64,000 nucleotides of DNA from an uncultured Candidatus Saccharibacteria bacterium (GTDB lineage Bacteria > Patescibacteriota > Minisyncoccia > Phycocordibacterales > DATGWK01): contig CAYRZH010000002.1 of the NCBI GenBank assembly GCA_964428845.1, forward strand, positions 6,924-70,923. Direction: 5' to 3'. The number at the start of each line of letters is the position of its first letter. Position 1 is the stretch's first letter. This document shows, one piece after another, positions 1-64,000 of the stretch. The translations under genes and the position numbers were made by a program. The notes beneath the pieces were generated by a model. It did no database searches. It was not told where the DNA came from and saw only the letters and a program-made list of their open reading frames with translations.

Positions 1-120
1 TTTTGCGAGCGTCGTATACCAGCTGGCAACAGATGGTGTGGTAAACACTGAGCCGATAATGCCGGCAAACTCGGAAATTGCGATGGCAACGATGAGTTTG
101 AGGGTGTGATTGGTTTTCAT
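1..120 (-). CDS. TspO/MBR (tryptophan-rich sensory protein) family protein, N-terminal 40 aa only; gene runs off the window start
   Basis: Reverse complement of 1-120 translates without stops as MKTNHTLKLIVAIAISEFAGIIGSVFTTPSVASWYTTLAK; the WY..L.KP N-terminus is typical of TspO. Its ATG (120-118) overlaps the mscL stop in an ATGA arrangement. Confidence 0.5.
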   Translation of the reverse strand, partial: MKTNHTLKLIVAIAISEFAGIIGSVFTTPSVASWYTTLAK

Positions 121-530
121 GAGTTATTTTTCAATATAACTTGAGTACAGTGAGAACAACGTCTGGCGTCAATTGGGATCTCGCTTAGACATTCCTTACA
201 TTTTTTCGTTGTCGGATCTGTCGGAGCCTCCTTTCGTGATCTTGAAATAAGGTAATTCATCGGTTTAATGACGAAGAAAAAGATTGCGGTCGCAACCAAG
301 ACGAATGAAATGAGGACATTAGCAAAGTGACCATACATAAACTGACTACCGTTTAGCGTAAATGAAAGTCCCCCGAAGTCTGGTACTTTTGCTATTGCGC
401 CGATAAACGGCGTGAGAATGTCTGTTACCAATGCGTTAACTACTGTTCCAAAAGAGGCGCCGATGATAACGCCCACCGCCAGATCGACAACATTGCCCCT
501 TAGTAGAAATTGCTTAAATTCTTTTAACAT
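117..530 (-). CDS. mscL: large-conductance mechanosensitive channel MscL with C-terminal CxxC..CxxC zinc-ribbon tail
   Basis: N-terminus MLKEFKQFLLRGNVVDLAVGVIIGASFG is near-identical to the canonical MscL N-terminus; two TM helices; C-terminus CKECLSEIPIDARRCSHC. Confidence 0.85.
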   Translation of the reverse strand: MLKEFKQFLLRGNVVDLAVGVIIGASFGTVVNALVTDILTPFIGAIAKVPDFGGLSFTLNGSQFMYGHFANVLISFVLVATAIFFFVIKPMNYLISRSRKEAPTDPTTKKCKECLSEIPIDARRCSHCTQVILKNNS

Positions 531-675
531 ATAAATAAATAATTAGATTAAAACTGTGATTAATTATAGCAAAAATTTAGGATTATATTGAGATATTTAA
601 AATCACTACTTTCAAATCGACTCGGTATCTAATACACTTGGAGTATATTAACGATAAGAAGAAGGCAAAATTTTT

Positions 676-1167
676 ATGAACAAAAACACACGGGTTATTA
701 TCACGATCGTCGCACTGGTAGTTATCATCGCCGGAACATATGCGTTAGTAAGTAATAGGGAAGGTGTGGTGAAGTCTCCCGATCAGAAGATGATAGAAGA
801 TGGTATTGTGAATGAAGGTCAAAATACAACAGATAAAGGCAATGCTCTTACGGAAATGGGTTCATATGAGGTCTATGCGCCAGAAAAGGTCATGCTTGCC
901 TCGGCCACTCATAATGTTGTTCTCTTTTTCCGGGCAAGCTGGTGCCCAACCTGTCGAGCTCTAGATGCAGATATCAGGGCTAGTCTCACAAAGATTCCAA
1001 GGAACCTCACTATCCTTGATGTGAACTATGACGACTCAACAACGCTCAAGAGAAAGTATGGGGTTACTTACCAGCATACGTTTGTGCAGGTAGACAAAGA
1101 TGGCAACCTTATCAAAAAATGGAGTGGTAGCCTGACACTCGCATCACTTGTGGCAGAGGTTAAATAA
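676..1167 (+). CDS. membrane-anchored thioredoxin-like protein (WCPTC active site)
   Basis: N-terminal TM helix followed by FFRASWCPTCRALD thioredoxin-fold CxxC motif. Confidence 0.65.
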   Translation: MNKNTRVIITIVALVVIIAGTYALVSNREGVVKSPDQKMIEDGIVNEGQNTTDKGNALTEMGSYEVYAPEKVMLASATHNVVLFFRASWCPTCRALDADIRASLTKIPRNLTILDVNYDDSTTLKRKYGVTYQHTFVQVDKDGNLIKKWSGSLTLASLVAEVK

Positions 1168-1170
1168 AAT

Positions 1171-2967
1171 ATGTTGCTTCTTCTGATTTCGTTTATTGCT
1201 GGGGTGTTGACTGTGCTAGCACCCTGCATTCTGCCACTCCTGCCAGTGATCATTGGCGGCTCACTTTCTGATGGAAGAGCAGGGGGGTTCAATAAAAAAA
1301 AGGTCTTTACAATCATCCTCTCACTTGGAGTGTCGGTTATTGTCTTCACTCTGCTCCTCAAAGCGAGTACGCTATTTATAAACATTCCTGAATATGTGTG
1401 GAAATGGATTTCTGGAGGGATAATAATATTTCTAGGTCTTGTCACCCTTTTCCCGTCACTTTGGGAGGGGAGATTGCTTGCAAAGCTGAGTGCACAGTCG
1501 AATAAGCTTATTGGTAAAGGTTTCCAAAAGAAAAGTCTTTGGGGCGACGTCATTATTGGTGCGGCACTTGGCCCTGTCTTTTCAACGTGCAGTCCGACAT
1601 ATTTTATTGTTCTTGCCACTGTGTTGCCGGTGAATTTTTTTCTGGGACTTGTAGACCTTTTGGCCTATACCATAGGTCTCTGTCTCTCACTTCTCATCAT
1701 AGCTCTTGTTGGTCAAAGGATCATGGACAGACTTGATGTTGCGGCTGATCCGAATGGGTGGTTCAAGAAAGCGCTTGGCGTTCTGTTTCTTGTCGTCGGC
1801 ATAGCTATTATTAGTGGTTTTGATAAGAGAACCCAACTTTTCCTTCTTGATTCGGGTTTTTTCGATGTGACGAAAATAGAGCAGAAATTATTAGAGAAAA
1901 ATAATGAGCCGGTAGATACTGTGCTCACCCCACCAGATACCCGCACGGTAGATACTTCAACAAGCACCCCAATAAATACTTCAACAGATACTTCGACAAA
2001 AAAAGATTTGACCATGGACCCAATCAAGGAACAGAAACAATCAAAATACAAAAAGGTTCCCGAGCTGAGTTCCATTGCTGGTTATCTGAATACTGATGGG
2101 AAGCCAATAACGCTAGCTGATCTTCGGGGGAAGGTAGTTCTCCTTGATATCTGGACGTACAGTTGCATAAATTGTCAGAGAACATTGCCGTATATAAATG
2201 AATGGTACGCTAAGTATAAAGATCAGGGATTTGTTGTGGTGGGGGTCCACACTCCAGAATTTGCCTTTGAAAAAATACAACTAAATGTCGAAAAAGCAAT
2301 CAATAGATTTGGCATAAAATATCCGGTGGTTCTCGATAACAACTACTCGACATGGAATGCTCTCGGTAACTTATATTGGCCACGTAAATATCTTGTCGAT
2401 ATTGATGGGTACATTGTCTACGACCATATTGGTGAAGGGGCATATGAGGAAACAGAGAGAGCTATCCAAAACGCTCTCAAAGAACGTGCTACCCGTATGG
2501 GCATAGAAAATGAGATAACTACGACTACAAGCAGGCCGGCAGGTGTTGTGTCGGTAGATTCAAGTAGGGTAAAAAGTCCCGAAACATATTTTGGGTCAGA
2601 CCGAAATGAATATCTGGCAAACGGTACCGCGGGCCGCCCAGGTGAACAGATTTTTTTGATTCCTACAACAACGTATTTTAACAAGTTGTATCTGGGTGGT
2701 ACCTGGAATATAACTTCTGAATATGCTGAAAATAAAAGTGTGGGAAGTATCGTTTTCGGTTATGAGGCAAAAAATGTTTACATCACTGCGGGATCGGCAG
2801 AAGGTACTGAAGTAGAAATTTATAAGGATAATGTGTTTGTAAAAAAAATAACCATCAAAGACGAAACCCTCTATCCGCTCATAGAAGATGTAGACTATGG
2901 GAAACATGTACTCAAGATTGTGATCCCAAAGTCTGGATTACAGGCATTTACCTTTACATTCGGGTAA
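1171..2967 (+). CDS. CcdA/DsbD-family thiol:disulfide transporter TM domain fused to a TlpA/ResA-like thioredoxin domain plus a C-terminal beta-rich domain
   Basis: N-terminal polytopic region with APCILPLLP (CcdA signature Cys). A Thr/Ser/Pro-rich linker follows, then DIWTYSCINCQRTLPYINEW (redoxin CxxC), then an extra ~130-aa C-terminal domain. Confidence 0.7.
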   Translation: MLLLLISFIAGVLTVLAPCILPLLPVIIGGSLSDGRAGGFNKKKVFTIILSLGVSVIVFTLLLKASTLFINIPEYVWKWISGGIIIFLGLVTLFPSLWEGRLLAKLSAQSNKLIGKGFQKKSLWGDVIIGAALGPVFSTCSPTYFIVLATVLPVNFFLGLVDLLAYTIGLCLSLLIIALVGQRIMDRLDVAADPNGWFKKALGVLFLVVGIAIISGFDKRTQLFLLDSGFFDVTKIEQKLLEKNNEPVDTVLTPPDTRTVDTSTSTPINTSTDTSTKKDLTMDPIKEQKQSKYKKVPELSSIAGYLNTDGKPITLADLRGKVVLLDIWTYSCINCQRTLPYINEWYAKYKDQGFVVVGVHTPEFAFEKIQLNVEKAINRFGIKYPVVLDNNYSTWNALGNLYWPRKYLVDIDGYIVYDHIGEGAYEETERAIQNALKERATRMGIENEITTTTSRPAGVVSVDSSRVKSPETYFGSDRNEYLANGTAGRPGEQIFLIPTTTYFNKLYLGGTWNITSEYAENKSVGSIVFGYEAKNVYITAGSAEGTEVEIYKDNVFVKKITIKDETLYPLIEDVDYGKHVLKIVIPKSGLQAFTFTFG

Positions 2968-2983
2968 AAAATAAATAATTGAT

Positions 2984-3021
2984 AAAAAAACGGCCAGAAT
3001 CCTCCTTAGAGAATCCTGGCC
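2984..3021 (-). terminator. intrinsic terminator (serves the minus-strand gene 3041-4051)
   Basis: GGCCAG..CTGGCC hairpin followed by a T-run on the minus strand. Confidence 0.5.
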
Positions 3022-3040
3022 GCACTGCTTCGATGATGAA

Positions 3041-4051
3041 CTACATGACTGATACGTTCTCGTCCGGATGGAATGCCTTCCGCAGTTCAGGCCTCTGATT
3101 CCACATCCGCACCGCCGTTCTCACAAGGTCGCGAATCTGGGGAAGCGTTCCCTGCAGACCGAGGACGTACATATGATGTGAGTCTGGCCGAAGCTGGAAC
3201 GTCACGTAGCTGACGGCGTCTTGGAGCATAACGCGGTCGTAGCCGCACATTTCAGCCGCCAGCACCTTCACCGACCCGAACTGGCCGGACGCTCCGCGAA
3301 ACTTTGCGCCGTCCAGGACTGCCTTCATTCCATTGAAGTAGACTTCATCCTGGAAGGTGATGCACAGCTCGTAGAGCATTCCGCCGATAGTGACGATGTC
3401 GTGATCCTTGTCAATCGCGCCGCGCGTCATGATCGAGGTGTCGAGCCAGAGGTTCTCATAGACATTGGCGCCTGTCTGGAGCTCCTCGAATCCCTGATCT
3501 GGTTCGCCGTAGATCGTAACGTGGACTGCACGATCACGGAATTCGCCGAATCTGGAATCAGGCGCGTCGTCGTTCTTCGTATCTGTGTACCACGCTTCGA
3601 CGGTGACCCAGACGATGTACTTCGTTTCCTTCCACACCGGATCGGAGTGCAGATAACCCGTGCCGTGCGCATTGAGGCGTTTGGACCTCCAGAGCACCCA
3701 CCAGGCATAAATCTCATCGAGACTTCGTTTGCGTTCCGCAGAGTTGCGCGGAAAGTTGAGCTGGTTGAGGATCTCGCCATCGGCGTCGATAGCGAATGCG
3801 TACTCGCCTCGGCGCATGACCTGATCCTTACGGTTGCCTTTGAGATGGAAGATACACGAGGAATCGCCGAGACCAACGTTGTCCGCTCTGCGATACATGA
3901 GATCTCCGTCCGCTTTTTCCACTCTGATGGTCAGATCATCAACCTTGACCCCGCGCTCGCCGTCGAAAGGTTCCATGCGGGACGCGATTATTCTTTCCAC
4001 GAAGGGATATTGCTTAAGCAACTCGCGGTTCTTCGAGGCCGTCGGCTTCAT
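3041..4051 (-). CDS. hypothetical protein (336 aa), GC-rich accessory gene
   Basis: ATG at 4051 preceded by an AGGAGGG RBS; about 58% GC against a ~40% background; no family recognised. Confidence 0.6.
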   Translation of the reverse strand: MKPTASKNRELLKQYPFVERIIASRMEPFDGERGVKVDDLTIRVEKADGDLMYRRADNVGLGDSSCIFHLKGNRKDQVMRRGEYAFAIDADGEILNQLNFPRNSAERKRSLDEIYAWWVLWRSKRLNAHGTGYLHSDPVWKETKYIVWVTVEAWYTDTKNDDAPDSRFGEFRDRAVHVTIYGEPDQGFEELQTGANVYENLWLDTSIMTRGAIDKDHDIVTIGGMLYELCITFQDEVYFNGMKAVLDGAKFRGASGQFGSVKVLAAEMCGYDRVMLQDAVSYVTFQLRPDSHHMYVLGLQGTLPQIRDLVRTAVRMWNQRPELRKAFHPDENVSVM

Positions 4052-4124
4052 TTCGTGCCCTCCTACGTTCCGTAGTTTTCAAATTGTTGGCGTTCCGCCA
4101 ACAGTCGGCCTACATCGGACGACA

Positions 4125-4157
4125 ATATAAAATATAATGATTTCTTCAATCCGTCAA
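4125..4157 (-). promoter_or_regulatory. sigma70-like promoter for gene 3041-4051
   Basis: Minus-sense TTGACG - ~17 nt - TATTTT, about 70 nt upstream of the ATG. Confidence 0.4.
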
Positions 4158-4196
4158 TTCTTTTTGAAGGTTCTTAACCGTACGAAAAAATGGAGA

Positions 4197-4245
4197 GGGA
4201 ATTGGGTTATTTGAAGTTTATTTAGTATAAAAGAAAACCGCCCCC
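4197..4245 (-). repeat. conserved ~50-bp inter-cassette repeat unit, copy A
   Basis: GGGAATTGGGTTATTTGAAGTTTATTTAGTATAAAAGAAAACCGCCCC is about 85% identical to copy B at 4827-4876; its 3' end forms one arm of a terminator hairpin. Confidence 0.6.
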
Positions 4246-4268
4246 AACGGCTTTCCGTTGGGGGCGGG
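4231..4268 (-). terminator. intrinsic terminator for gene 4276-4665
   Basis: CCGCCCCCAACGG ctttc CCGTTGGGGGCGG hairpin followed by TTTTCTTTT on the minus strand. Confidence 0.7.
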
Positions 4269-4275
4269 ACTGATT

Positions 4276-4665
4276 TCAGCTTGCGAGCTGGACCTCGGAC
4301 GCACTGATGATCGGCGCCCAGGCTTCTTCAAGGGTTGGGAAGGCCTTGAGCGCCACTTCCACAAACCCATGAAGATTTCGATACGCGAACTCGACATCGT
4401 TGCTGTAGAGAGGAACCTGCCTCTCGCTCGAATAGACGAGGGTTGCGAACCCTGTCAGCTTCCAGCATTCGACGGCTCTCGAATGCTTCATTACCCTGAA
4501 GGTCCATCTGCACGACTCAGATTCGACCGTGGCTTCGATTCCATCCTTAGAAGAAAAGGGGACCATGCCGAAGGTCATTCTGATGACCTGATCGATCTCC
4601 GACCGCATCCTGTCGATGTTCCGTGAGCCCCGAATCAGACGAGCCGCGGTCTCCGTGCTGTTCAT
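4276..4665 (-). CDS. hypothetical protein (129 aa), GC-rich
   Basis: ATG at 4665 preceded by AAAAGGAG; no family recognised. Confidence 0.55.
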   Translation of the reverse strand: MNSTETAARLIRGSRNIDRMRSEIDQVIRMTFGMVPFSSKDGIEATVESESCRWTFRVMKHSRAVECWKLTGFATLVYSSERQVPLYSNDVEFAYRNLHGFVEVALKAFPTLEEAWAPIISASEVQLAS

Positions 4666-4736
4666 TGCAAACTCCTTTTCTCAAAGGGCCCTCTCGGGCG
4701 GGTGATGAGCATCTCTGCTCGGGAACTAACTTTCCA

Positions 4737-4765
4737 TATATTACACTAAATAACAAAAAAAGTCA
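4737..4765 (-). promoter_or_regulatory. sigma70-like promoter for gene 4276-4665
   Basis: Minus-sense TTGACT - 17 nt - TAATAT. Confidence 0.5.
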
Positions 4766-4826
4766 AGTAATCGTAATGGTTCAATACCTTGGAAAATTTT
4801 AGAACTCTAGATGGGGGAAACGGCTA

Positions 4827-4876
4827 GGGGATTAAGTTATTTGAAATTTAGTTTTGTATAAAAGAAAGACCGCCCC
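4827..4876 (-). repeat. conserved ~50-bp inter-cassette repeat unit, copy B
   Basis: GGGGATTAAGTTATTTGAAATTTAGTTTTGTATAAAAGAAAGACCGCCCC. Confidence 0.6.
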
Positions 4877-4894
4877 GTGCACCAGGGCGGTCTT
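4868..4894 (-). terminator. intrinsic terminator for gene 4908-5315
   Basis: GACCGCCC cgtgcacca GGGCGGTC hairpin followed by a T-run on the minus strand. Confidence 0.7.
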
Positions 4895-4907
4895 GGTTCT
4901 TGTGGAG

Positions 4908-5315
4908 TTAGCTTTTGAGAGAAAGCCACTCCTTCTCCCCGAGTTGTCGTACACGCCCTTCGATGAGCGTCGCAATCATGCTGATCTCTTCCGCGGTTAC
5001 CCACGGTAGACCATCACTTTTGCGTCGACAAACCTGGGATATGTAGAAGCATCGTCGCACGAGCTCCTCCACAAGATCCAGGCGGTCTGATTGTTCGCAA
5101 GAGCCACGCGCCGTGACACTTGCCGCACTTGCGAGGAATCTCTCGACGTAGCCGAGATATTCATCGGGTGCCACGAGGCAGTGGAGAGGGTCAACCTCAT
5201 TCCATGCCTCGTAAACGATCGGACCGATTGGCCCCCATTTCTCCAGAAGTGCAGCCGAGATTCGACTCTCGTACGCACAGCTGAAAGAGGGAAGACCGGG
5301 GTTGTGGCTCGTCAT
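4908..5315 (-). CDS. hypothetical protein (135 aa), GC-rich
   Basis: The internal ATG at 5315 (MTSHNPGL...) is preceded by an AAAGGA RBS; the longer ORF-track start lacks an RBS. Confidence 0.5.
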   Translation of the reverse strand: MTSHNPGLPSFSCAYESRISAALLEKWGPIGPIVYEAWNEVDPLHCLVAPDEYLGYVERFLASAASVTARGSCEQSDRLDLVEELVRRCFYISQVCRRKSDGLPWVTAEEISMIATLIEGRVRQLGEKEWLSLKS

Positions 5316-5510
5316 GGTTTTTCCTTTGTGGTTCGGGGTTTCCGACACAATTAAGAAAAAACCTAACCTAACACTGCATGGCCCCACTTGGGTTCGCCAT
5401 GATGTGCCACAACCTTTCTGGTGTTTACCCTAACATATCGATAGTTTTTTGTCAAATAGTGCTCTGACTCGTGGGCAAGTTCAGAATTCTTAATTGGGTA
5501 AATATAGAAA

Positions 5511-5555
5511 GGGAATTGAGCCGATTAGGTTTTACATAAAACACAAAACCCGCCC
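5511..5555 (-). repeat. diverged third copy of the inter-cassette repeat unit, copy C
   Basis: GGGAATTGAGCCGATTAGGTTTTACATAAAACACAAAACCCGCCC shares both ends and the TTT..ATAAAA core with copies A and B. Confidence 0.4.
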
Positions 5556-5590
5556 TTCCAACGAGTCTTGTGACTAATTGAGAGTGCGGG

Positions 5591-5836
5591 TCATTCTTGC
5601 GCCATTTTCAGAAGCACCCCTTTCGCCCCGTTGAGCACCCGTATCTGGGTTTCGACACACGGTTCTAACGATTGAGGGACTCCCCCTGACAAAAGTCGCT
5701 GCAGGGTATTGACGTTCTGGCAGAAAATACAAAGGCCTTGAAGGAACATGGCAACAGTCTCAGCCGTTGGCATTTCACCCCTCAGGATCTTCCTTTGTAA
5801 CCCAGCGGCGATAACCAGCATGTCTTCGTCATTCAA
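5591..5836 (-). CDS. hypothetical small protein (~77-81 aa); start uncertain (TTG at 5836 or ATG at 5821)
   Basis: GC-rich ORF co-oriented with the three cassettes; an AGGAGG lies about 30 nt upstream. Confidence 0.35.
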   Translation of the reverse strand: MNDEDMLVIAAGLQRKILRGEMPTAETVAMFLQGLCIFCQNVNTLQRLLSGGVPQSLEPCVETQIRVLNGAKGVLLKMAQE

Positions 5837-6062
5837 ATGTGCAGTTAAAGGTGTGATTTGAACACCTCCTTTCTGTGTGAAATACTATCACAATAAAGAA
5901 TATGTGTCAACTACGCTAATGGCTCCGCACATTTCATCTTTACCGAACTGTATAAAATCTATCCACTAGTTAAATCGAGTATGGAAAGAATGAGAAGGTT
6001 GAGTTTCTTTGATATATCAATGAAATTTTCACAAAGTGCACATGTTCGTTTTTAGCAAAGGA

Positions 6063-6093
6063 AAAGGGTTCGCATATTGCGAACCCTTTAAAA
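6063..6093. terminator. bidirectional intrinsic terminator
   Basis: AAAGGGTTCGCA tat TGCGAACCCTTT perfect hairpin flanked by A/T runs. Confidence 0.6.
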
Positions 6094-6675
6094 CTAACGA
6101 ACCCTACCGGTTGCTCTCCATTTTTTCCAGATTGGTAACCATTTTCCCCGAAACAATCCAAGGTGAATTACATCGTGGTACCTTCCATTCTTGAAGAAAT
6201 GCTTTTTCTTCCTGCCCTCGATCTCGTAGCCGCAGTGTAAGCTATAGGCAAGACTGCGCATATTATAGGCGAGTGCCTCTGAGCATATCCTGCGAAGATT
6301 AAGAACATTGAAGGCATAGTCGAGGAGAGTCATCTTGGCGTCTGTGCCAAATCCCTTGCCCCAATATTTCTTCTCTCCGATAAGTGTTCCAGTCGTGGCT
6401 ACTCTGTGTACCCACTCAATCTGATGGATGCCGATGACCCCAATGGGAATACCTTGTTTGGTCTCAATACAAAGAACGATATTCTTGTCATCAGAATCGA
6501 GCTTGTTTAGCCATTCTTCCTCCTGCTTCTCTGTATGAGGAAATGCGATAGAAACAAATTCTCTTATTTCCGGATCATTAATCCAACGTGTGATAATTGG
6601 TACATCAGCCCTAGTGAGTGGACGAAGATTTACTTTTCTACCAGAAAGGAAAACAACTCTCTGCTTGTTTGTCAT
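6094..6675 (-). CDS. GNAT-family N-acetyltransferase (RimJ/RimL-like)
   Basis: Acetyltransferase fold motifs (IGVIGIH..VATTGTLIGEKKYWGKGFGTDA); ATG at 6675 with a GGAGAAAAAA RBS. Confidence 0.7.
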   Translation of the reverse strand: MTNKQRVVFLSGRKVNLRPLTRADVPIITRWINDPEIREFVSIAFPHTEKQEEEWLNKLDSDDKNIVLCIETKQGIPIGVIGIHQIEWVHRVATTGTLIGEKKYWGKGFGTDAKMTLLDYAFNVLNLRRICSEALAYNMRSLAYSLHCGYEIEGRKKKHFFKNGRYHDVIHLGLFRGKWLPIWKKWRATGRVR

Positions 6676-6919
6676 TTTTTCTCCGATCGTTAAAGAACAA
6701 AAATGCCTCAGCGACATGCCGAGACAATTTATACAACCCAACTTTTAGTTCCTTTTAATTAGATAGAGATGCATAGATTGTCCCAGCAAAAATGCCCTTG
6801 CCGTCGGCAAAGGTATTAAGCACAATATTCATTTGGGAACATCTATGATTATTCATAGCCAAATAAAGATAGCAGGAAAATATTGTGGTGTCAAACTGGG
6901 CCCCGCGTTGTTGAGGATG

Positions 6920-7264
6920 TTAGAACCCATTTAGCCAGTATCTTTTGATTATCGGCAAAGATAGAGTAGAGAGAATGTAACCTAAAACTGGGACAAAGGC
7001 TTTTAGCCAAAAGTTGTTTTCATGAATCATTACGAGCCAAATAGCGGCGACAATGTATGTGATTATCGAAATCGTGAATCTTCGAACCCAACTTACTTCC
7101 CAAGCCTTGTCATTTTCTACACGATTGTTACGCTCTCTAATTGTCTTAAGCTCAGTTTCTATTTCTTGTGTATTCATGAAAGTAATAATAGCAAACATAA
7201 AAAGAAAACCACCGGATGAGTACCCGGCGGTCTTTTGAGTGGCGTTTTTAGGTAACCACTTCAC
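6920..7264 (-). CDS. hypothetical small membrane protein
   Basis: Three predicted TM segments; no family recognised. Confidence 0.4.
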   Translation of the reverse strand: MKWLPKNATQKTAGYSSGGFLFMFAIITFMNTQEIETELKTIRERNNRVENDKAWEVSWVRRFTISIITYIVAAIWLVMIHENNFWLKAFVPVLGYILSTLSLPIIKRYWLNGF

Positions 7265-7832
7265 TACCTCTTATTTCTTCAGCTCCTTTTCTGTGAAGTG
7301 CGGCGGCGGCGATGAGGCCACAGAGGATCACACAGACACCTGGGTAGAATCGCTCTTCGATCAACCAACCCTTGCCTCCCATTAGTGAGAGGAAGTTGGC
7401 GACGACGTACCCAATGTATATGTACCCGGTCTGCTTGTCGGGCTTCCGCCATGATTCCACGATCTGCGGTACCCCTGCGATGAAAACCGCAAGAGTGCTC
7501 GCAACGATCGCTGTTCTCGATCCGCTCATTTTCCAAACCACCAAACAAATGATGACCAGTGCGAGTATGAGCCACTCGAACCAGGTCCATTTGAATAGTT
7601 TTTTGTAAAGAAGCGAAGCAATCACGAACGACCCGCCAATCACATAGAAGACGAGCAAGAGAAAGTTTCCTCTCTCAATGATCGTGCTCACCATTGCTAT
7701 GGCGTCCAAGAAGACCCAAAGCATCCAAGCTGCGACGCTTTGCTTTACTTCACCTCTCATGATGCCTCGGATAAGCGGGACGTATAGCAGGAAGGCAAGC
7801 AGACCGCCCGCCCAGGCCAAAGTGCTCTCCAT
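7248..7832 (-). CDS. hypothetical polytopic membrane protein (194 aa), GC-enriched
   Basis: About 6 hydrophobic helices; roughly 52% GC. Confidence 0.5.
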   Translation of the reverse strand: MESTLAWAGGLLAFLLYVPLIRGIMRGEVKQSVAAWMLWVFLDAIAMVSTIIERGNFLLLVFYVIGGSFVIASLLYKKLFKWTWFEWLILALVIICLVVWKMSGSRTAIVASTLAVFIAGVPQIVESWRKPDKQTGYIYIGYVVANFLSLMGGKGWLIEERFYPGVCVILCGLIAAAALHRKGAEEIRGSEVVT

Positions 7833-7924
7833 TGGGCGATCTCCTTTATTTGAACTGTTTTGGGAAGGTGCTAAAAAACTCTAGCTATATAGTAGCATTA
7901 TTTTTTAAACGAGTCAAGTTTCAG

Positions 7925-8242
7925 CTCCGCGGGTAGGATTCGAACCTACGACCAATCGCTTACATTTGCTCCAAGCTTTCGCTCGGTATGGACTATATCA
8001 TCATCCTTCACCTGGTGGGTGGTTTGGATGTGGGGCGCTTCGTTCTGCTCTTGCAGAACTACTCTCTTGCGAGATAGTCTCTGAACCTTTCCTTTGATAA
8101 TTAATCTGGGGACTTGGCTGCTGATTGCCCACGGCTTTACGTTTGGGTTTCCAGCAATTCACCTCATTTTTCAGCCCGTATTCCTACGGGAAGCTGCGTA
8201 ATTTCGACACAGGCGATCGCTCTACCACTGAGCTACCGCGGA
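7925..8242 (-). tRNA. tRNA-Asn(GUU) interrupted by a group I intron (exons 8242-8209 and 7962-7925)
   Basis: The 5' exon reads TCCGCGG TA GCTC AGTGGTA GAGC G ATCGC CUGU. The 3' exon reads UAA GCGAT TGGTC GTAGG TTCGAAT CCTAC CCGCGGA G. This gives a perfect 7-bp acceptor stem, a CUGUUAA anticodon loop and G73 discriminator (fits Asn); CCA is not encoded. Confidence 0.75.
7963..8208 (-). ncRNA. group I self-splicing intron (246 nt) in the tRNA-Asn anticodon loop
   Basis: The conserved core elements occur in the right order: P AATTGCTGGAAA (8159-8148), Q AATCAGCAGCC (8126-8116), R GTTCAGAGACTATC (8086-8073) and S GATGATATAGTCC (8002-7990). The 5' splice site follows a U, the intron ends in G, and a GCAG guide sequence can pair with exon CUGU (U.G). 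Confidence 0.75.
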
Positions 8243-8310
8243 ATATTATATTTTCTACAAACTTCAAAGAACGCTGAACATCATAGCAAAAACTCCTCTA
8301 TAATAAAAGC

Positions 8311-8544
8311 ATGTACATCAAAATCCGCGCCGTACCATCGGCTAAAAAAGAGCTGTTCGAGCAAGTCTCCAAAGACCACTTTAAGATTACTGTGCGCGAG
8401 AAGCCGAAGAACAACCAGGCCAATCAGCGCATCGTCGCTCTCGTGGCTTCCCACTTCAAGATCGCTTCAGGGAAGGTGAGAATTATTTCAGGCCATCATT
8501 CGCCAAGCAAAATTCTTTCAGTCGATATTGAAACAGTCGGTTAA
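8311..8544 (+). CDS. DUF167 / YggU-family protein
   Basis: MYIKIRAVPSAKKE....ITVREKPKNNQANQRIVALVASHF...GKVRIISG matches the YggU pattern. Confidence 0.65.
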   Translation: MYIKIRAVPSAKKELFEQVSKDHFKITVREKPKNNQANQRIVALVASHFKIASGKVRIISGHHSPSKILSVDIETVG

Positions 8545-8614
8545 ATGTGTCCTATAAATTCCCAAGCACTATCTTTTGCTGATTTTGTAATTTTCTTTAG
8601 ACCAATTTGTTATA

Positions 8615-9037
8615 ATGAAAAAGATTATCAGTAACCATACGAGCATGAAAATAAACATCAAAGCCACAAATATGCATTTGACTCCCGAAATATCAGATTA
8701 TCTAGAAAAGAAGATAAATATGCTCGACAGACTGATCGACCCAGCTGATACAAGCGTTTCCTGCAATATAGAAGTCGGCAAGACAACCAACCACCACAAA
8801 ACAGGAGATGTTTTTAGGACAGAAATAAATTTAACAAAAGATGGCAAATACTTTCGGGCAGTGGCGGAAGAGGAGACACTCAACGCCTCGATTGATGAAG
8901 CGAAAGATGAAATCATGCGAGAGCTTAAGAGCCACAAATCAAAACGCCAGACTCTCATTCGACGTGGTGGTGCGAGAATAAAGGATCTTATAAGGGGTGT
9001 TGGAAATCTGAAGAATTTGAGGCGGTGGAGGAGGTAG
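8615..9037 (+). CDS. hpf: ribosome hibernation promoting factor / RaiA-family protein
   Basis: MKINIKATNMHLTPEISDYLEKKI is a sigma-54 modulation / YfiA family signature; the start may be at 8645. Confidence 0.8.
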   Translation: MKKIISNHTSMKINIKATNMHLTPEISDYLEKKINMLDRLIDPADTSVSCNIEVGKTTNHHKTGDVFRTEINLTKDGKYFRAVAEEETLNASIDEAKDEIMRELKSHKSKRQTLIRRGGARIKDLIRGVGNLKNLRRWRR

Positions 9038-9244
9038 GGGTCTTGAATAGATATCGAAGCAGGACAGTGTCTGTTGTCTGGTTTGGAGATCGATCGAGGA
9101 GAGTCCGCAGGAAGATTTACTCATCCACATCACAGGGTTTTGAATAGACGCCGAGGCGAGACTAGCGAGCGCGACGGCGCGAGCTCGAGGAAAATTTTAG
9201 CAAAAATTTATCCGTGCTCGACGAGGTGTGCTATTCAAAACCCC
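9037..9244. repeat. MITE-like structured repeat, copy 1 (208 bp, terminal inverted repeats GGGGTCTTGAATAG / CTATTCAAAACCCC)
   Basis: It shares three modules with 31199-31496: GAGAGTCCGCAGGAAGATT, GGGGTTTTGAATAGAYGCCGAGGCGRG and TTTATCCGTGCTCGAC..CTATTCAARACCCC. It exactly fills the gap between the convergent hpf and fmt stop codons. Confidence 0.55.
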
Positions 9245-9246
9245 AA

Positions 9247-10101
9247 TCACCTCACTCCCCGCAAGAAATCTTCATAAGACATTTCTTTCTTACCCTCCGG
9301 TATCACTTTAGTTATCTCCAACTTCCCATCCGACATCTCGGCTTCTCGCACCACTACGCGTAGCTTTTTGCCTTTATGATCCGCGAAAAAATATGCGGTC
9401 GGCCAGTCTCTGTACGCGCGGATTTTCTTTAAGTTTTCTTCGGCGTTGCCCAAAAGATCAAGCAACCCATCCTCTTTTTTGATCTTCTTTGTAAATGTGG
9501 CACGAGCGTGGTCCTGCTCCGTTGCTTTTATTTTCCCTTCTACCCAACCTGGAAGTATTTTTACTAGAAGTTTGCCACCTGCTTCTGCAAGAGTGTTTCG
9601 AAGTCGATCTGCGTACGGTGGCCAGTCCGAAATCGCTACTTCCTCCTGCACTACGATGGGCCCGTGATCCACTTTTTCGTCAACGAGCATTATTGTTACC
9701 CCTGTTTTTTCTTCATTTAAAATTGCTGACTGAATAGGTGTGGCGCCGCGAAGCTTGGGGAGAAGGGAAGGGTGAACATTTAAGGTGCCATGCTTGGGAA
9801 TATTTAAAATATTTTTAGGAATAATTTTACCGTACGATGCTACGATAAAAAGGTCGGCCGAGAGCGCTGTAAGTTTTTCAGAAAAATTCTTATCGTTAAG
9901 CTTTTCCGGCTGGAGGCACGCGATAGAGTGCTTTTCTGCCAACATCTTTACCGGAGAGGGAGTGATTACCAATTTTCTTCCTTGTGGTTTGTCTGGAGTT
10001 GTTACAATAAGCGTGGGTAAAAAGCCACCGGCCAGGAGTTTGTCCAAGACGCGACACGAAAACTCCGAACTGCCGAAAAAGACGAAGCCAATTTTACTCA
10101 T
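9247..10101 (-). CDS. fmt: methionyl-tRNA formyltransferase
   Basis: Formyltransferase N-domain motifs (HPSLLPKLRGATPIQSAI) and Fmt C-domain. Confidence 0.85.
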   Translation of the reverse strand: MSKIGFVFFGSSEFSCRVLDKLLAGGFLPTLIVTTPDKPQGRKLVITPSPVKMLAEKHSIACLQPEKLNDKNFSEKLTALSADLFIVASYGKIIPKNILNIPKHGTLNVHPSLLPKLRGATPIQSAILNEEKTGVTIMLVDEKVDHGPIVVQEEVAISDWPPYADRLRNTLAEAGGKLLVKILPGWVEGKIKATEQDHARATFTKKIKKEDGLLDLLGNAEENLKKIRAYRDWPTAYFFADHKGKKLRVVVREAEMSDGKLEITKVIPEGKKEMSYEDFLRGVR

Positions 10102-10606
10102 TTTTTATTGGCGGTATATCTTTTAAGTCCAGTGCTTTGTCGGTAAACAAAACTCCATCAAGATGATCTGTCTCGTGCTGAAATATTTGTGAAAGCAGGC
10201 CTGATGCCCCCATCTTAAATGGTTCGCCAGTCTCACTGTAAGCTTCTATCGTTGCCTGGGTTGAGCGTTTTACCTTGCCGTAGAGATATCTTACGCTCAA
10301 GCATCCCTCTTCCATCCATTCAGTTTTTTTGGAAAGTTTTGTGATCCGAGGGTTTATAAAGACAAGGTCCTCGGATCTTTTTTCTATATTTTTTATAAGG
10401 GAAAGAGTTCGGCCGGATACCACAAAGATACGTAATGCTTCACCTATCTGGGGTGCGGCAATAGCCACACCATCATCCTGCGATTCGAGCGCCTCTTTCA
10501 TCTTGCGGATTATGTTTTGCACTGGGACACTTTTTATCGAGGAAACCGGGACTTCTTGGGCTATTTTCCGCAACGTCGGGTTATCTCTGTCAACAATTTC
10601 TATCAT
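10094..10606 (-). CDS. def: peptide deformylase
   Basis: EGCLSV and HETDHLDG metal-binding motifs. Confidence 0.85.
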   Translation of the reverse strand: MIEIVDRDNPTLRKIAQEVPVSSIKSVPVQNIIRKMKEALESQDDGVAIAAPQIGEALRIFVVSGRTLSLIKNIEKRSEDLVFINPRITKLSKKTEWMEEGCLSVRYLYGKVKRSTQATIEAYSETGEPFKMGASGLLSQIFQHETDHLDGVLFTDKALDLKDIPPIKNE

Positions 10607-10628
10607 TTATTGATTATATCAAATGGTC

Positions 10629-12509
10629 TTAAAGGATGCTCTCGGGATCTATCGAAACATCAAACTGTGGTGGAAGTGAGCGCAACTTCTCTAGAAGCAG
10701 AGGTTCCACCCATCGATCTCTTCCTATTTTTATAAGAGCATGCATCGTATATTTCCCCTTCAGGTGCGGGGTGAATGCGGGGTAAACCTGAACCGAATAA
10801 TCTCCAAAGACGTGTGTAAGGTTTTCCATTTCTTCTTTTACTGCTTCTTCCCGGCCGGAGAGTGAAATTTTTATTAAAACTGTGAACGGTGGGTAGTCGA
10901 AAGCGCGCCTCTCTTCTATTTCTTCTTTGTAAAAATCAATGAGGTTTCCTCCCATAGCAAATCCCCAAATGCGACTCTCTGCGTTTCGTGTCTGTATAAG
11001 GACTTGTTTTTGGGCCAGTGACCTTATTTTCAATAAAATGTATAGCACTTTCTCATTTACTTTGAGATCCGGCATACCGAACATAGAGTCTATCGAAACT
11101 ACTGCTGTATTTGGGACCATCTCATCTATATAGGGCAAAGCCATTTCTGTTCCGAGAAGAACACTGCCGGTTGTTTCCAAGAATTTTTTAGCTTCTGCTG
11201 TGGCCTTGTTGTGAGTTTTTGTATTGTCAGCATCAATTCTGAAAAAATTAATATTCGGGAAGTCTTTCTTGAAATCTTCAGCTACTAACTCGGCACCTAT
11301 ACCAAGTGTTTTGAGTCTCCACCCGCCACAACCGAGACACTTCTGGTCAACGGCTCTTTTCTCACCGCATCTGTGGCAAAAAAGAAATCTCTCTGTCGGG
11401 GAAGAGTGGAGAGTAATAGGAGCCTTACAGCGTCGACATTCGACAACCCTACTACAATCGGCACAGAGGGTGAGAGGGGAGAGACCACGACGACTTGCAA
11501 AAAGAAACAGTCTTTCATTATTCTTTTTGGTGTTTTGGATTAATTCTTCTAATTCGGGAGAAAAAATTTTGAACAAACCGTCTTTCTTTTCTGCTTGGCG
11601 CATGTCTACGAGAGACTGCTTCGCACTTGTTATAGATCTAAATTTGAGCGGCGAGAGTTCTGCAAACTCATCGTGCTTGTATCTCCAAACCGTTTCGACT
11701 CGCAGTAGTGTGTCACCGCAAACCAGTCGCGCCCCGACCGCCCTGGCGAAGTACTCGGCGAAGATGCGCAGGTCGACATGTGGTCTGGTGGGGAGTTTGT
11801 AGAGTCGGGAACCTTCTCTCTCCACGATAATAGTGCCGAGGTCTTTGCGCGGCACAGACAAAAATCCTCCCGTTCCTATTATAAGCACGGGGTGATTTTC
11901 CTTTAGAAGCTTATTCCAAAGCATTACTACATCTTTCTTTTTTAGTTGATTGTGAAAAACAAAAGAGTAAGGACCGATGCCTTTCTCTAGATGAGTTTTT
12001 GCTCGTAGAACATCAGCAGATGTAGGCAAACACAAAAAAACCGAAGAATTCTTGGCAAACTCTTCCCGCACGATGCTCTTGTAGTGGGCAAATCTTTCTT
12101 CGTCGTCTGATTGGATGACAAGTCTGTGGTGTTTGTGCGGAATTTGTTCATTGTCTGGCTCGTCCAGATCCTCGGCGGCCTCAAGGATCTGCTTTGGAAT
12201 AATACTTTTGAGAACACTGCCAGTAGTGCTAGCGAAATATTCTGCGGTTATGCTGGCCGCCTCGATAAATTTGCTGGAAATAAACTTAGAAGAAACAAGT
12301 TTTTCAGCCTTCTTTATTGAAAACGAAAGTGCTTTCAAGTCAGCTTTTTTGTCTGCCAAATCTTCTATGCCGACGACAAGTGCATGCACACTTTTTCCTC
12401 GCAATGGTACTTTCATAATCGACCCGACGCTCGCGTCTGTGGAAGTAAAATATGTAAGAGTCTCTTTGGAAATCCCGCGACTAAAAGGTATGACGCTGAT
12501 TATCTTCAT
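10629..12509 (-). CDS. priA: primosomal protein N' (PriA helicase)
   Basis: DEAD-like helicase motifs plus the PriA Cys-rich zinc module (CADCSRVVECRRC...CHRCGEKRAVDQKCLGCGG). Confidence 0.85.
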   Translation of the reverse strand: MKIISVIPFSRGISKETLTYFTSTDASVGSIMKVPLRGKSVHALVVGIEDLADKKADLKALSFSIKKAEKLVSSKFISSKFIEAASITAEYFASTTGSVLKSIIPKQILEAAEDLDEPDNEQIPHKHHRLVIQSDDEERFAHYKSIVREEFAKNSSVFLCLPTSADVLRAKTHLEKGIGPYSFVFHNQLKKKDVVMLWNKLLKENHPVLIIGTGGFLSVPRKDLGTIIVEREGSRLYKLPTRPHVDLRIFAEYFARAVGARLVCGDTLLRVETVWRYKHDEFAELSPLKFRSITSAKQSLVDMRQAEKKDGLFKIFSPELEELIQNTKKNNERLFLFASRRGLSPLTLCADCSRVVECRRCKAPITLHSSPTERFLFCHRCGEKRAVDQKCLGCGGWRLKTLGIGAELVAEDFKKDFPNINFFRIDADNTKTHNKATAEAKKFLETTGSVLLGTEMALPYIDEMVPNTAVVSIDSMFGMPDLKVNEKVLYILLKIRSLAQKQVLIQTRNAESRIWGFAMGGNLIDFYKEEIEERRAFDYPPFTVLIKISLSGREEAVKEEMENLTHVFGDYSVQVYPAFTPHLKGKYTMHALIKIGRDRWVEPLLLEKLRSLPPQFDVSIDPESIL

Positions 12510-12512
12510 TAG

Positions 12513-12548
12513 CTTGAATAGTAATCTTAGAGAATATATTTTACAAAC
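12513..12548 (-). promoter_or_regulatory. sigma70-like promoter for priA
   Basis: Minus-sense TTGTAA - 17 nt - TACTAT immediately upstream of the priA ATG. Confidence 0.4.
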
Positions 12549-12550
12549 CT

Positions 12551-12670
12551 AAGACAAAATCCGCACAAGCTACCTCGCCTCGCACGGATATTTTTCTGCT
12601 GAAAAATTCCTCGTGCTCGCGCCGTCGCGCTCGCAAGGCTTCGTCTCGGTACTTGTGCGGATTTTGTCTT
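12551..12670. repeat. 120-bp element with 19-bp perfect terminal inverted repeats (AAGACAAAATCCGCACAAG / CTTGTGCGGATTTTGTCTT) around a GC-rich core
   Basis: Seen directly; the right arm overlaps the murA stop codon. It sits between murA and priA on the minus strand and may be a terminator structure or a MITE. Confidence 0.5.
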
Positions 12671-14180
12671 ATAAATCTCTCAATATCTGAATCTTTGCAC
12701 CAAGGCTATTGAGTCGCTTGATGATATCTTCGTAGCCACGATTGATACTGTAAATATTTCGTAGCACCGAGGTGCCCGAAGCCGCGAGCATACCGATAAG
12801 GATAATTGCGGCGGGGCGAAGGGCTGGCGGGCAAATGACCTCTGCCGCCTTGAGCTTTGTCGGACCGGTGATATAGATGCGATGTGGGTCGGCAAGTAGT
12901 GTGTCGGCGCCGAGTTTGTCGAGCTCTTTGTAGTGTATGGCGCGTTTCTCATAGACCCAGTCGTGTATAAAGGTGGTACCTTTGGCTTGGGTGGCGATCA
13001 CCGCGAAAAATGGAAGATTGTCTATGTTTAGTCCTGGATATGGTCGTGCCTCGATCTTTTCCTCGAGAGCCACGAGTTCGCTTGGTGATGTCTTGATATC
13101 TACTAGATTGGTACGTTCATTTAAGGCTTTATAACTTTTTATAATTTTATATTTAAAACCCATCTTCTCGAGTTTGAGCAGTTCGAGTTCTAGAAAATCA
13201 ATAGGACAGCGGCGAATGGTTATGCTCGACTTGGTCACTGCTGCCACGGCGATAAAAAACATGGACTCGATCGGATCCTCGCTCACATAATACGTGATCG
13301 GCTGGTCTATCACTTCTTTACCATGGATAGTTATTGTCGTTGTGCCTATACCTTCTATCTTCACGCCCAATTTTTCTAAAAAAAAGCAGACTTCTTGGCC
13401 CATGTAGTTGGCAGAAGCAAACTTGATGACAGTTTTTCCCGGGATCTTGGCGGCGGCGATGATGGTATTTTCGGTAACTGTGTCACCAGACTCGTAGAGC
13501 ACGATATAGTTGGGTTTGAGTGCATCTCTCTTCACCTCATAATGTTTGGAGGTGGTTTTTATATCCACCCCAAACTTTTCTAGGGCAAAAACATGAGGCT
13601 GTATAGTCCTAGAACCAAGTCTACACCCGCCAGCCTGGGGGAGTTTAAAACTTTTCGAGTTATGTATTAGGGAGCCGATAAGCATGATAATGCTTCTAGT
13701 TTTCTCTGCGGCTTCTGTGTTTATCTTTTTTATATCAATATTTTTAGGTGGTTTTATCTCGAGATCAGCACCACTCCATTTTGCCGATACGCCCATGCTC
13801 TCGAAGACCTCTATCATCCTGCGAACTTCTTCTATGCGAGGAACATTTTTTAAGATTGTTTTGTTTTTGTTTAAAAGGGAAGCGGCAAGAAGACCCATGG
13901 TGCCGTTTTTTGAAGTTTTTGTGACGATCTCGCCGGAAAGTTTTCTCCCGCCATCTATTTTTACATTTATTGCGCCACGAGAAATATTTAGAATATCCTT
14001 GTTCAACACAGAGCTGATCTTTGAGAGTGTCTCCGTGCTTAGGTTCTGCTCACCCTTCTCGATACGAGCAATGACACTTTGGGTTGTTCCGAGTGCTTTA
14101 CCAAACTCTTTCTGGGTGATACCACGCTCTTCTCGGAGGGTATGTATAAGTTTGCCGATATGTGCGAGCTGACTTTTCAT
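12669..14180 (-). CDS. murA: UDP-N-acetylglucosamine 1-carboxyvinyltransferase with an N-terminal XRE-type helix-turn-helix domain (HTH-MurA fusion)
   Basis: The N-terminal ~75 aa (LIHTLREERGITQKEFGKALGTTQSVIARIEKGEQNLSTETLSKISSVL) is an XRE HTH. It continues in one frame into a MurA N-terminus (KNGTMGLLAASLL..NVP) and a full MurA body. Confidence 0.8.
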   Translation of the reverse strand: MKSQLAHIGKLIHTLREERGITQKEFGKALGTTQSVIARIEKGEQNLSTETLSKISSVLNKDILNISRGAINVKIDGGRKLSGEIVTKTSKNGTMGLLAASLLNKNKTILKNVPRIEEVRRMIEVFESMGVSAKWSGADLEIKPPKNIDIKKINTEAAEKTRSIIMLIGSLIHNSKSFKLPQAGGCRLGSRTIQPHVFALEKFGVDIKTTSKHYEVKRDALKPNYIVLYESGDTVTENTIIAAAKIPGKTVIKFASANYMGQEVCFFLEKLGVKIEGIGTTTITIHGKEVIDQPITYYVSEDPIESMFFIAVAAVTKSSITIRRCPIDFLELELLKLEKMGFKYKIIKSYKALNERTNLVDIKTSPSELVALEEKIEARPYPGLNIDNLPFFAVIATQAKGTTFIHDWVYEKRAIHYKELDKLGADTLLADPHRIYITGPTKLKAAEVICPPALRPAAIILIGMLAASGTSVLRNIYSINRGYEDIIKRLNSLGAKIQILRDL

Positions 14181-14285
14181 ATTTAAAATCAGCATAGCAT
14201 ATATGATATGTTTTGTCTTGTCATTGATGATCTGAATTGTGGATAATGATAAGTAATCTTTTCTAGGCCAAACTTTTTTCATAAA

Positions 14286-14320
14286 AAATAGTTGTCAATT
14301 GAGTGGAATCAGAATATTAT
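14286..14320 (+). promoter_or_regulatory. sigma70-like promoter for mreB
   Basis: TTGTCA - 17 nt - TATTAT. Confidence 0.4.
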
Positions 14321-14340
14321 TGAGTTCGATCACTAAAAAT

Positions 14341-15354
14341 ATGGCTTTTTTACGCAAAAAATTGGGAATCGATCTCGGTACCACAAGCACACTGGTTTTT
14401 GTCCCGGGCAAAGGGGTTGTCTTAAATGAACCCTCCGTGGTAGCTGTTTCTGAAGAGGACAACAAGATCATGGCTATTGGTATCGAAGCCAAAAGCATGA
14501 TCGGTAAGACTCCAGAAAGTATTATTGCCTACAGACCCATGAAGGATGGAGTTATTGCTGACTATCGTGTCACCGAGGCCATGCTTCGGTATTATATAAA
14601 TAAAGCTTTGCCGAAATGGAACCTTACAAAACCCGAAGTCCTCATCTCTGTCCCTGCTGGTGTAACTTCCACAGAACGTCGCGCGGTCATCGAGGCGGCG
14701 ATCAAGGCGGGGGCCAAGAATGCTTATGTGGTAAAAGAACCCATCCTTGCGGCAATCGGAGCGGGAATTCCGATCCAGGAAGCAGTAGGGCATATGATAG
14801 TCGATATCGGTGGAGGTACCACTGACGTTGCAGTGATCTCGCTCGGGGGTATAGTAGCGGCCAAATCCGTAAAATGTGCTGGCAACAAGATCGACTACGC
14901 TATTGCCGACTATATCAAGAAGACATTCAATCTAGCGATCGGAGACAAAACTGCTGAAGATGTGAAGATTAAGATAGGTTCGGCTATTCCACTCGACGAA
15001 GAACTCTCGATCACCATCAAAGGTCGAGACTTTATTTCTGGTCTACCACGCTCGGTTGAGATAAAGACAAACGAGATCGTCAAAGCTATAGGTAGGGAAT
15101 TGCGGGAAATGGTCAAAGCTATAAAAGATGTCTTTCAGGATACTCCGCCAGAGCTTGCCTCGGACATTATTGATAGGGGAATAATAATGACCGGAGGATC
15201 CTCTCAACTTCGAAATCTCCCAGAACTTGTTTATCGAAGAACCGGTGTGAAGGCTATTCTTGCAGAAGATCCAATTTTTTGTGTTGTGAAAGGTACAGGA
15301 ATAGCCCTCGAGCACTTAGCTGTGTATAAGAAAAGCATTATCGCCAAAAGGTAG
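14341..15354 (+). CDS. mreB: rod shape-determining protein MreB (paralog 1)
   Basis: Actin-like ATPase motifs (LGIDLGTTST, DIGGGTTD). Confidence 0.85.
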   Translation: MAFLRKKLGIDLGTTSTLVFVPGKGVVLNEPSVVAVSEEDNKIMAIGIEAKSMIGKTPESIIAYRPMKDGVIADYRVTEAMLRYYINKALPKWNLTKPEVLISVPAGVTSTERRAVIEAAIKAGAKNAYVVKEPILAAIGAGIPIQEAVGHMIVDIGGGTTDVAVISLGGIVAAKSVKCAGNKIDYAIADYIKKTFNLAIGDKTAEDVKIKIGSAIPLDEELSITIKGRDFISGLPRSVEIKTNEIVKAIGRELREMVKAIKDVFQDTPPELASDIIDRGIIMTGGSSQLRNLPELVYRRTGVKAILAEDPIFCVVKGTGIALEHLAVYKKSIIAKR

Positions 15355-15410
15355 TTATTTTTTGGCTTTTTTGACGATTGTTAAAAAAAGATTTTTAATA
15401 TTGGATGTTG

Positions 15411-15438
15411 TTGACCTCTACTGAAATTGGAGTAATAT
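15411..15438 (+). promoter_or_regulatory. sigma70-like promoter of the unassigned RNA
   Basis: TTGACC - 16 nt - TAATAT. Confidence 0.45.
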
Positions 15439-15444
15439 TTCAAA

Positions 15445-15745
15445 CCAGGAGCGTGCATCAGACGAAAGAGCTTCCCGCAACGCGGCTCAATTGCCGCAAC
15501 AAACCCTGACCTCTTGCCAAAGGCTCGGCTACAAACCCACCGTCCCAACAGTGGGCGACAAGGGAGCGTAGTTTCCGCAAGGAAGGAACCCGTCGGGTTC
15601 TCGATCCGTTGTCGGGAGGAGATTCCGGCAATAGTCCGGAACGAACCCCCCCAAGGGTAAAGGGAAGAGTACTGGGGTCCGCTCAAAAAGACTCTGCCAC
15701 GCACGCAAACCTATCCCCCCGGCCATCACGGTTGGGGGGATTTTC
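15445..15745 (+). ncRNA. unassigned structured RNA candidate (~300 nt, GC-rich)
   Basis: About 58% GC in a ~40% GC genome, with no credible ORF on either strand. It is bracketed by a strong promoter and a CCCCCC..GGGGGG-Urich intrinsic terminator and contains a GNRA-capped helix (UUUCC GCAA GGAAG). Confidence 0.4.
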
Positions 15746-15749
15746 ATTT
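15715..15749 (+). terminator. intrinsic terminator of the unassigned RNA
   Basis: CCCCCC ggccatcacggtt GGGGGG followed by ATTTTCATTT. Confidence 0.6.
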
Positions 15750-15807
15750 ATTTGTTAGCCTTTTAGATTTATTCGATGGCGGGTGTTTTTAGTATAATGT
15801 TTGTATC

Positions 15808-16518
15808 GTGGAAACTTTAAAGAGAATCTATAGGGAAACATCCACTTTGCACCACGCCTGCCTTCTTTTGGGAGAAAGCGACTCACTTCTTAAAAAATTA
15901 GTTGATTTTCTAGAAGATGAAACCTCTTTTCGTTCTCGCGGCAATCCAGACTTCTTCCAAATTTCTCTCGATGTCTGCGGCATCGACGAAGCTCGCATGC
16001 TCAAAGATAGAGCTTTGATGAGGCCTATTGGGGATATCAAGATAGTGATTGTTTCCTTTAACTCTATAACCACTGAAGCCCAAAATTCTCTCTTGAAGAT
16101 TTTTGAAGAACCTTTGGGTCAGACCCATTTTTTTGTTATCGCTCCCAACAAAGAAATATTTCTCGATACGTTATTATCAAGATTTTTTGTTGTTGATGGT
16201 GAACTAGACGGCAGTACTGACAGAAGTAAAATGGATAGTGTAGCCGAATCATTCTTGAAGTCATCTCCAAAAGACAGGATCTCTCAAGTCGCTAGCATGA
16301 TAGAAAAAAAGGATAAAACTGAAGTCGTTCGGTTTCTAAACTCCCTCGAAGGTTTGATATCCAAAAGTCTAAAAAAAGATGGGCCATCAGAGAGTTTGGT
16401 AAACATTTCAGAAGAGATACTTCGTTCAAAGAGTTTCCTCTACGATCGTTCTCCATCACTCAAGATGATTCTCGAACATTTATCTTGTATTATACCTATA
16501 TCCAATAAATCCAAATGA
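15808..16518 (+). CDS. holB: DNA polymerase III delta-prime subunit-like (clamp-loader) protein
   Basis: AAA+ clamp-loader-like N-domain (HHACLLLGE, DEARML..IVSFNSITTEAQNSLLKIFEEP). Confidence 0.65.
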   Translation: METLKRIYRETSTLHHACLLLGESDSLLKKLVDFLEDETSFRSRGNPDFFQISLDVCGIDEARMLKDRALMRPIGDIKIVIVSFNSITTEAQNSLLKIFEEPLGQTHFFVIAPNKEIFLDTLLSRFFVVDGELDGSTDRSKMDSVAESFLKSSPKDRISQVASMIEKKDKTEVVRFLNSLEGLISKSLKKDGPSESLVNISEEILRSKSFLYDRSPSLKMILEHLSCIIPISNKSK

Positions 16519-17009
16519 CCCTAGCTACTCATATCGTTGTTGGTGCTGCAGGTGCAAAAATCTTTGCCACAAATCCAATCCAAGGTTTTATTATTGGTTG
16601 GTTGAGTCACTATATTCTTGATTTTATTATTCACTGGGACTATCCGTTGTCTGTCACAAAGACGAAGAAAGTTCAATTTCCAGAAGGTAATCCCTTTTTA
16701 AATAAAGAAATACTCATAGATGTCTCCAAGGTAATTGTCGATGCTCTTTTGGGTTTTATTATCGTCTATCTTTTTTTGCGAGATGGAGTCCAGTTCTTTA
16801 ACCCTATTCTTTTTGCCGGTGCCCTTGGTGGTACAATCCCAGACTTTCTCCAGTTTCTTTATGCGATACGCAATATAAAGTTAGTTGGGGTTTTCCAGAA
16901 ATTCCACAATTTTATGCATGCCCAGAGAGATTTTTCTACCAGACCAATACTCGGGATTTCTATCCAGCTCATTTTAATTTTCGTTATTCTAGTTCTGTTT
17001 AATGGTTAA
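16515..17009 (+). CDS. hypothetical membrane protein (possibly DUF457/YdjM-like membrane hydrolase)
   Basis: MTLATHIVVGAAGAK N-terminus and 4-5 TM helices; overlaps the holB stop. Confidence 0.4.
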   Translation: MTLATHIVVGAAGAKIFATNPIQGFIIGWLSHYILDFIIHWDYPLSVTKTKKVQFPEGNPFLNKEILIDVSKVIVDALLGFIIVYLFLRDGVQFFNPILFAGALGGTIPDFLQFLYAIRNIKLVGVFQKFHNFMHAQRDFSTRPILGISIQLILIFVILVLFNG

Positions 17010-17018
17010 AATTTTGTT

Positions 17019-17606
17019 TTGTTCGACGTTCTGATACAATGTCTCTCAAACTCCATGGTTTACAATTTTTCTTCCTTTAAAGATAAAACAAAACAGACAG
17101 CCGCCTGGCTTTCAAGCGAGTTCAATTCAATCCGTACTGGTAGGGCTACTCCAGCTATCCTCGACAGCATTTCCGTAGAATCTTATGGAGCCAAGATGCC
17201 TATAAACCAGGTAGCGAGTGTGACCACCGAGGGTCCGCGCAGTCTTCGAGTTGCCCCATGGGACCAAAACCTCACGAAAACAATCGAGAAAGCAGTTATC
17301 GAGTCGCGGTTGGGGCTTTCCGTTGCTATAGATGAGAAGGGTCTTCGGATTACTTTTCCGGAGCTTACGGCAGAACGCAGGCAGTCACTCCTTAAGGTTG
17401 TCAAGCAGAAACTCGAGGAAGCCAGAGTTACTTTGCGCAAAGAACGAGATAGAGTCTGGGAAGATATTCAGGCAAAAGAAAAAGAGGGTGGTATGGGTGA
17501 AGACGAAAAATTCCGGCTGAAAGCAGAAATGCAAAAGATTATAGACGAAGCCAATAAAGAACTCGACACTCTAGCGCTCCGAAAGGAAGAAGAGGTGGCA
17601 AAATAA
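17019..17606 (+). CDS. frr: ribosome recycling factor
   Basis: EFNSIRTGRATPAILDSISVESYGAKMPINQVASV matches the RRF signature; the start may lie at a downstream Met. Confidence 0.85.
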   Translation: MFDVLIQCLSNSMVYNFSSFKDKTKQTAAWLSSEFNSIRTGRATPAILDSISVESYGAKMPINQVASVTTEGPRSLRVAPWDQNLTKTIEKAVIESRLGLSVAIDEKGLRITFPELTAERRQSLLKVVKQKLEEARVTLRKERDRVWEDIQAKEKEGGMGEDEKFRLKAEMQKIIDEANKELDTLALRKEEEVAK

Positions 17607-17612
17607 TTCTCG

Positions 17613-18770
17613 ATGCTCTCAATAATAATTTTTATAATAATTCTTGCAGCTCTGATTATCGTTCACGAGCTCGGGCATTTTCTGGTGGCGCGTGCGGTTC
17701 GGGTTCGCGTGGACGAGTTCGGCCTCGGCTATCCACCCCGAGCGACTAGATTGTTTAAGTGGAAAGAGACGGTTTTCACCTTAAACTGGCTTCCTTTCGG
17801 TGGCTTCGTCAAGATTTTTGGAGAAAATCCAGACGAAGAATCCATCTCGGGCCCAGAAAGCAGTAGTAGTCTGGTTCATAAACCAAAACTACACCAAGCT
17901 GCTGTCGTTGTGGCGGGCGTCGTTTTCAATGTTTTATTCGCTTGGGTCCTTATATCCTTGGGATTTATGATCGGTCTTCCAACACCCATATCAAGCGGTA
18001 TCGGTGTTCACGAAGTAAAAGATCCAAAACTTGTCATAACAAGTGTTTTGTCTGGCTCACCGGCATTTGAGGAAGGTTTAAAAGCAGGGGACGTGATAGT
18101 CTCGATCTCTACCGTGGATGAGGCGGCTCTGGTAAAAACTCCAAGTGCTACGGGTGGTGCATTGGGTACATCACAAGAAACCCCAGCCGCACTCAATCCA
18201 GAAGACGTCTCTAGTTTTATAAGTCAGAACGGAGATTCCGTAATTTCCATTACATATAGCCGTGGCGGAGAAATCGGCGAATTGAAAGCAACTCCTCGTG
18301 AAGGAATCATTCCCGAGAAAAAGGCCATTGGAATATCCATGGATACGATCGGTATTTTAGAGTTGCCGATTCACAAAGCATTTTGGGAAGGAGCGAAGAC
18401 GACAGTTCTTCTTACAAAGGCGACTATTGTTGGCATTGCTACGTTTATTTATGATTCGGTTCGCGGTCACTCCGACTTGTCCCAGGTGACTGGCCCTGTG
18501 GGGATTGTGGGTCTAGTGGGAGATGCTTCTAAGCTAGGGTTCATATACATACTTTCATTTACGGCTTTCATATCCATAAATCTTGCAGTGATAAATCTTA
18601 TTCCATTTCCAGCACTCGATGGCGGTCGTCTTTTGATGATCGTGATCGAGAGCATAAAGAAGTCGCCTATAAATCCAAAGATAGCAAATAGTGTCAATGC
18701 TCTCGGTTTCATTTTGCTCATCATTCTGATGCTTGTGGTGACGGCCAATGACATCGTTCGCTTATTCTAG
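17613..18770 (+). CDS. rseP: RIP zinc metalloprotease RseP/S2P (M50 family) with PDZ domain
   Basis: HELGHFLVAR HExxH motif in TM1, a PDZ segment, and the C-terminal NLIPFPALDGG motif. Confidence 0.8.
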   Translation: MLSIIIFIIILAALIIVHELGHFLVARAVRVRVDEFGLGYPPRATRLFKWKETVFTLNWLPFGGFVKIFGENPDEESISGPESSSSLVHKPKLHQAAVVVAGVVFNVLFAWVLISLGFMIGLPTPISSGIGVHEVKDPKLVITSVLSGSPAFEEGLKAGDVIVSISTVDEAALVKTPSATGGALGTSQETPAALNPEDVSSFISQNGDSVISITYSRGGEIGELKATPREGIIPEKKAIGISMDTIGILELPIHKAFWEGAKTTVLLTKATIVGIATFIYDSVRGHSDLSQVTGPVGIVGLVGDASKLGFIYILSFTAFISINLAVINLIPFPALDGGRLLMIVIESIKKSPINPKIANSVNALGFILLIILMLVVTANDIVRLF

Positions 18771-18808
18771 CTGTTGTACTGCTAAGTATTAAAATTTTCT
18801 TGATAAAA

Positions 18809-18836
18809 AAACACCCGCTTCCATTTTGGAAGCGGG
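18809..18836 (-). terminator. intrinsic terminator for gene 18877-19476
   Basis: ACCCGCTTCC atttt GGAAGCGGGT hairpin followed by TTTTTTT on the minus strand. Confidence 0.65.
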
Positions 18837-18876
18837 TAACGTACTGGGTCGTGTGAACGTGGACATGGGCATAGTG

Positions 18877-19476
18877 CTACTTTCTACTGCGCCTCTTCTT
18901 CTTCGACTTCGTCGAGGTGTCCTTCCAGCCGAGCCGGCCGGTGACTTTGTAGAGATTGAGCGGGGCGCCCTTCTTGCCGTCGCGGGGTTGCTTGCCGACA
19001 ACGACGATGCCATCGAGCAGACGCGACAAGATGAGAGAAACATGGTTCGGCATAAACGCCACGGACATTCTCGACAGCTTATCGGTCACATCGTGGCGAG
19101 TGAAACGCTCCAGACCACGCATACTCTCGACTGCCTGGAGGACATGGGGCTTCAGGTCGGTCATGGACAGCTCGTTGCCGTTGCGTGGGGTGGCTCTGCG
19201 CCGGCGCCTCTTGGTCTTTGCCGGGAGCGAAGTCCTCGTTTTGGTCAGGACTGCCGGCGAAGAGTTTACCGAGTTCGCGTGCCCGGAAGACTTGCTGGAT
19301 GGGTTTGTTCCATCGAGCCGCGCGCTCACAAGCTCCAGGCCGAACGACGCACAGAGGCTATCGAAGATCCTCTGTAGCTCGGCCATGTGCCTCTGATACT
19401 TGTCCTCGTATTCCCGACATCGCCTCTCGAATTCAGCCACCAACGCCGCCTGCAGAGCCCGTCTCTTCATAGGCAT
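18877..19476 (-). CDS. hypothetical basic protein with C-terminal winged-helix-like region (199 aa), GC-rich
   Basis: ATG at 19476 preceded by AAGGAG; Arg/Lys-rich; the C-terminal segment LSRMSVAFMPNHVSLILSRLLDGIVVVG..KGAPLNLYKVTG resembles a wHTH; about 60% GC. Confidence 0.55.
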   Translation of the reverse strand: MPMKRRALQAALVAEFERRCREYEDKYQRHMAELQRIFDSLCASFGLELVSARLDGTNPSSKSSGHANSVNSSPAVLTKTRTSLPAKTKRRRRRATPRNGNELSMTDLKPHVLQAVESMRGLERFTRHDVTDKLSRMSVAFMPNHVSLILSRLLDGIVVVGKQPRDGKKGAPLNLYKVTGRLGWKDTSTKSKKKRRSRK

Positions 19477-19642
19477 ATACTTACTCCTTGCCGTTTTACG
19501 GCTTTATGCGGGCTTGGAACCCTGTTTACCTGTTACTAGATCTCCAAGGTCTAGCGACATCTGTCTACCAAAACCACCATTCTGGGGTGGATATTACACA
19601 CCCTGTACATTTTGTCAATACATGGTAATATCTGTCCCAGTG

Positions 19643-19675
19643 GGCCTGTAATGGTTACAGGCCATTTAATGGTTC
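19643..19675. promoter_or_regulatory. perfect palindrome GGCCTGTAA-TGG-TTACAGGCC plus a TAATGGTT direct repeat in the divergent control region
   Basis: Seen directly, between divergent genes 18877-19476(-) and 19713-20018(+). Confidence 0.45.
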
Positions 19676-19712
19676 TTTTACAAAGGAATTTAGAATCCAA
19701 GAAAGGGAAATA

Positions 19713-20018
19713 GTGCTCAAGCCACAAGTCAGAAGGGATTCTGACAACGGTTTCATAAAGGCCGTTGTTGGGAAAGTTCGTGATAATGGCAAAGGTGTAT
19801 TTGCAGTCGCCTACCTACAGAATGGTGAAACCCACCCAAATATTTCTGCTGGAGAAAGCATCACGTTTTCTCTAGACGATTGGGGGGGGAGGCTCCAACC
19901 GCGCGTTGGACAAGTTGTTCTGTTGGGGGATGTTCAGTGTTTTGCCAAGGGATGGCGTGCATTGTCTGCACGCCCCGTCACACTCGAGCCACAAGCCACA
20001 GCCACAAGAAAGGGGTAG
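19713..20018 (+). CDS. hypothetical protein (101 aa), first gene of the GHKL operon
   Basis: GTG at 19713 with an AAGGGA RBS; the C-terminus EPQATATRKG is encoded by the 30-bp direct repeat. Confidence 0.5.
   Translation: MLKPQVRRDSDNGFIKAVVGKVRDNGKGVFAVAYLQNGETHPNISAGESITFSLDDWGGRLQPRVGQVVLLGDVQCFAKGWRALSARPVTLEPQATATRKG
19984..20013 (+). repeat. 30-bp direct repeat DR1 (TCGAGCCACAAGCCACAGCCACAAGAAAGG)
   Basis: Identical copy at 20808-20837; each copy encodes a C-terminal EPQATATRK and supplies the RBS of the next gene. Confidence 0.8.
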
Positions 20019-20020
20019 TT

Positions 20021-20848
20021 ATGCAGAGGAAAGTCAACAGGGGTTCAACGGCAGAATGTCTCAAGGTTTTTTCGGACGAGAATCGCTTCAATGTTACCAA
20101 CATAGCGCGGTGTCGCGTTCGCAATCAAGTCTGTACGCTTCTTAGGATATCAGCCTCGACTGGTCATGCTTGGTTTGCCAGGCAGATTCTGCCGACTGGT
20201 GTAAACATGTTCAAGTTGCAACTTCTTCTCGAAGTTTGTGGCTTTGAAATCAAAGAGCGGCAGAATCTAACTCCTCTGTCTCGCGCTCTTGCTGATCAGG
20301 TGGCCCTGAATGTTCTTTCGGTTGGAAGAGCAGCCTCATTCATTGGGTCAGATGAAGACAAGATTGTCGCGCTCGCGTCTGGTCGTGAAGGAGCCAGTCC
20401 AGATCGGATCTCGAGAACGACCGAATTAGTAGAGATGGAAAAGCCGGCGGCGGAATCAAGAATGGAATTTTTCCGTCAGTCCCTGAAAAAGTTTGGCGTA
20501 GTTTTTGCACAGGAAGCACCTTCGCAGGAGACAGTTCGTGTCGACGCAGATATGCAAGTGCCTACGTCGACTTTGTCACCATCGGCACCACCCTTGGCGA
20601 GCGACACTGATCGGACGCATGCTGTTCATGCGCTCGCGCATCTAGTTTTGGGGATCAAGCACCTTGCCGCAAGAGTGGCCTCCGACGAGTTTACTCCAGC
20701 GGAAAGAGATATGCTTCGTCGTATGACAGGTAATGGCCTTTCCAATGCGATCTTCGATCTTTCGAACATCTTTCACCGCTTGTGCGGTGAGAGAGCTCGG
20801 AGTCGAATCGAGCCACAAGCCACAGCCACAAGAAAGGAGCCGTTGTGA
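20021..20848 (+). CDS. hypothetical protein (275 aa), second gene of the GHKL operon
   Basis: The ATG at 20021 is 2 nt after the gene-1 stop, with an AAAGGGG RBS; the C-terminus EPQATATRKEPL comes from DR2. Confidence 0.55.
   Translation: MQRKVNRGSTAECLKVFSDENRFNVTNIARCRVRNQVCTLLRISASTGHAWFARQILPTGVNMFKLQLLLEVCGFEIKERQNLTPLSRALADQVALNVLSVGRAASFIGSDEDKIVALASGREGASPDRISRTTELVEMEKPAAESRMEFFRQSLKKFGVVFAQEAPSQETVRVDADMQVPTSTLSPSAPPLASDTDRTHAVHALAHLVLGIKHLAARVASDEFTPAERDMLRRMTGNGLSNAIFDLSNIFHRLCGERARSRIEPQATATRKEPL
20808..20837 (+). repeat. 30-bp direct repeat DR2
   Basis: Identical to DR1. Confidence 0.8.
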
Positions 20849-22566
20849 GGAATTTCACACCGCCGTCTACTGCTGGCAGACACACCGCCATTAAGTTCAA
20901 TCAGGGCCAGGCCCTCTTGCATCTTGCTGGCATGTACCCGACTTTGCATGAGGTTATCCTCGAGCTTGTCCAAAACGCCCTAGACAAGGACGTGCGGGCA
21001 ACTCGGATCTGGATCGTTGTCAATCAAAAGACTCGGCACATCGCGGTGCGCGACAATGGTGCCGGAACAACGCTTGATAGATTCAACGAGGCACTTGCGT
21101 CAGTCGCGGAACCAGGCCGCAAGGGCGAGGGGAGTCTGGGACAGTTTGGTATCGGTCTCATTTCTCCTCTTGGTAAGTGTAAAGAGTTTGTTTTTCTCTC
21201 CTGCCCAGCACCTCATATGTACGGGTTCCAGGAGTGGACGTTTAGAACCGATCACATCACTGCGCAAAGACAGGATCTGATGATCCCTCTACGAGCTCGA
21301 GATGATCTCACGCTTCAGGATAGACCTCCTCCAGGAAAAACCCGGCTCCAGTGGCGATCGGAAATGAGCCTTACTGGTATCACGACTGATGGTGTCGTTG
21401 GTCAGATTTCCATGGACGCTCTTATCGGGGGTATTCAAGACCGCTATGCCACCGTTATGCGGCGTAACAAGACTATCATTTCGGTGGAGATCACCGACAA
21501 GGATGGTAGTGTCGAACGGCGGCCCAATGTGACGGCTTCAGACTTTCGAGGTCGTGCTCTCGAAGAGTGGACGTATGTAGAGCCCTCTGCTGGCAGGACC
21601 ACATTTCGTTTGTTTGTTGCTCCCAAGTCCAAAACGGGACGAAGCGGGCGGGTGGTTGTGGGAATCATGGGGAATGATTTCAGAATTCCACTCCACTATG
21701 TCGTCCGATCTGCGACCGCTCTTCTTGGCGAAGAAGTGGTTACGGCACTGTCGTCTGGTCTTTTCGAGGGAGAAATCATCTCTGAGTGTGCCAAACTGCA
21801 CCCAAGTCGCAGAAGTCTTGTCAAAGACGATGCTTTCATTGGCTTCTGTTTGGCTATCGAGGAGTGGTATAACCAAGTTGGGTCAAAGTGTGTTGATGAG
21901 ATTCGTCAGTCCCGACAGGAACAACGGTTCCAGGATCTGGGACTGCGATCGATGAAGGTGATCGAGGGTCTGCTCAATAATCCCGCGCTTTCATCGCTCC
22001 GGGCGGTTATCGGTTCTTTTGGCCGAGGCACGGTCAGTAGTGCTCACCATGACCCCACGAAGAAGGTCGTAGGTGAGCAGGAAAAGCCAGCCTTGTCGGT
22101 TCAGGGAGTCTTTGCCACGCCGAGTGGAGAAGACCCGGAAGATCCTGACGACGGCGGAGGATCTTCTGCCGAGAAGCCGCCTCGGCCGCCTCTCACTGTC
22201 ACAGGTCCTAGAGGTCCAAGACGGAAGATCGTGAGAAGCTCGAGCTTCGGCTTGCAGTTTGCTCATGAGCCAGTTGAGGGTTCTCCCGACTTGTGGAATC
22301 TTGACACAAGAGAGGGTGTACTGACCTTCAACATCCGGCATCCACTCTGGGTTGCCTGTGATGTGAGGGACGTTCCACTCATGAAACTGCAGGAGTGGGT
22401 GGCGATACAGGCGTTGACGCTTGAGATGATGCCTCCGGCCCTGCGCGTTCCACAACGGCTTATTTTGGATGAGATCACCGTTTCGATGGTTTCCTGGATT
22501 CTTGGTGCTGACAAAGCGAGGGGTTCTATCCCGAACCCGAAGGGTAAGAGGAGACCCTCGCAGTAA
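20845..22566 (+). CDS. GHKL/Bergerat-fold ATPase (HATPase_c_3; MORC/Hsp90/MutL-like N-domain) with a ~440-aa uncharacterised C-terminal region
   Basis: N-box ELVQNALDKD, G1 box VRDNGAGT and G2 box GSLGQFGIGLIS are present in canonical spacing. A GTG start overlaps the gene-2 stop (GTGA) and is preceded by AAAGGAG. Confidence 0.65.
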   Translation: MRNFTPPSTAGRHTAIKFNQGQALLHLAGMYPTLHEVILELVQNALDKDVRATRIWIVVNQKTRHIAVRDNGAGTTLDRFNEALASVAEPGRKGEGSLGQFGIGLISPLGKCKEFVFLSCPAPHMYGFQEWTFRTDHITAQRQDLMIPLRARDDLTLQDRPPPGKTRLQWRSEMSLTGITTDGVVGQISMDALIGGIQDRYATVMRRNKTIISVEITDKDGSVERRPNVTASDFRGRALEEWTYVEPSAGRTTFRLFVAPKSKTGRSGRVVVGIMGNDFRIPLHYVVRSATALLGEEVVTALSSGLFEGEIISECAKLHPSRRSLVKDDAFIGFCLAIEEWYNQVGSKCVDEIRQSRQEQRFQDLGLRSMKVIEGLLNNPALSSLRAVIGSFGRGTVSSAHHDPTKKVVGEQEKPALSVQGVFATPSGEDPEDPDDGGGSSAEKPPRPPLTVTGPRGPRRKIVRSSSFGLQFAHEPVEGSPDLWNLDTREGVLTFNIRHPLWVACDVRDVPLMKLQEWVAIQALTLEMMPPALRVPQRLILDEITVSMVSWILGADKARGSIPNPKGKRRPSQ

Positions 22567-22597
22567 GGCAGGTGGCTCACCAGAGACATCTGACCAC

Positions 22598-22628
22598 CCC
22601 GGTACTTGTGTGCCGGGGTTTTTTTATA
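22598..22628 (+). terminator. intrinsic terminator of the GHKL operon
   Basis: CCCCGGTAC ttgtgtg CCGGGG followed by TTTTTTTA. Confidence 0.7.
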
Positions 22629-22695
22629 CCAAATAAAACTTGGAATTTACTTTTTTGAAGTAGACCCGTGGCGTTTTTTTGTGTACTATTTCGAC

Positions 22696-23949
22696 ATGCT
22701 GCAGTCGAAACTTTTTACGAAAACTAGAAAAAATGCTCCCAAGGATGAAGTTTCTCGAAACGCCGAGCTTCTCATCCGAGCCGGTTACATTCACAAAGAT
22801 ATGGCCGGTGTCTATTCTTTTCTACCTTTGGGTCTTCAGGTTTTAAATAATATAGTTTCCATAATCAGAGCCGAGATGAAATCGATCGGAGGTGAGGAAG
22901 TTTTCCTAGCGGCGCTTCAAGATAAAAATCTCTGGCTGAAGACTGGTAGATGGCAGGACGAAGCAATGGACAACTGGTTCAAGACGAAGCTAAAAAATGA
23001 CACCGAGCTTGGCCTTGCTGCCACTCACGAGGAACCGCTGACGAATCTTATGAAAGATCATATTCATTCATATCGGGATTTGCCTCGATACGTCTTTCAA
23101 TTCCAAACGAAGTTCAGGAATGAAACTAGAGCAAAAAGTGGAATCATGAGATGCAGAGAGTTTTTGATGAAGGATCTCTACTCATTTTCTCCAAGCGAGG
23201 AGAGTCATAAAGAGTTTTACGAAAAAGCAAAAGAATCCTACCGGAGAATTTTTGAAACCCTTGGAATAGGGGATCGGACATATTTGACCTTTTCTTCGGG
23301 CGGATCATTTTCTAGGTATTCTCACGAGTTTCAGACCCTTACGGAGGCTGGAGAAGACACAATCTTTGTACATGAGGGTAAGAAGATGGCTATAAACAAG
23401 GAGGTAATGAATGAGGAGGTTCTCGCTGATTTGGGTCTCAAGGAGTCAGATTTGGTAGAGAAAAAGGCTGTTGAAGTGGGGAATATCTTCAGTCTGGGTA
23501 CAAGATTTTCCGATGCCATAGAGCTTTCATTTGTAGACAGTGGTGGCAAAAAGATGCCAGTAGTCATGGGCAGTTATGGTATCAGTCCAGTCCGACTCAT
23601 GGGCACGATAGTAGAAGTGCTCGCGGACGAGAAGGGAATTGTCTGGCCCGAAAACATTGCTCCGTTTAAAGTTCATCTCATAGGGCTTGGCCAAGATGAT
23701 GAAACTGTTCGAAAGCAGGCCGATAAGATTTATACAGATCTGGAGGCACAGGGAATCTCCGTTTTATATGATGACCGCGATTTGCGTGCCGGTGAGAAAT
23801 TTGCCGACGCTGATTTGATCGGCATTCCATTTCGAGTGGTGGTCAGTGGAAAAACCCTAGAAGGCGGCGGGGTAGAGATAAAGAAAAGAACAGAAGAAGA
23901 AACAAAAATTATTCCAGAGAAGAAACTTAGAGAAATCCTGTCCTCCTAA
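22696..23949 (+). CDS. proS: prolyl-tRNA synthetase (compact form without an editing domain)
   Basis: Class II aaRS motifs, a ProRS N-terminus (RAGYI..AGVYSFLPLG), and a C-terminal anticodon-binding domain. Confidence 0.85.
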   Translation: MLQSKLFTKTRKNAPKDEVSRNAELLIRAGYIHKDMAGVYSFLPLGLQVLNNIVSIIRAEMKSIGGEEVFLAALQDKNLWLKTGRWQDEAMDNWFKTKLKNDTELGLAATHEEPLTNLMKDHIHSYRDLPRYVFQFQTKFRNETRAKSGIMRCREFLMKDLYSFSPSEESHKEFYEKAKESYRRIFETLGIGDRTYLTFSSGGSFSRYSHEFQTLTEAGEDTIFVHEGKKMAINKEVMNEEVLADLGLKESDLVEKKAVEVGNIFSLGTRFSDAIELSFVDSGGKKMPVVMGSYGISPVRLMGTIVEVLADEKGIVWPENIAPFKVHLIGLGQDDETVRKQADKIYTDLEAQGISVLYDDRDLRAGEKFADADLIGIPFRVVVSGKTLEGGGVEIKKRTEEETKIIPEKKLREILSS

Positions 23950-23952
23950 CCC

Positions 23953-25014
23953 ATGAAAAACTCGATTCTGAAACTCTATAACCTGTTATCGAACGATATC
24001 GGTATCGATCTCGGTACTGCAAATACTTTAGTGTACATGCGCGGCAGAGGGATCGTCATAAACGAGCCATCTGTAGTCGCGGTGAACCAAAAGACTGGCA
24101 GGATTGTTGCTATCGGTAGCCAGGCGAAGCAGATGCTCGGACGGACCCCTACTCACATAGTGGCTGTAAAACCATTGGTTGAGGGTGTTATTTCGGACTT
24201 TGAGGTCACAGAAGAAATGATTACCTACCTCATCAACTCTGGACAAAAGGATTCCAAGAAATTTCTAGGGCCGCGAGTGGTGGTTGGAGTTCCTTCAGGT
24301 ATCACCAATGTTGAGATCAGGGCGGTGCGTGATGCCACCAAGAACGCCGGAGCCAGAGAAGTTCATATTGTAGAAGAGCCCGTCGCTGCTGCTATTGGTA
24401 TAAGACTTCCTGTCATGGATCCGGTGGGTAGTATGGTTGTCGATATTGGAGGTGGTACCACAGATATTGCAGTCATCTCCCTTGGCGGAGTTGTCCGCTC
24501 CAAAAATGTTAGGATTGCCGGCGACAAGTTCGACAACGACATCATTTCCTATATCCGCGGGGAATTTAAAATTCTTATTGGCGACAAAACAGCAGAAAGC
24601 GTAAAACTTGCTATCGGGGCAGTTCTTCCTTCTATCCAAGGAATGGAAGCGGTTATTCGGGGTCGTGATCTTGTGACCGGTCTTCCGAAGGAGGTCGTGA
24701 TTACCGACACAGACGTTCGAGAGGCTATGTCACAGTCTATTGGCACGTTGGTGGAATCTGTAAAAGAAGTCATAGAGACGACACCACCAGAGATCCTTTC
24801 TGACGTCATGCACCGGGGGGTTTACCTTGCCGGCGGTGGGGCTCTCATCAAAGGTTTCAGCCAGCTTCTAGAAGACCATATCAAGATTCCAGTTCATATT
24901 GCCGAAGACCCCCTCACCGCTGTGGCTCGCGGAGCCGGTATCATCCTAGAAGACCTTCCTTACTTCAAAGAAGTGCTCATTGCAAACAAAGATGATTTAC
25001 CTCCGAAAAAGTAA
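23953..25014 (+). CDS. mreB: rod shape-determining protein MreB (paralog 2, in the mreBCD-mrdA cluster)
   Basis: IGIDLGTANT and DIGGGTTD motifs. Confidence 0.85.
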   Translation: MKNSILKLYNLLSNDIGIDLGTANTLVYMRGRGIVINEPSVVAVNQKTGRIVAIGSQAKQMLGRTPTHIVAVKPLVEGVISDFEVTEEMITYLINSGQKDSKKFLGPRVVVGVPSGITNVEIRAVRDATKNAGAREVHIVEEPVAAAIGIRLPVMDPVGSMVVDIGGGTTDIAVISLGGVVRSKNVRIAGDKFDNDIISYIRGEFKILIGDKTAESVKLAIGAVLPSIQGMEAVIRGRDLVTGLPKEVVITDTDVREAMSQSIGTLVESVKEVIETTPPEILSDVMHRGVYLAGGGALIKGFSQLLEDHIKIPVHIAEDPLTAVARGAGIILEDLPYFKEVLIANKDDLPPKK

Positions 25015-25783
25015 GAAGGGTGGTAAAAAAATAATTTTCATCAGCTCTTTGGTGATTTTGTTTCTTGTCTTAGCTTTCTTTCTGATGTCGAGAACTCCCG
25101 ACTCTCTTGCTACTGTCACAAGATCAGTAGGCTTTCCGATCTGGAAAGCCAGGAACTTTTTCGTGGATGAAACCAAAGACACTTTCAACTTTTTTCGCTC
25201 TCACAATGCCTTGATTACGGAGAATAAAAGATTGAAAGAAGAGAACGATACTCTAAGGTCAACACTTCTTGGTCTAGATACTCTCAAGTCAGAACATGAA
25301 AAACTTCTAGCCGACTTTGGGCGCAGCACTATAGAAAAAAAGGTTTTAGCTTCGGTACTGGTGAGGCCGCCACAGACGCCGTACGACACTCTCATTCTAG
25401 ACGTGGGAAGTGACAACGGAATCATTCCCGGCAATATCTTTTATAGTATGAGCGGCTTTGCTCTCGGTACCATAAACGATGTTACCAAACGGACTTCGAA
25501 AGCCATTCTTTTTTCTAGCACCGATGTTGAAGTTGAGGGGCTGGTCGAACGTAGTGGTTTTCCCATCAATCTCCGGGGTAAGGGAGGAGGAATTTTTGAA
25601 GTTCAGGCCCCGCAGGACGCAGATATCCTGAAGGACGATGTCGTTATTATGCCAACCTTGAGGGGTTCAATAATCGGTTTTGTAGCCGACATAGAATCAA
25701 GCGTTACGAGTGCCTTCAGGCGCGTTCTTGTTCAGATACCTATAAATGTTTCGCACCTGCGTTTCGTCCAGGTCGAGATCTGA
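24980..25783 (+). CDS. mreC: rod shape-determining protein MreC
   Basis: N-terminal TM helix, a coiled-coil (ENKRLKEENDTLRS) and a beta-rich C-domain; position after mreB. The start may be at 25085. Confidence 0.7.
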   Translation: MQTKMIYLRKSKKGGKKIIFISSLVILFLVLAFFLMSRTPDSLATVTRSVGFPIWKARNFFVDETKDTFNFFRSHNALITENKRLKEENDTLRSTLLGLDTLKSEHEKLLADFGRSTIEKKVLASVLVRPPQTPYDTLILDVGSDNGIIPGNIFYSMSGFALGTINDVTKRTSKAILFSSTDVEVEGLVERSGFPINLRGKGGGIFEVQAPQDADILKDDVVIMPTLRGSIIGFVADIESSVTSAFRRVLVQIPINVSHLRFVQVEI

Positions 25784-25803
25784 CGTTCGATAGCATTGTA
25801 GTA

Positions 25804-26079
25804 ATGAAAAAATTAATTATAAGAATAATAGTCAATGTCGCCGCAGCATTAAGTATTTTTATTATGCCTTGGTGGTTCTCCCTCCTTCTTATCATCAGTT
25901 TTCTCTTTTTATTTAATAATTATTATGAAATATTATTTTGGGGGTTTCTCATAGATGTCCTCTACGGAGTTCCTAACCATTCCTTTTTTCAGACCAATAT
26001 GTTATTTACCTCGATCTCATTTTTGGCTTTGGTCGTTTCTTTCTTTGCTAAGCGCAATCTAAGTATATATTCATCATGA
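25804..26079 (+). CDS. mreD: rod shape-determining protein MreD-like small membrane protein
   Basis: Small multi-TM protein between mreC and the PBP2 gene. Confidence 0.55.
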   Translation: MKKLIIRIIVNVAAALSIFIMPWWFSLLLIISFLFLFNNYYEILFWGFLIDVLYGVPNHSFFQTNMLFTSISFLALVVSFFAKRNLSIYSS

Positions 26080-27758
26080 TCTGGCCATTTAGAAAAACTT
26101 CCTACAGTGAAATCAATCCAGAGGAAATTTTTATTGATTCAAGCAACTTGCCTAAGTTTGATACACATCATTTTGAAGGCAGGCTTGAGAAGCCGATTAC
26201 GGCGAGAACCGTTATTATTCTATCCACAGTTTTCATAATCTGTGGCGCTGTTTTTCTTGGAAGGCTTTGGCTTCTACAAATAAACCGCGGTGAAGCGTAC
26301 AGTGTTCAAAGTGAGAACAACCGTTTGCGTTTCAGCGACATTTTTGCCAATCGTGGAGTCATTTTCGACCGCAATGGAGTGATCCTCGCTTCAAATAAAG
26401 AAGACCCCGGGGGTGCCGAATTCGCATTGCGCACATACCCAGAAATTCCAGGCTTGTCTCATGTTGTAGGGTATTTGAAATATCCAACCAAGGACGCTCA
26501 CGGCTTCTATTATAGGAAAAATTTTATCGGCGAAGACGGTATTGAGGCGGCCATGAACGACACACTCTCTGGTACCAACGGCATAAAGATCGTCGAAACA
26601 GATGCTTTGGGTAAAGTTCAATCGGAAAGTGTCACCCGTTTGCCAGAAGATGGCGAAAATATTGTTCTTTCTATAGATTCTAAAGTTCAAAGCGAACTAT
26701 ATAAAATAATCAAAGATGTCGCCGAAGCCAAGGGATTTAGTGGCGGATCTGGCCTTATCATGGATGTGAGAAACGGAGAACTTCTTTCGCTCGTGAGTTA
26801 TCCAGAATATAGTTCGGCACTCATGACTCAAGGAAATTCTGAAGATTTCAAAAAATATCTAAACGATAGCGCTAAACCATTTCTCAACAGAGCTGTTTCT
26901 GGTCTGTATACTCCAGGTTCTATCATAAAGCCGATTCTCGCTATGGCTGCTCTAAAAGAGGGAATCATTGATCCCAATAAGCAAATATTGAGTACCGGCT
27001 CAATCTCTGTTCCGAATCCATATTTCCCAGACAAAGATACTGTTTTTCTGGATTGGAAAGCTCACGGCTATGTAGATATGCGTAGAGCGATAGCTGTCTC
27101 CTCAAACGTGTATTTCTACTCGATAGGTGGTGGTTTTTCTGATCAGAAGGGTCTTGGTATAGAAAAGATTGAAAAATATGTAAGACTTTTTGGTTTGGGA
27201 GAAAAAACAGGCATAAATCTCTCGAGCGAACAAGTTGGTGTTATACCAAACCCTCGGTGGAAAAAGGAAGTATTTGATGGAGATCTTTGGCGAATAGGGG
27301 ACACTTACAACAGTTCGATCGGCCAGTACGGTTTTCAGGTTACACCTGTGCAGGTGGTGCGCTACATTGGGGCATTGGCAAATGGGGGGTCACTTTTTAC
27401 TCCGACTCTTCTCAAAGATAGCAGTTCTACCAAGGTAGGGAAGCTCGACTTCATGCCCGAGCATTTTGACATCATTCGCGAAGGAATGCGCGGATCGGTC
27501 CTTGATGGCACAGCTTCTGGTCTCAATGTGCCCTTTGTAGAAGTTGCGGCTAAAACGGGAACAGCCGAGATTGGTACAGTAAGACAGCTCGTCAATTCTT
27601 GGTCGGTCGGCTTTTTCCCATACAAAAATCCAAGGTATGCGTTCGTTATTCTTATGGAACGCGGCCCACGTAGCAATCAAGTCGGAGCTACTGCTGTGAT
27701 GAGACAGATGATTGATTGGTTGAATATATATGGCCAGGAATATGTTATCCCAAGCTAG
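26076..27758 (+). CDS. mrdA: penicillin-binding protein 2 (elongasome transpeptidase)
   Basis: SxxK (GSIIKP), SxN and KTGTA transpeptidase motifs, plus an N-terminal TM anchor. Confidence 0.85.
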   Translation: MIWPFRKTSYSEINPEEIFIDSSNLPKFDTHHFEGRLEKPITARTVIILSTVFIICGAVFLGRLWLLQINRGEAYSVQSENNRLRFSDIFANRGVIFDRNGVILASNKEDPGGAEFALRTYPEIPGLSHVVGYLKYPTKDAHGFYYRKNFIGEDGIEAAMNDTLSGTNGIKIVETDALGKVQSESVTRLPEDGENIVLSIDSKVQSELYKIIKDVAEAKGFSGGSGLIMDVRNGELLSLVSYPEYSSALMTQGNSEDFKKYLNDSAKPFLNRAVSGLYTPGSIIKPILAMAALKEGIIDPNKQILSTGSISVPNPYFPDKDTVFLDWKAHGYVDMRRAIAVSSNVYFYSIGGGFSDQKGLGIEKIEKYVRLFGLGEKTGINLSSEQVGVIPNPRWKKEVFDGDLWRIGDTYNSSIGQYGFQVTPVQVVRYIGALANGGSLFTPTLLKDSSSTKVGKLDFMPEHFDIIREGMRGSVLDGTASGLNVPFVEVAAKTGTAEIGTVRQLVNSWSVGFFPYKNPRYAFVILMERGPRSNQVGATAVMRQMIDWLNIYGQEYVIPS

Positions 27759-27821
27759 TGTTTGACTTAATGGATAGAGGCAAGATACAATTGTCCCAAT
27801 GTTTTTTAAAACGAATCATCT

Positions 27822-28292
27822 ATGGAAGGAAGTCAAGAATATTTAACACAGGAAAAATACGACGAGTTTAGTAAAGAGCTCGAAAATCTCAAATCCGTTA
27901 GACGTAAAGAGGTCGCCGAGAATCTTGAGTATGCTAAGTCTCTCGGTGATCTTTCCGAAAACGCCGAGTATCACGAAGCTCGCGACATGCAGGCCAACAT
28001 CGAGGACCGTATCTCAAAACTCGAGGGTATATTGAAGCTGGCTATCATAGTTCCACCGTCACATGATACTGCCACTGTGACCATAGGTTCTGTGGTTACG
28101 GTAGAGAAAGAGGGAGAAACCGACAAAAGAACTTATACTATTGTAGGCTCGGAAGAGGCTGATATGAGCACGGGCAAAATTTCTATAAAATCTCCACTTG
28201 GGCTTAGCATTATGGGGAAAAAGAAAAAAGAATCTTTCACTTTTAAAACTCCTGGCGGCTCTGTCACATACAAGGTAGTTGATATAAAATAG
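27822..28292 (+). CDS. greA: transcription elongation factor GreA
   Basis: GreA coiled-coil N-domain with the LGDLSENAEYHEARD motif and an FKBP-like C-domain. Confidence 0.85.
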   Translation: MEGSQEYLTQEKYDEFSKELENLKSVRRKEVAENLEYAKSLGDLSENAEYHEARDMQANIEDRISKLEGILKLAIIVPPSHDTATVTIGSVVTVEKEGETDKRTYTIVGSEEADMSTGKISIKSPLGLSIMGKKKKESFTFKTPGGSVTYKVVDIK

Positions 28293-28297
28293 ATGGC

Positions 28298-29830
28298 ATG
28301 TCAACTATTGATGAAATAAGAGAAAATAGATTAAAGAAACTCTCTGAGCTCAAAGAGAAGGGGATAGACCCGTACCCGATTGAGTCAAAGCAGGATTACA
28401 CACTTGCTGAAGTCAGGGCGAACTTCGCCAAACTCTCGGGCGGGTCAACATCGAGCTCCCCAACCTCTGGCTCTGGGTCAGGTCCTTCTAAATCATCTAA
28501 GTCAAAAAAAACCCTGACTCTTGTCGGACGTGTCCTTTCTCTCCGTCCGCAGGGTGCCATCATCTTTTTTGATTTCAATGATGGTACGGGGAAGCTCCAA
28601 GGTCTTCTCAAAAAAGAAGAGAAGATAAGTGACGAAGACTTCGATCTTTTTGCCAATTATGTAGATATCGGTGACTTTGTCGAAGTCACCGGGTCTTTGT
28701 TTACTACGACTCGCGGGGAGGAGAGTATCCAGGTGGCTAAGTGGCGTATGCTTGCCAAGAGTTTGCGCCCACTACCAGAGAAATGGCACGGCCTCCAGGA
28801 CGTAGAGGAGCGCTTTAGGCGCCGCTACCTAGACCTGATCGCCAACGAGGAGGTGAAGAAGAGGTTTATTACACGTTCGAACATTATCCGAGAACTGCGG
28901 ACCAATCTAGAAAAAGAAGGCTTTATCGAAGTCGAAACCCCAGTGCTTCAGGAGCTCGCCGGTGGCGCATCTGCAGAGCCTTTCAAAACTCACCACAACG
29001 CACTCGATTGTGACTTTTTCCTACGCATTGCTCCAGAGCTTTTTCTCAAAAAGCTTCTTATTGGAGGTTTCCCGAAAGTCTACGAAATCAGTCGAAACTT
29101 TAGAAATGAAGGGATAGATGTTACTCACAACCCAGAATTTACTAGTCTCGAATACTACGAAAGTTGGAGTGACTCGGAGAAACAGAGAGCTTTTGCAGAA
29201 AAGATTTTTAAAAACATCGTAAAAAAGGTTTTTGGAGACACTGCGATAACTTTTGATGGAAATTCTATTGATTTTGGAAAGAAATTTAACGTCATTTCCT
29301 TTTTTGATCTTCTCAAAAGATATGCACTACTTACTCATCCGGAAAACGCTACTCTTGAGGATTTGAGACTCAAGGCCAACCAACTAGGTGTAAAATTTGC
29401 TCCCGGCGACTCTCTTGAGAAGATTATGGATGGTATTTATAAAAAGACGTGTCGCCCAAAACTTATCCAGCCGACTTTTGTAGTCGATTATCCAGCAAAC
29501 TATCTGCCACTGGCCAAGAAATCTCCCGAAAATCCGAAGCTCGTCGATGCATTTCAACTTATTGTTGGAGGTCTCGAGCTCGTAAAAGCTTTTACGGAGC
29601 TGAACGATCCTCTCGATCAACATGAGCGCTTCATGAACCAGGAGAAAAACAAGGAGCGCGGTGACAAAGAAGCCCAGCCCAATGATAAAGATTTTGTCGA
29701 AGCCCTTGAGTACGGCATGCCTCCAGCCGGTGGGGTAGGTATCGGTATCGATCGCCTAGTGATGCTTCTCACTGACACCAAAAATATCCGTGAAGTGATT
29801 CTATTTCCGACATTGAGGCCGAGGCAGTAA
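28298..29830 (+). CDS. lysS: lysyl-tRNA synthetase (class II) with a Ser/Gly-rich low-complexity insertion
   Basis: OB anticodon-binding domain and class II motifs (FRNEG, GGVGIGIDR); an insertion SGGSTSSSPTSGSGSGPSKSSKSKK lies near the N-terminus. Confidence 0.9.
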   Translation: MSTIDEIRENRLKKLSELKEKGIDPYPIESKQDYTLAEVRANFAKLSGGSTSSSPTSGSGSGPSKSSKSKKTLTLVGRVLSLRPQGAIIFFDFNDGTGKLQGLLKKEEKISDEDFDLFANYVDIGDFVEVTGSLFTTTRGEESIQVAKWRMLAKSLRPLPEKWHGLQDVEERFRRRYLDLIANEEVKKRFITRSNIIRELRTNLEKEGFIEVETPVLQELAGGASAEPFKTHHNALDCDFFLRIAPELFLKKLLIGGFPKVYEISRNFRNEGIDVTHNPEFTSLEYYESWSDSEKQRAFAEKIFKNIVKKVFGDTAITFDGNSIDFGKKFNVISFFDLLKRYALLTHPENATLEDLRLKANQLGVKFAPGDSLEKIMDGIYKKTCRPKLIQPTFVVDYPANYLPLAKKSPENPKLVDAFQLIVGGLELVKAFTELNDPLDQHERFMNQEKNKERGDKEAQPNDKDFVEALEYGMPPAGGVGIGIDRLVMLLTDTKNIREVILFPTLRPRQ

Positions 29831-29845
29831 TTTTTTAGTAAGAAA

Positions 29846-29870
29846 AAAGCGTTGCTGTTGTGCAACGCTC
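29846..29870 (-). terminator. intrinsic terminator
   Basis: AGCGTTGC tgttg TGCAACGCT hairpin followed by a T-run on the minus strand. Confidence 0.5.
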
Positions 29871-29887
29871 CGCTGTCTGACTCGATC

Positions 29888-30301
29888 TCATGGGATATTG
29901 CCGCTATAGATGATCCTGGAGAAATCGATGTCCTTCTCCGAGAGTGTTTTTAGCGACATATTCATCTCCGCGTCTCTTGAGTAGATAAAGTAGGTGCCGG
30001 GTTCGAGTGCTACGACACCATGGTCCTTGGTAAAGAACGTGTTACCGTCAGCTTCCTCGACGTCGGCAACTCCCAGCTCTCTGTTCACCTTAAGTACCCT
30101 GTACGGGACGTTCGGCCGAAATTGTTGTTCAGGTGTCTGCGAGCGTGGTAGAGGAATTGGGAAAGCTCTCGGACTCTGCATTTCGGCCAAGGTCAGCTCC
30201 TTCAGGAAGAAGAAAGGTCCAAGAAACAAAACGATTATTGCTCCAATGACGATGATAAAAGCTGTTAGATCAGCAGATCCCCTGCGACTGAATTTCCTCA
30301 T
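29888..30301 (-). CDS. hypothetical membrane-anchored protein (138 aa)
   Basis: ATG at 30301 with an AAGGGAG RBS; N-terminal TM helix; a C-terminal beta-rich domain with the motif LEPGTYFIY. Confidence 0.5.
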   Translation of the reverse strand: MRKFSRRGSADLTAFIIVIGAIIVLFLGPFFFLKELTLAEMQSPRAFPIPLPRSQTPEQQFRPNVPYRVLKVNRELGVADVEEADGNTFFTKDHGVVALEPGTYFIYSRDAEMNMSLKTLSEKDIDFSRIIYSGNIP

Positions 30302-30453
30302 TTCTTCACTCCCTTTCGTTATGGTGGTGTGATGATTGTTTGCAACAAACACAATTCTGCCAACATACTACATATGGCTAAATCATCAGTCAAGATAGCC
30401 CAATAGTTCAATTGCTTAGGCTATTTGAGTAATACACTGTTTCCCAAAATGAA

Positions 30454-30480
30454 ACCCCCACAGTCTCCCGTGGGGGTTTT
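30454..30480. terminator. intrinsic terminator
   Basis: ACCCCCAC agtctccc GTGGGGGT hairpin followed by TTTGAAT; it shares GGGGTTTTGAAT with the MITE-like repeat end. Confidence 0.5.
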
Positions 30481-30505
30481 GAATGTGAACGTAGAACTCG
30501 TGAAC

Positions 30506-31066
30506 TCAGCAGGCCGCGAGCGATCCGCTGCGGGGGGGCTGGGGACCAACCCCGACCGCTTCCGTACCGACGGGTGGTCTGTTGTTGGCAACGATGGATC
30601 CCGGTAGACCCTCAACATACGCCAGTGATTCGGTAGTAGTCCGAGTGACACCGGCGAAACCTCCCTGGAGCACCACTTTCGTGGTGACGATGTATCGGTA
30701 CTTCCCAGGTGTCAGATTCAGGAAAACCTCGTCCTCCCGACCATGAATGGAGATATCCCGTAGCGGCCGCACGACGCGCAACCGGCCGTTTTGTACGACG
30801 AGCATGTACTCAACATCGTCGTGACGAAAGCCCCCCCTCACCTCGAGGATGTCGCCTGGCTCGAACACCTTACTGATGAACATGGGGCAGCCGATCCTGG
30901 CCTTGTAGGAATCTCGATCTCGCACAGTGGCGGCGATAAAGGAACACACAATGATGAGCACGATGAGCACCAGGACAATTGCGGCTGCCTCCCCAAAGGT
31001 GAACCAGGATCCTCCCGAGCTCATCTGGTCCGACGTCTGCGCCAACACGAGACTGAAATTGAACAC
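30506..31066 (-). CDS. hypothetical membrane-anchored protein (186 aa), GC-rich paralog of 29888-30301
   Basis: GTG at 31066 with an AAAGGAG RBS; TM helix; the motif LTPGKYRYIV parallels LEPGTYFIY of the neighbouring gene; about 58% GC. Confidence 0.5.
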   Translation of the reverse strand: MFNFSLVLAQTSDQMSSGGSWFTFGEAAAIVLVLIVLIIVCSFIAATVRDRDSYKARIGCPMFISKVFEPGDILEVRGGFRHDDVEYMLVVQNGRLRVVRPLRDISIHGREDEVFLNLTPGKYRYIVTTKVVLQGGFAGVTRTTTESLAYVEGLPGSIVANNRPPVGTEAVGVGPQPPRSGSLAAC

Positions 31067-31198
31067 GTTCTTCTCCTTTTTCCAAAGTGCTTGGTTGCGG
31101 TGCCCGACATAGGCAACCGATTATTTCCAAGGTTGATTATAGCACGCTTGATAGCATCTTGTCAATGAGTAAAACAAAATCCCCAGCAAACTTGCCAC

Positions 31199-31496
31199 GA
31201 GAGAGTCCGCAGGAAGATTCGGTATCTACATCATGGGGTTTTGAATAGATGCCGAGGCGGGATGATGTCTGGCCACAGAGATCGTTCGAGGAGAGTCCGC
31301 AGGAAGATTTGCATGGTCTGTCAAGTTGGCCAGATATCTAGAGTAGGTTCTCTTATATAGATTACCTGGCCAACTTTACAGAAATCTTCCGAGGATTAGG
31401 AAATTTGTCCGCTGGGACAAATTTCCGCTCTCCGAGAGCGATACTCTGTGGCGGACATGTTTATCCGTGCTCGACAGGCTGTCTATTCAAGACCCC
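31199..31496. repeat. MITE-like structured repeat, copy 2 (~298 bp)
   Basis: Contains the same three modules as copy 1. Nested perfect inverted repeats (CAAGTTGGCCAG/CTGGCCAACTT; GGCCACAGAG/CTCTGTGGC) point to a long imperfect hairpin. Confidence 0.55.
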
Positions 31497-31622
31497 TTTG
31501 GGAGGGGCAATGCTTGCTGGGGGTTTGTTGTGGCCGGTCTTTCTGTGGATAACAGTGTATTCTTGTGGGATAAAGTGGTATATACTTTGTATCAAGTGGG
31601 TGAAGGTGGTAAACTTTGATTC

Positions 31623-32057
31623 ATGCTCATCGGTGAATACACTCATACCATCGACAACAAGAACCGCATTTCTCTTCCTGCAAAATTTAGGAAAGAAATC
31701 GGCAAAAAAATTGTTGTCACTCACGGTCTAGATAACTGTCTCTTTCTCTATTCGACTCCCGAGTGGAAGAAAATTTCCGAGAAACTTGGGAACCTCGGAA
31801 TGGGGCAGGCAGATACTAGAGGGTTCAATCGTTTTATGCTCGCAGGCGCAGTTGAGATCGATGTGGATTCCATAGGAAGGATCCTCATCCCAGATTTTTT
31901 GAAGAAGTTCGCCGGGTTTGTGGAAAAAGTTGTTTTCACTGGCGTACACAATCGCATAGAGATCTGGGACGAAGTTCGCTGGGGTGAGTATAAAGCGAAG
32001 ATTGAGAAGCAGGCCGATAAGCTTGCCGAAAAACTTGGTGAGATTGGTGTGTTTTAG
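31623..32057 (+). CDS. mraZ: division/cell-wall cluster transcriptional regulator MraZ
   Basis: MLIGEYTHTIDNKNRISLPAKFR with duplicated MraZ repeats. Confidence 0.9.
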   Translation: MLIGEYTHTIDNKNRISLPAKFRKEIGKKIVVTHGLDNCLFLYSTPEWKKISEKLGNLGMGQADTRGFNRFMLAGAVEIDVDSIGRILIPDFLKKFAGFVEKVVFTGVHNRIEIWDEVRWGEYKAKIEKQADKLAEKLGEIGVF

Positions 32058-32073
32058 AAGATAAAGCACTCCA

Positions 32074-32967
32074 ATGGCCCATACAAGCGTTCTTTTACAA
32101 GCTTCAATAGACGGACTCGACCTTAAGGCAGGTGAAATTTTTGTTGATGGCACTTTGGGTGGCGGTGGCCACAGCGAAGAGGTCATTCGACGCTTTGGCG
32201 AGAGCGTAACCATCATAGGTTTGGATATGGATGTGGATGCGCTCAAACGTTCTCGCGAAAGACTCGAAAACCTCGGAGGCAAAATTATCTTTAGACAAGC
32301 TAATTTCAAAGACATAGACAAAATTCTCCTTGATCTCAATATTCCTTCTGTACAGAAGATTCTTCTAGATATTGGAACAAGTTCGTTCCAGATCGAAGAT
32401 TCAGGCAGGGGATTCAGCTTTAAGTCTGACGAGCCTCTTCAAATGACCTTTGTTAAAGATATTTCACCAGAGACTGTTACCGCGCGGGATGTGGTAAATG
32501 ACTGGGAGGAAGAAAGTTTAGGAAACGTCATCTATGGTTTCGGAGGTGAAAGATATGGCAGGCGTATCGCCCGAGCCATAGTCGAAGAGAGAGGAAATAA
32601 ACCAATCGAGACTACCGGTGAATTGGTGAACATTATCATCAAGGCGACTCCCTTTTCTTATCACCGAGGCAAAATCCACCCCGCTACCAGAACATTTCAA
32701 GCCATCCGCATTGCAGTGAACGACGAGCTTGGTGCACTGAAGCAGGGAATCACCAAAGGCTTCGAGAAACTTTCTGTCGGTGGACGTTTGGCGGTAATTT
32801 CTTTCCATAGTCTGGAAGATAGAATCGTAAAAGATTTTTTCAAGCAGATGAAGAACGAGGGCAGAGCAGACCTTATTACCAAAAAGCCGATTATAGCGAC
32901 CGAGGAGGAAGTTGAAGCAAACCCACGTGCTAGGAGCGCCAAACTCCGAATTATTTCAAAACTTTAG
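32074..32967 (+). CDS. rsmH: 16S rRNA (cytosine1402-N4)-methyltransferase
   Basis: HTSVLL..DGTLGGGGHS SAM-binding motifs. Confidence 0.9.
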   Translation: MAHTSVLLQASIDGLDLKAGEIFVDGTLGGGGHSEEVIRRFGESVTIIGLDMDVDALKRSRERLENLGGKIIFRQANFKDIDKILLDLNIPSVQKILLDIGTSSFQIEDSGRGFSFKSDEPLQMTFVKDISPETVTARDVVNDWEEESLGNVIYGFGGERYGRRIARAIVEERGNKPIETTGELVNIIIKATPFSYHRGKIHPATRTFQAIRIAVNDELGALKQGITKGFEKLSVGGRLAVISFHSLEDRIVKDFFKQMKNEGRADLITKKPIIATEEEVEANPRARSAKLRIISKL

Positions 32968-32983
32968 GAAAAGTTATTTAAAA

Positions 32984-33301
32984 ATGATAAGCAATTCAAT
33001 ACCATTTATAAACAAAAAAAGCACTTTTTGGATGCTAATTTTGGTTCTCGCGTTTGTTTTGGGTGTTTACCTCTATTCTCTGAACAGTGTAATGTTCAAT
33101 ATTGTCAAAAGAGGTGAAGCCGAAAAGAGTCTATCAAACCTGAAAACTTCAGTTACCGAGATAGAATCAAGTTATCTTGCACTTAAAAACAACATAACTC
33201 TAGATCTAGCATACTCACGCGGCTTTCAAGAGGTGGAAATTAGCGCATTCATTCCGAAGAAGTCTGTGAGCGCGGCACAAACCCTTTCGTTCATAGAGTA
33301 G
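32984..33301 (+). CDS. FtsL/DivIC-like cell-division membrane protein
   Basis: A single TM helix followed by a coiled-coil; position between rsmH and ftsI. Confidence 0.5.
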   Translation: MISNSIPFINKKSTFWMLILVLAFVLGVYLYSLNSVMFNIVKRGEAEKSLSNLKTSVTEIESSYLALKNNITLDLAYSRGFQEVEISAFIPKKSVSAAQTLSFIE

Positions 33302-33318
33302 TGCTATAATTCTTCTCT

Positions 33319-35031
33319 ATGAGATCGGAGCTCGTTTTGATTAGAGTTCGTCTACTCTTTTTTTTGCTTTTGATTTTTGCCATCATCCTCGTCTCTCGTC
33401 TATATTTTGTGCAAATTGTTTCCGGTGAAATTTACAGTACCAAGGCGGACCGACAGTATTTAAAGCCAAATTCATCGATTCTCAATCGAGGGACAATCTA
33501 TTTTAAAACTAAAGATGGTGAAATTGTTACTGCCGCTCATCAGAAGACGGGTGACACTATTGCTATAAATCCAAGTATTCTCAAAGATCCGGAAATGGCT
33601 TTCGAGCAAATTTCGAAAGTCGTCTCAATAGACAAAGAGAATTTTCTTTTGAGAGCCGCAAAGAAAAATGATCCCTATGAGGAAGTTCTAAAAAAGGTTG
33701 ATCTTGGTGATGGGGAAAAAATTCGTGACCTCAATATTCCTGGTGTGAACGCCTACAAAGAAAAATGGAGATTTTATCCAAACCATTCTGCCGGTGCCCA
33801 TGTTTTGGGCATTATGGCCCATAAAGGGGATGAATATGCAGGACGTTATGGGTTAGAACAATATTACGAAGATATTCTGGTGAGGAAAAATGAATTGTCT
33901 TATTCAAATTTCTTTGTCGAGATGTTTTTAAACGTCAAGAAAACCTTTTCTGGTGAAGACTCGGCTGAAGGGGACATCGTTACTTCTATCGAGCCGACAG
34001 TAGAATCATTCTTGGAACGAGAGGTGGAAACAATAAACAAAACCTGGAACGGAGAATTTAGTGGAGGAATAATAATAAATCCGAAAAATGGAGAAATAAT
34101 TGCCATGGCTATTTCTCCAACTTTCAATCCAAATGATTTAAAGAACGTCGACGATATCAATGTTTTCTCAAATAAGTTGGTAGAAGGTGTTTATGAGATG
34201 GGATCCGTGGTTAAGCCCATAACCCTTGTAAGTGGTTTGGACTCGGGTGCGATAACAGCTCGGACGACGTACTTTGACTCTGGCTCTATCACTTTAAACA
34301 ACAAAACAATTTCAAATTTTGATAAAAAAGGGCGAGGTTTGGTGGACATGCAAAAAGTTCTCAATGACTCCCTAAACACCGGTGCCGCATTTGTCATGAG
34401 TAAAATGGGGAAGGAAAAGTTTTCGGAATATATGCTAAACTTCGGCTTCGGCGAAAAAACGGGTGTCGATCTGCCAAATGAAGCAGCGCCTCTGGCAGAC
34501 AACCTCAAGAGCCCTCGAGAAATCGAGCACGCCACTGCCTCCTTCGGCCAAGGGGTAGCCATAAGTCCGATTTCAGCTGCTAGGGCCTTCTCTGTTATCG
34601 CAAATGGCGGCACACTCATTACCCCTCACATAGTCACCAATATCAAATATAAAAGTGGGATGACAAAGGACATTTCTTTTCCGGAGGGGAAAAGGGTTTT
34701 GAAAAAAGAGAGTGCCGAGGAAATTTCGAGAATGCTCGTCGAGGTTGTCGATGACGCGCTTCTTGGGGGGGTTTTGAAACTTCCTCATTATAGTGTGGCT
34801 GCCAAAACTGGCACGGCCCAGATTGCCAAGGAAAATAGTGGCGGATACTACGACGACCGATATCTACACTCATTTTTCGGATTTTTCCCAGCCTATGATG
34901 CTAAGTTTCTAGTTTTCCTTATTACATATAAACCTGGTCAAGTAAAATATGCTTCGGAAACTTTAGCACGCCCCTTTTTCAATATTGTTAAATATCTGAT
35001 AAATTATTACAAAATCCCACCAGACCGATAA
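33319..35031 (+). CDS. ftsI: penicillin-binding protein (FtsI-type divisome transpeptidase)
   Basis: SVVKP (SxxK), SxN and KTGTA motifs, plus an N-terminal TM anchor. Confidence 0.85.
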   Translation: MRSELVLIRVRLLFFLLLIFAIILVSRLYFVQIVSGEIYSTKADRQYLKPNSSILNRGTIYFKTKDGEIVTAAHQKTGDTIAINPSILKDPEMAFEQISKVVSIDKENFLLRAAKKNDPYEEVLKKVDLGDGEKIRDLNIPGVNAYKEKWRFYPNHSAGAHVLGIMAHKGDEYAGRYGLEQYYEDILVRKNELSYSNFFVEMFLNVKKTFSGEDSAEGDIVTSIEPTVESFLEREVETINKTWNGEFSGGIIINPKNGEIIAMAISPTFNPNDLKNVDDINVFSNKLVEGVYEMGSVVKPITLVSGLDSGAITARTTYFDSGSITLNNKTISNFDKKGRGLVDMQKVLNDSLNTGAAFVMSKMGKEKFSEYMLNFGFGEKTGVDLPNEAAPLADNLKSPREIEHATASFGQGVAISPISAARAFSVIANGGTLITPHIVTNIKYKSGMTKDISFPEGKRVLKKESAEEISRMLVEVVDDALLGGVLKLPHYSVAAKTGTAQIAKENSGGYYDDRYLHSFFGFFPAYDAKFLVFLITYKPGQVKYASETLARPFFNIVKYLINYYKIPPDR

Positions 35032-35037
35032 ATCCTA

Positions 35038-36357
35038 ATGAAAAAAATATTCAAAAAAATAGTTGTTTGGATTCTTACAGCCGAAGCTCATTTGGTACTC
35101 AAAAAATACAAGCCGAAAATAATTGCAGTTACTGGTAGCGTCGGGAAGACGTCGACCAAAGATGCTATCTACACCATTCTTGCTAGTAAGGCCCATGTAC
35201 GGAAGAGCCAGAAAAGTTTCAATAGTGAGATAGGGGTGCCCCTGACAATTTTGGGTTTAGAGAACGCCTGGAGCAGTCCTCTTGGGTGGCTACACAACTT
35301 TATAGAGGGTTTGATTCTAATAATCTTGCCAAGTATTTATCCAAAAATTGTTATTCTGGAAATAGGTGCAGATAGACCTGGTGATATAGAAAAGATTGGC
35401 AGGTGGATTCACCCGAATATTGTAGTAATAACAAGGTTGAGCAAAGTACCTGTCCACGTCGAGTTTTTTTCTTCCCCTGAAGATGTTAAAAGGGAAAAAG
35501 AATTTCTGGCAAAAGCTCTAAAAAAGGAAGGAATATTAATTTTGAACGCCGATGATGAAGATGTGATGTCCTTTGCGAAGAATGGAAATAGTAATGGAAA
35601 GAATGCTCGTCTCGTCACATATGGTTTTAAAAATAATGCCAAAGTGAAGGCCTCTGAATATAAAATTATTTATGAAAACCGAGACAGTATCAAATTTCCG
35701 ATAGGGATTAGTTACAAGGTGAACTTTGAAACAACGATCTCGGAGGTAACCGTTGGGGGTACGGTGGGTATGCAAAATGCTTATACAAGCCTCGCAGCGA
35801 TCGCTGCAGGTGTTTCGAGTGGATATGACCTTCCAAAGCTTGTAGGTATTTTGAGTGAACATAAAACACCTCCGGGCAGAATGAAAATAATTGATGGATT
35901 GAATAACTCCATTATTATCGATGATTCCTACAATTCTTCTCCTGTGGCGCAGAGTGAAGCCTTGGAAGCGTTACGTGACTTAGATGCACATGGACGCAAA
36001 ATAGTAATACTGGGTGATATGCTCGAGCTGGGGCCATTCTCTGTAGGTGAGCACAAATTGGTCGGAGAGAAGGTGGCAGAAGTAGCATCAAACCTGATCA
36101 CCGTAGGGGTAAGGGCTAGGGCTATCCGAGATGCGGCAATCAATGCTGGCATGAGCGCGAGTTCCACTATTTCCTTTGAGGATTCACGACAAGCTGGAGA
36201 ATATGCCAAATCTCTGATTGGTCCAGGAGATGTAGTTCTCGTGAAGGGCTCTCAAGGAGGTATTCGTATGGAAAGGGCCGTAGAGGCACTTATGGCTAGG
36301 CCGGAGGAAAAAGAAGAGCTACTTGTTCGTCAGGAGCCCGAGTGGCAGAAAAGATAA
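35038..36357 (+). CDS. murF: UDP-N-acetylmuramoyl-tripeptide--D-alanyl-D-alanine ligase
   Basis: Mur ligase P-loop IAVTGSVGKTSTK and Mur ligase middle and C-terminal domains. Confidence 0.8.
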   Translation: MKKIFKKIVVWILTAEAHLVLKKYKPKIIAVTGSVGKTSTKDAIYTILASKAHVRKSQKSFNSEIGVPLTILGLENAWSSPLGWLHNFIEGLILIILPSIYPKIVILEIGADRPGDIEKIGRWIHPNIVVITRLSKVPVHVEFFSSPEDVKREKEFLAKALKKEGILILNADDEDVMSFAKNGNSNGKNARLVTYGFKNNAKVKASEYKIIYENRDSIKFPIGISYKVNFETTISEVTVGGTVGMQNAYTSLAAIAAGVSSGYDLPKLVGILSEHKTPPGRMKIIDGLNNSIIIDDSYNSSPVAQSEALEALRDLDAHGRKIVILGDMLELGPFSVGEHKLVGEKVAEVASNLITVGVRARAIRDAAINAGMSASSTISFEDSRQAGEYAKSLIGPGDVVLVKGSQGGIRMERAVEALMARPEEKEELLVRQEPEWQKR

Positions 36358-36438
36358 AATTTGTGTAGTGTATTGCGTATCGCGCGCATATTTGTCTTCG
36401 TGGCTAATTTATTTTTATATGCACTGCGCGCCTTTAGC

Positions 36439-36510
36439 GGCCCTATCGTCTAACGGTTAGGACGGGAGCTTCTCAAGCTCCAAATCCGGGTTCGATTCCC
36501 GGTAGGGTCA
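36439..36510 (+). tRNA. tRNA-Glu(CUC)
   Basis: GGCCCTA TC GTCT AACGGTTA GGAC G GGAGC TTCTCAA GCTCC AAAT CCGGG TTCGATT CCCGG TAGGGTC A; a Glu-like D-arm. Confidence 0.75.
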
Positions 36511-36650
36511 GAGATTTGAGCGGGCCGAGAAGCTCTGGCCCTAAGCGGGCCGACTTCTCGGCCCGCGTCCGGGAATCGAACGCCGGAGCGATGTTTCGCC
36601 AGTAGGCGAAACCGCGAGGCGGTGCCCAGCCCGAGGCTAGGGCGGCGAGC
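36511..36650. other. GC-rich hairpin-dense segment following the tRNA (includes an inverted T-arm-like fragment)
   Basis: Perfect hairpins GCGGGCCGA cttc TCGGCCCGC (36546-36567) and GTTTCGCC agta GGCGAAAC (36592-36615); GTCCGGGAATCGAACGCC is an inverted partial copy of the tRNA T-arm. Confidence 0.4.
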
Positions 36651-36681
36651 CGAGAGGCGCGGGAGATTCCCGGTAGGGTAA
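36651..36681 (+). repeat. direct repeat DR-a containing a copy of the tRNA-Glu 3' end (att-like)
   Basis: CGAGAGGCGCGGGAGATTCCCGGTAGGGTAA; 14 of its bases (ATTCCCGGTAGGGT) match the tRNA 3' end. Confidence 0.6.
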
Positions 36682-36760
36682 TAGATGCTAAATATTAATT
36701 TGATCATTTGTGTTATATTCTCATAAGAAACACCTTAGCCATTACAGGAGGGAGTAATAA

Positions 36761-37060
36761 ATGAATATTATCAGAGCATGCTGTTTACTTTACCTTTGTA
36801 TTTGTATACCTTCAGACCTAAACCCCATGCTATGGATTGCAGGTAAATTCCTGGAGAGAAATCCCTTGCTACTCTCTATACATCTCTTGCTGTACCTGGC
36901 TTCAGGGATTTTCTTTTGTATAACAATTGGCTATGAAAAAAGAACTGCCAGAAAAAGAATAAGGCTAGGACTCTGTCCTGCGTGTGGTTATGATTGGCGA
37001 GTCACACCTCGAAGATGTCCTGAATGCGGAAGAATTCCGAGGCGCTACAGAATTGTCTGA
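36761..37060 (+). CDS. hypothetical small membrane protein with a C-terminal CxxC..CxxC zinc ribbon (99 aa)
   Basis: ATG preceded by a GGAGGGAG RBS; two TM helices; C-terminal CPACGYDWRVTPRRCPECG; located between DR-a and DR-b. Confidence 0.5.
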   Translation: MNIIRACCLLYLCICIPSDLNPMLWIAGKFLERNPLLLSIHLLLYLASGIFFCITIGYEKRTARKRIRLGLCPACGYDWRVTPRRCPECGRIPRRYRIV

Positions 37061-37073
37061 GCGTCTTTTTAGT

Positions 37074-37104
37074 CGAGAGGCGCGGGAGATTCCCGGTAGG
37101 GTCA
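37074..37104 (+). repeat. direct repeat DR-b (second copy, 30/31 identical to DR-a)
   Basis: CGAGAGGCGCGGGAGATTCCCGGTAGGGTCA; 17 nt are identical to the tRNA-Glu 3' end including the discriminator. Confidence 0.6.
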
Positions 37105-37149
37105 TGCGAGCAAAAAATCACGGCCTTTTGCTCATATTAGATAAAACAA

Positions 37150-37190
37150 AACCCCGTCCAAACAAGCGCGGGGCTTGTCTGAAACGGGGT
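37150..37190 (-). terminator. intrinsic terminator for gene 37201-37779
   Basis: Minus-sense CCCCGTTTCAGACAAG ccccgcg CTTGTTTGGACGGGG followed by TTTTGTTTT. Confidence 0.6.
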
Positions 37191-37200
37191 GAATGAATGA

Positions 37201-37779
37201 TCAGATGCGGCGGAAGAAGCTCAAGAAGTTGGTGATTCTCCTCACCACACTACGCTGGCTCAATCTCCCACGGAGTTCCCTGATCGTTGCCAACGCTCCA
37301 CCCAACTGCTGTTGGGTTTGCATGAGCTCGTTTTCGAGTTGCTTACGAGATTTGCCGTTCTGGCGTCCCTCGTAGCTCTCCTCGGGACGGATCGCGCCGG
37401 TCTTCACCATGTGCAGAATCGCCCTGAGGTCTTCCATGTTGTCGGCGATGATCCTGAGCGAGTACACCGGCAATTCGCGCCTGGAGTTTCCGCGTTCTCC
37501 CGGCGTGAGCTCGCATACTGCACTCCCATGCCGATAGACGCCGGATTCTCTGGGGCCCATTCGTGGGATTTCCTCGTGGCACGAGATTCTTACCACCAGA
37601 TTCTTCAGCGCGTCGGGGATGTCGTTGTCTTCTCTCCATGAGATATAAGGGGTAGAATCTCTATCGTACACATACTCACCAAAGATAGTTGTCTGATCTG
37701 CTGTGCCGTTCCTGCCGGGCTGACTCTTGTACTCGGGGAGCTCACGAACCTCGCCGCTTAGGTACACGTTGATGGACAT
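37201..37779 (-). CDS. hypothetical protein (192 aa), GC-rich, C-terminal coiled-coil
   Basis: The internal ATG at 37779 has an AAAAGGAG RBS; about 58% GC; no family recognised. Confidence 0.5.
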   Translation of the reverse strand: MSINVYLSGEVRELPEYKSQPGRNGTADQTTIFGEYVYDRDSTPYISWREDNDIPDALKNLVVRISCHEEIPRMGPRESGVYRHGSAVCELTPGERGNSRRELPVYSLRIIADNMEDLRAILHMVKTGAIRPEESYEGRQNGKSRKQLENELMQTQQQLGGALATIRELRGRLSQRSVVRRITNFLSFFRRI

Positions 37780-38089
37780 GACTTTCTCCTTTTGTCGCTC
37801 TGGAATCGGTAGGGTTACTGGCCCAGTCCGTTCCACAAGTCGATCTGGTATCATGGTAGCATATACTATTACTTATGTCAATAGTTTTATATTTTCCAAA
37901 TAACCCCTGAAATTAGGCTTTCTAGCTTCTGTAAAATAAAATCTTTCCGAGGCTAGGGTGGCGAGTAGACAAATATCTATAGTAGGTAGAGAATTTGGGT
38001 AAAGGTCGGTCGTCACTACTCCTCTTTAAGATACCCGCAGTTGCGGGCCAAAAAACGACGGTAAAGATTAGGATTAACAACAAAAGATT

Positions 38090-38230
38090 ATGGCAACACA
38101 AAACCACGCCAACCCGATTGACAGAAAAAGATTCCTACGAAAAGAAGGCCATCTGACTCGTCCACCACGCCTCGAAGGTGTAGTTAAAGAAAAAATGATG
38201 AAAGCAGTTAAGAAGAAGCCAAATGTTTAA
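38090..38230 (+). CDS. possible small basic protein (46 aa) overlapping the start of the PRTase gene
   Basis: ORF MATQNHANPIDRKRFLRKEGHLTRPPRLEGVVKEKMMKAVKKKPNV found by eye (below the ORF-track cutoff); weak RBS. Confidence 0.25.
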   Translation: MATQNHANPIDRKRFLRKEGHLTRPPRLEGVVKEKMMKAVKKKPNV

Positions 38231-38846
38231 AGACCGAAGAGAGGCAGGACGCAAACTGGCAGAAAAACTTGAAGCCTACCGTGGTGAAAACGGACTGATA
38301 CTTGCATTACCGCGAGGCGGGGTAGTTCTTGGGCATGAGATTGCCCATGCTCTTTCGATGCCGCTTGATATCATAACAACTCGAAAGATAGGACACCCAT
38401 CGAACCCAGAATATGCTATCGGAGCAGTAGATCAGGATGGTGTGACTATCCTAAATGAATCGGAAATCGCTTCAGTTGATAAGGAGTGGCTAAGAGACGA
38501 GGTCGAAAAACAAAAGGCGGAAGCGGTCCGCCGCAACGATTTGTATCGCAAACAAAGTAGAGCCCTTGAGGTTGGCGATAAAATCATAATCATCGTAGAT
38601 GACGGCATCGCCACTGGTTTTACCATGCGGCTCGCTGTGAAAGTGATCAAAAACAGAAACCCCAAAAGGGTAATTGTGGCGGTACCTGTTGCATCTCAAG
38701 AAACTATACAAAGGCTCAAAAAAGAGGGAGCGGATGAAATAATTGTACTTGAACCACCAGAGGAATTTATGGGAGCTGTCGGTGCGCATTACCAGCAATT
38801 TGACCAAGTTGATGATGAAGAAGTTATTAATCTGTTAAATTTATAA
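38223..38846 (+). CDS. phosphoribosyltransferase-family protein (COG1926-like)
   Basis: PRTase fold motif IIIVDDGIATGFT. Confidence 0.7.
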   Translation: MFKDRREAGRKLAEKLEAYRGENGLILALPRGGVVLGHEIAHALSMPLDIITTRKIGHPSNPEYAIGAVDQDGVTILNESEIASVDKEWLRDEVEKQKAEAVRRNDLYRKQSRALEVGDKIIIIVDDGIATGFTMRLAVKVIKNRNPKRVIVAVPVASQETIQRLKKEGADEIIVLEPPEEFMGAVGAHYQQFDQVDDEEVINLLNL

Positions 38847-38851
38847 TTTTT

Positions 38852-39082
38852 ATGAATCAAAAAAATATTTTGAAAATAGTTTTCATTCTCTCGCTTTTGG
38901 GGACCATTTTTTCTGGGACACTGTCATATATGGAGATTTTTAGTTCAACAGCAACGTGTCCTGCTCTCGGTGCTCCAGGTACGATTCTCGGATATCCCGC
39001 TTGTGTCTATGGTTTCGGCATGTTTATTCTACTCACGATAATCTCGGCGATCGGCCTCTGGGGCAATAAAAAACAAGAATAA
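38852..39082 (+). CDS. hypothetical small membrane protein with paired Cys (CPALG..PAC)
   Basis: Two TM helices; immediately follows the PRTase gene. Confidence 0.4.
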   Translation: MNQKNILKIVFILSLLGTIFSGTLSYMEIFSSTATCPALGAPGTILGYPACVYGFGMFILLTIISAIGLWGNKKQE

Positions 39083-39179
39083 AATTTCCTAAGGAATAAA
39101 TCTTGGCACGCCCTTGCAAAAAGCCGCTATATTGGCGTAGACTTCCTAGTGGATCGAATCAAACCAAGGGAGACTTACC

Positions 39180-39470
39180 ATGGAGCAAATGTCCCGAGAC
39201 GAATGGGAGTGGTTGCAGAAGCATGCCCGGATTGAGAATGGTGTTTACGTCTGCAAGCAGACGGGCGCTACGATAGCGACAGCCTTGGTTCCCAGATCAC
39301 TTTGGTTTAGGGGGTTTATGGGTGGTCCTGGCGAAGTGGAGTCGATACTGCATGTTTGTTGTCCATCCTGTCAGCCAGGCAAAGTCCCGCCTGAAAGAGG
39401 GACGAGCATCTACGAAGATGATATCGTCACAGTCGATGTGAATCCTGTTTTTCCAGCCGCTACTAGCTAG
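39180..39470 (+). CDS. hypothetical protein (96 aa), GC-rich
   Basis: AAGGGAGA RBS; Cys cluster VCK..HVCCPSCQ; about 57% GC. Confidence 0.45.
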   Translation: MEQMSRDEWEWLQKHARIENGVYVCKQTGATIATALVPRSLWFRGFMGGPGEVESILHVCCPSCQPGKVPPERGTSIYEDDIVTVDVNPVFPAATS

Positions 39471-39474
39471 CGGT

Positions 39475-39514
39475 CTTTTTTTGTACAAAAAAAGAGCAGG
39501 ATTGATTCCTGCCC
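39475..39514. terminator. bidirectional terminator between the convergent GC-rich genes
   Basis: CTTTTTTTGTACAAAAAAAG palindrome plus a GCAGGA ttgat TCCTGC hairpin. Confidence 0.5.
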
Positions 39515-39521
39515 TCGATGG

Positions 39522-39893
39522 TCAAACAACCCCCCGCATTCTCTCCTCGCGAGTAAGTCCAGGCCAGGGGAGGGACTTAGGTACTCGCCGCCTCTTGGGC
39601 GTGGCACTACTTGTCACCCTTGACGCACGAACTACGCCCATCTTCTCTCGCTCGCGCAAAAGCTCACGCTTCTGTGCTGCCCGTTTGCCGAAGAACTTGC
39701 CCATCTCGGCCATACAGGCGGCGATCGTTTCCGGCGACCGAATGTTATGGTCTCGGATGGTTCGGAAAAGAAGGGCCCTGAAATCTGGACGTTCCTTCTT
39801 TCCGCTCCGATGAAGGCTCATCTCGGCGGCATATCGCGTTGAAGCCTTGTCGATAAGCATCCGCACCACGGGGTCAACTGGTCTTTCTTCCAC
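39522..39893 (-). CDS. hypothetical basic protein (123 aa), GC-rich
   Basis: GTG start with an AAAGGAG RBS; Arg/Lys-rich C-terminus. Confidence 0.4.
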   Translation of the reverse strand: MEERPVDPVVRMLIDKASTRYAAEMSLHRSGKKERPDFRALLFRTIRDHNIRSPETIAACMAEMGKFFGKRAAQKRELLREREKMGVVRASRVTSSATPKRRRVPKSLPWPGLTREERMRGVV

Positions 39894-39974
39894 TCCGATA
39901 CTCCTTTATCCAGAGGTGAATGATTTTGTTCTTTCTATTGCAATTATACCACTTACCATGGCATTGTCAAACGA

Positions 39975-40427
39975 TTATCCCCACAACCCCTCCACAACCG
40001 CCTTCACATCGTCTCCTGCCGCTTTTCCTTTGAGCTCTTTCATTACTGCACCCATAAGCATTCCGGCCTTAGACTTATCCGCCACACCCATTTCGTCTTT
40101 CTTTTTTTTAGCAACAACCGCAATTTCCTCGCGGCTCATCATTTTCGGACTGTATTCTTCAATTATCTTTAATTCAGCAGTCTCCGCTGCTACAAGATCC
40201 TCCCTCGCACCTTTCTTAAACTGCTCGATTGAGTCCTTTCTTTGTTTTATTGCTCTTTGGATTACTACGAGGGCGTCAGCATCAGATATTGTCTCGTCCG
40301 GCTTTCTCATTTTTGCCACGAGTTCATTTGTGAATGCGGCGATGAGGCCACGCAGTACCGTCACGCGGACGCTATCCTTTGCAAGCATCGCTTTCTTCAT
40401 ATCCTCACGAATTTTTTCTTGGATCAT
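39975..40427 (-). CDS. GatB/YqeY domain-containing protein
   Basis: IQEKIREDMKKAMLAKDSVRVTVLRGLIAAF matches the YqeY N-terminus. Confidence 0.75.
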   Translation of the reverse strand: MIQEKIREDMKKAMLAKDSVRVTVLRGLIAAFTNELVAKMRKPDETISDADALVVIQRAIKQRKDSIEQFKKGAREDLVAAETAELKIIEEYSPKMMSREEIAVVAKKKKDEMGVADKSKAGMLMGAVMKELKGKAAGDDVKAVVEGLWG

Positions 40428-40500
40428 ATTTGTTTCGCGCTTTGTGTTTTTAATTTTTCTTACTCTATCACATTTCGAAGCTCGTTGATATAATGGGCGC

Positions 40501-41571
40501 ATGATTTATGGTCTCATTATCGGCGGCATAGTGGTCGTGATCCTCATAAATGCACTTTTTTTCTGGTTTATCACCCAGAGGCTCGGTAAAAGGGGAGAGG
40601 AACCAGCGAAAAATGATGCAGGCCTCAACTTACTCCTCCAGCAAATGAATGAGCTCTCGAGAAACATGGACCTCAAAATGGGAGAGACGAGCCGCCAAGT
40701 CCACGACTCTATGCGTTCCCAATTTAGCGAGTCTGCCAAGCTCATCCGCGAAGTGACCCAAGGACTTACCAAGCTCGACGAGACCAACAAGCAGGTGGTC
40801 TCTTTTGCAGACCAACTTCAGTCACTCCAAGACATTTTGAAAAACCCAAAGCAGCGTGGAATCCTCGGCGAGTATTATCTCGAGGCCCTCCTTAAAAATG
40901 TTCTTCCTCCAGGAAGCTACCAGATGCAGTATCCGTTTAAAGACGGAACCATTGTGGACGCTGTGGTTTTTGTAAAAGACAAGATCATACCTATTGACTC
41001 TAAGTTTTCTCTTGAAAACTACAACCGTCTTGTCGAAGAGAGGGACCCAGTCGAAAAAGAAAAACTAGAAAAAGCTTTTCGCGCCGATCTCAAGCTCCGT
41101 ATTGACGAAACATCTAAGTATGTAAAGCCGGCGGAAAATACCATGGACTTTGCCTTCATGTTTATTCCTCACGAAGCCATATACTATGATCTTCTCGTGG
41201 CTCAAGTCGGAGCAGTAAAAGTAAATACCCGCGACCTCATCGACTATGCATTCAAAGATCGTCGAGTCATCATCGTCTCGCCGACATCCTTCCTGGCGTA
41301 CCTCCAGACAGTTCTTCAGGGCCTGAAGGCTCTGCAGATAGAGGAGTCAGCCAAAGAGATACTTGGGCGTGTGGAAGTCCTAGGGAAGCACCTGGGGGCC
41401 TATGAGCAGTTTATGGGGTCCCTGGGTAGCTCGCTCGGTACTACCGTCAATCATTACAACAGAGCTCATAAAGAACTCCAGAAGATAGACAAGGATGTGC
41501 TGAAAATAACGGGAATTTCGGCGGGGGTAGAAGCCGCTCTCATAGAAAAACCCGAGGCGGGGGAGAGCTAA
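40501..41571 (+). CDS. rmuC: DNA recombination protein RmuC
   Basis: N-terminal TM helix and coiled-coil plus the RmuC core (GILGEYYLEALL, FMFIPHEAIY). Confidence 0.8.
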   Translation: MIYGLIIGGIVVVILINALFFWFITQRLGKRGEEPAKNDAGLNLLLQQMNELSRNMDLKMGETSRQVHDSMRSQFSESAKLIREVTQGLTKLDETNKQVVSFADQLQSLQDILKNPKQRGILGEYYLEALLKNVLPPGSYQMQYPFKDGTIVDAVVFVKDKIIPIDSKFSLENYNRLVEERDPVEKEKLEKAFRADLKLRIDETSKYVKPAENTMDFAFMFIPHEAIYYDLLVAQVGAVKVNTRDLIDYAFKDRRVIIVSPTSFLAYLQTVLQGLKALQIEESAKEILGRVEVLGKHLGAYEQFMGSLGSSLGTTVNHYNRAHKELQKIDKDVLKITGISAGVEAALIEKPEAGES

Positions 41572-41678
41572 GGTCATTTGCAGGTATTGGGCCTGTGTTG
41601 AGTGGGCAGATCTCGAAATTTCTTGAATTATGGCCTAGAGATTGCATTTTCCAAAGCTGTGTGTAGAATAGGGGAATT

Positions 41679-41996
41679 ATGGAATATGCCGTTATAGAGA
41701 CGGGTGGCAAACAATACCAGGTAAAAGCTGGCGATGTTTTAAAGATCGAAAAAATGCCAGGAGATTTTAGGGCGGGTGATTCTATCACCTTCGACAAAGT
41801 ATTATTGGTTGATAACGGTAAAGATACAACCATTGGCACTCCCTACATTTCTGGGGCTAAGGTCCTCGCAAAATTTGAGAAGGCTGGGCGCAATAAAACT
41901 GTTGATGTGGTTAAGTATAAACAAAAGAGTAGGTACTATAAGAAATATGGGCATCGTCAGCCATATTTTGAGGTTAAGATTGAGTCTATAAAATAA
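41679..41996 (+). CDS. rplU: 50S ribosomal protein L21
   Basis: MEYAVIETGGKQYQVKAGDVLKIEK is the L21 signature. Confidence 0.9.
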   Translation: MEYAVIETGGKQYQVKAGDVLKIEKMPGDFRAGDSITFDKVLLVDNGKDTTIGTPYISGAKVLAKFEKAGRNKTVDVVKYKQKSRYYKKYGHRQPYFEVKIESIK

Positions 41997-42012
41997 GCCG
42001 AACGATAGTATA

Positions 42013-42630
42013 TCACTGCCTGTTTCTAAGGGCATTTTTTATTGTCTCGTTGTCCGAATATTCTAATTCTGTCCCTAGCGAAAGACCCTTGCCCAATGTA
42101 GTAATTTTTAGTGGATATTTGTCTAAAAAGGGAGAGAGCGCCCTCTTTACAAAATCCGCCGTGTTTTCTCCAAGGGAATTGAAGTTCATGGCCAGGATGA
42201 TTTCTGTGAGACCACCTCTAGCTCGTTCCTCCACTGTTTTTAAAAGTTCTTTCAGGCGGATTCGTTTTTCTGGGGCGTCTTCAAGTATTGGTACCGAACC
42301 ACCGAGTACGAAGTAGTTTCCCTTAAAGGAACCAGTTTTTTCAATATTTTCCATATCCACGTCGTAGCTCACTATAGCCAAGAGCGAATTATCCCTATTT
42401 TTATCTCTGCATATTTTGCATTTATCTGTCGCTACCGATTCTCTTGGGAAAAATCGAAAGCAGGACTTGCAGGTAGAAACTTCTTTCTTTATGTCAGCAA
42501 TAAGGAGTGTAAGCTCGTCTATGTAACCTGAATTCTTTGTTAAAAGGAAATATACGAACCTTCTTGCCTGGCGCCCGCCGATCCCAGGAAATTCTGAAAA
42601 TAGTTCAGTAAGTTTGTTAAGAACGTTCAT
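42013..42630 (-). CDS. recR: recombination protein RecR
   Basis: HhH N-terminus (LPGIGGRQARR), a C4 zinc finger and a Toprim domain. Confidence 0.9.
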   Translation of the reverse strand: MNVLNKLTELFSEFPGIGGRQARRFVYFLLTKNSGYIDELTLLIADIKKEVSTCKSCFRFFPRESVATDKCKICRDKNRDNSLLAIVSYDVDMENIEKTGSFKGNYFVLGGSVPILEDAPEKRIRLKELLKTVEERARGGLTEIILAMNFNSLGENTADFVKRALSPFLDKYPLKITTLGKGLSLGTELEYSDNETIKNALRNRQ

Positions 42631-42659
42631 TTTGGATTATCTGTTTGGTTATCTAACAG

Positions 42660-44039
42660 TTAAAACTGGGCAAACTCTTTCTCGGCTCCACCAAAATTGC
42701 TCTTGTTGATACTTTGAAATGTCACCTTCTTATCATTGAAAAATAGTTCTACTTTCCCGGTTTCGCCATTTCTATGCTTCTCAATCAATATTTCGGCGAT
42801 ATTAGTTTTTTCTGATTCCTCTTTATATTTATCCTCGCGGTGAATGAACATAACAACGTCAGCATCCTGCTCTATGGAGCCGGAATCACGCAGGTCGGAA
42901 AGGCGAGGCCTGCCTCCGCGTTGTTCAACTGCGCGAGAAAGCTGTGATAGAGCAAGTATTGGTATGTCGAGCTCACGGGCGAGGTTTTTAAGGGACCTGG
43001 ATATTTCAGTGACTTGTTGCACCAAGTTATCACTGACACGGGCACCTACGGGAACCATGAGTTGGAGATAGTCAACCACCAAGAGCTTCAACCCCTTTTC
43101 ACTCTTTAGCCGACGGGCGATAGAGCGCATTTTGAGAATACTGTTGCCCGGCTGGTCATCGATGTAGATAGGGGCCTTGGAAAGGCGGTCTAGAGACTGC
43201 CTAATCGAGGCGAATTCATCCTCCTGGGTGAGGCGACCGGTACGAAGCTTCCAAGCGTCAACGTTTGACTGGGAAGCCAGCATTCTGTCGACAAGTTGCT
43301 GTGAGCTCATCTCCAGAGAAAAAATACCAACAGGAGTGTTGTGATTTATCGCCGTCTGTCGGGCAATGTCTAGAGCCAAAGAAGTTTTGCCCATAGAAGG
43401 TCGTGCAGCAAGGATTATAAGATCAGAATTTTGGAATCCAGATAGTTTGCTGTCAAGTTCCTGAAAACCGGTTGGCACACCGCGCAAACCCTCCTTGGTA
43501 TTGTGTAATCTGTCGAGGCGCTCCCAAGCTTCGGAAAGTTCGTCTTTAAGCTCTACAAATTTGTGTACTCCGGAGTAACTTGTAACATCAAAGATTTTCT
43601 TCTCTGCTCGATCAAGCATTTCCTCAAGATCTGTCGCTTCGTCGAAACCTAGATTTGAAATATGCTCGGCCACCTCAATGAGCCGGCGCATCATATATTT
43701 CTTCTGGACTATCTCTGCATAATACTTAGCGTTGGAAGAAGAGGGGACACTGCCAACAAGACTAGAAAGAAAAGTCGCGCCACCTATTTGGTCCAGCTGA
43801 TTTTTCTCCTTGAGCCGAGATGAGACAGAGAGAAGATCGATCGGGTTGCTTTTCCGAAAAAGCTCGAACATGGCATCAAATATAATTCGATTTTTTTCAG
43901 AATAGAAAGCATCTCGAGAGATAATATCGATGACTTCATACATCGCCTCCGGACGAAGCATGATCGAGCCAAGGAGGGCGGTTTCGGCCTCAAGGCTCTG
44001 TGGTGGTATGCGCAGATGGCTTTTAAGTTCCGGCGTCAT
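42660..44039 (-). CDS. dnaB: replicative DNA helicase DnaB
   Basis: DnaB N-domain, Walker A ARPSMGKTS, and the RecA-like C-domain. Confidence 0.9.
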   Translation of the reverse strand: MTPELKSHLRIPPQSLEAETALLGSIMLRPEAMYEVIDIISRDAFYSEKNRIIFDAMFELFRKSNPIDLLSVSSRLKEKNQLDQIGGATFLSSLVGSVPSSSNAKYYAEIVQKKYMMRRLIEVAEHISNLGFDEATDLEEMLDRAEKKIFDVTSYSGVHKFVELKDELSEAWERLDRLHNTKEGLRGVPTGFQELDSKLSGFQNSDLIILAARPSMGKTSLALDIARQTAINHNTPVGIFSLEMSSQQLVDRMLASQSNVDAWKLRTGRLTQEDEFASIRQSLDRLSKAPIYIDDQPGNSILKMRSIARRLKSEKGLKLLVVDYLQLMVPVGARVSDNLVQQVTEISRSLKNLARELDIPILALSQLSRAVEQRGGRPRLSDLRDSGSIEQDADVVMFIHREDKYKEESEKTNIAEILIEKHRNGETGKVELFFNDKKVTFQSINKSNFGGAEKEFAQF

Positions 44040-44117
44040 CCCAACATATTACCAGAGGTTGCCCTTTATCAAGTAGTGACAAGTTTGCCTAAACTGTTTC
44101 TAAGATGTTTATAAATA

Positions 44118-45512
44118 TTACAACTTCTTAACTTTCGCAGTTTCCCCGTCTGCAGTGTCTTCCACGCTGTACCCCTTATTTGTTATTTCGTCACGAAGAG
44201 CATCAGCTGTTTCCCAATCCTTTTGGCTTCTTGCTATCTCACGCTTCTCCAGGAGTTCTTTTACTTCTTTGGGTACATTTATAGCTGTTTTCTTTGATTC
44301 TTCCCCTAATTTTAGAATCTCCAGTCCGAGTACTTTGTCCATGTCTGCTATTGTGGCTCTTTTGTCTGCATCAGTAGTTTCAGTATCTTTTAGCAACTGC
44401 CAGGCAAGGGAGACGGCTCCTGGGGTGTCAAGATCATTATTTATTATTTCTTTAAACTTTCTTGAATATGAGTCTGATACGGATCCACCGGCTGGCATTT
44501 GGCCTACATGACCTGCAAGCTTGAACAGAGCGGTCTCTGCAGCACTGATAGCTTCGAAAGAAAATGTGATGGGGGAGTGATAATGTGCCGTCAGAAGCCA
44601 ATATCTGTAAGCGAGCGGGCGAATGCCTTTGTCCTCGAGATCTTTCAATCTAATAAAATTATTTTCAGACTTGGACATTTTGCCGCTAGGAACATTTACA
44701 AACGCATTGTGAAGCCAGTATCTGACAAACTGCTTTCCCGTTGCTGCTTCTGATTGGGCAATTTCGTTGTTGTGGTGGATCGGAATATGATCGATACCAC
44801 CAGTATGAATATCAAATGTTTCTCCTAGGTATTTCATGGACATCGCCGAACACTCTATATGCCAGCCAGGGAAGCCGACCCCCCAAGGAGATGGCCATTC
44901 CTGTTGTCGCGCTTCTCCTTTCTTTGAAAATTTCCAGAGAGCGAAGTCTGTCGGGTTCCTCTTTTCTTTATTTACACCTATCCTTGCTCCTTCCTCCAAT
45001 CCTTCCAGATTTATATTTCCAAGTTTGCCGTAGTCTCGGAACTTGGACGTGTCAAAGTAAACCCCATCTGTAGTTTTGTATGTAAAATCCTTTTGTTCCA
45101 GTCTCTCTATCAAGGCTATCTGTTCCTTTATATGCTCGGTGGCATGTGGAAAGATCGTGTCTGTGATATTTATGTTGAGTTTTTTTAAATCATCAAAAAA
45201 GGCCTTTTCGTAAAATTGGCTTATTTCTTTCGCCGTTTTTCCTTCCTTCTTGGCACTTTCTTCTATCTTGTCTCTGCCTGTATCTGGATCACCCGCCGGT
45301 TCGCCAACGTCGGTAATATTCAAAACCTGTTTGACTTTGTAACCATTCAGCTCCAAGGTGCGTCTCAACACATCTGCAAATACATAGGAGCGCATATTGC
45401 CGATATGGGCATAGTTGTAAACTGTCGGGCCACAATTGTACATTGTGACAATCGTCTTATCTAAGGGTTTAAAAACCTCTTTTTTGTTTGTGAGAGTATT
45501 CCCAAGTTTCAT
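44118..45512 (-). CDS. cysS: cysteinyl-tRNA synthetase
   Basis: HIGN (HIGH-class) and KMSKS motifs; the ATG at 45512 overlaps the upstream corA-like stop by 1 nt. Confidence 0.9.
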   Translation of the reverse strand: MKLGNTLTNKKEVFKPLDKTIVTMYNCGPTVYNYAHIGNMRSYVFADVLRRTLELNGYKVKQVLNITDVGEPAGDPDTGRDKIEESAKKEGKTAKEISQFYEKAFFDDLKKLNINITDTIFPHATEHIKEQIALIERLEQKDFTYKTTDGVYFDTSKFRDYGKLGNINLEGLEEGARIGVNKEKRNPTDFALWKFSKKGEARQQEWPSPWGVGFPGWHIECSAMSMKYLGETFDIHTGGIDHIPIHHNNEIAQSEAATGKQFVRYWLHNAFVNVPSGKMSKSENNFIRLKDLEDKGIRPLAYRYWLLTAHYHSPITFSFEAISAAETALFKLAGHVGQMPAGGSVSDSYSRKFKEIINNDLDTPGAVSLAWQLLKDTETTDADKRATIADMDKVLGLEILKLGEESKKTAINVPKEVKELLEKREIARSQKDWETADALRDEITNKGYSVEDTADGETAKVKKL

Positions 45513-46429
45513 TAGAGCCACTTTTGGTGTCTGAAAAATGCAAAAAGAAAAATGCCGATAAACAGGACTGATACTGTAAGAATCCAAAAATCATTTTCCA
45601 TTCCAATGATTGGTCGAGAAACTGAATCGATCTGGAATATTCCAATGACAAGAGATATTGGTACGGCGATAAAGGCGAGGACGGTGACCACTTTGGCAAC
45701 CTCACTTTGCTCGGTATTCAATAGAGAGTTGTTTGTTTCTCGAAGTTCGGAAATTATTTCCCTTTGACTTTCGATCGTGTGTTTGAGCTTGTCATAGTCT
45801 CCGAGAATACTTCGCATATGAAATGAGAAATATTCACCGTGAGCTCTTCCACCGTGCTCGCGGAGTGAGGCCAGGATCTCTTCGTGTTGAAAGAGAGTTC
45901 GTTTAAAATCGATAAGGACACGCCCGACGAGAGACAGAGATCTAACCATTTCTTTTTCTTTGCCCTTGAAAACATTGTTTTCAATCTCACTTGTCCAACT
46001 ATCTATATACGCGAGCTCATTGAATGCTGCGTCGTAGAGTTCTCGAAGCATTCGAAGAAAAATGAAATCGGCTGGATTCGGGATCTCTTTTTTATCCAAA
46101 ACAGATTCCGTTTCAAGAATTTTACTAAAAGTATGAAGGGCGTCTATGTTGTCGAATCGTGCCGTAATAACAACATTTTTACCGATGATAAAGTCGATTT
46201 CCTGGTCACTTCGTTCGCTCGTGTGGGAATGTTTGAAGGCGGGGAAGCGTAAAACCAGATATGTAAAATGCTCGTGAAATTCTATATACGGCTTGTTGGT
46301 CGGTATCAGAAGCTCTCTTGCGACAGGTCGGTCGATTTTGTAAATATCAATCACATGATTGATATCTTCTTCTGTGGGATGATTTAGATCAAGCCAGACT
46401 GCGTCTTTGTATCGATATGTGGAGATCAT
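45512..46429 (-). CDS. CorA-family divalent cation transporter-like protein (GMEN variant of the GMN motif)
   Basis: Cytoplasmic alpha/beta domain plus two C-terminal TM helices with IGMEND between them. Confidence 0.7.
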   Translation of the reverse strand: MISTYRYKDAVWLDLNHPTEEDINHVIDIYKIDRPVARELLIPTNKPYIEFHEHFTYLVLRFPAFKHSHTSERSDQEIDFIIGKNVVITARFDNIDALHTFSKILETESVLDKKEIPNPADFIFLRMLRELYDAAFNELAYIDSWTSEIENNVFKGKEKEMVRSLSLVGRVLIDFKRTLFQHEEILASLREHGGRAHGEYFSFHMRSILGDYDKLKHTIESQREIISELRETNNSLLNTEQSEVAKVVTVLAFIAVPISLVIGIFQIDSVSRPIIGMENDFWILTVSVLFIGIFLFAFFRHQKWL

Positions 46430-46508
46430 ATTGTTTCCAAAATTATATCAAACACGGAAGTTGACTACAACAATTCGCTTTGCGATAATTGCATTAAGTA
46501 ACTAAGTC

Positions 46509-47759
46509 ATGGAAATCAAAACCAAGCGGTACACCCCCGTCATTTTTGCCCTCCTGATCGTCGGGGCGTCTTTTTTTACAGGTTTTTTTATTGGCAAGGA
46601 TAGTGCCAATGTCGTAAGCGAGATTGAAGTTCTCGAGAACAAAACGCCAACAGTAAAGCAAACAGTCGATTTCTCTCCTTTCTGGAAAGTTTGGAATATT
46701 CTTGATGATAAATTTGTTCCTGCCGTGCTTACAACTTCAACCCCCACCACTTCTCTTGGTATTAGTAATGTAGAAGAAAGAGTTTGGGGGGCAATAGAAG
46801 GAATGGTTCGGTCTTTCGGTGATCCATACACCACATTTTTTCCACCGGTTGAATCTGAAATTTTCGAAAGTGATATTAGCGGAAATTTTGAGGGTGTAGG
46901 TATGGAAATAGGTGTTCGAGATGAAGTCTTGACCGTAGTCGCACCGCTTAAAGGAACGCCAGCTTATAGAGCCGGAATAAAAACTGGAGATAAAATAATC
47001 AGGATTAACGATACTACTACAGAAGGACTAAGTGTCGACGAAGCAGTAAAGACGATTCGTGGCAAAGGTGGAACCAAGGTTACCTTCACGATTATCCGAA
47101 ATGGCGAAAAGGAACCTTTGGTCATCGCGGTTACCCGTGGAGTAATAGACATTCCAACTATCGAATCGACCTTGAGACCAGATGGGATATTCCTAATCCG
47201 GCTTTTCAACTTTTCGGCCACATCACCAAATCTGTTTAGAAACTCTATCCGCAAATTTGTTTCATCTGGATCGAACAAATTAATCCTCGATCTCCGCGGT
47301 AACCCTGGGGGTTATCTTGAAGCAGCGATAGATATGGCGAGCTGGTTTTTGCCGACTGGGGCGGTAGTTGTGAAGGAAGATTTCAAGGAGAGTTCAGAGC
47401 TCGTTGTGCATAGAAGTAAAGGTTACGATATTTTCAACAAGAACCTTAAGGTGGTAGTTCTTATCGATGGCGGATCCGCTTCTGCTTCAGAAATCCTCGC
47501 GGGAGCTCTTCAAGAAAATGGAGTTGCCAAGCTTGTAGGAACCAGGTCGTTTGGCAAAGGATCGGTGCAGGAGTTAGTAAAAATAACCCCGGATACTTCT
47601 CTTAAGGTTACTATCGCTAGATGGCTTACTCCACAGAATCATTCTATCTCCGCAGGAGGACTCACTCCAGATTTCGAAGTTAAACTAAATGAAAAAGATT
47701 TTGCTAAAGGGATCGATGCCCAGATAAACAAGGCAGTTGAATTACTTCTACAAAAATGA
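46509..47759 (+). CDS. carboxyl-terminal processing protease (S41 family) with PDZ domain
   Basis: PDZ segment, and RGNPGG and GSASASEILAGAL S41 motifs. Confidence 0.85.
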   Translation: MEIKTKRYTPVIFALLIVGASFFTGFFIGKDSANVVSEIEVLENKTPTVKQTVDFSPFWKVWNILDDKFVPAVLTTSTPTTSLGISNVEERVWGAIEGMVRSFGDPYTTFFPPVESEIFESDISGNFEGVGMEIGVRDEVLTVVAPLKGTPAYRAGIKTGDKIIRINDTTTEGLSVDEAVKTIRGKGGTKVTFTIIRNGEKEPLVIAVTRGVIDIPTIESTLRPDGIFLIRLFNFSATSPNLFRNSIRKFVSSGSNKLILDLRGNPGGYLEAAIDMASWFLPTGAVVVKEDFKESSELVVHRSKGYDIFNKNLKVVVLIDGGSASASEILAGALQENGVAKLVGTRSFGKGSVQELVKITPDTSLKVTIARWLTPQNHSISAGGLTPDFEVKLNEKDFAKGIDAQINKAVELLLQK

Positions 47760-47774
47760 TAGAAATAAGCCTCT

Positions 47775-48218
47775 ATGAAAATAATTTTAAACAAAGATGT
47801 TTCGGGCGTTGGCAAAAAATATAGCGTTAAAAATGTGTCAGATGGTTACGCCTTAAACTTTCTTATCCCGAACGGCTTTGCTGTGGTTGCTACTGCGGCC
47901 CTAATAAAGCAGAGTGAAACACTTAAGGCGGCCGAGGAGGAAGGAAAGAAAGTAAAAGAGGATCTCTTGGCCAAAAATCTGAAAGCGGTAGAGGCTATTG
48001 AAGTTACGATCGCAGAGAAAGCAAACGACAAAGGTCATTTATTTTCGGGAATTCACAAGGAGAAAATCTCAGAGGAAATTAAGAAACAAACAGGTCTTGA
48101 TATCAGTCCAGAGTTTATGTCCCTCGACAAACCACTAAAAGAAATAGGGGATCACAAGATTCAAGTTTCAGTTTCTGGAAAAGTTGCTAGCTTTGTAGTT
48201 CACGTCGTAGCCCTCTAA
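47775..48218 (+). CDS. rplI: 50S ribosomal protein L9
   Basis: MKIILNKDVSGVGKKYSVKNVSDGYALNFLIP is the L9 N-domain. Confidence 0.85.
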   Translation: MKIILNKDVSGVGKKYSVKNVSDGYALNFLIPNGFAVVATAALIKQSETLKAAEEEGKKVKEDLLAKNLKAVEAIEVTIAEKANDKGHLFSGIHKEKISEEIKKQTGLDISPEFMSLDKPLKEIGDHKIQVSVSGKVASFVVHVVAL

Positions 48219-48229
48219 GAGAAAACCAA

Positions 48230-48502
48230 CTAGGAAACGCTCACTATCTTCTTACTCTTCTTTACTCCGTCGAGATGAGTCTTTCTTTTGTAATCGTAGG
48301 CCACAAAACCTTCCTTAAGAGCATATAGAGTGTGGTCCTTGCCCATAGCCACATTTCTTCCAGGTATTACATCAGTACCTCTTTGGCGTACCAAAATAGC
48401 ACCGGCTGACGCCTTTTCTCCGGAGTTTACTTTTATGCCGAGATACTTTGGATTCGAATCTCGACCATTTTTTGTTGAACCGCCTGCTTTTTTGGTTGCC
48501 AT
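48230..48502 (-). CDS. rpmA: 50S ribosomal protein L27
   Basis: [24 protein letters not shown] is the L27 signature. Confidence 0.9.
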
Positions 48503-48535
48503 ATTGGTCTATTTGGTAATATAATTGCGTTCAAA

Positions 48536-48916
48536 ATGAGTATATCCTACGACAGGAAAAAAATCAATAAAATCCTACTTTTGCTAGTTATTTTTGTTCT
48601 CGCCCCGCTTCTTTCATTTGGAATCATAGAGGTTGCCACTGCTGTGAGGGAAAAGAACCCAATTATTGTCTTCCTCCCAGAAAGGACCATCGAAAGCACA
48701 ACAAAAGATAAGAAAAGTGATAAAACAGAAGTTTCAGAAGGTTTGGCTGCGGTAGTTGCCTCAAAGAAGGGTGACAAGTATCATTTACTAGATTGTCCTG
48801 GGGCAAAGACGATTTTACCGGAGAATAAAATATTTTTTACAAGTACTGCTGAAGCCGAAAAAGCCGGATACAGCCGGGCGAAAAATTGTAAGGGTTTAAA
48901 TACAGAACCAAAATGA
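48536..48916 (+). CDS. hypothetical membrane-anchored protein with an Ada-like metal-binding C-terminal domain
   Basis: TM helix, then YHLLDCPGAKTILPENKIFFTSTAEAEKAGYSRAKNC, which resembles the Ada Zn-binding pattern. Confidence 0.4.
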   Translation: MSISYDRKKINKILLLLVIFVLAPLLSFGIIEVATAVREKNPIIVFLPERTIESTTKDKKSDKTEVSEGLAAVVASKKGDKYHLLDCPGAKTILPENKIFFTSTAEAEKAGYSRAKNCKGLNTEPK

Positions 48917-49500
48917 TCATTCTCGACGTTGAGACAACAGGGGCGAACCCCCATACCCATTCTCTAGTGAGTATTGGGGCGATCGACTTTGAAAATCCGG
49001 AAGAAAAATTTTATGAAGAATGTCGAATTTGGGATGGAGCTCACATTGAACCAGAGGCTCTCGCTGTAAATGGATATACTGAAGCAGAAATAAGAGACCC
49101 ATCCAAGAAGCGGGATGGGGAAATTCTCACCCTGTTTCTCGATTGGATTCTTGGCCGAGCGGATAATCTGATAGGTGGGCAAAATCCCTTTTTTGATACT
49201 GGTTTCCTCGAGGCTACGGCGGCAAGAGAACATATCAATTTTCCGATTGCTCGTCGCATAATTGATCTTCACTCGATCTGCTACTTCCATATGACAAAAA
49301 GAAACATCAAACCTCCATCAAAAAACAAGAAATCAGATCTTAATTCAGACGCCATTATGACTTATGTTGGTATAGGTCCTGAACCTAAACCTCATGTCGC
49401 CATCAATGGCGCCATCTGGGAAGCAGAAGCTTTTTCTAGACTTTTCTATGATAGGGCACTCTTTAAGCAATTCGAACACCACAAAATCCCCTGGAATTAG
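48913..49500 (+). CDS. DEDD-family 3'-5' exonuclease (DnaQ-like), stand-alone
   Basis: Exo I motif ILDVETTG, and Exo II/III regions. Confidence 0.7.
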   Translation: MIILDVETTGANPHTHSLVSIGAIDFENPEEKFYEECRIWDGAHIEPEALAVNGYTEAEIRDPSKKRDGEILTLFLDWILGRADNLIGGQNPFFDTGFLEATAAREHINFPIARRIIDLHSICYFHMTKRNIKPPSKNKKSDLNSDAIMTYVGIGPEPKPHVAINGAIWEAEAFSRLFYDRALFKQFEHHKIPWN

Positions 49501-49584
49501 CCTAAAAGACTTAAAATTGACTTGATTTGGCTAAACATATAGCATACGACTGCAACTTCCTGGAGACAGGTTTTTGTCTCTCGA

Positions 49585-50865
49585 ATGAACCAAGCTACCC
49601 GAGAAAGGATATCTAACCTCAAAATCTCCCTAAAATTGGGCTTTTTCCTGGCGCTTAGACAGATACGTCGAAGTAGCGCCTGGACGACAATCCTGATTAT
49701 TTTTGTGATGACCCTGACCTTCCTAAATCTTGTCGTGGTAAGTGGGATTCTTGTGGGCCTTATAGAAGGGTCAGTTGAGACTGTCCGTGCGCACTATACA
49801 AGTGACATTATCATTTCGGTTTTGAAGGAAAAGACGTATATCGAAAATAGCCCAAGGATCATTGAAATTGCCAAGAATTTGCCATGGACTGAAGCGGTCA
49901 CCGGAAGATATATGGAGGGTGGTGTGATTGAGGCAAAATACAAGGAACGCATAAAAGAAAATGATCTTATCGACAGTGTCGGTACTCTGATCACGGGAAT
50001 AAATCCTGAAGATGAAGATGCAGTGACGAAGCTCTCTGAACTTGTTGGTGAGGGGTCATATCTACTTTCTACCGATTATGATCAGGTTCTCCTGGGTTAT
50101 CAACTTCTGAAAAAATACTTGCCGATTGAGTCACCTGGCTTCACTACTCTTAGCGATGTTGAGGTGGGGGACAAGGTGAGAATAATTGTAAATGACAACA
50201 TCCGTGAAGTAACAGTGAAAGGGATTATCAAAGGAAAAGTTGATGAAGTTGGGCGCAGAGTATTTTTCGTTGATAGCCAATTACGTAACCTACTTGGGCG
50301 CAATGATTATGCTGTTGATGAAATTTCCATAAAGCTTAAGCCTGGAGCTGATGTAGAGGTCGCCAAGGAGGCTCTTATTGCGAGTGGAGTGGATAAGTTT
50401 GCGAAAGTTCAAACATATGAAGATGCCCAACCTAAGTTTCTCAAAGATATAAAAGATACTTTTGCCCTACTTGGCAATCTCATAAGTTCGATCGGCCTTG
50501 TGGTGGCTTCGATTACGATTTTTATTGTTATCTTCATAAATGCCATTACCCGCAGAAAGTCTATCGGCATCCTGAAGGGGGTTGGTATTCATTCTGTCGC
50601 TATCGAGTTTGCATATATAATTCAGTCATTGTTCTATGCCGTAGCCGGCACTGCTATCGGTATTATAGTCATCTTTCTTTTCCTCAAACCATTTATCGCT
50701 GCTCACCCGATAAATTTCCCATTTAGCGATGGGATACTCGTAGCAACCGTTCCTGGAGTGCTTATCCGTGCCCTGATTCTTTTTATCGCGACACTCATTG
50801 CTGGTTATATCCCAGCGAAAATAGTCGTAAAGCAGAATACTCTTGATGCCATCTTGGGCAGATAA
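49585..50865 (+). CDS. ABC transporter permease, FtsX/MacB/DevC-like
   Basis: Four TM helices with a large extracytoplasmic domain between TM1 and TM2. Confidence 0.8.
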   Translation: MNQATRERISNLKISLKLGFFLALRQIRRSSAWTTILIIFVMTLTFLNLVVVSGILVGLIEGSVETVRAHYTSDIIISVLKEKTYIENSPRIIEIAKNLPWTEAVTGRYMEGGVIEAKYKERIKENDLIDSVGTLITGINPEDEDAVTKLSELVGEGSYLLSTDYDQVLLGYQLLKKYLPIESPGFTTLSDVEVGDKVRIIVNDNIREVTVKGIIKGKVDEVGRRVFFVDSQLRNLLGRNDYAVDEISIKLKPGADVEVAKEALIASGVDKFAKVQTYEDAQPKFLKDIKDTFALLGNLISSIGLVVASITIFIVIFINAITRRKSIGILKGVGIHSVAIEFAYIIQSLFYAVAGTAIGIIVIFLFLKPFIAAHPINFPFSDGILVATVPGVLIRALILFIATLIAGYIPAKIVVKQNTLDAILGR

Positions 50866-50868
50866 AAT

Positions 50869-51561
50869 ATGATAGAAGTAAAAAAACTTAGAAAATCATT
50901 TGGTAGTGGAGACGGCGAGCTTGTCGTCCTAAAGGACTTGTCCTTTTCTGTGAAAAAAGGCGAGTTTATTTCGGTCACCGGAAGGTCTGGTTCTGGAAAA
51001 AGTACCCTTTTGTATCAACTCGGTCTTCTTGATATACCAAATTCGGGAGACATTTCGATCGACGGGGTCGATGTCAGAGCTCTCAAAAGTGCGTCACGTA
51101 CCCAATTTCGACTAGAAAAGCTCGGATATGTTTTTCAAGATTATGCGCTTATCACCGAACTCACCGCTATAGAGAATGTGATGGTTACGCTACTTATGCA
51201 GGGAATGACCAGAAAAGAAGCTAGGGAAAAGGCAAAGAAAGTACTATCTAAAGTGGGGTTAGCCGACAAGCTCGACAATCTACCAAGTCAACTTTCGGGA
51301 GGTCAGCAACAAAGAGTTAGCATCGCCCGTGCCATAGGGCATGATCCCAAAATTATTTTCGCCGATGAGCCTACAGCAAATCTAGACAGTGAAACCGCGG
51401 CCATGGTGCTCAAAACTCTCTTGGAGTTGAATAAAGAAGGACAAACCATTATTATGGTCACGCACGAGGAAGAGTATGCCAATCTAACCGACCGAATTGT
51501 TACTCTTTCAGACGGAATAATCGTTTCGGATATTGTAAACAAAAATAAAAATGTTAAATAA
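50869..51561 (+). CDS. ABC transporter ATP-binding protein (MacB/LolD/DevA-like)
   Basis: Walker A GRSGSGKST, signature LSGGQQQR, Walker B IIFADEPT. Confidence 0.9.
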   Translation: MIEVKKLRKSFGSGDGELVVLKDLSFSVKKGEFISVTGRSGSGKSTLLYQLGLLDIPNSGDISIDGVDVRALKSASRTQFRLEKLGYVFQDYALITELTAIENVMVTLLMQGMTRKEAREKAKKVLSKVGLADKLDNLPSQLSGGQQQRVSIARAIGHDPKIIFADEPTANLDSETAAMVLKTLLELNKEGQTIIMVTHEEEYANLTDRIVTLSDGIIVSDIVNKNKNVK

Positions 51562-53065
51562 AATCAATACAAAACTGAAAAGTGGAGTAGCGAAAAGTTT
51601 CGGCTTTATTAAGGCCCATTATATCCTCTCAAGCATTGTGGCCCTCGCGATAATCATACCCGTTGCGGTGTCACTCGGTAGGGGAGATGGAAGGGAATTT
51701 GTTGTGGTGAAACAAGGGACGATCGTCGAAACGGTTCGAGCTTCCGGTAAAATAAAGCCAGCAGAGGACGCTAATCTTGGCTTCAATAGGGGAGGTAGAG
51801 TGCTTGCGGTCAACGTCAAAGCAGGGGACACCGTCAAGGCGGGGCAAATCTTGGTTGCACTAGACAACAGCGAACTACTTGCCAACCTAAAAAAGGCACG
51901 TGCTGAACTTTCTCTCCAGGATATTACTGGCTCAAACGCTGAAGTGACTCTTGCAGATGCCGAAAACAATCTTATAGCAAAAATAAATGACGCATACACA
52001 AAATCCGATGACGCTGTAAGAAATTACTCTGACCAGTTCTTTGGGGGAACTCCACCGTCACTTTCGTTCAAGAGGTCGTTTGTTGAGGGCGGTGCCACCA
52101 TCTTTCTAAACATTGATCCCAAAGCGGAACTTTCAGTCGTAGGAAAGCGAACAGCAATAAGCAAAATGCTCCCGGAGTGGTTTTCTATGTTGACAAACTT
52201 AAAGAGAGGCAGTGACTATGAAGTATATATCACAGGGGCAAAGCGCAATCTGGAAACGATAAGGGTGTTTCTGGACGAATTATCTGTTGCTATAAACAAT
52301 CTTACCGTTCCGAGCTTCGAGTACAATTCAATTTTTGCCGGATTTAGGAATGATATCTCGAGCGCCAGGACAAACGTCAATACAGCCATAACAAACCTCA
52401 TCGCTGCAGAAGAAAAATATAATTCGGCGAAGCTCGATGCCAGTGCCAGCGCAGGCAATATGTCTACGCAACAAGCTCGAGTTCTTGCAAATGAGGCAAA
52501 CGTTCAGAGTATCGAAGCAGAACTTACTCAAATGATAATCAGAGCGCCTTTCGAAGGTACTATCACGAAAGTAGATTTGAGTGTCGGAGAGATAGCGAAG
52601 GCTGGCGAGAGCGCCATTTCTCTCATTTCGAGCAATAAGATAGAGATCGAATCAAACGTCTCTGAAGTAAATATTGGAAAAATCAAAGCCTCAAATCCGG
52701 TTAGAATAACCCTGGATGCTTTCGAGGGTAGGGAATTTTCTGGATTTGTCCGTCACGTCGAACCCGCCGAGACTATTGTGGATAATGTTGTGACATACAA
52801 AGTAGTGGTTGATTTTAAGGAAGGTCATAGTGATTTAAAAAGTGGTCTCACTGCCAATCTAGATATTGAGACATTTCGCAAGGACGATACTTTGATCGTG
52901 CCCCAGTTTGCTATTTTAAGTGAAGGCGGCAAGACTTATGTCAGTAAGCTTGATGGTGGTAAGATAGTTAAAACCGAGGTAGAAACCGGTGCTAGAGGTA
53001 GTGATGGTATGATTGAAATTGTTTCTGGATTAAGGGCGGGGGATGAAATAGAAATAAATAAGTAA
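51551..53065 (+). CDS. HlyD/membrane-fusion (periplasmic adaptor) family protein
   Basis: N-terminal TM helix, biotinyl-lipoyl-like and beta-barrel MFP segments (IIRAPFEGTITKVDLSVGE). Confidence 0.75.
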   Translation: MLNKINTKLKSGVAKSFGFIKAHYILSSIVALAIIIPVAVSLGRGDGREFVVVKQGTIVETVRASGKIKPAEDANLGFNRGGRVLAVNVKAGDTVKAGQILVALDNSELLANLKKARAELSLQDITGSNAEVTLADAENNLIAKINDAYTKSDDAVRNYSDQFFGGTPPSLSFKRSFVEGGATIFLNIDPKAELSVVGKRTAISKMLPEWFSMLTNLKRGSDYEVYITGAKRNLETIRVFLDELSVAINNLTVPSFEYNSIFAGFRNDISSARTNVNTAITNLIAAEEKYNSAKLDASASAGNMSTQQARVLANEANVQSIEAELTQMIIRAPFEGTITKVDLSVGEIAKAGESAISLISSNKIEIESNVSEVNIGKIKASNPVRITLDAFEGREFSGFVRHVEPAETIVDNVVTYKVVVDFKEGHSDLKSGLTANLDIETFRKDDTLIVPQFAILSEGGKTYVSKLDGGKIVKTEVETGARGSDGMIEIVSGLRAGDEIEINK

Positions 53066-53081
53066 AAAACAAGAAAACAAA

Positions 53082-53990
53082 GTGAGCGGCTATTCGGTTA
53101 TTCTTTTTTACAAATACGTAAATCTTCCTGATCCTCTCAAAGTAAAAGAGGAACAGCTTTTGCTCTGCACCAAGTTAAATCTTAAAGGGCGCATTATCCT
53201 TGCAGAGGAGGGGATCAACGCCACACTTGAGGGAACCAATGAAAATATTAAGGAATATTGCGATTGCCTCCTCGCCAATGACCTCTTCCGAGATATTCAT
53301 ATAAAAAGAAGTTCGAGTTCGGGCACCTCCTTACCTAGACTTATTGTCAAAGTGAGACCAGAGATTGTAGCATCGAAGCTTTCCAAAGAGATTGACCCAA
53401 CCAAAGCTACAGGGAAATATCTACCACCTGAAACACTTAAGGCTTGGATAGATGACGGCAAGGATTTTCAGATCGTTGATATGCGCAACGACTACGAATT
53501 CAAATCCGGCCATTTTGCAGGATCCATTCCATCAGGTATGAAAAACTTTAGAGATATCAAAGATGTGCCCCAAAAACTCTCCGATCTCAAGGAGAAAACT
53601 ATAGTTGCGGTTTGTACCGGGGGTATCCGATGTGAAAAGGCCAGTGCCAACCTTCTAGCGGCTGGGTGGAAACATGTCTACCAGTTAGAAGGTGGAATCG
53701 TTACTTATATGGAGAAATATCCTAGCCATGCATTTAAGGGAACTTTGTATGTTTTTGATAACCGTATAACAATGGATTTTGATGATCCAGATAAGCATAT
53801 CGTAGTAGGAAAGTGTGAAAAGTGTCTAAAATCATCAGAAAATTACATAAATTGTGCTAATGATAACTGCCATATTCACTTTATATGCTGTAAAGGGTGT
53901 CTCGATGCCTCGGGTAGGGGATTTTGTTCCAGTTTGTGTGAGAAAGCCTATGAATCCCAAAGCCTCGAAATTGCAGGAAAAGCCATATAA
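53082..53990 (+). CDS. trhO: rhodanese-domain tRNA U34 hydroxylase TrhO (UPF0176/YceA family)
   Basis: YceA N-domain (ILFYKYVNLPDP..GRIILAEEGINATLEG) and a rhodanese active-site CTGGIRCEKAS. Confidence 0.8.
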   Translation: MSGYSVILFYKYVNLPDPLKVKEEQLLLCTKLNLKGRIILAEEGINATLEGTNENIKEYCDCLLANDLFRDIHIKRSSSSGTSLPRLIVKVRPEIVASKLSKEIDPTKATGKYLPPETLKAWIDDGKDFQIVDMRNDYEFKSGHFAGSIPSGMKNFRDIKDVPQKLSDLKEKTIVAVCTGGIRCEKASANLLAAGWKHVYQLEGGIVTYMEKYPSHAFKGTLYVFDNRITMDFDDPDKHIVVGKCEKCLKSSENYINCANDNCHIHFICCKGCLDASGRGFCSSLCEKAYESQSLEIAGKAI

Positions 53991-54018
53991 TTAGCCATTT
54001 TTATACCATAGAAACGAG

Positions 54019-54056
54019 CGTTTGTCATTGACAAACGTTTCTCAATATGCTACTAT
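54019..54056 (+). promoter_or_regulatory. promoter with an embedded palindromic operator CGTTTGTCA-T-TGACAAACG overlapping the -35 box
   Basis: The 19-bp near-perfect palindrome lies at 54019-54037; TTGACA (54028-33), a 17-nt spacer, then TACTAT (54051-56). Confidence 0.45.
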
Positions 54057-54063
54057 ATTGTGG

Positions 54064-54087
54064 ACTCAGTTGCGACTGAGTTTTTTG
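54064..54087 (+). terminator. hairpin plus U-run (trhO terminator or attenuator in the leader of the following gene)
   Basis: ACTCAG ttgcga CTGAGT followed by TTTTTT. Confidence 0.5.
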
Positions 54088-54138
54088 TTTTCTTGATCAT
54101 TATTTGATCGATTCCAATCTAAAATCTAATCCAAAACT

Positions 54139-54621
54139 ATGTTTAATTTAGCCGTTATTGGTCTATATGTTGTTTCTGGCCTTGCCGGTGATGCTATGCC
54201 TGCCATGCCGATTCCAACTGAAACATCTGTAAACCAGATTCAATTGGAAGCAAGGAAACAGGACGAGTCTAAAGAAATCACAACCGAAGCCTACGTTAAA
54301 AATTATTTCTCTGACACCCCGATTCTTGCCGAGGTTGCAAGATGTGAATCCCAGTTTAGACAGACTGACAAAAGTGGTCGTGTCATCCGTGGGAAAGCCA
54401 ATCGTTACGACGTTGGTGTCATGCAGATTAATGAGCTATACCACTTAGATAAGTCTAAGAATCTTGGCTACGACATCTATACTACAGAAGGTAACCTTGC
54501 GTATGCTCGCTACCTTTATGAAAAGGAAGGAGCACGCCCATGGATGGCCTCTTCAGGATGTTGGGCAAAGTTTAGAGAAATAGCTTTAAGCAACGGAAGT
54601 AATTTCGATCACACTCTCTAA
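54139..54621 (+). CDS. secreted lytic-transglycosylase/lysozyme-like domain protein
   Basis: Signal peptide/TM, then ARCESQF...GVMQINE, which resembles the catalytic ES..GLMQ motif of SLT-domain enzymes. Confidence 0.5.
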   Translation: MFNLAVIGLYVVSGLAGDAMPAMPIPTETSVNQIQLEARKQDESKEITTEAYVKNYFSDTPILAEVARCESQFRQTDKSGRVIRGKANRYDVGVMQINELYHLDKSKNLGYDIYTTEGNLAYARYLYEKEGARPWMASSGCWAKFREIALSNGSNFDHTL

Positions 54622-54648
54622 AAAACTAGAAGCAACTAATTAAACTTA

Positions 54649-54675
54649 AAACCCCGCATGTGCGGGGTTTTAAGT
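54649..54675. terminator. bidirectional intrinsic terminator
   Basis: AAAACCCCGCA tgt GCGGGGTTTT. Confidence 0.7.
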
Positions 54676-54844
54676 TTGTAAAGAGAGTGATTTTTATAAG
54701 TATTTTTTTATACAATCAAGCAAAATAAACAGATTGACACTGGTGGGGAAGGGGAGTAAATTCAAATGCGGAATCGAACATTGAATTTATAAAAAGTAAT
54801 CAAAAATACACACCGGGCTCTTGCCCAGAAAGGTTGAGTGAGAA

Positions 54845-55918
54845 ATGACGATTGTGGCGAGATCCCAGGCCGTTCTCCCGGTAAATGCCGAAAGTTCAAA
54901 CGACCTCCTCATCTCTGAATTTGCCCGCTATTTGGGTAAGACCCAGAAAAGAAGTCCTCATACAGTGATCAATTATTGCCGTGATGTGAAATCATTGGCA
55001 GGTGTTCTTTCGGACGAATTTGGAGAGGATGCCAGGCTCGCAACCATGTCAGCCGATGAGCTGAATGTATGCCTCGGTATTTTCAGGAACAATCTGGGTT
55101 ACAAAACAAATACCGTAGCAAGGAAGGTCTGCGCCCTAAAGGCTTTCTTCAAGTGGTTTGCGGAACATAGAGATGATGGGGTAGAAACGGGCCCTGTCGG
55201 ATTCCTCTCTGCACTTCGCGCGAAGAGACACAGAGAAACAATTTCCAGATTTCTGACTCTTTCCCATGTAACCAAACTGATGCGGTTTGGTGTAAATACT
55301 GGAATTGTATGCAGGGCGCGAGATACCTTGGCGATAAGACTCTTCCTGTTTACAGGAATTAGCTGTCGTGAACTTGTTGCTATCAATCTGGGTGATTTCA
55401 CGTTGGAGCGGGACGCAATTACTCGTAGGGTGGTGAAGATCGTCAGTGTCAGAGTCGGCCAAGCTCACACAATCTCACTCGACAGGCCCGAAATTCAAGA
55501 AGCATTGGTCGGCTACCTTAATCTCGTTTACCCCAAGTTTTTAGGGCAACCGAGTGTTGGCAGTAGTCATAGCTCTCTTCGCTCTCTTCCTCTTATGGTC
55601 AGTGGTAAGAATAGCAAAGTGAGGATAAAGGGCAGGTCTATAAGGAGGAATCTCCAAAAAATCGGGCGCAAACTCGGCATTAGCCAATCAGGCGTAGAGC
55701 TTGGTCCGACATCTCTTAGGCATCGGTTCGTCATCGATCGTCTGAAAGACCGCACTCCTCGAGCCGCAATATCTCAACTACTGGGCAAGCGACACGCTCA
55801 CTGTATATGGTGGCTAAATCGACTGGCTGCCGACATCGTCAATGCCGGTGCCCTGCAGGACAGTTATGGGGAAGGGGAAGTGGCCAAGCCACAAAATCAC
55901 CCTAAGCAAGTAAAGTGA
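54845..55918 (+). CDS. tyrosine recombinase/phage-integrase-family protein (catalytic Tyr not at the canonical position), GC-rich
   Basis: SAM-like core-binding N-domain (FARYLGKTQKRSPHTVINYCRDVKSL), box I TGISCRE, and box II SLRHRF..LLGKRHA. The HxxxxxxxxxY spacing is absent; about 53% GC. Confidence 0.55.
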   Translation: MTIVARSQAVLPVNAESSNDLLISEFARYLGKTQKRSPHTVINYCRDVKSLAGVLSDEFGEDARLATMSADELNVCLGIFRNNLGYKTNTVARKVCALKAFFKWFAEHRDDGVETGPVGFLSALRAKRHRETISRFLTLSHVTKLMRFGVNTGIVCRARDTLAIRLFLFTGISCRELVAINLGDFTLERDAITRRVVKIVSVRVGQAHTISLDRPEIQEALVGYLNLVYPKFLGQPSVGSSHSSLRSLPLMVSGKNSKVRIKGRSIRRNLQKIGRKLGISQSGVELGPTSLRHRFVIDRLKDRTPRAAISQLLGKRHAHCIWWLNRLAADIVNAGALQDSYGEGEVAKPQNHPKQVK

Positions 55919-55934
55919 AAACCAATTTACCATC

Positions 55935-55960
55935 GGACCCTCCCAGTTGGGCGGGTTTTT
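55935..55960 (+). terminator. intrinsic terminator
   Basis: CCCTCCC agtt GGGCGGG followed by TTTTTT. Confidence 0.55.
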
Positions 55961-56172
55961 TCATAAATAAATTATTTTTTATTCGCTAAGAAGATCAGAT
56001 AACTCAAATCTCAACGTCTATCTTTTATGGTAAGGGAAGGGGTTTAGAGAGAGTATACAAACGTCGCACAATATATCTTTTGCGACACTACCTATATAAT
56101 AAACAAGGATTTTAAAAATACCACTTCCCCACTCGAAAAAAAGATTTTTTGAGCTTCTTCAGATTGATAAAT

Positions 56173-57174
56173 CTATTTAAATATTTTCTTTGCTCTCTCC
56201 CAGAATTCTGGATGACCATTTTCTTTCATCCAGTACCACCATTCTGCGCCCCACAGAAGTTGTTCGTCAAAACCGGCTCTTTTGGCAAACTCAATTGATT
56301 TATTAAACTTATCAATGTTCATGCGTTTGAGCTGGACATCGATTTCTGTATCGATAATAGGCTTAAGGAGCCACGGTTCAGCCGACAATTCACTCAATAT
56401 AATATTTTTTTGCCCATAAAACGATTTTACGAGGTTCTTTTTTAAGAGAAAGAAGGCTGGTGTAATTGGATACCTAAGTGGTCCCAATTTATGATTCCAA
56501 ATGTATAGGTATAGACTTGTCGCAAAAACGTCAGAATTTCTGTAAGCCTTGTACCAGAGACCAAGCTCGCCACTGTCGGTGAGCAGGATTTTTGTATCCG
56601 GGTCGATTTCTTTTACTAGACTGATTTCTTTCTTCAAAAATTCCTCGTTAGAAAAACTCCCGCAATGATTTTCTGCAAAAGAGGTCAAAAAAACTTCGTT
56701 TTCAACTTGCCAATATTTAATGCTTGGTCGATCTTTATAACGTTGCACTACCGCCGTTATATATTCGAGCACTTTGACCCTTTTCTCTTCGTCGTTGAGC
56801 CCAGAAACCCATTTGGGCTCGTGACACTCTGGCCAACCTGGCAGACGTCGCCCAATGGCAAGAATAATTGAGGAACCTCGCTTTTCGGCCTCATTTACCT
56901 GGAAATCTAAGTCTTTAAAGTTAAAAAGAGCTTCTTCTGGCTGAATATTGGGCCAATGGGCAGAAAGGCGTAGATATTTCACCTTCAGGTCATCCAATAT
57001 CGCTAAAAATGCCTCTTTCCAGTTGATTTTGAGTTCATCTGCGTGATATTTACTGAAAGATGCACCATAAGTGATTTTGTCGGGCGTTTCCTGCCAAAAA
57101 AACACAAATCCAAGGAAAATTAGGACAATTATCAAAATTACCGTTAGCCTGATTTTTGTAATTTTTTTTCTCAT
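56173..57174 (-). CDS. membrane-anchored TIM-barrel glycoside hydrolase-like protein (GH5/GH113-like)
   Basis: N-terminal TM helix; WQVENE-type catalytic acid motif. Confidence 0.5.
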   Translation of the reverse strand: MRKKITKIRLTVILIIVLIFLGFVFFWQETPDKITYGASFSKYHADELKINWKEAFLAILDDLKVKYLRLSAHWPNIQPEEALFNFKDLDFQVNEAEKRGSSIILAIGRRLPGWPECHEPKWVSGLNDEEKRVKVLEYITAVVQRYKDRPSIKYWQVENEVFLTSFAENHCGSFSNEEFLKKEISLVKEIDPDTKILLTDSGELGLWYKAYRNSDVFATSLYLYIWNHKLGPLRYPITPAFFLLKKNLVKSFYGQKNIILSELSAEPWLLKPIIDTEIDVQLKRMNIDKFNKSIEFAKRAGFDEQLLWGAEWWYWMKENGHPEFWERAKKIFK

Positions 57175-57178
57175 TGAT

Positions 57179-58066
57179 TCAGATAAACAAAACAAAGAAG
57201 CCTATAACAATAAGTAGAGTTGCTGCGGTTTTATGCAGGAATTCATGTTGGTGTTGTCTTCCTGAAAAATATTCTGGAAATTTTCTGCTCCATAACACAG
57301 CAAATAGAAATAGGAAAAGATATTGTAAAGCGGCCAAAGCATTGACGATCGATACGTCACCATATTTCAGAGCCAAAAGAATAAATATAAAAGCAATGCC
57401 GGCAAGTATCTTGTTACCTACCACCAGTTTCCTTTTGTACTTCGGGGATTGCCCGAAGTCATCTCTTATCAGTTTATAGACTCCTGGCCAAAGAAGGAGT
57501 AATAGAACAACAAATACGTTTGCCATTCGTGACCAGAAAAAACCATTTAAAAAGTCCTCATATCGAAAGAGCATCTTCATGGTTATGAGGGAAAAACCAA
57601 AAAAGAAACCCGAGCTCACAATGTAAAAAAATGATTTGTGGGTGAATTTGAAATGTGAAAACAAAGTCATTCCTAAGATTAAAATAAAAAAGCCGGCTAT
57701 AAAATGATTTGGTAGCTTCTCTCCAAGAGCGACACTGCTTAGGATAAATGTCGTTAGCGCAGCGGATCCCCCGACTACCGGCATCAATTCGGAAGGATCT
57801 GACCACAGAAATGATTCATAAAGAAAAAGTATTGAGACTACGAAAGCTACTGCTCCAAGCAATGAAAGAATAATGGTTTCTGGGGTGGGAATCTCAACTC
57901 CTCCAAGTGGCAAAAGTACGATGACAAAACCCGAAAGTAACCCTACATAAAAAGTGTAGACAATTGGTTTTGAGACAGTGCGAGTGGCGACGATTTGTCG
58001 ATCTATAAAAACCACTACGGCATTCAGAAATTGACCGATGATTACGAACAGTAGCCAGTTATACAT
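57179..58066 (-). CDS. polytopic membrane protein (~10 TM; DMT/EamA-like transporter candidate)
   Basis: Hydrophobic helices throughout; position between two glycoside hydrolase genes. Confidence 0.45.
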   Translation of the reverse strand: MYNWLLFVIIGQFLNAVVVFIDRQIVATRTVSKPIVYTFYVGLLSGFVIVLLPLGGVEIPTPETIILSLLGAVAFVVSILFLYESFLWSDPSELMPVVGGSAALTTFILSSVALGEKLPNHFIAGFFILILGMTLFSHFKFTHKSFFYIVSSGFFFGFSLITMKMLFRYEDFLNGFFWSRMANVFVVLLLLLWPGVYKLIRDDFGQSPKYKRKLVVGNKILAGIAFIFILLALKYGDVSIVNALAALQYLFLFLFAVLWSRKFPEYFSGRQHQHEFLHKTAATLLIVIGFFVLFI

Positions 58067-58074
58067 AACTTCTA

Positions 58075-59256
58075 TTATATCGGAAGAGTTCCGGTCTCGC
58101 AGATTTTCTTGTATACAAAGGCGGATTCCCTAACCTTTCTTCTCTGCGTAGTATAGTCCATCTCAAGCAAACCGAAACGTTTATTGAAACCCTCTGCCCA
58201 CTCATAGTTGTCCAGTAGAGACCAATAAAAATACCCGTGTACATTTACCCCCTCCCCCATCGCCTTGTGTATGAAAAATAAATGGTCGATGATGAAGCGC
58301 TCACGCTTTGTGTCACTACTATCTGCTATGCCATTTTCCGTTACATAAATCGGTTTGTTGTATCGTTTAAGTTCTTTGAGTACGTGATATATGCCTTCTG
58401 GATATATGTCCCAACCCATATCCGTTTTTTCGTACTCTATTTTTCTGCCGAAGGATCTGTGCATATAGTAGTTCAGGCCGATGAAGTCAGTCTTCCCAGA
58501 GAGTCGGTTGAGAAAATGTCTATTCCAGAACCAACTCATGAAAATAACAACTAGTTTGTAGATAGGATTTTGAGACGTGGAATGAAAGTACATATTATTC
58601 TTAACGATACCTACGGGGAAGTCATTTTTTATTATTTTTATTGCCTTATAAGCAGATAGATGACTTTTAGCTAAGTTGTTTAAAATCTTCAAATAAGTTA
58701 GGAAGGATTTCTTTTTAAACGGGGGCCACTTTCCTTGGATCCACCCGTTTCCGGCGAAAACCAGAGGCTCATTCATCGTCATAAAAAAAACTCCATCACA
58801 TTCTTCTCCTAGTTTCTTTACTACGTATTCGCAATATTTCGAAAAATACTTTGATATTTCAAAATTTTCAAAGCCGCCCTTAGCTGCTATCCACTCTGGT
58901 AAAGTGAAATGCCAAAGTGTCACGAAAGGAACTACCCCCCTACGTTTCAGGGCTCGTATTACATCTCTATAATGCTTTATCTCGTTCTCATCGAACTCAT
59001 TCTCTTTTGGTTCGATCCGTGACCATTCTATAGATAAACGGTGTGCTTTCTGGTTTAGCTTTTGAATGTTATCGAAATCCTCTTCATAGTGACCATAATG
59101 TTCGCACGCTCTCCCGCAAGCAGGCACTCTCCCCTCTTTTGCGGCTCTTGCCCAATCGTTGTTTTGAATCCCTCCTTCGACTTGGTAGGAAGCCGTGGCG
59201 CTACCCCACAGAAAACCTTTCGGAAATTCTATTTTGTCACTACTTTCCGTGCTCAT
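58075..59256 (-). CDS. GH1-family beta-glucosidase
   Basis: FLWGSATASYQVEGG N-terminus, MNEP acid/base and YVTENG nucleophile motifs. Confidence 0.9.
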   Translation of the reverse strand: MSTESSDKIEFPKGFLWGSATASYQVEGGIQNNDWARAAKEGRVPACGRACEHYGHYEEDFDNIQKLNQKAHRLSIEWSRIEPKENEFDENEIKHYRDVIRALKRRGVVPFVTLWHFTLPEWIAAKGGFENFEISKYFSKYCEYVVKKLGEECDGVFFMTMNEPLVFAGNGWIQGKWPPFKKKSFLTYLKILNNLAKSHLSAYKAIKIIKNDFPVGIVKNNMYFHSTSQNPIYKLVVIFMSWFWNRHFLNRLSGKTDFIGLNYYMHRSFGRKIEYEKTDMGWDIYPEGIYHVLKELKRYNKPIYVTENGIADSSDTKRERFIIDHLFFIHKAMGEGVNVHGYFYWSLLDNYEWAEGFNKRFGLLEMDYTTQRRKVRESAFVYKKICETGTLPI

Positions 59257-59407
59257 TCTATATTTTTAGTCAAGCAAACTCTCCCACCAGTTGAATGTTA
59301 AGTGTAGAAATAAATACAGTGGACCGTAAATCGGAAGCAGAAGGAAAAATAATAGGATTTTTAGACCTCTCATGTTTTAAATATTGGCGGCAGTATATCA
59401 TATCTAC

Positions 59408-59629
59408 CTATTTTTTAAACAGACCCGTTAGGAAATTCCAAATGAAATGAGCTGGCACGGAAAGATAATGTGTCCACAAAAAAATAGCTAGTCCTTTTAT
59501 GTAATCTACCCACTCTGAAATTTTCAAGGATTTCAAAAACTCTAAAATATTGAAATCAAATAGATATTTAAGAAGAACCAGAGCTATGATTATAAGTAAG
59601 ATTTTTTTGATAAATCCTTGGTTTCTCAT
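59408..59629 (-). CDS. hypothetical small membrane protein
   Basis: Two TM helices. Confidence 0.3.
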   Translation of the reverse strand: MRNQGFIKKILLIIIALVLLKYLFDFNILEFLKSLKISEWVDYIKGLAIFLWTHYLSVPAHFIWNFLTGLFKK

Positions 59630-59648
59630 GCCATCTATTATAGCAAAT

Positions 59649-60917
59649 TTAGAGGTATAAAAGAGGGTTCAAGTAAGCGCGAGTGTCAGCAACCGGCACC
59701 AGTGCTCCAGTACAATTTTTGCTCTGTCCTGTGGTAAACCTAACAATCCTGGTTCCCTGTGAAGCGTAGACACCGAAATGCAGGTGAGGTCCAGTAGAAT
59801 ACCCGGTGTTCCCACTGTATCCAATAATGTCGCCGACAGTCACCCTTTCACCATTATTTACTTTTATAAGGTCGAGGTGGGCGTAAAGTGTGGAGAGGCC
59901 GTTGTTGTGCTTGAGCAAAATCCATTTGCCGTACGAGTAACATCGAGGGACCAAGCTGGTATTGCCTGTTCCCTCAACAACCCCACTAGCCGCCGCTTTA
60001 ACTGGTGTGCCGCGGGGTGCTCTGAAGTCAACACCGTTATGCCCTTTTCCGCTGTAAGCGGCTGTTTTCGAAAACTCTGTATCGCCAAATTGTTGAGTGA
60101 CAAGAATATTGTCGAGAGGCCAGAAGAGGATACCTTTGCCGGAGCTCGGATAGCTCTTTGGGTCTATGATAAGTCGGAGTTGGTTTTCATATTCACTAAG
60201 TTCTCTTTCAAAAGCCTCACTTAGGCGCTTCTTCTCATCAAGAATCTTTCGATAGTTTGATTCTTTGCTTTTTGTCTCGGATAGTAAGACACTTTTTTCT
60301 TGCTTATTTATTTCAATGATTTTTTTCTTATCGCCGAGTTCATCATCAAGGGCGAGCAATATTTTCTTTTGTTTTTCGGTTTCTGCTTGTCGGTTTTCTA
60401 GTTCTCTTTTTTGATTCTGTAAATCCTTAACATAATCCCTTATGGCGGTTTGGATTTTTTCTATATTTTGGAAATCATCCCAAAGGACGTTGATACTGTC
60501 ATAAACCAATACGGTCTCTACCATCGAAGTATCGTCCTTCTGTTGTATATCTCTCAGAGTGTTTGCAACAACACCCATTTTTTGTTCTATACTTTGTTCG
60601 CTTTTCCCTATTTCAAAATCGAGCTCCCTTAGAGTAAGGGTAGCGTTGGATATTTTGTTTTGAGTAACTTGTAATTCTTTGTTTAGCTTGTCACGAGAGA
60701 TATCTAGAGATTTGACTGTAGCCTCAAGGCTCTTACTCTCTTTATTTACAATCTCGATCTGTTCCCCCAACTGTTTGATTTCCTTGTTTAGTATCTCGAT
60801 TTGGGCATTTTTTGTTTCAATATTTTTCTTTATTTCTGCTTCCGTTTGGGCAGAAGTGATGTGCGCGGAAAGTCCGAAACAAAAAAATATCCAAAAGAAG
60901 ACTTTTAATGCATTCAT
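59649..60917 (-). CDS. M23-family peptidase with N-terminal coiled-coil (EnvC/NlpD-like)
   Basis: Signal peptide, a long coiled-coil, and the M23 motifs HNGVDF and GYSTGPHLHF. Confidence 0.8.
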   Translation of the reverse strand: MNALKVFFWIFFCFGLSAHITSAQTEAEIKKNIETKNAQIEILNKEIKQLGEQIEIVNKESKSLEATVKSLDISRDKLNKELQVTQNKISNATLTLRELDFEIGKSEQSIEQKMGVVANTLRDIQQKDDTSMVETVLVYDSINVLWDDFQNIEKIQTAIRDYVKDLQNQKRELENRQAETEKQKKILLALDDELGDKKKIIEINKQEKSVLLSETKSKESNYRKILDEKKRLSEAFERELSEYENQLRLIIDPKSYPSSGKGILFWPLDNILVTQQFGDTEFSKTAAYSGKGHNGVDFRAPRGTPVKAAASGVVEGTGNTSLVPRCYSYGKWILLKHNNGLSTLYAHLDLIKVNNGERVTVGDIIGYSGNTGYSTGPHLHFGVYASQGTRIVRFTTGQSKNCTGALVPVADTRAYLNPLLYL

Positions 60918-62293
60918 AGGAAAAATCTCGCTGCTTTTTCTAATCTGGATATTGAATCCTTTTTTCCGAGAATTGAGATGACGGTAAAAGGGTCTGGAGA
61001 TTTCATTTTGCCGGTTAGAGCAAATCTCACTGGCCAGAGTACATTTCCCCTACCCTTTTCTGATGCATAGTTCCAAAGAAGTTCCTTTATGGATTCACTT
61101 TTAGAAAAAGTCTCTTCGCGAGCGCCCGAGAGCAATCGGATAGCCTCTCTTAGATGTGCCGCGGTCGTCGCCTCCGTTTTCTCTTCTTTCCATATCAAGT
61201 CTTCTTTTTTGTATGTTGGTTCTTCGAAAAAATAGTCCAATTCTCCAGCTTCAATCATCGAATCTATGTCGCTTAAAACATGTATTCGATCAAGAATAAC
61301 CGGAGTAATTTTTTCGACTAAAATTTTCGATATTTTCCAATGATTTTTCTTTACTAGTTCAGAATTTTTAATTCGGGCCTCTATTTCCTGTCCCAAAGTA
61401 TGTAAGGATTTCTTTTTTAAATATTCCCTATTGAGCCATCGGAGTTTCTCTTCATTGTATATCGCTCCGCTTTTTTGCACTTTGGATATGTCAAAAATTT
61501 TAACAAGTTCATCCAAGCTGAATATTTCCTGCTCGCCGCCAGGATTCCATCCCAAAAGAGCCATATAATTTAATAAGGTTTCGGGCATGTAACCCTGATC
61601 TCGATAATCCGTAAGTGCTCTAGCTCCTCTGCGTTTTGAGAGTTTCGATTTGTCGGGAGCTAGTATAAGAGGTAAATGGGCGTATATGGGTCTACGAGCG
61701 CCGATAGCTTCCCCTATAAGAATTTGTCTGGGCGTATTTGAAATATGCTCCTCGCCTCGGATGACATGAGTAACAGCCATCTCATGGTCATCTACTACAA
61801 CTGCAAAATGGTATAGTGGCTCGTTCAGACTCTTCGCTATCACAAAATCTCCAAGTTCGGTTGTGTCAAACTTTGTCTCCCCGCGGATTAGGTCGAAAAA
61901 GTTTATGGTGGTATTGGGATTTTTGAAACGTATGACCTCGCTCCTCTCCCCCTCTTTTAGGTTGGTCTCTTCTTCCTTAGAAACGTAAGCCTTCCCGCCG
62001 GCTATCAGTTTTTGGAGATATTTTATGTATATTTCCGTTCGCTCTGATTGTTTGTATGTCTCGTCGAATTTTAGGCCAAGCCACTCTAATCCATCCAAAA
62101 TATTTTTTTCATATTCGGGTTTTGATCGCTCTTTGTCTGTATCCTCGATTCTCAAAATTACCTTACCGCCTGCATGCCTCGCATAAAGGAAATTAAAGAG
62201 AGCAGTTCGAAAACCTCCGACGTGAAGTGTTCCCGTTGGGCTTGGGGCGAAACGCGTAACCACACTGTTATGATTTTCGTGTTTTTGTGTCAT
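60914..62293 (-). CDS. gltX: glutamyl-tRNA synthetase
   Basis: HVGG (HIGH) and KLSKR (KMSKS) motifs. Confidence 0.9.
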   Translation of the reverse strand: MTQKHENHNSVVTRFAPSPTGTLHVGGFRTALFNFLYARHAGGKVILRIEDTDKERSKPEYEKNILDGLEWLGLKFDETYKQSERTEIYIKYLQKLIAGGKAYVSKEEETNLKEGERSEVIRFKNPNTTINFFDLIRGETKFDTTELGDFVIAKSLNEPLYHFAVVVDDHEMAVTHVIRGEEHISNTPRQILIGEAIGARRPIYAHLPLILAPDKSKLSKRRGARALTDYRDQGYMPETLLNYMALLGWNPGGEQEIFSLDELVKIFDISKVQKSGAIYNEEKLRWLNREYLKKKSLHTLGQEIEARIKNSELVKKNHWKISKILVEKITPVILDRIHVLSDIDSMIEAGELDYFFEEPTYKKEDLIWKEEKTEATTAAHLREAIRLLSGAREETFSKSESIKELLWNYASEKGRGNVLWPVRFALTGKMKSPDPFTVISILGKKDSISRLEKAARFFL

Positions 62294-62296
62294 GTT

Positions 62297-63424
62297 CTAG
62301 AGTTCGTGTTTAAGGGCGATTGCTAGGATTTCCTTGGCGATAATGCGAGCCGAGTCTTTTTTTACAAAAGCGGCAGCTCCTTGTTTCATTGCCTCCCTTG
62401 TTTTGCCGTCTGTGGCTAAGCGTCTGATTTCAGAGGCGAGAATGTGTGAAGTAAGATTCGATTCCTCAATGACCACAGCTGCCCCGCTTCGAGCATAAGC
62501 ATAAGCGTTCTTCCTTTGGTGATCCCCATTTGTTTCCGTGATTGGGATAATTATGGCTGGTACACCCCAGGCCGCAATTTCAAAAATGGCAGAGCCGGCT
62601 CGGGAGATTATTATATCCGCAACGCCTGCGGCCATGCGAAGAGCAAGGACATTTAGATAATCAAAAGGTTTGTAACGACCTTTGTTCGGATCACCAGTAA
62701 GTACCGCTTCTACTCTGTTTTTTACATCCGAATAGTTTGCCTTGCCCGTCTGGTGAATAACCTGAAATTCTTTTAGAAGATCTGGCAGGATATCAACAAT
62801 AGTGTCGTTAATTATCTGGGCGCCAAGTGAACCTCCCAGGACGAGTATTGTCGGTACATCATTAGATAACTTTAGAAATTCATGAGCGCCGCTTTTTAGG
62901 GGTTCCAGAAGCTCTTTTCTTATTGGGTTTCCTGTGTATGCCACTTTCTCTGCAGGAAAGAATTCGGCCGCCTCCTCGTAGGAAACGGCGATCCTCTTGG
63001 CAAACCTTGCCGCCCAACGATTCACTCTTCCCGGCACGCTGTCTGACTCGTGGATGACAACAGGAATACCCAGTAGGCGGGCGGCAAAAAGAACCGGGAA
63101 GCTAGCATAGCCCCCTTTTCCAAAGACTACATCAGGAAAAATTGAAAAGACGTCCCAGGTTGACGTAATTATTCCCCAACCGGTTTTAAATAAATCAAAA
63201 AAATTTAAGATAGAAAAATAAAGTCTCAATTTTCCAGCCGAATTTTTCTTATAGATTATACCGTTATCAAAAAGAACCGCCGGATCATATGGAGTCGGAG
63301 CCATAAAATAGAGCTCTGGAGCGATGAGTCGATATTCTCTGGCGAGCGCATTGATTTCTTCAGCTACTGATACGATCGGGTAGAAATGACCCCCAGTTCC
63401 TCCTCCTGTAAACAGAATTTTCAT
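62297..63424 (-). CDS. murG: undecaprenyldiphospho-muramoylpentapeptide beta-N-acetylglucosaminyltransferase MurG
   Basis: MKILFTGGGTGGHFYP N-terminus; GT28 fold. Confidence 0.9.
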   Translation of the reverse strand: MKILFTGGGTGGHFYPIVSVAEEINALAREYRLIAPELYFMAPTPYDPAVLFDNGIIYKKNSAGKLRLYFSILNFFDLFKTGWGIITSTWDVFSIFPDVVFGKGGYASFPVLFAARLLGIPVVIHESDSVPGRVNRWAARFAKRIAVSYEEAAEFFPAEKVAYTGNPIRKELLEPLKSGAHEFLKLSNDVPTILVLGGSLGAQIINDTIVDILPDLLKEFQVIHQTGKANYSDVKNRVEAVLTGDPNKGRYKPFDYLNVLALRMAAGVADIIISRAGSAIFEIAAWGVPAIIIPITETNGDHQRKNAYAYARSGAAVVIEESNLTSHILASEIRRLATDGKTREAMKQGAAAFVKKDSARIIAKEILAIALKHEL

Positions 63425-63429
63425 ATTTG

Positions 63430-64000
63430 TTAAGTTTTTTGCCTAGTGTAGCGCGAAATATTCAAGACAATTCCAACCTCGGCCAAGGTGATAAGCATGG
63501 CTGATCCGCCGTGACTCACAAAAAGCAAAGGTATACCTGATAGTGGAAGAACTCCAAGCATTGCTCCCATATTGACAAATGATTGAGTCAAAATCAGTAT
63601 AACAATTCCCAAAGCCAAAAGTCCACCAAAACTATCTGGGGCTCGAGTAACTATTTTGAAGCCACGGAAGGCGAAAAATATGTACATACATATGAGACCA
63701 ATTCCACCCACAAATCCAAACTCTTCTGCCATAACCGCAAAGATTGAATCCCCGATCGGTTCTGGTAGAAAATTAAACTTCTGTATACTTTGCCCAAAAC
63801 CTCTACCCAAAACTCCGCCAGACCCTATGGCGATAAGAGATTGCTGGATCTGATAACTCGAACCAAACGAATCCTGCGCCGGGTTTATAAATGTTCTTAG
63901 TCTGTCCTTTATGTAAGGTCGTTCATGAATCACCACGGCGAAGCCGATGAGTGCGATCAGTGCGACAAGTAAAATATGCTTCCATGAAATTCCACCGGCT
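63430..64000 (-). CDS. ftsW: SEDS-family peptidoglycan glycosyltransferase FtsW/RodA, C-terminal part (gene continues beyond the window end)
   Basis: The C-terminal region LPEPIGDSIFAVMAEEFGFVGG is typical of FtsW/RodA; the reading frame is open through position 64000. Confidence 0.75.
   Translation of the reverse strand, partial: AGGISWKHILLVALIALIGFAVVIHERPYIKDRLRTFINPAQDSFGSSYQIQQSLIAIGSGGVLGRGFGQSIQKFNFLPEPIGDSIFAVMAEEFGFVGGIGLICMYIFFAFRGFKIVTRAPDSFGGLLALGIVILILTQSFVNMGAMLGVLPLSGIPLLFVSHGGSAMLITLAEVGIVLNISRYTRQKT

Follow-up and report, generated by a model that had tools for sequence, protein, structure and literature searches.

A horizontally acquired cassette of Patescibacteria pairs a paraMORC-like GHL ATPase with a helix-turn-helix partner

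Introduction

What does a 3.8-kb block of foreign DNA do in the chromosome of an ultra-small CPR/Patescibacteria bacterium, where it separates two housekeeping genes? The block occupies positions 18789-22630 of the 64-kb stretch of DNA that we analysed (the window). Patescibacteria make up a large part of bacterial diversity. The defence or conflict systems so far recognised in them are very few (PMC12366544). A first-pass annotation of the window had proposed that the block is an accessory island whose operon ends in a GHKL ATPase gene, and that it encodes an uncharacterised defence-type system. Among prokaryotes, MORC and paraMORC ATPases that carry private extensions at the C-terminus are tied to systems of restriction and defence (Iyer, Abhiman & Aravind 2008, PMC2292703), and a GHKL-Shedu fusion (Shedu type I-D VcSduA) defends Vibrio cholerae (PMC12137116).

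Results

The first-pass annotation placed a GC-rich island of about 60% GC between housekeeping genes of about 40%. The island stood up to measurement but the figures did not, as the GC content was 0.530 for 18789-22630 and 0.439 for the remainder of the window (53% versus 44%). This excess is far beyond chance; the other 3.8-kb windows had a mean GC of 0.44 (sd 0.022) and a maximum of 0.49. Among the island genes a GC of about 0.59 was reached by div alone (GC3 0.76). The description of the flanking genes agreed with their domains: RseP is an M50 protease with a PDZ domain, and on the other side lies a class II aminoacyl-tRNA synthetase with an HGTP anticodon domain, whose predicted domains fit its earlier reading as ProS. 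The island breaks the host string holB-frr-rseP-proS-mreB between rseP and proS. This string is unbroken in related metagenomic contigs; about 45 of these carry both rseP and proS, the two genes abut in many of them, and the cassette was found in none.

Four open reading frames were confirmed in the island. On the minus strand, div (18877-19476) encodes 199 aa with a pI of 11.1. On the plus strand are g1 (19713-20018, GTG start, a basic protein of 101 aa), g2 (20021-20848, ATG start, 275 aa) and g3 (20845-22566, GTG start, 573 aa). All four have a basic pI, from 9.1 to 11.1. The tight coupling of the plus-strand genes was also borne out: the g1 TAG (20016-20018) lies 2 nt 5' of the g2 ATG, and the g2 stop and g3 start overlap as GTGA. 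A strong terminator had been noted for the operon, and there are in fact strong intrinsic terminators at both ends of the island. The predicted terminator of div forms the left edge (18812-18838, minus strand), with a 12-bp stem that has 7 GC pairs and leads into a T-run, and that of the operon forms the right edge (22596-22627, plus strand), with a 10-bp stem at 22596-22619 (7 GC pairs) and a T-run. A terminator like that of div (ATAAAAAAtACACCCGC...) closes the island of the closest homologue, L140, which lies elsewhere on the chromosome, and a terminator resembling that of the operon is found at the end of L140 and of a second locus, L141.

The third protein had been called a GHKL (MORC/Hsp90-like) ATPase with a Bergerat-fold N-terminus. 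Our searches agreed and place it, as a stand-alone protein, in the MORC/MutL/Hsp90 (GHL) group. The motifs ELVQNALD, DNGAG and GQFGIG are present, and residues 33-119 match Pfam HATPase_c_3 (E 1.8e-9; 38.2 bits, cut-off 25). In an alignment of 41 g3 homologues, E40, N44, D47, D70, G72, G74, G99, G102 and G104 were invariant or at least 90% conserved. Judged by its N-box (ExxxNxxD), G1 (DxGxG) and G2 (GxxGxG) motifs, g3 is a member of the GHKL superfamily. The GHKL domain (about residues 1-140) is followed by an S5-fold transducer (about 141-320), and this order places g3 in the GHL subgroup. In this subgroup the S5 domain contributes a conserved basic residue to the ATP site; R322, a putative counterpart, is invariant in the family, as is a SGxFEGE motif in the S5 region. 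The earlier description of some 440 aa of unrecognisable sequence is superseded, the C-terminal stretch being now assignable to folds. Residues 329-377 form a long helix, and residues 393-573 (approximately) form a C-terminal domain that is exclusive to the g3 family and has an acidic disordered loop at 418-448. We looked in this domain for the HExxH motif of zincin metallopeptidases and found none; at its candidate histidine, H474, many homologues have Y, F or A. The domain most likely keeps the dimer together.

In structure comparison the best matches of g3 were MORC3 and MORC2, and MORC and MutL ranked above Hsp90. The S5 signature of MORC proper (GhXhhpXXRhl) fits no stretch of the family consensus; the nearest stretch is GxxGNDFRFPF, with the Arg out of register. 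The SF2 helicase, nuclease or methylase partners of the MORC/paraMORC restriction-type systems were absent from the gene maps of 48 loci and from a census of their flanks. The cassette ATPase is paraMORC-like in the broad sense of GHKL plus S5, a private C-terminal extension and a sporadic, mobile distribution.

The system was rightly regarded as uncharacterised, as Pfam, PADLOC, PHROGs and NCBIfam gave no system name for the cassette. The matches in PADLOC, NCBIfam and PHROGs were confined to the ATP-binding core of g3, about 70 aa. In PADLOC, residues 36-105 matched Tiamat TmtA (E 5e-5, profile length 1486), while g1, g2 and div had no matches there. The score against MzaB was 11 bits for a cut-off of 850. 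Full-length matches and companion genes of the known PADLOC 2.0 systems (Tiamat, MZA) are lacking. Neither a nuclease nor any other effector domain was found in the cassette proteins. Conventional identities of g3 were also compared. MutL models scored 20-22 bits (equivalog cut-offs 180-391) and there was no MutL C-terminal or endonuclease domain; HtpG/Hsp90 models scored 15-23 bits (cut-offs 371-455) with no Hsp90 middle-domain match; and GyrB, ParE and Topo VI-B models scored 10-11 bits (cut-offs 274-882) with no Toprim in the operon. For a sensor histidine kinase, a Pfam search for HisKA gave no match, and g3 has the S5 transducer.

The partner g2 begins with an XRE-type HTH and, after a variable linker, ends in a conserved helical domain of about 70 aa. 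A profile built from 20 homologues matched Pli0006 (3op9; E 6e-4) and the P22 C2 repressor (E 0.018), in both cases over positions 17-73. Individual members matched the Pfam families HTH_17, HTH_23 and HTH_3 (2 each) and HTH_31 (1); the HTH match of the window g2 on its own was below the Pfam threshold. On this profile evidence g2 is an XRE or Cro/CI type HTH protein, and the alignment alone suggests that there is probably a second, tandem HTH-like repeat. W51, R229 and R233 are invariant in the family. The g2 gene lies directly 5' of the ATPase gene in 43 of 48 clustered loci, nearly all of them labelled Patescibacteria.

The annotation had treated the four genes as one block. The core, a translationally coupled g2-g3 pair, is conserved, but g1 is found in only about one-third of the loci and div in a small subclade. 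The g1 family, which shares the motif SITFSL..W.G..P..GQVV.L....GWRA..ARPV, has 17 distinct loci, the window and 16 others. A second copy of g1 precedes div in L013 and L038, the copy ahead of div is the only one in L003, and L140 has an 84-aa g1-like ORF in this position. Searches of Pfam and PDB with g1 gave no match. The div protein has a helical N-terminal region, an RRRRR linker and a globular C-terminal part. Pfam and PDB sequence searches with div, which had been labelled winged-helix-like, were likewise without a match; jackhmmer found homologues in four loci (L003, L005, L013 and L038), and L140 encodes a resembling protein of 193 aa. We conclude that div is an accessory component confined to this subclade. 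Both g1 and div may be optional accessory binders of nucleic acid.

Predicted control elements occupy the region between div and g1. A sigma-70-like promoter for div, TTGACA-16-TAATAT (19591-19618, minus strand), was proposed from its consensus match only (10 of 12 positions), and a 16-nt inverted repeat (19582-19597/19625-19640) overlaps it. For g1-g2-g3, a putative extended -10 element, TGgTAATAT (19623-19631, plus strand), aligns with TGTGATATAAT in L140 and TGTGATATAGT in L005; a simple promoter scan did not call it. The palindrome of the earlier annotation is perfect. This candidate operator (19643-19663) reads GGCCTGTAA-TGG-TTACAGGCC, with 9+9 arms, and the aligned positions in L140 (AGCCAGGTA-TTG-TATCTGGTT) and L005 (GGCTGGATA-GTG-TATCCGGCC) are palindromes with altered arms. 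The cassette probably regulates itself through this conserved palindrome between the divergent promoters.

At least 49 loci of the family were found in 185,579 species genomes (the count is a minimum, since the search relied on one peptide pattern), and 352 clusters out of 1.84 billion belong to it. Its hosts are almost exclusively Patescibacteria (CPR), with rare occurrences on phage contigs. In the closest relatives (62-68% identity) the same cassette is found elsewhere on the chromosome, and the whole island, terminators included, travels as a unit. The GC content of g2 plus g3 exceeded that of the flanks in 32 of 40 loci (mean +6.6 points). Occurrence at differing sites, together with the position of the island in a conserved housekeeping string, upheld the proposal of an accessory insertion. 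We conclude that the cassette is horizontally acquired and self-contained. L003 and L014 share a cassette position, as do L005 and L038, so that the cassette can also be a long-term resident.

Discussion

The g2-g3 cassette is an uncharacterised family in which a paraMORC-like ATPase is paired with an HTH protein. As the best explanation of its function, with a probability of roughly 0.4, we propose that this mobile, self-regulated cassette uses an HTH-recruited GHL ATPase to interfere with invading or competing DNA. The HTH region of g2 would bind DNA, and its conserved C-terminal domain would recruit g3. ATP binding would shut the N-terminal gate of g3, as in MORC, MutL and Hsp90, and the g3 dimer would clamp, compact or otherwise handle the bound DNA. 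The result would be a block on a phage, plasmid or other mobile element, without an obvious nuclease.

By analogy, the cassette may plausibly act in defence or against MGEs. Like the prokaryotic MORC and paraMORC proteins, g3 has GHKL and S5 domains with intact ATP motifs, a private extension past S5 and a sporadic, laterally mobile distribution; it differs from them in its HTH partner, in its Patescibacteria hosts and in that no gene for an SF2 helicase, nuclease or methylase lies beside it. The only matches of g3 in the defence library were GHKL-containing anti-phage or restriction proteins. With Tiamat TmtA, MZA MzaB, VcSduA and the BbrUII/HgiDII-type enzymes it shares an N-terminal Bergerat ATPase, which in those proteins serves a conflict system. 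However, the match covers about 70 residues of profiles of 480-1650 positions at E 5e-5 or worse, size and partners differ, and the cassette is without DUF4263/PD-(D/E)xK or any other effector. With the eukaryotic MORC and SMCHD1 proteins sequence identity is only 13-14%; the cassette lacks their CW, chromo and SMC-hinge domains, and its DNA targeting would fall to the separate HTH protein. MutL differs in context, since the cassette is an accessory island without mutS or mutH. Several points speak against a conflict role: no effector was found, the PADLOC match is limited to the core, restriction partners are absent, some positions are shared, and the neighbours are housekeeping genes. In a Pfam census of 150 genes flanking homologues, with 10 neighbours scanned singly, only housekeeping functions and no defence islands were found (GroEL, DnaE, RNase R, ClpB and AlaRS were among them).

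Alternatively, the cassette could be a selfish module intrinsic to a mobile element, a remnant or minimal phage or plasmid function in which g2 regulates in the manner of CI/Cro and g3 works for the element, not for the host. Candidate roles are repressor-controlled maintenance, exclusion or genome handling, with g3 acting in compaction, partition or addiction. The XRE/P22 C2-like HTH of g2 fits such a module, and the divergent promoters with their conserved palindrome recall a genetic switch. The composition is foreign in cellular genomes, and the island moves as a unit with its terminators. Two viral contigs also carry the g2-g3 pair, each at the GC of the contig: one is a 354-kb IMG/VR contig, where the adjoining genes encode ThyX, dUTPase, RNase H and radical-SAM proteins, and the other is 32 kb long. 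These two were, however, the only full-length matches among 2.9 million viral contigs, and there was none in GenBank phages. Neither the island nor its immediate surroundings hold an integrase, replication, partition or structural gene, no target-site duplication was seen when we looked for one, and tRNA genes adjoin the g2-g3 module in only 3 of 55 loci. Phage T4 rIIA/rIIB offers a parallel in its GHL-type ATPase, variable C-terminal region and smaller adjoining partner gene, and many rIIA models matched g3 in a Foldseek search of BFVD (E 1e-12 to 1e-9). The TM-scores with the rIIA models were only 0.32-0.36, for the N-terminal half only; the cassette partner is a soluble HTH protein, unlike that of rIIA, and the PHROGs search gave no rIIA match. 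We regard a selfish module as possible but on the unlikely side.

A sharper form of the conflict reading appears doubtful to us. Patescibacteria and their phages would then share a new kind of MORC-type system for immunity or silencing that does without a nuclease. Its sequence-reading HTH adaptor would load an ATP-gated GHL clamp onto foreign DNA and so silence it, and a cis-acting GCCACAA element of its own (described below) would tune how much of each subunit is made and perhaps be read by g1.

We think it improbable that the cassette serves the host cell, be it as a lineage-specific nucleoid organiser or transcription silencer or as an Hsp90-like chaperone beside an HTH regulator. The housekeeping neighbourhoods and the position common to some divergent genomes would suit such a role. 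The family is nevertheless very rare and patchy, it is missing from relatives with the same synteny, its GC is foreign, and MORC and MutL outscore Hsp90, and the HtpG models stay far below their cut-offs. A conventional identity for g3 (MutL, HtpG, GyrB/TopoVI-B or sensor histidine kinase), with an ordinary operon and metabolic partners, is the outcome that the first-pass annotation had set against its own proposal. It is effectively refuted. Only the Bergerat core favours it (profile match to MutL N-terminal domains, E ~2e-8 over 55 residues). Against it stand NCBIfam scores of 10-23 bits for cut-offs of 180-880, a Pfam search without a MutL_C, Toprim, HisKA or Hsp90 middle-domain match, the structure matches, the exclusive C-terminal domain, the HTH and small basic partners and the accessory context.

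The proposed interference cassette is compact, with two core genes and sharp edges in a clonable 3.8-kb block that has its own promoters and terminators. It joins the ATPase engine of MORC, SMCHD1 and MutL to a separate HTH adaptor, with no nuclease visible. Should it act on foreign DNA, it would represent a further defence family, one peculiar to CPR bacteria and their phages, and a minimal bacterial model of DNA silencing by MORC-type clamps; if the silencing reading is true, it would be a prokaryotic counterpart of eukaryotic transposon silencing by MORC and SMCHD1. If it does not act on foreign DNA, it is still a coherent family of proteins, at least 352 clusters strong, whose C-terminal domain is private to it.

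The translation-initiation region of the operon is duplicated, which is unusual. An element with GCCACAA repeats and a Shine-Dalgarno sequence precedes g2 (19984-20023, plus strand) and recurs before g3 (20808-20847, plus strand) as a 40-nt direct repeat that is 90% identical. This CA-rich initiation element may set the g2:g3 ratio. The copy ahead of g2 is less structured than shuffled sequence. Exact AGCCACAAG occurs five times in the window, each time inside the cassette operon, and the same initiation motif lies ahead of g2 and g3 alike in L140, L141 and L001.

A GC-rich four-gene cassette between rseP and proS

The block at 18789-22630 is a mobile, compositionally foreign cassette, and its core couples a helix-turn-helix (HTH) protein to a GHL ATPase of the MORC/MutL type that appears to be active. 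An ORF scan placed all four genes at the coordinates proposed in the first-pass annotation: a divergent basic gene, div (18877-19476, minus strand, 199 aa), and on the plus strand a small basic gene, g1 (19713-20018, GTG start, 101 aa), the HTH partner, g2 (20021-20848, 275 aa), and the ATPase gene, g3 (20845-22566, GTG start, 573 aa). The tight coupling described there was also borne out, as g1 stops 2 nt ahead of the g2 ATG and the g2 stop and g3 start overlap as GTGA. The GC contrast had been put at about 60% against about 40%; this was an overstatement, but the island is real. GC is 53.0% in the block and 43.9% in the remainder of the window, div is the block's sole part at 59%, and 3.8-kb windows elsewhere average 44% (sd 2.2) and never exceed 49%.

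Strong intrinsic terminators lie on the left (18812-18838, minus strand) and right (22596-22619, plus strand) sides of the island. HolB, RRF and an M50/PDZ protease (RseP) are encoded on its left flank, and a class II aminoacyl-tRNA synthetase (ProS-like) and MreB on its right. Transposon-like ends were rejected: the lone terminal inverted similarity (18803-18818 and 22612-22627) consists of the two terminators themselves. No target-site duplication was found.

With the ProS protein as query we retrieved 80 related metagenomic loci, about 45 of which also contain rseP. The order holB-frr-rseP-proS-mreB was visible in roughly two dozen of these 45, the rseP-proS spacing was 30-150 bp in many, and none carried g2 or g3. 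The cassette has thus been inserted into an otherwise conserved run of housekeeping genes. A few relatives have a rseP-proS gap of 1-1.8 kb that contains other, unrelated genes (L066 5225-7001, L098 5677-7001, L063 2151-3166 and L133 4908-5927); the L066 gap contains a 506-aa minus-strand ORF with a GC content of 0.59, compared with 0.51 for the locus. The site thus tolerates insertions, and seems to take them repeatedly.

Two other parts of the window were recorded. A second GC-elevated patch (3041-5387, minus strand; 0.56 in 3001-4000) carries three hypothetical ORFs of 336, 129 and 159 aa adjoining a membrane thioredoxin-like protein, and may be another foreign insert. Between holB and frr, a hydrophobic 164-aa ORF (16515-17009) overlaps the holB stop as ATGA; it had no Pfam match, and syntenic relatives were negative by tblastn.

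Distribution and mobility of the cassette

Among 185,579 species-level genomes we found 49 loci, a lower bound because a single peptide pattern was scanned. Nearly all were labelled Patescibacteria (Paceibacteria or Saccharimonadia); the few other labels were all on short MAG contigs. The flanking genes were nearly always different and of the housekeeping kind (GroEL, DnaE, RNase R, ClpB, AlaRS, S16, UDG). A defence-island context was rejected after 150 neighbouring genes had been screened with Pfam and PADLOC: the screen returned housekeeping genes and a few generic ATPase matches. The PADLOC matches were few in number and look generic, such as DolB beside neighbours called ClpB by Pfam.

The closest g3 relatives (62-68% identity) have the identical div/g1/g2/g3 layout at different chromosomal sites, beside LeuRS/DUF5671, beside Ddl/TrmB or close to an IS200-type transposase. 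In L140, the closest homologous island, GC steps from about 0.40 to about 0.55 exactly between two terminators resembling those of the window. The island moves as one unit that includes its terminators. Across the loci with enough flank, g2 and g3 were GC-richer than their surroundings in 32 of 40, by a mean of 6.6 points, and GC3 of the ATPase gene rose to 0.7-0.9 where neighbours had 0.45-0.6. Acquired islands usually show the reverse, an AT-rich bias. In some divergent genomes the cassette is at a common position (L003 with L014, L005 with L038), and its GC excess in L003/L014 is small, as would fit old, ameliorated acquisitions. No integrase was found at the cassette loci. Integration targeted to tRNA genes was rejected as a general rule, as tRNA genes adjoin the module in 3 of 55 loci alone (L009, L032 and L141).

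g3 is a GHL ATPase with a family-specific C-terminal domain

Pfam matched g3 with HATPase_c_3 and HATPase_c alone (residues 33-119), and NCBIfam with a sacsin-type ATP-binding domain, MutL, HtpG, GyrB and TopoVI-B models falling far under their cut-offs. PHROGs gave nothing informative. The structural matches were MORC3 (19.7; 283), the MutL N-terminal domain (18.7; 271), MORC2 (18.7; 299) and SMCHD1 (18.6; 312), followed by PMS1, ParE, Top6B and GRP94 (14.8-15.7; 259-329). From these matches, residues ~1-320 form a GHKL domain plus S5 transducer, that is, a GHL module. In the family alignment the ATP-binding residues do not vary, which makes an active enzyme probable.

A homology search with g3 returned 88 full-length relatives of 550-600 aa; those with a named source were all Paceibacterota or Sungbacteria MAGs. 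We searched the C-terminal half with phmmer against 1.84 billion cluster representatives and, at E<=1e-3, obtained 352 proteins; of the 150 matches listed, the near-full-length ones had the same length and architecture as g3. This C-terminal domain is private to the g3 family.

A conserved HTH partner and lineage-specific basic proteins

The first-pass annotation had suggested looking for a conserved gene neighbourhood; of 48 loci, 43 have a g2-like gene immediately 5' of the ATPase gene. Built from 20 g2 homologues, a profile matched XRE-type repressors in the PDB (Pli0006, E 6e-4; P22 C2, E 0.018), and individual members match HTH_3, HTH_17, HTH_23 and HTH_31. Downstream we read, from the alignment, a putative second HTH-like repeat, a variable linker and a well-conserved, apparently helical C-terminal domain of ~70 aa with the motif LAxL..A..PLA...SD.FT..R..LR.L.G...F.LSN.LNRLCGERAR. 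Searches for g2 homologues in a 5.8-billion-protein index recovered g2 itself and three partial sequences, and nothing else.

The g1 product is a basic protein of ~90 aa (pI 9.9) with the motif SITFSL..W.G..P..GQVV.L....GWRA..ARPV; its family is present in 16 further distinct loci, and neither g1 nor its profile matched anything in Pfam or among PDB sequences. Directly upstream of div, on the opposite strand to the operon, L013 (6487-6759) and L038 (6401-6703) carry a second, divergent paralogue of g1, L140 has a similar 84-aa ORF (2138-2392), and L003 has its lone g1 copy (6667-6951), all on the minus strand. In such islands a small g1-type protein thus heads each transcription unit. The div protein (pI 11.1), putatively winged-helix-like in the first-pass annotation, is helical in its N-terminal part and has an RRRRR linker. 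It had no database match, its profile found nothing among PDB sequences, and jackhmmer recovered homologues in 4 loci; L140 also encodes a 193-aa protein that resembles it.

Four loci of a Saccharimonadia subclade encode an unrelated protein of ~405 aa immediately 5' of g2 (L030 5902-7113, L031 1756-3051, L033 5912-7147 and L035 215-1441). It had no Pfam match; we read it as an N-terminal domain joined by an acidic linker to a wHTH-like middle and a C-terminal coiled coil. Given the wHTH-like middle and coiled coil, it may play a role similar to that of div and be its analogue. As g2 accompanies the ATPase in most loci and g1 and div are patchy, the conserved system is g2 plus g3, with lineage-specific basic accessory proteins.

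In L001, a related locus, the divergent gene (5570-6673, minus strand) encodes an unrelated 367-aa protein with no Pfam match, whose motifs ERPLRDGHV and NGQHT are reminiscent of a ParB/DGQHR domain. The region downstream (9813-16945), with GIY-YIG, reverse-transcriptase (RVT_1) and PLD-nuclease-like genes, looks rich in mobile elements.

Possible role of the cassette

We propose that g2 would target DNA and recruit g3, that ATP would close the g3 dimer on DNA and so clamp or compact it, and that the biological role would be interference with foreign or competing DNA. We give DNA targeting by g2, an ATP-gated g3 clamp and interference with foreign DNA, taken jointly, a probability of roughly 40%. 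The cassette would work most like the paraMORC-type GHL ATPases associated with restriction systems by Iyer et al. (PMC2292703). It is without the helicase, nuclease and methylase neighbourhood of those systems. The engine is common to eukaryotic MORC and SMCHD1; by inspection, g3 fails the S5 signature of MORC. Its similarity to the GHKL defence proteins Tiamat, MzaB and VcSduA-type Shedu is confined to the ATP-binding core; the PADLOC comparison that the first-pass annotation had recommended gave a lone match of 70 residues, to Tiamat TmtA. Of the defence-type system suggested there, the accessory mobile block stands, but the neighbours are housekeeping genes, the PADLOC match covers the ATP-binding core alone, and the role is drawn by analogy. 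The partner, the C-terminal domain and the host range are new for a conflict-type cassette with a GHL ATPase, which is not categorically new. The cassette, for which the role above is a proposed one, is well defined and clonable, and few defences are known from the lineage that carries it.

A less probable explanation is a regulatory, maintenance or exclusion module intrinsic to mobile elements. A scan of IMG/VR gave two full-length matches. One is a g2-g3 pair (L054, 9274-11638) on a 354-kb contig, probably of a huge phage, with radical-SAM, RNase H, ThyX, dUTPase, methyltransferase and beta-helix genes as neighbours; the other, on a 32-kb viral contig (L055, 9872-12422), has the order reversed, g3 then g2. 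On both contigs the GC of g2 and g3 equals that of the contig. GenBank phages gave no match, PLSDB plasmids matched the N-terminal ATP-binding core alone, in rhizobial 'ATP-binding proteins', and a Foldseek comparison with BFVD yielded generic GHL proteins, many rIIA models among them, at TM 0.3-0.4. A host nucleoid or chaperone function is more doubtful still. The remaining probability falls to functions outside those listed. A conventional MutL, HtpG, GyrB or histidine kinase is effectively refuted, g3 failing all the curated models of MutL, Hsp90 and topoisomerases.

A divergent control region and repeated junction elements

The 236-bp divergent control region has a minus-strand promoter-like site, TTGACA-16-TAATAT, overlain by a 16-nt inverted repeat. 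A perfect 9+9 palindrome (19643-19663) lies 3' of an inferred extended -10 element, and is kept at the equal aligned position in L140 (about 2570-2590) and L005 (about 7110-7130). The arms are GGCCTGTAA/TTACAGGCC in the window, AGCCAGGTA/TATCTGGTT in L140 and GGCTGGATA/TATCCGGCC in L005, changed yet palindromic. The palindrome would suit a candidate operator bound by an island-encoded dimeric HTH protein, and its changing arms suggest an operator co-evolving with its binding protein.

A 40-nt sequence (TCGAGCCACAAGCCACAGCCACAAGAAAGGrG) stands directly before the g2 and g3 starts (19984-20023 and 20808-20847, plus strand) with 90% identity, and exact AGCCACAAG occurs in 5 copies in the 64-kb window, all in the operon and on the coding strand. 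The GCCACAA-repeat element was also noted at 19720-19728. The element AGCCACAAGCCACAAGAAAGGA also precedes g2 and g3 in L140 (2915-2950 and 3698-3730), L141 and L001, at both positions though the island proteins are just 54-68% identical. Its second copy is intergenic there; in the window it has been absorbed into g2, which gives g1 and g2 an identical C-terminal peptide, EPQATATRK. A significant repeat is common to both junctions in 11 of the 16 islands that have g1, its sequence dependent on the clade. We rejected the idea that the island or its repeats form a structured RNA: Rfam gave no match at E<=1, and the repeats fold worse than shuffled sequence. We read the 40-nt repeat as a duplicated CA-rich/SD translation-initiation cassette, equalising or co-regulating g2 and g3; that g1 might bind the repeat (AGCCACAAGCCACAAG) is speculation.

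Follow-up and report, generated by a model that had tools for sequence, protein, structure and literature searches.

CA-rich and ACA elements beside the Shine-Dalgarno (SD) sequence are described as transferable and position-flexible translation enhancers in yifK, dppA and gltI (PMC3879156; 10.1101/808485). CA repeats located downstream of the start codon are likewise reported to enhance translation (PMC3879156). We have analysed a window, that is, a whole stretch of DNA of 64,000 nucleotides, in which a C/A-rich repeat stands ahead of the genes of an operon. This operon belongs to candidate-phyla-radiation bacteria, and the copies of its repeat occasionally recombine with each other. To our knowledge, translation initiation in Patescibacteria is almost unstudied. 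From the analyses below, we consider it rather probable that the repeat is a conserved C/A-rich leader with a ribosome-binding site (RBS), i.e., an mRNA-level translation-initiation module placed before each gene of the operon.

The three genes of the operon lie on the forward strand. Gene 1 (19713..20018) starts with GTG and encodes 101 aa ending in ...LEPQATATRKG*. Gene 2 (20021..20848) starts at ATG 20021, not 20022, and encodes 275 aa with an N-terminal Cro/C1 (XRE)-type HTH and the C-terminus ...IEPQATATRKEPL*. Gene 3 (20845..22566, start GTG 20845) encodes a 573-aa GHKL (MutL/MORC/Hsp90-type) ATPase. The stop and start regions read TAG-2 nt-ATG at the gene 1/2 junction (J1) and GTGA at the gene 2/3 junction (J2), where the gene 3 start and the gene 2 stop overlap. 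In the same island, gene 0 (18877..19476, reverse strand, 199 aa) is divergently transcribed, and it is kept beside the operon in related loci. The left island edge is an intrinsic terminator-like hairpin closing gene 0 (18812..18838, reverse strand), where GC content steps up, and the right edge is another one closing gene 3 (22596..22619, forward strand), where GC content steps down; the island neighbours are RRF, an M50 peptidase, a class II aaRS and MreB. Pfam detects the GHKL ATPase domain in gene 3 and nothing for genes 0, 1 and 2, the HTH of gene 2 having been assigned by profile searches. No system-level assignment is given by PADLOC, NCBIfam or Pfam, where the matches are weak GHKL-domain ones (e.g., TmtA, sacsin, MutL).

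The earlier note had reported identical 30-bp repeats at both junctions, built of three tandem units and not expected from drift, and the observation is borne out. The exact 30-mer TCGAGCCACAAGCCACAGCCACAAGAAAGG occurs twice in the window, on the forward strand at 19984-20013 (J1) and 20808-20837 (J2), with no further match on either strand at up to three mismatches and with 0 matches in 100 shuffles. The similarity of the copies actually extends to 36 of 40 nt including both start codons (19984-20023 versus 20808-20847). The copies are spaced 824 bp apart and bracket nearly all of gene 2. Inside each copy, TRF finds AGCCACA x3.3 (19987..20008 and 20811..20832), i.e., 22 nt with three ACA triplets and no T. 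The tandem block is fused to an extended SD, AGAAAGG(G/A)G, which we take to be complementary to the 16S 3' end, so that the 30-mer can be written as (AGCCACA)x3 plus SD. For gene 2 the SD is AGAAAGGGG (20007..20015, 5 nt before the ATG), and for gene 3 it is AGAAAGGAG (20831..20839, 5 nt before the GTG); the distance from the end of the copy to the start codon is 7 nt in both cases (ATG 20021 and GTG 20845). As the earlier note also held, each copy supplies the last codons of the upstream gene together with the RBS of the next one. The final 13 codons of gene 2 run through the element, and since the codon phase at its entry is identical for genes 1 and 2, both proteins carry EPQATATRK. The element consists of tandem direct heptads, and we found in it neither an inverted repeat or dyad symmetry nor a spacer-core architecture. 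CRISPR and integron attC were dropped, as there are two copies only, inside ORFs and without dyad symmetry; an assembly artefact was dropped because independent assemblies show the same architecture. As a separate observation, T-free runs of 31 and 34 nt are among the longest in the window, yet not unique, and the length of such a run is by itself not distinctive there.

We have then compared about 100 homologous operons (106 loci) from Patescibacteria MAGs and metagenomes. When the ORFs upstream of gene 3 homologues were searched by phmmer/hmmsearch, every locus yielded a gene 2 and 32 loci a gene 1, while a word-index protein search had found no gene 2 homologue and one gene 1 homologue. Gene 2 is paired with gene 3 in 106/106 loci. 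The three-gene versions of the operon repeatedly bear their own C/A-rich, T-poor junction repeats: of the 26 three-gene loci that are non-redundant, 12 have a longest common substring of J1 and J2 of 10 nt or more, compared with 4.3% of between-locus pairs (binomial p = 2e-10). Lack of the repeat in homologous operons had been named in the earlier note as counter-evidence; instead, a 16-nt core, AGCCACAAGCCACAAG, or a variant of it is present at 10/10 junctions of the window and four relatives (L107, L108, L057 and L004), allowing one mismatch or a small insertion (the extra unit in the window; AAAC in L108 J2). Among these five loci the four-fold sites of gene 3 are only 31–40% identical. Judged from this comparison of sequences, the 16-nt core is under purifying selection at the nucleotide level, synonymous sites being saturated.

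A third, degenerate copy surrounds the start of gene 1 in the window (19698..19735, forward strand). Its SD part is CAAGAAAGGG at 19698-19707, and its core part, AGCCACAAGTCAGAAG at 19720-19735, lies just after GTG 19713 and matches 14/16 of the 16-nt core. With up to three mismatches, the core is matched 4 times in the window versus 0.36 expected. The same arrangement at the gene 1 start is seen in L004, L050, L059 and L107, and both the window and several relatives have additional copies within gene 1, at +4 to +23. A copy after the start codon agrees with the reported enhancement by CA repeats past the start codon (PMC3879156). Overall, the motif variants differ among clades, and they agree within one locus at the gene 1 start, J1 and J2. 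Several three-gene loci are without a clear motif.

The position of the element follows the downstream gene. Where the junction repeats are 10 nt or longer (14 loci), the copies end 5–25 nt before the downstream start, and J1 and J2 are almost the same in their distance to it (7/7, 7/7, 12/12, 15/15, 5/5, 20/22 and others). The relation to the upstream ORF, on the other hand, is variable across the same loci, being coding (in phases 0, 1 and 2), stop-spanning or non-coding. In L004 and L107, J1 is coding and J2 lies after or across the gene 2 stop codon; in these two and L057, the gene 2 homologue terminates ahead of the element. In L096 both junction elements are intergenic, beyond both stops, and in L108 identical nucleotides are translated in two further frames. 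Several relatives have the element inside a 20–35 nt spacer downstream of the stop codon. Since such spacers exist, the stop/start overlap of the window is not a property of the element. The nearest suggestion of the earlier note, a conserved translational-coupling element, is thus right as to conservation in homologous operons and placement on the downstream SD and start rather than on the upstream ORF, but not as to coupling of stop and start specifically. The earlier note had also asked whether homologues of genes 1 and 2 carry the same tail. Gene 2 homologues stop earlier or change frame, and among 27 gene 1 homologues the tail is variable, being 3 to 18 residues long and unconserved past the ARP motif. 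The closest gene 1 homologues end in ...(E/Q)PQATRKEQ, the extra AT codons being absent. Because relatives read these nucleotides in three frames or outside ORFs and the gene 1 tails vary, the shared C-terminal tail is, as far as the sequences tell, incidental, a by-product of genes running into the leader.

The composition of the junctions is also distinct. CA dinucleotides number 4.3–5.0 per 37 nt at operon junctions and 2.3 in flanking genes, ACA 1.1–1.3 versus 0.52 (p = 4e-6), and T content is 9–13% versus 23%; the predicted unpaired probability over -40..-10 is 0.565 versus 0.435 (p = 5e-12), a modest difference, and the flanking-gene control in these comparisons depends on heuristic start calls. 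AGCAA/CCACAA motifs amount to 0.7–1.0 per junction in three-gene loci and 0.05–0.08 in two-gene loci and flanking genes, for a motif list partly picked after the data had been seen.

Under the translation-initiation reading, the element would be a cis-acting mRNA element, one per cistron, in which a T-free C/A-rich heptad block (AGCCACA x3) is fused to an extended SD. The heptad block would probably keep the ribosome-binding site single-stranded and offer the 30S subunit an anchor or standby site, so that genes 1, 2 and 3 would be initiated efficiently and similarly off one polycistronic mRNA, with the upstream ORFs merely running into the element. The CA-rich/ACA enhancers of enterobacteria act in this manner. 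For the effect on translation itself, we infer it from analogy plus composition. A generic unstructured enhancer, however, fails to explain the retention of a specific 16-nt sequence across saturated divergence, the within-locus co-variation of copies, and the absence of the motif from two-gene operons and the host's other genes. Taken together, these three features suggest a sequence-specific partner.

Such a partner could be encoded by the operon. It is tentatively conceivable that the element is a sequence-specific mRNA operator for an operon-encoded factor, most likely the gene 1 protein as a possible OB/cold-shock-like single-strand binder. A factor sitting on the heptads at three initiation regions would set or autoregulate translation, which is compatible with the translation-initiation module and would refine it. 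The conservation of the core despite saturated neutral sites and the clade-specific variants that match within a locus argue for this, and so does the enrichment of AGCAA/CCACAA in three-gene loci, as these motifs are rare both in flanking genes and where the operon has two genes only. Of 14 phylogenetically independent pairs contrasting gene 1 presence and absence, 6 have more of the J2 motif in the locus with gene 1, and none has less (p = 0.03), but these are few contrasts with 8 ties, and the motif list is in part post hoc. The motif is absent from L109, an operon without gene 1, and present in the related L107 and L108; yet L109 and others hold a gene 1-like paralogue on the other strand with the motif absent, and the three-gene loci without a clear motif mentioned above also speak against the operator. 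A different gene follows the gene 1 homologue of L040, again with a CA-rich junction.

The gene 1 family comprises 258 representatives at 50% identity and has no Pfam family; its core, ITFSL..W.G...GQVV.L...GWRA..ARP, is conserved and is followed by the variable tail. The structure model, built from two sequences, is of low confidence (pLDDT 60), and its OB/cold-shock-like likeness is weak, which tells against the operator. CSD sequence similarity, RNP motifs included, was looked for and not found: hhalign against E. coli CspA gives a probability of 9.8%, the profile search against PDB returns no match, and Pfam has none. Somewhat more speculatively still, gene 1 might represent a new family of small OB-like RNA-binding proteins recognising 6–7 nt C/A-rich heptads at the initiation region of every cistron, its own included. 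If gene 1 binds the element, a new RNA-binding protein family would be at hand together with its operator. The mobile island would then bring along a complete circuit of post-transcriptional control of its own. The protein-RNA specificity of this circuit would co-evolve among lineages, and the circuit could be placed before different genes, as in L040.

The copies also recombine. Short direct repeats undergo deletion and gene conversion in bacterial genomes generally, and both are visible here. Both window copies share an extra CCACAG unit (6 nt) and a TCGAG flank, and the relatives have neither; this common unit and flank points to homogenisation of the window copies over at least 30 nt by gene conversion between them, and the missing AT codons in the closest gene 1 homologues point the same way. 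The window J2 has GAG at the position of TAG in relatives, and the conversion probably overwrote the gene 2 stop codon, creating the shared tail. The recent conversion is inferred to have run from J1 to J2, which would have carried the TCGAG flank and the 3-unit variant along and turned the ancestral TAG of gene 2 into GAG. Being direct repeats, the copies also lend themselves to deletion of the intervening gene: L062-L064 are an L059-like operon minus gene 1, deleted exactly between two 12-nt copies. That is, one conversion probably lengthened a protein by 13 residues, and one deletion cleanly removed a gene. Since these repeats are initiation-region modules, putatively, and not junk or IS remnants as short direct repeats may be elsewhere, recombination would be their by-product.

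That the repeats serve to excise, insert or shuffle gene 2, as recombination sites of an att-like or cassette-boundary kind, is very improbable, even though they bracket this gene at a spacing of 824 bp, an in-phase crossover would keep gene 1 and the gene 3 initiation region intact, and the precise gene 1 deletion and the converted window copies testify to exchange. There is no recombinase among the four island genes or the neighbours named above, the element shows neither dyad symmetry nor spacer-core architecture, and it is located at every cistron start, tracking SD and start codon; the att-like site put forward in the earlier note is not supported. Gene 2 is invariably present with gene 3 and only gene 1 content varies, so that of the cassette-like duplication or recombination also put forward there, the conversion and the deletion are real, but as a side effect. 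Neither the exact 30-mer in the genome contig collection nor the 20-nt core in the viral contig collection has a match, hence no copies outside the operon family, and short homologous repeats by themselves produce the observed deletion.

About equally improbable is another kind of mRNA target, i.e., a site for pairing with a G/U-rich small RNA (GcvB-like), for ACA-specific or intercistronic endoribonuclease cleavage, or for Rho loading. It is true that CA-rich enhancers are sRNA targets in enterobacteria and that MazF cleaves at ACA (PMC3879156). For one G/U-rich stretch (5296-5345, forward strand), pairing with the element is possible (-29 kcal/mol, z = -4.3), but this candidate is 14 kb off, antisense to an ORF, and a mere tail of the score distribution. 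The duplex scan of the window gives no complementary partner inside the mobile island, the island is without any Rfam hit down to the lax threshold of E <= 1, and the element is far shorter than typical rut sites.

Slightly less credible again are DNA operators for the gene 2 HTH protein or gene 0, controlling transcription within the operon. Gene 2 does have a Cro/C1-type HTH, and the conserved sequence stands in three copies in the locus. On the other hand, the element is strongly strand-asymmetric, with T missing from the coding strand only. Its tandem period is 7 nt, it has no dyad symmetry, and within the operon its spacing to start codons is fixed; two-gene operons have gene 2 with the motif absent, and the inverted repeat 19582-19597/19625-19640, overlapping a promoter-like site in the divergent intergenic region, makes a more plausible operator. 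Weakest of all, selection of the EPQATATRK tail itself, e.g., as a common docking or degradation tag, has in its favour nine identical residues on two proteins of one operon and (E/Q)PQATRKEQ in the closest gene 1 homologues, but it is extremely improbable here, and as a general explanation it is already refuted by the frame and stop-codon data of L057, L004, L107, L108 and L096, besides the unconserved gene 1 tails.

When two ORFs contain an identical sequence, it can thus be a signal at the nucleic-acid level on which the ORFs simply encroach, and shared peptide tails therefore need a frame check in relatives before they are read as protein motifs. The operon offers a natural example of one initiation-region module reused ahead of each gene, and suggests a distribution of CA/ACA-type enhancers far wider than the enterobacteria. 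Its data show modules of this kind evolving in concert and, by virtue of being direct repeats, reshaping operons.

Among known systems, small single-strand-binding autoregulators such as phage T4 gp32, RegA, f1 gene V protein and cold-shock proteins act through translational operators. The locus resembles them in that a small, possibly OB-fold protein is encoded in one unit with unstructured, sequence-biased initiation regions, and in that the presence of the element tracks gene 1; unlike them, the fold assignment is weak and binding putative, and three operators per operon would be unusual. With ribosome standby sites (de Smit and van Duin model; PMC5934652) the element shares a single-stranded stretch flanking the RBS as a possible waiting place of the 30S subunit, and predicted accessibility is raised at the operon junctions. 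However, standby sites are defined by absent structure and not by conserved sequence, and the junction RBSs here are not predicted within strong inhibitory hairpins. The closest likeness is to the CA-rich/ACA enhancers of Salmonella and E. coli, among them GcvB targets, which are C/A-rich with several ACA triplets in or just upstream of the RBS (PMC3879156; 10.1101/808485). Like our element, with three ACA motifs against four in dppA, they are unstructured and flexible in position; downstream of the start, the enterobacterial ones are active as well, and our putative enhancer has copies there. For the Patescibacteria element, no GU-rich sRNA partner was found. In contrast to those enhancers, each cistron of one operon here has its own copy of the element, which is built of regular 6–7 nt tandem units and overlaps the 3' ends of upstream ORFs, and its exact sequence is kept across deep divergence while the copies co-vary within loci.

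The 30-mer TCGAGCCACAAGCCACAGCCACAAGAAAGG has two exact copies on the + strand of the window, at 19984–20013 and 20808–20837, and no further copy was found at up to three mismatches either in the window or in shuffled sequence. This confirms the exact repeat that the earlier note had reported at both junctions of the operon; the statistics rule out chance, and independent assemblies rule out an artefact. The first copy marks the junction (J1) between gene 1 (19713–20018, 101 aa, C-terminus LEPQATATRKG) and gene 2 (20021–20848, 275 aa, C-terminus IEPQATATRKEPL), and the second the junction (J2) between gene 2 and gene 3 (20845–22566, 573 aa), whose GTG start overlaps the TGA stop of gene 2. Each copy contains 3.3 units of AGCCACA (TRF), provides the next gene with its Shine-Dalgarno (SD) sequence, AGAAAGG(G/A)G, and ends 7 nt before the start codon, while the similarity between the two runs on through both start codons (36/40 nt). 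In addition, a third, degenerate copy flanks the start of gene 1, comprising its SD (CAAGAAAGGG, 19698–19707) and a core-like stretch (AGCCACAAGTCAGAAG, 19720–19735). The 16-nt core has four matches in the window at up to three mismatches (0.36 expected), three of which are the operon sites.

The gene 3 product is a MutL/MORC/Hsp90-type GHKL ATPase and the gene 2 protein has a Cro/C1-type HTH at its N-terminus; no described family was found for the gene 1 protein, and the 258 cluster representatives of its own family are all small proteins except one 969-aa match. Together with the divergent gene 0 (18877–19476, − strand), the operon is located in a 3.8-kb island (~18.8 to 22.6 kb) with a GC content of 0.52–0.59, against 0.40–0.46 outside. 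It is flanked on one side by an M50 peptidase gene, on the other by a class II aminoacyl-tRNA synthetase gene, with RRF and MreB further out, and strong terminator-like hairpins close both edges. This four-gene unit (18800–22600) is inserted between housekeeping genes. Since its homologues occupy different neighbourhoods in different Patescibacteria lineages, the island may be horizontally mobile, with no obvious mobility gene.

The protein database holds 88 homologues of gene 3, and the few with a source name are from Patescibacteria. We have fetched 109 homologous loci (L-numbers below), most from MAGs labelled Patescibacteria. According to HMM searches of the upstream ORFs, the gene 2–gene 3 pair is present in 106/106 loci examined, while gene 1 was detected in 32; in the gene 3 tree, loci that have gene 1 are intermingled with those that lack it. 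Many three-gene relatives have short repeats of their own at the same two junctions: AGCCACAAGCCACAAGAAAGGA (L107, two copies), CACAAGCCACAAGAAAGGAAC (L004, two copies, and a further one of 14 nt where gene 1 starts), AGCAAGAAGCAAGAAG (L050), CAGCAACAAGCAG (L096), AGCAATCAGCAA (L093), AGCAGTCAGCAAC (L073) and ACCAGCAATAAGC (L013). When the 50 nt before gene 2 are compared with the 50 nt before gene 3, the longest common substring reaches 10 nt or more in 12 of the 26 three-gene loci that are non-redundant, versus 4.3% of between-locus pairs (p = 2e-10).

How the copies are anchored is decisive: within a locus, the distance to the downstream start codon is nearly equal for both copies, whereas the relation to the upstream ORF varies: copies may be coding, stop-spanning or non-coding, in any phase. 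The J1 copy lies within gene 1 in both L004 and L107, and the J2 copy lies past the gene 2 stop in the former and straddles it in the latter; in L096 both are intergenic, and in L108 genes 1 and 2 read the repeat in two frames, both unlike that of the window. Since, moreover, the tails of gene 1 homologues show no conservation past the ARP motif, the signal is a nucleic acid one belonging to the downstream initiation region, with the shared peptide incidental. The frame data rule out a functional peptide tail.

The sequence AGCCACAAGCCACAAG occurs at both junctions in the window, L107, L108, L057 and L004, either exactly, with one mismatch or with a small insertion. The gene 3 proteins of these loci are 52–70% identical, and their four-fold degenerate sites are saturated (31–40% identity). 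As AGCCACAAGCCACAAG has been kept at both junctions despite this saturation, purifying selection is acting on this specific nucleotide sequence. Unlike these relatives, both window copies have an extra CCACAG unit, equal to two added codons (AT), and a TCGAG flank; the closest gene 1 homologues end in EPQATRKEQ, with the extra AT absent. In L107 and L004 the gene 2 stop TAG abuts the element, while the window has GAG there, which at J1 is a codon in the L-E of gene 1. Because both copies share the extra unit and flank, and GAG replaces the TAG of relatives, the simplest account is that gene conversion, probably from J1 to J2, overwrote 30 nt or more and erased the gene 2 stop. Gene 2 would then read 13 more codons to the TGA overlapping the gene 3 start, in the same phase as gene 1, giving the identical peptide at both ends.

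The copies recombine as any direct repeats do. L062, L063 and L064, one sequence from three samples, match an L059-type operon minus the gene 1 body; the 12-nt AGCAACAAGCAA that follows the start of gene 1 and its twin at the 3′ end of that gene precisely delimit the deletion, leaving a 12-codon mini-ORF followed by an intact gene 2 initiation region. Hence, of the cassette-like duplication or recombination proposed in the earlier note, this deletion and the window conversion bear out recombination as a by-product, not as the purpose of the repeat. A site-specific, att-like or cassette site is rejected, since there is no recombinase gene in the operon context and no dyad symmetry, gene 2 is invariant, and the element stands at every start.

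Several other elements were observed in and near the island. Between genes 0 and 1, an inverted repeat (CTGGGGTGGATATTAC / GTAATATCTGTCCCAG, 19582–19640) overlaps a sequence that matches a sigma-70-like promoter well (TTGACA-16-TAATAT, 19591–19618, −) and would serve gene 0; the repeat is a plausible operator to which one of the HTH proteins would bind. A (T/C)CTTT(G/A/T)ACAA-like motif (19673–19686) recurs in many loci 25–50 nt before the first operon start, whether gene 1 or gene 2 (e.g. L004, L107, L002, L109, L059, L063), and may be a promoter element or operator. A small hairpin (19484–19502, −) abuts the gene 0 SD, also in L107, L109, L055, L005, L043 and L011, and its stem shows compensatory changes between loci (GCCG-TAAAA-CGGC, GCCGA-GAAAA-TCGGC, GCCGAC-TAA-GTCGGC, GTCGGC-TAA-GCCGAC, GTCCCA-TGA-TGGGAC). 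Most loci have (C/T)CAAGCA directly 5′ of it and AAGGAG 3′; in the window CCAAGC lies ~9 nt upstream. The hairpin is a second initiation-region element of the island, a structured one. Immediately 5′ of the gene 0 homologue, on the opposite strand, a gene 1 paralogue (core GSITFSL...AGWRA..GRLW) is found in L107 (1409–1663, −), L109 (1697–1990, −), L055, L005, L043 and L011, but not in the window; the island is thus often two divergent modules, each of a small protein and its partner. Outside the island, a full-model group I catalytic intron match (Rfam, 82 bits; 7970–8315, −) lies between a membrane-protein ORF (7248–7832, −) and a ribosome-hibernation-factor-like ORF (8615–9037, +). Its host gene is possibly a tRNA; the sole tRNA that ARAGORN reports for the window is at 36439.

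A generic enhancer explains neither the deep conservation of the exact sequence nor the concentration of the AGCAA/CCACAA motif in three-gene loci (0.7–1.0 per junction, versus 0.05–0.08 in two-gene loci and host genes). The gene 1 protein itself might bind the element: when 14 independent pairs of loci, one with and one without gene 1, are compared for the J2 motif, the gene 1-containing locus has more of it in six pairs and less in none (p = 0.03), and the motif is present in L107 and L108 and absent from L109, an operon without gene 1. In L040 (− strand), CAGCAAACAAGCAACAGCAATAAGGAG and an overlapping ATGA start come after a strong homologue of gene 1 and lead into an unrelated HTH gene (L040:2960–3757; its 265-aa product contains an HTH_psq domain), so gene 1 and a CA-rich junction can precede other genes. 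On the other hand, the gene 1 structure model has a pLDDT of 60, hhalign against CspA was negative, and some loci have a gene 1-like paralogue on the other strand but lack the motif; we therefore retain such binding as a rather unlikely reading. We reject the reading that the HTH protein binds the repeat as a DNA operator: the element is strand-asymmetric, shows no dyad symmetry and keeps to start codons, whereas a better palindrome is found in the promoter region. An sRNA target or processing site is disfavoured, as neither a partner in the island nor an Rfam match was found. A G/U-rich stretch at 5296–5345 (+) (…GGGGUUGUGGCUCGUC…CCUUUGUGGUUCGGGG…), antisense to the ORF 4908–5387, has the potential to base-pair with the CA-rich repeat at −29 kcal/mol (z = −4.3 over 8528 scanned windows), which is probably chance.

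Overall, we lean towards reading the repeat as a conserved translational element that recombines only as a side effect; its anchoring to the downstream start and retention in homologous operons uphold this proposal of the earlier note, and an effect on translation is suggested by analogy. Compared with 343 flanking-gene upstream regions, the three-gene operon junctions are CA- and ACA-rich and T-poor; the motif list used in part of these comparisons was picked after seeing the data, while the ACA and CA counts are literature-derived and not circular. The predicted unpaired fraction at −40 to −10 is 0.565, versus 0.435 for the flanking-gene control with its heuristic start calls (p = 5e-12). 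In Salmonella, yifK, dppA and gltI have transferable, position-flexible translation enhancers inside or just 5′ of the SD, which are CA-rich, contain ACA triplets and are proposed to anchor the 30S subunit, perhaps via S1; CA repeats 3′ of the start codon also boost translation (PMC3879156; 10.1101/808485). In its anatomy the window element, with its copy 3′ of the start of gene 1, resembles these enhancers; unlike them, it is repeated at every cistron, built of regular heptads and deeply conserved in exact sequence, and its copies co-vary within loci.

Follow-up and report, generated by a model that had tools for sequence, protein, structure and literature searches.

The mraZ locus

The window (the whole 64-kb stretch of DNA that was analysed, from a genome that the relatives of its RsmH and MraZ place in Patescibacteria / Paceibacterota (Parcubacteria)) contains 30 intergenic gaps of at least 60 bp. 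No intergenic gap in the window is longer than the 556-bp one before mraZ, which is also by far the most structured of these 30. It holds a non-coding element, referred to here as copy 2, which is wedged between two divergent promoters in the following arrangement:

30506-31066, minus strand: accessory ORF, Pfam-less, in a kilobase of 52.6% G+C
31136-31165, minus strand: sigma-70-type promoter of the accessory ORF (TTGACA-18-TATAAT, 12/12, with TG); left bound of copy 2
31173-31533, plus strand (sense): copy 2 at full extent, a 361-nt rod, nearly all paired, with one side hairpin
31545-31622, plus strand: mraZ promoter/operator block with repeated GTGG boxes; right bound of copy 2, intact
31623-32057, plus strand: mraZ (PF02381 relatives)

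The accessory ORF, which is small and of membrane type, is one of two small minus-strand ORFs between lysS and mraZ (29888-30352 and 30506-31066) that are G+C-rich; G+C in the window is mostly 38-47%, compared with the 52.6% of this ORF's kilobase. No similarity was found between this 186-aa neighbour and the ORF at the same position in a syntenic relative (L037), and the lysS-mraZ interval appears to be a fast-evolving accessory slot. On the other side of copy 2, the block at 31545-31622 combines the GTGG boxes with a TATACT element and reaches the mraZ ATG. Aligned with seven related loci, it displays 46 invariant columns, and we take it to be an MraZ-binding operator of the kind described in published MraZ operator work. 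For the sense strand of copy 2 itself, the promoter scan returned no promoter; one weak candidate (TTGATA-16-TAAAAC, ~31144-31171) was seen by eye.

The initial annotation had placed the element between a G+C-rich accessory gene and mraZ, just upstream of the dcw promoter region, and both statements are borne out, the accessory ORF being relatively G+C-rich. Its further suggestion that an insertion here could affect mraZ promoter architecture is speculation; the MraZ-box block is intact and begins 12 bp downstream of the element. Copy 2 most simply pushes the two divergent promoters ~300 bp apart with the MraZ operator untouched; since both operator and promoter are untouched, copy 2 is unlikely to have rewired mraZ control.

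Repeats and fold of copy 2

Copy 2 is crossed only by short, unconserved ORFs, and its parts, all on the plus strand, are as follows:

31173-31196: 5' arm of the outermost stem (AACAAAATCCCCAGCAAACTTGCC), paired with 31508-31533 in both the MFE and the centroid folds
31201-31219: first 19-nt module (B'), an exact match, in an asymmetric bulge of the outer stem
31235-31262: A module and 5' junction strand (GGGGTTTTGAATAGATGCCGAGGCGGGA), paired with 31460-31496; common to copy 1
31291-31309: second 19-nt module (B), the 5' strand of the inner arm, paired with 31382-31398
31317-31382: apical hairpin of the long arm (AAGTTGGCCAG / CTGGCCAACTT), from inverted repeat and fold
31399-31426: side hairpin with a perfect 12-bp stem and loop GCTG, at the P3 position of the three-way junction
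31460-31496: E module (TTTATCCGTGCTCGAC...TCTATTCAAGACCCC), the 3' junction strand and the complement of A; common to copy 1
31508-31533: 3' arm of the outermost stem (GGCAATGCTTGCTGGGGGTTTGTTGT), with a U-rich tract at its end

The 19-nt module GAGAGTCCGCAGGAAGATT had been reported twice in copy 2, and it is indeed exact at 31201-31219 and 31291-31309, with a further exact match in the window at 9099-9117 (0.01 matches expected by chance; three matches reached in none of 100 shuffles). In the fold, the first of these modules (B') is largely unpaired or weakly paired. The nested perfect inverted repeats named by the initial annotation are likewise all present, and several more were found. They include AAGTTGGCCAG / CTGGCCAACTT (11 perfect bp, held in a 20-nt arm pair at 31317-31336 / 31363-31382 with 90% identity), GCCACAGAG / CTCTGTGGC (9 perfect bp, 31272-31280 / 31444-31452), GGGGTTTTGAATAGA / TCTATTCAAGACCCC (31235-31249 / 31482-31496), GGAAGATTT / AAATCTTCC (31302-31310 / 31382-31390), and a 13-nt inverted repeat that overlaps part of the 5' outer arm. 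In this arm, an A-tract precedes a G+C stem base, much as in a terminator.

As for the predicted ~300-nt hairpin, the fold lies far beyond chance, and it is the size that needs revision, the outer stem 31173-31196/31508-31533 extending the element to 361 nt. Over this full extent the RNA fold reaches -183.5 kcal/mol (z = -11.3) and the single-stranded DNA fold -94.4 kcal/mol (z -14.8). In a narrower box (31190-31505), the plus strand folds at -157.5 kcal/mol (z = -10.4), a value equalled by none of 100 shuffles, compared with -136.4 kcal/mol for the minus strand.

A family built around a three-way junction

Two other elements in the window are related to copy 2, and a fourth member was found in L039, a Paceibacterota contig from an independent sample and assembly (ERR3478686). 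The other three members are listed below:

9037-9245, plus strand: copy 1, filling the whole gap from the stop of the hpf-like gene to the fmt stop
12550-12671, minus strand: copy 3, in the gap between the murA-like gene and priA
L039, 1572-1691: fourth member, directly after lysS (covariance model 51.6 bits, E 5e-14)

Copy 1, which adjoins the hpf-like gene (PF02482), consists of an A1-x-B-C segment (9037-9134) followed by the three-way-junction core (9135-9245). Copy 3, which is absent from the initial annotation and was found by BLASTN, lies upstream of priA, and the murA-like gene's stop codon forms the start of its 5' arm; its outer stem is a perfect 20 bp, and it folds at -63.1 kcal/mol (z -8.8). 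The L039 member was found solely by a covariance model built from copies 1 and 3, and its independent MFE fold yields the same three-way junction.

Copies 1 and 3 and the L039 member have in common a three-way junction of ~120 nt. The junction is closed by a long stem, P1, whose sequence varies and which usually shows the A-tract / G+C stem / U-tract layout of a terminator. The other two arms are hairpins: P2, a G+C one, has a GACG loop, and P3, an A+U one, an AGCA loop. The core of copies 1 and 3 spans 77 nt and is 82% identical, whereas the closing or outer stems around it are unrelated in copy 1, copy 3 and L039, with 25-33% identity, i.e., random. RNAalifold on copies 1 and 3 returns the three-way junction, with 10 of 33 pairs compensated and none broken. 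With the L039 member added, 99% of cells are paired and 19 of the 33 pairs have changed on both sides, in a test that comprises three sequences and an alignment fitted to the model. In the controls for this test, none of 500 shuffles reached any of the five measures, and slid alignments were at most 54% paired. Compensatory substitutions across homologues, the generic mark of a structured RNA, are therefore present in these three members, and the conserved feature of the family is an internal three-way junction with heavy covariation, not the termini. No further members were found in the window with filters off, nor in ~300 kb of other Patescibacteria loci.

The three-way topology is retained in copy 2, with P1 and P2 greatly lengthened. 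Its P1 is composed of the outer stem, A/E, the junction strands and x/x*, and its P2 is replaced by a long arm of B/B* plus the apical hairpin 31317-31382. Similarity to copy 1 is high in the shared parts: the region of 31235-31262 aligns with 9099-9161 at 86% identity over 63 nt (A module, 5' junction strand and upstream B-C), 31460-31496 with 9207-9244 at 87% over 38 nt, with an exact 16-mer at both sites, and the A-x-B unit at 77% over 83 nt. The 5' strand of copy 2 also bears a partial tandem duplication, namely the second 19-nt module. From their module order (A1-x-B-C-A2-core-E in copy 1; B'-C-A2-x-B-...-E in copy 2), the two elements appear to represent one ~90-99-nt tandem unit in two different phases, and this would account for the doubling of A in copy 1 and of B in copy 2. 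Only a 9-mer is common to the copy 3 stem and the outermost stem of copy 2; homology between them is unproven, and the 9-mer is read as shared terminator-like composition.

Strand, gene ends and terminator likeness

The folds favour one strand. Over the four elements, sense folds contain 21 G.U pairs vs five in antisense folds (12 vs 4 for the plus and minus strands of copy 2), and the sense MFE is the lower in all four. Copies 1 and 3 and the L039 member each begin on, or 0-2 nt after, the stop codon of a gene in the same orientation (hpf, murA and lysS, respectively). Moreover, the outer stems of copy 3 and L039 and the outermost stem of copy 2 follow an A-tract / G+C stem / U-tract layout, their stem ends reading CCGCAC...GTGCGG+ATTTTGTCTT in copy 3, GCCTGGAAC...GTTCCGGGC+TTTTCTTC in L039, and CCCCAGCAA...TTGCTGGGGG+TTTGTTGT in copy 2; copy 1 is without a U-tract. 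A simple terminator scan of the regions around copies 1 and 2 reported none there because it required a loop of 3-8 nt, and the loops of these elements exceed 8 nt. From the sense G.U bias, the placement at stop codons and the terminator-like outer stems, we infer that the structure forms as RNA at transcript 3' ends, as a terminator or a 3'-protective hairpin.

Other features of the window

Several features elsewhere in the window were recorded in passing. An ordinary bidirectional intrinsic terminator (54642-54677, AAAACCCCGCA..TGCGGGGTTTT) has a layout like that of the elements' outer stems, and another terminator of this ordinary bidirectional type (4228-4277) consists of a 13-bp G+C stem followed by UUUUCUUUU. 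A group I intron lies at 7970-8315 on the minus strand (Rfam RF00028, 82.1 bits, E 2.5e-19); in its alignment, a large P1-P2 insertion reads as the 5' half of a tRNA (gcgguagcucagugguagagcgaucgccugug), and the interval is probably an intron-containing tRNA gene uncalled by ARAGORN. Near tRNA-Glu (36439-36510), two 48-nt direct repeats (36648-36695 and 37071-37118, 83% identical, with GCGCGGGAGATTCCCGGTAGGGT) resemble the 3' end of that tRNA (CCGGGTTCGATTCCCGGTAGGGTCA) and may be att-like scars of integration beside it. The murA-like gene (12669-14282, minus strand) has a longest ORF of 537 aa with an EPSP_synthase fold, compared with 439 aa in the syntenic relative, and carries an Xre-type HTH_3 domain at its N-terminus (E 6e-17), which reflects either a fusion or an upstream in-frame HTH gene / start-codon issue.

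Presence and absence in related genomes

The closest long syntenic relative, contig SRR26992859_351554, has the same gene order as the window around all three sites, and all three are empty in it. The gaps compare as follows:

hpf/fmt gap (copy 1 site): 2 bp in the relative (L061), 209 bp in the window
murA/priA gap (copy 3 site): 46 bp in the relative (L061), 159 bp in the window
small ORF/mraZ gap (copy 2 site): 267 bp in the relative, 556 bp in the window

At the hpf/fmt and murA/priA sites, the excess is approximately the length of the element. The mraZ site is also empty in L038, L058, L060, L067 and L069, and among the seven related loci whose mraZ promoters were aligned, L039 is alone in having an upstream element. 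Of eight related genomes, two (that of the window, with copy 2, and L039) thus carry a member at the equivalent position, upstream of the mraZ operator. Such patchiness is as expected for a mobile or rapidly turning-over element. The two members at the mraZ spot could instead represent an old, functional, vertically inherited element with losses, or a target preference. The empty sites, for their part, may reflect lineage-specific loss or slow growth of a hairpin in place, because the relative that has them is distant (62% amino-acid identity for Fmt and 90% for MraZ). As a separate observation, the independent assemblies of L058, L059, L067 and L068 break ~100-160 bp upstream of mraZ, which could be coincidence among short contigs or could result from repeats or strain variation there.

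Searches against known families

With Rfam 15, the elements of the window gave no match at the gathering score, and relaxing the threshold to E <= 10 produced only noise (miRNA, snoRNA, lncRNA and CRISPR-repeat models) and, for L039, nothing. The families covered include RNase P, 6S, the raiA motif, self-cleaving ribozymes, HEARO, OLE, ROOL and GOLLD. BLASTN against phages and plasmids found no match for copies 1 and 2, and an exact scan for GAGAGTCCGCAGGAAGATT found none in 185,579 species genomes; the one metagenome match to this module among the matches listed lies inside a histidine-kinase ORF and was dismissed as chance. Viral 16-mer and gapped core-pattern scans returned 10, 8, 0 and 5 matches, none of which extended beyond the seed or scored with the model.

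A number of specific candidates were considered and rejected. RNase P came to mind for copy 2 through GAGGAGAGTCCGCAGG and an ACAGAAA motif recalling CR-I/CR-V, but Rfam gave no match at E <= 10, the pairing partners are different from those of RNase P or another known RNA, and relatives lack the element. The raiA motif, suggested for copy 1 by its position beside hpf/raiA, had no Rfam match either. A TIGR array or a DGR template-variable repeat was discounted, there being no tandem array, no A-specificity in the mismatches and no overlap with a coding 3' end.

Origin and role of the family

On balance, copy 2 is probably a composite element and the largest one in a lineage-restricted family of structured, non-coding repeats that this Patescibacteria (Paceibacterota) genome carries. 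The family would be non-autonomous and related to MITE/REP elements without being a classical MITE, and its conserved unit would be the ~80-nt core, which is predicted to fold with its flanking arms into the three-way junction. Members would have been gained at gene ends and intergenic sites by a family that is, or formerly was, mobile or copy-and-paste, and that spread without the TIR/TSD signature of DDE-type MITEs. Folding would take place on the sense strand and most likely in RNA. Where genes end in tandem or converge (copies 1 and 3 and L039), the structure may act as a terminator or a 3'-end-protecting hairpin; at the mraZ site, where there is nothing obvious to terminate between divergent promoters, copy 2 would most simply be a tolerated, expanded insertion. 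The small number of known members (four, of which one genome supplies three) counts against the family reading.

The initial annotation called the element MITE-like, and this description holds insofar as the elements are repeated, structured, non-coding and absent at orthologous sites in relatives. It is mechanistically unsupported, since the flanks of all four members were read and no direct repeat was seen, since no terminal repeat is family-wide (GGGGTYTTGAATAGA occurs in copies 1 and 2 only), and since the core rather than the ends is conserved; nor is there a transposase domain or other mobility gene among the 20 window ORFs scanned. A classical MITE, i.e., a deletion derivative of an IS moved in trans by a DDE transposase through GGGGTYTTGAATAGA as terminal inverted repeats and leaving target-site duplications, would account for small (120-361 nt), non-coding, multi-copy elements (three in 64 kb and one in L039) with long hairpin potential, for the 15-nt inverted termini A/E common to copies 1 and 2, and for the sites that are empty in relatives (three of three in the syntenic contig). 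This origin is nonetheless quite unlikely: besides the missing duplications and the lack of a transposase among the ORFs scanned, the outer stems of copy 3 and L039 are unrelated around an 82% core, which is the opposite of MITE conservation, the A/E repeat of copy 2 is internal to a further stem, and the exact 19-nt B module is absent from the 185,579 species genomes. A chance palindrome or an assembly or amplification artefact (an inverted chimera) can be regarded as effectively refuted; MDA chimeras can yield long inverted repeats in single-cell or low-biomass assemblies, but here the stems are imperfect with compensated changes, the family recurs at three sites of the window and is also represented in a second, independently sampled and assembled genome, z-scores run from -9 to -11, and no shuffle out of 500 matches the observed covariation.

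The possibility that deserves most attention beside a mobile repeat family, although we hold it to be less than probable, is a host-encoded functional RNA that does not move, namely a conserved three-way junction that several genes use as a 3'-UTR, terminator or protein-binding element, with the mraZ copy as an old regulatory or insulating element that expanded (a lysS terminator, as in L039). The very strong covariation, the conservation of the GACG and AGCA loops and of junction nucleotides across two genomes, the sense-strand G.U bias, the resemblance to terminators of the outer stem in copy 3 and L039 and of the outermost one in copy 2, the abutment of all three core-type members on the stop codon of a co-oriented gene, and the members beside the mraZ operator at the same position in two genomes all argue for such an RNA. 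Its difficulties lie in the three sites that are empty in the syntenic relative and the empty mraZ upstream region in six of seven loci, in the absence of any member from ~300 kb of related genomes, in the position of copy 2 between divergent promoters, with no transcript to terminate, and in the abrupt boundary between the core and unrelated stems, which fits copying of the core more easily than divergence in place. An element acting at the DNA level—a cruciform or single-stranded hairpin serving as a recombination, replication or attC-like site, or as an HUH substrate (IS200/IS605, REP/RAYT)—would suit the strong single-stranded DNA fold (-94.4 kcal/mol, z -14.8), an outer stem conserved in structure rather than sequence, starts at stop codons, where attC sites often start as well, and the lack of target-site duplications, which IS200/IS605 and REP systems likewise do not make. 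We rate it very unlikely, as no Y1/HUH transposase, integrase or RAYT domain occurs among the ORFs scanned, P2 and P3 are mutually unlike, contrary to the LE/RE hairpins that, in established IS608 biology, are bound by one TnpA, and the G.U(T) strand bias fits RNA at least equally well. Integron attC core sites (RYYYAAC/GTTRRRY) are absent from the sequence, and the neighbours (hpf, fmt, murA, priA, lysS and mraZ) are housekeeping genes in conserved synteny, not cassettes.

A bolder form of the mobile-family reading, which taken as a whole we consider unlikely, would make the ~80-nt core (CCGAG...P2[GACG loop]...P3[AGCA loop]...CGAGG) a structured RNA/DNA module of CPR bacteria that propagates itself and has so far gone undescribed. 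Such a 'mobile terminator' would enter, or bring with it, terminator-like stems at gene ends and would work without TIRs, target-site duplications or an adjacent enzyme gene, and the 361-nt copy would be a grown-out derivative insulating the dcw promoter from its divergent neighbour.

To our knowledge, the literature describes few repeat families or structured non-coding RNAs from the small, streamlined genomes of Patescibacteria (CPR), and our search of it for such repeats and RNAs in this group found nothing relevant. A family in which structure, not termini, is kept by compensatory change, and which sits at gene ends and varies between related genomes, would be a useful handle on transcript termination and stabilisation in Patescibacteria, as well as on the spread of non-autonomous elements there. 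For the dcw cluster, copy 2 adds ~300 bp of cruciform-prone DNA between divergent promoters.

Comparison with known systems

Among known small repeats, the MITEs of other bacteria (Correia/NEMIS in Neisseria, bcr1 in Bacillus cereus and RUP in Streptococcus) resemble the family in being short, non-coding, intergenic and present in several copies, in their potential to form long hairpins, and in being found in some related genomes but not in others. Certain MITEs are known to work as terminators or to modify promoters. The family differs from them in that there is no target-site duplication, the interior rather than the termini is conserved, no cognate IS was found among the window ORFs scanned and the stems covary. 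REP/BIME and ERIC elements of enterobacteria are similar in another respect, as they are extragenic palindromes at gene ends without target-site duplications; they are transcribed in 3' UTRs and serve as mRNA 3'-end stabilisers or terminator-like elements. The mosaic clusters of BIMEs, with their direct and inverted units, are comparable to the A/B/x modules of the family. However, REPs measure 20-40 nt, have a GTAG-type head and are associated with RAYT, whereas the units described here span 120-361 nt and contain a three-way junction, no RAYT was seen with them (no Y1_Tnp-type match among the ORFs scanned), and their copy number appears low, unlike that of REP/BIME.

The outer stems of copy 3, L039 and copy 2 are like intrinsic bidirectional terminators, with an A-tract, a G+C-rich base and a U-rich tail. 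Unlike such terminators, their 'loop' is a conserved, structured insert of 80 nt (~310 nt in copy 2); in addition, copy 1 is without a U-tract, and copy 2 lies between divergent promoters. Finally, some mobile elements target hairpins: IS1397 and ISKpn1 insert in REP loops, class C group II introns insert beside terminators, and small dispersed repeats are nested in cyanobacterial hairpins. Such elements encode or need known transposases or reverse transcriptases, none of which was found among the window ORFs scanned, and a pre-existing hairpin is absent at the copy 1 and copy 3 sites of the syntenic relative. Hairpin targeting would, on the other hand, account for the abrupt boundary and for what we see as the point of most interest, namely a covarying three-way-junction core conserved inside unrelated terminator-like stems.
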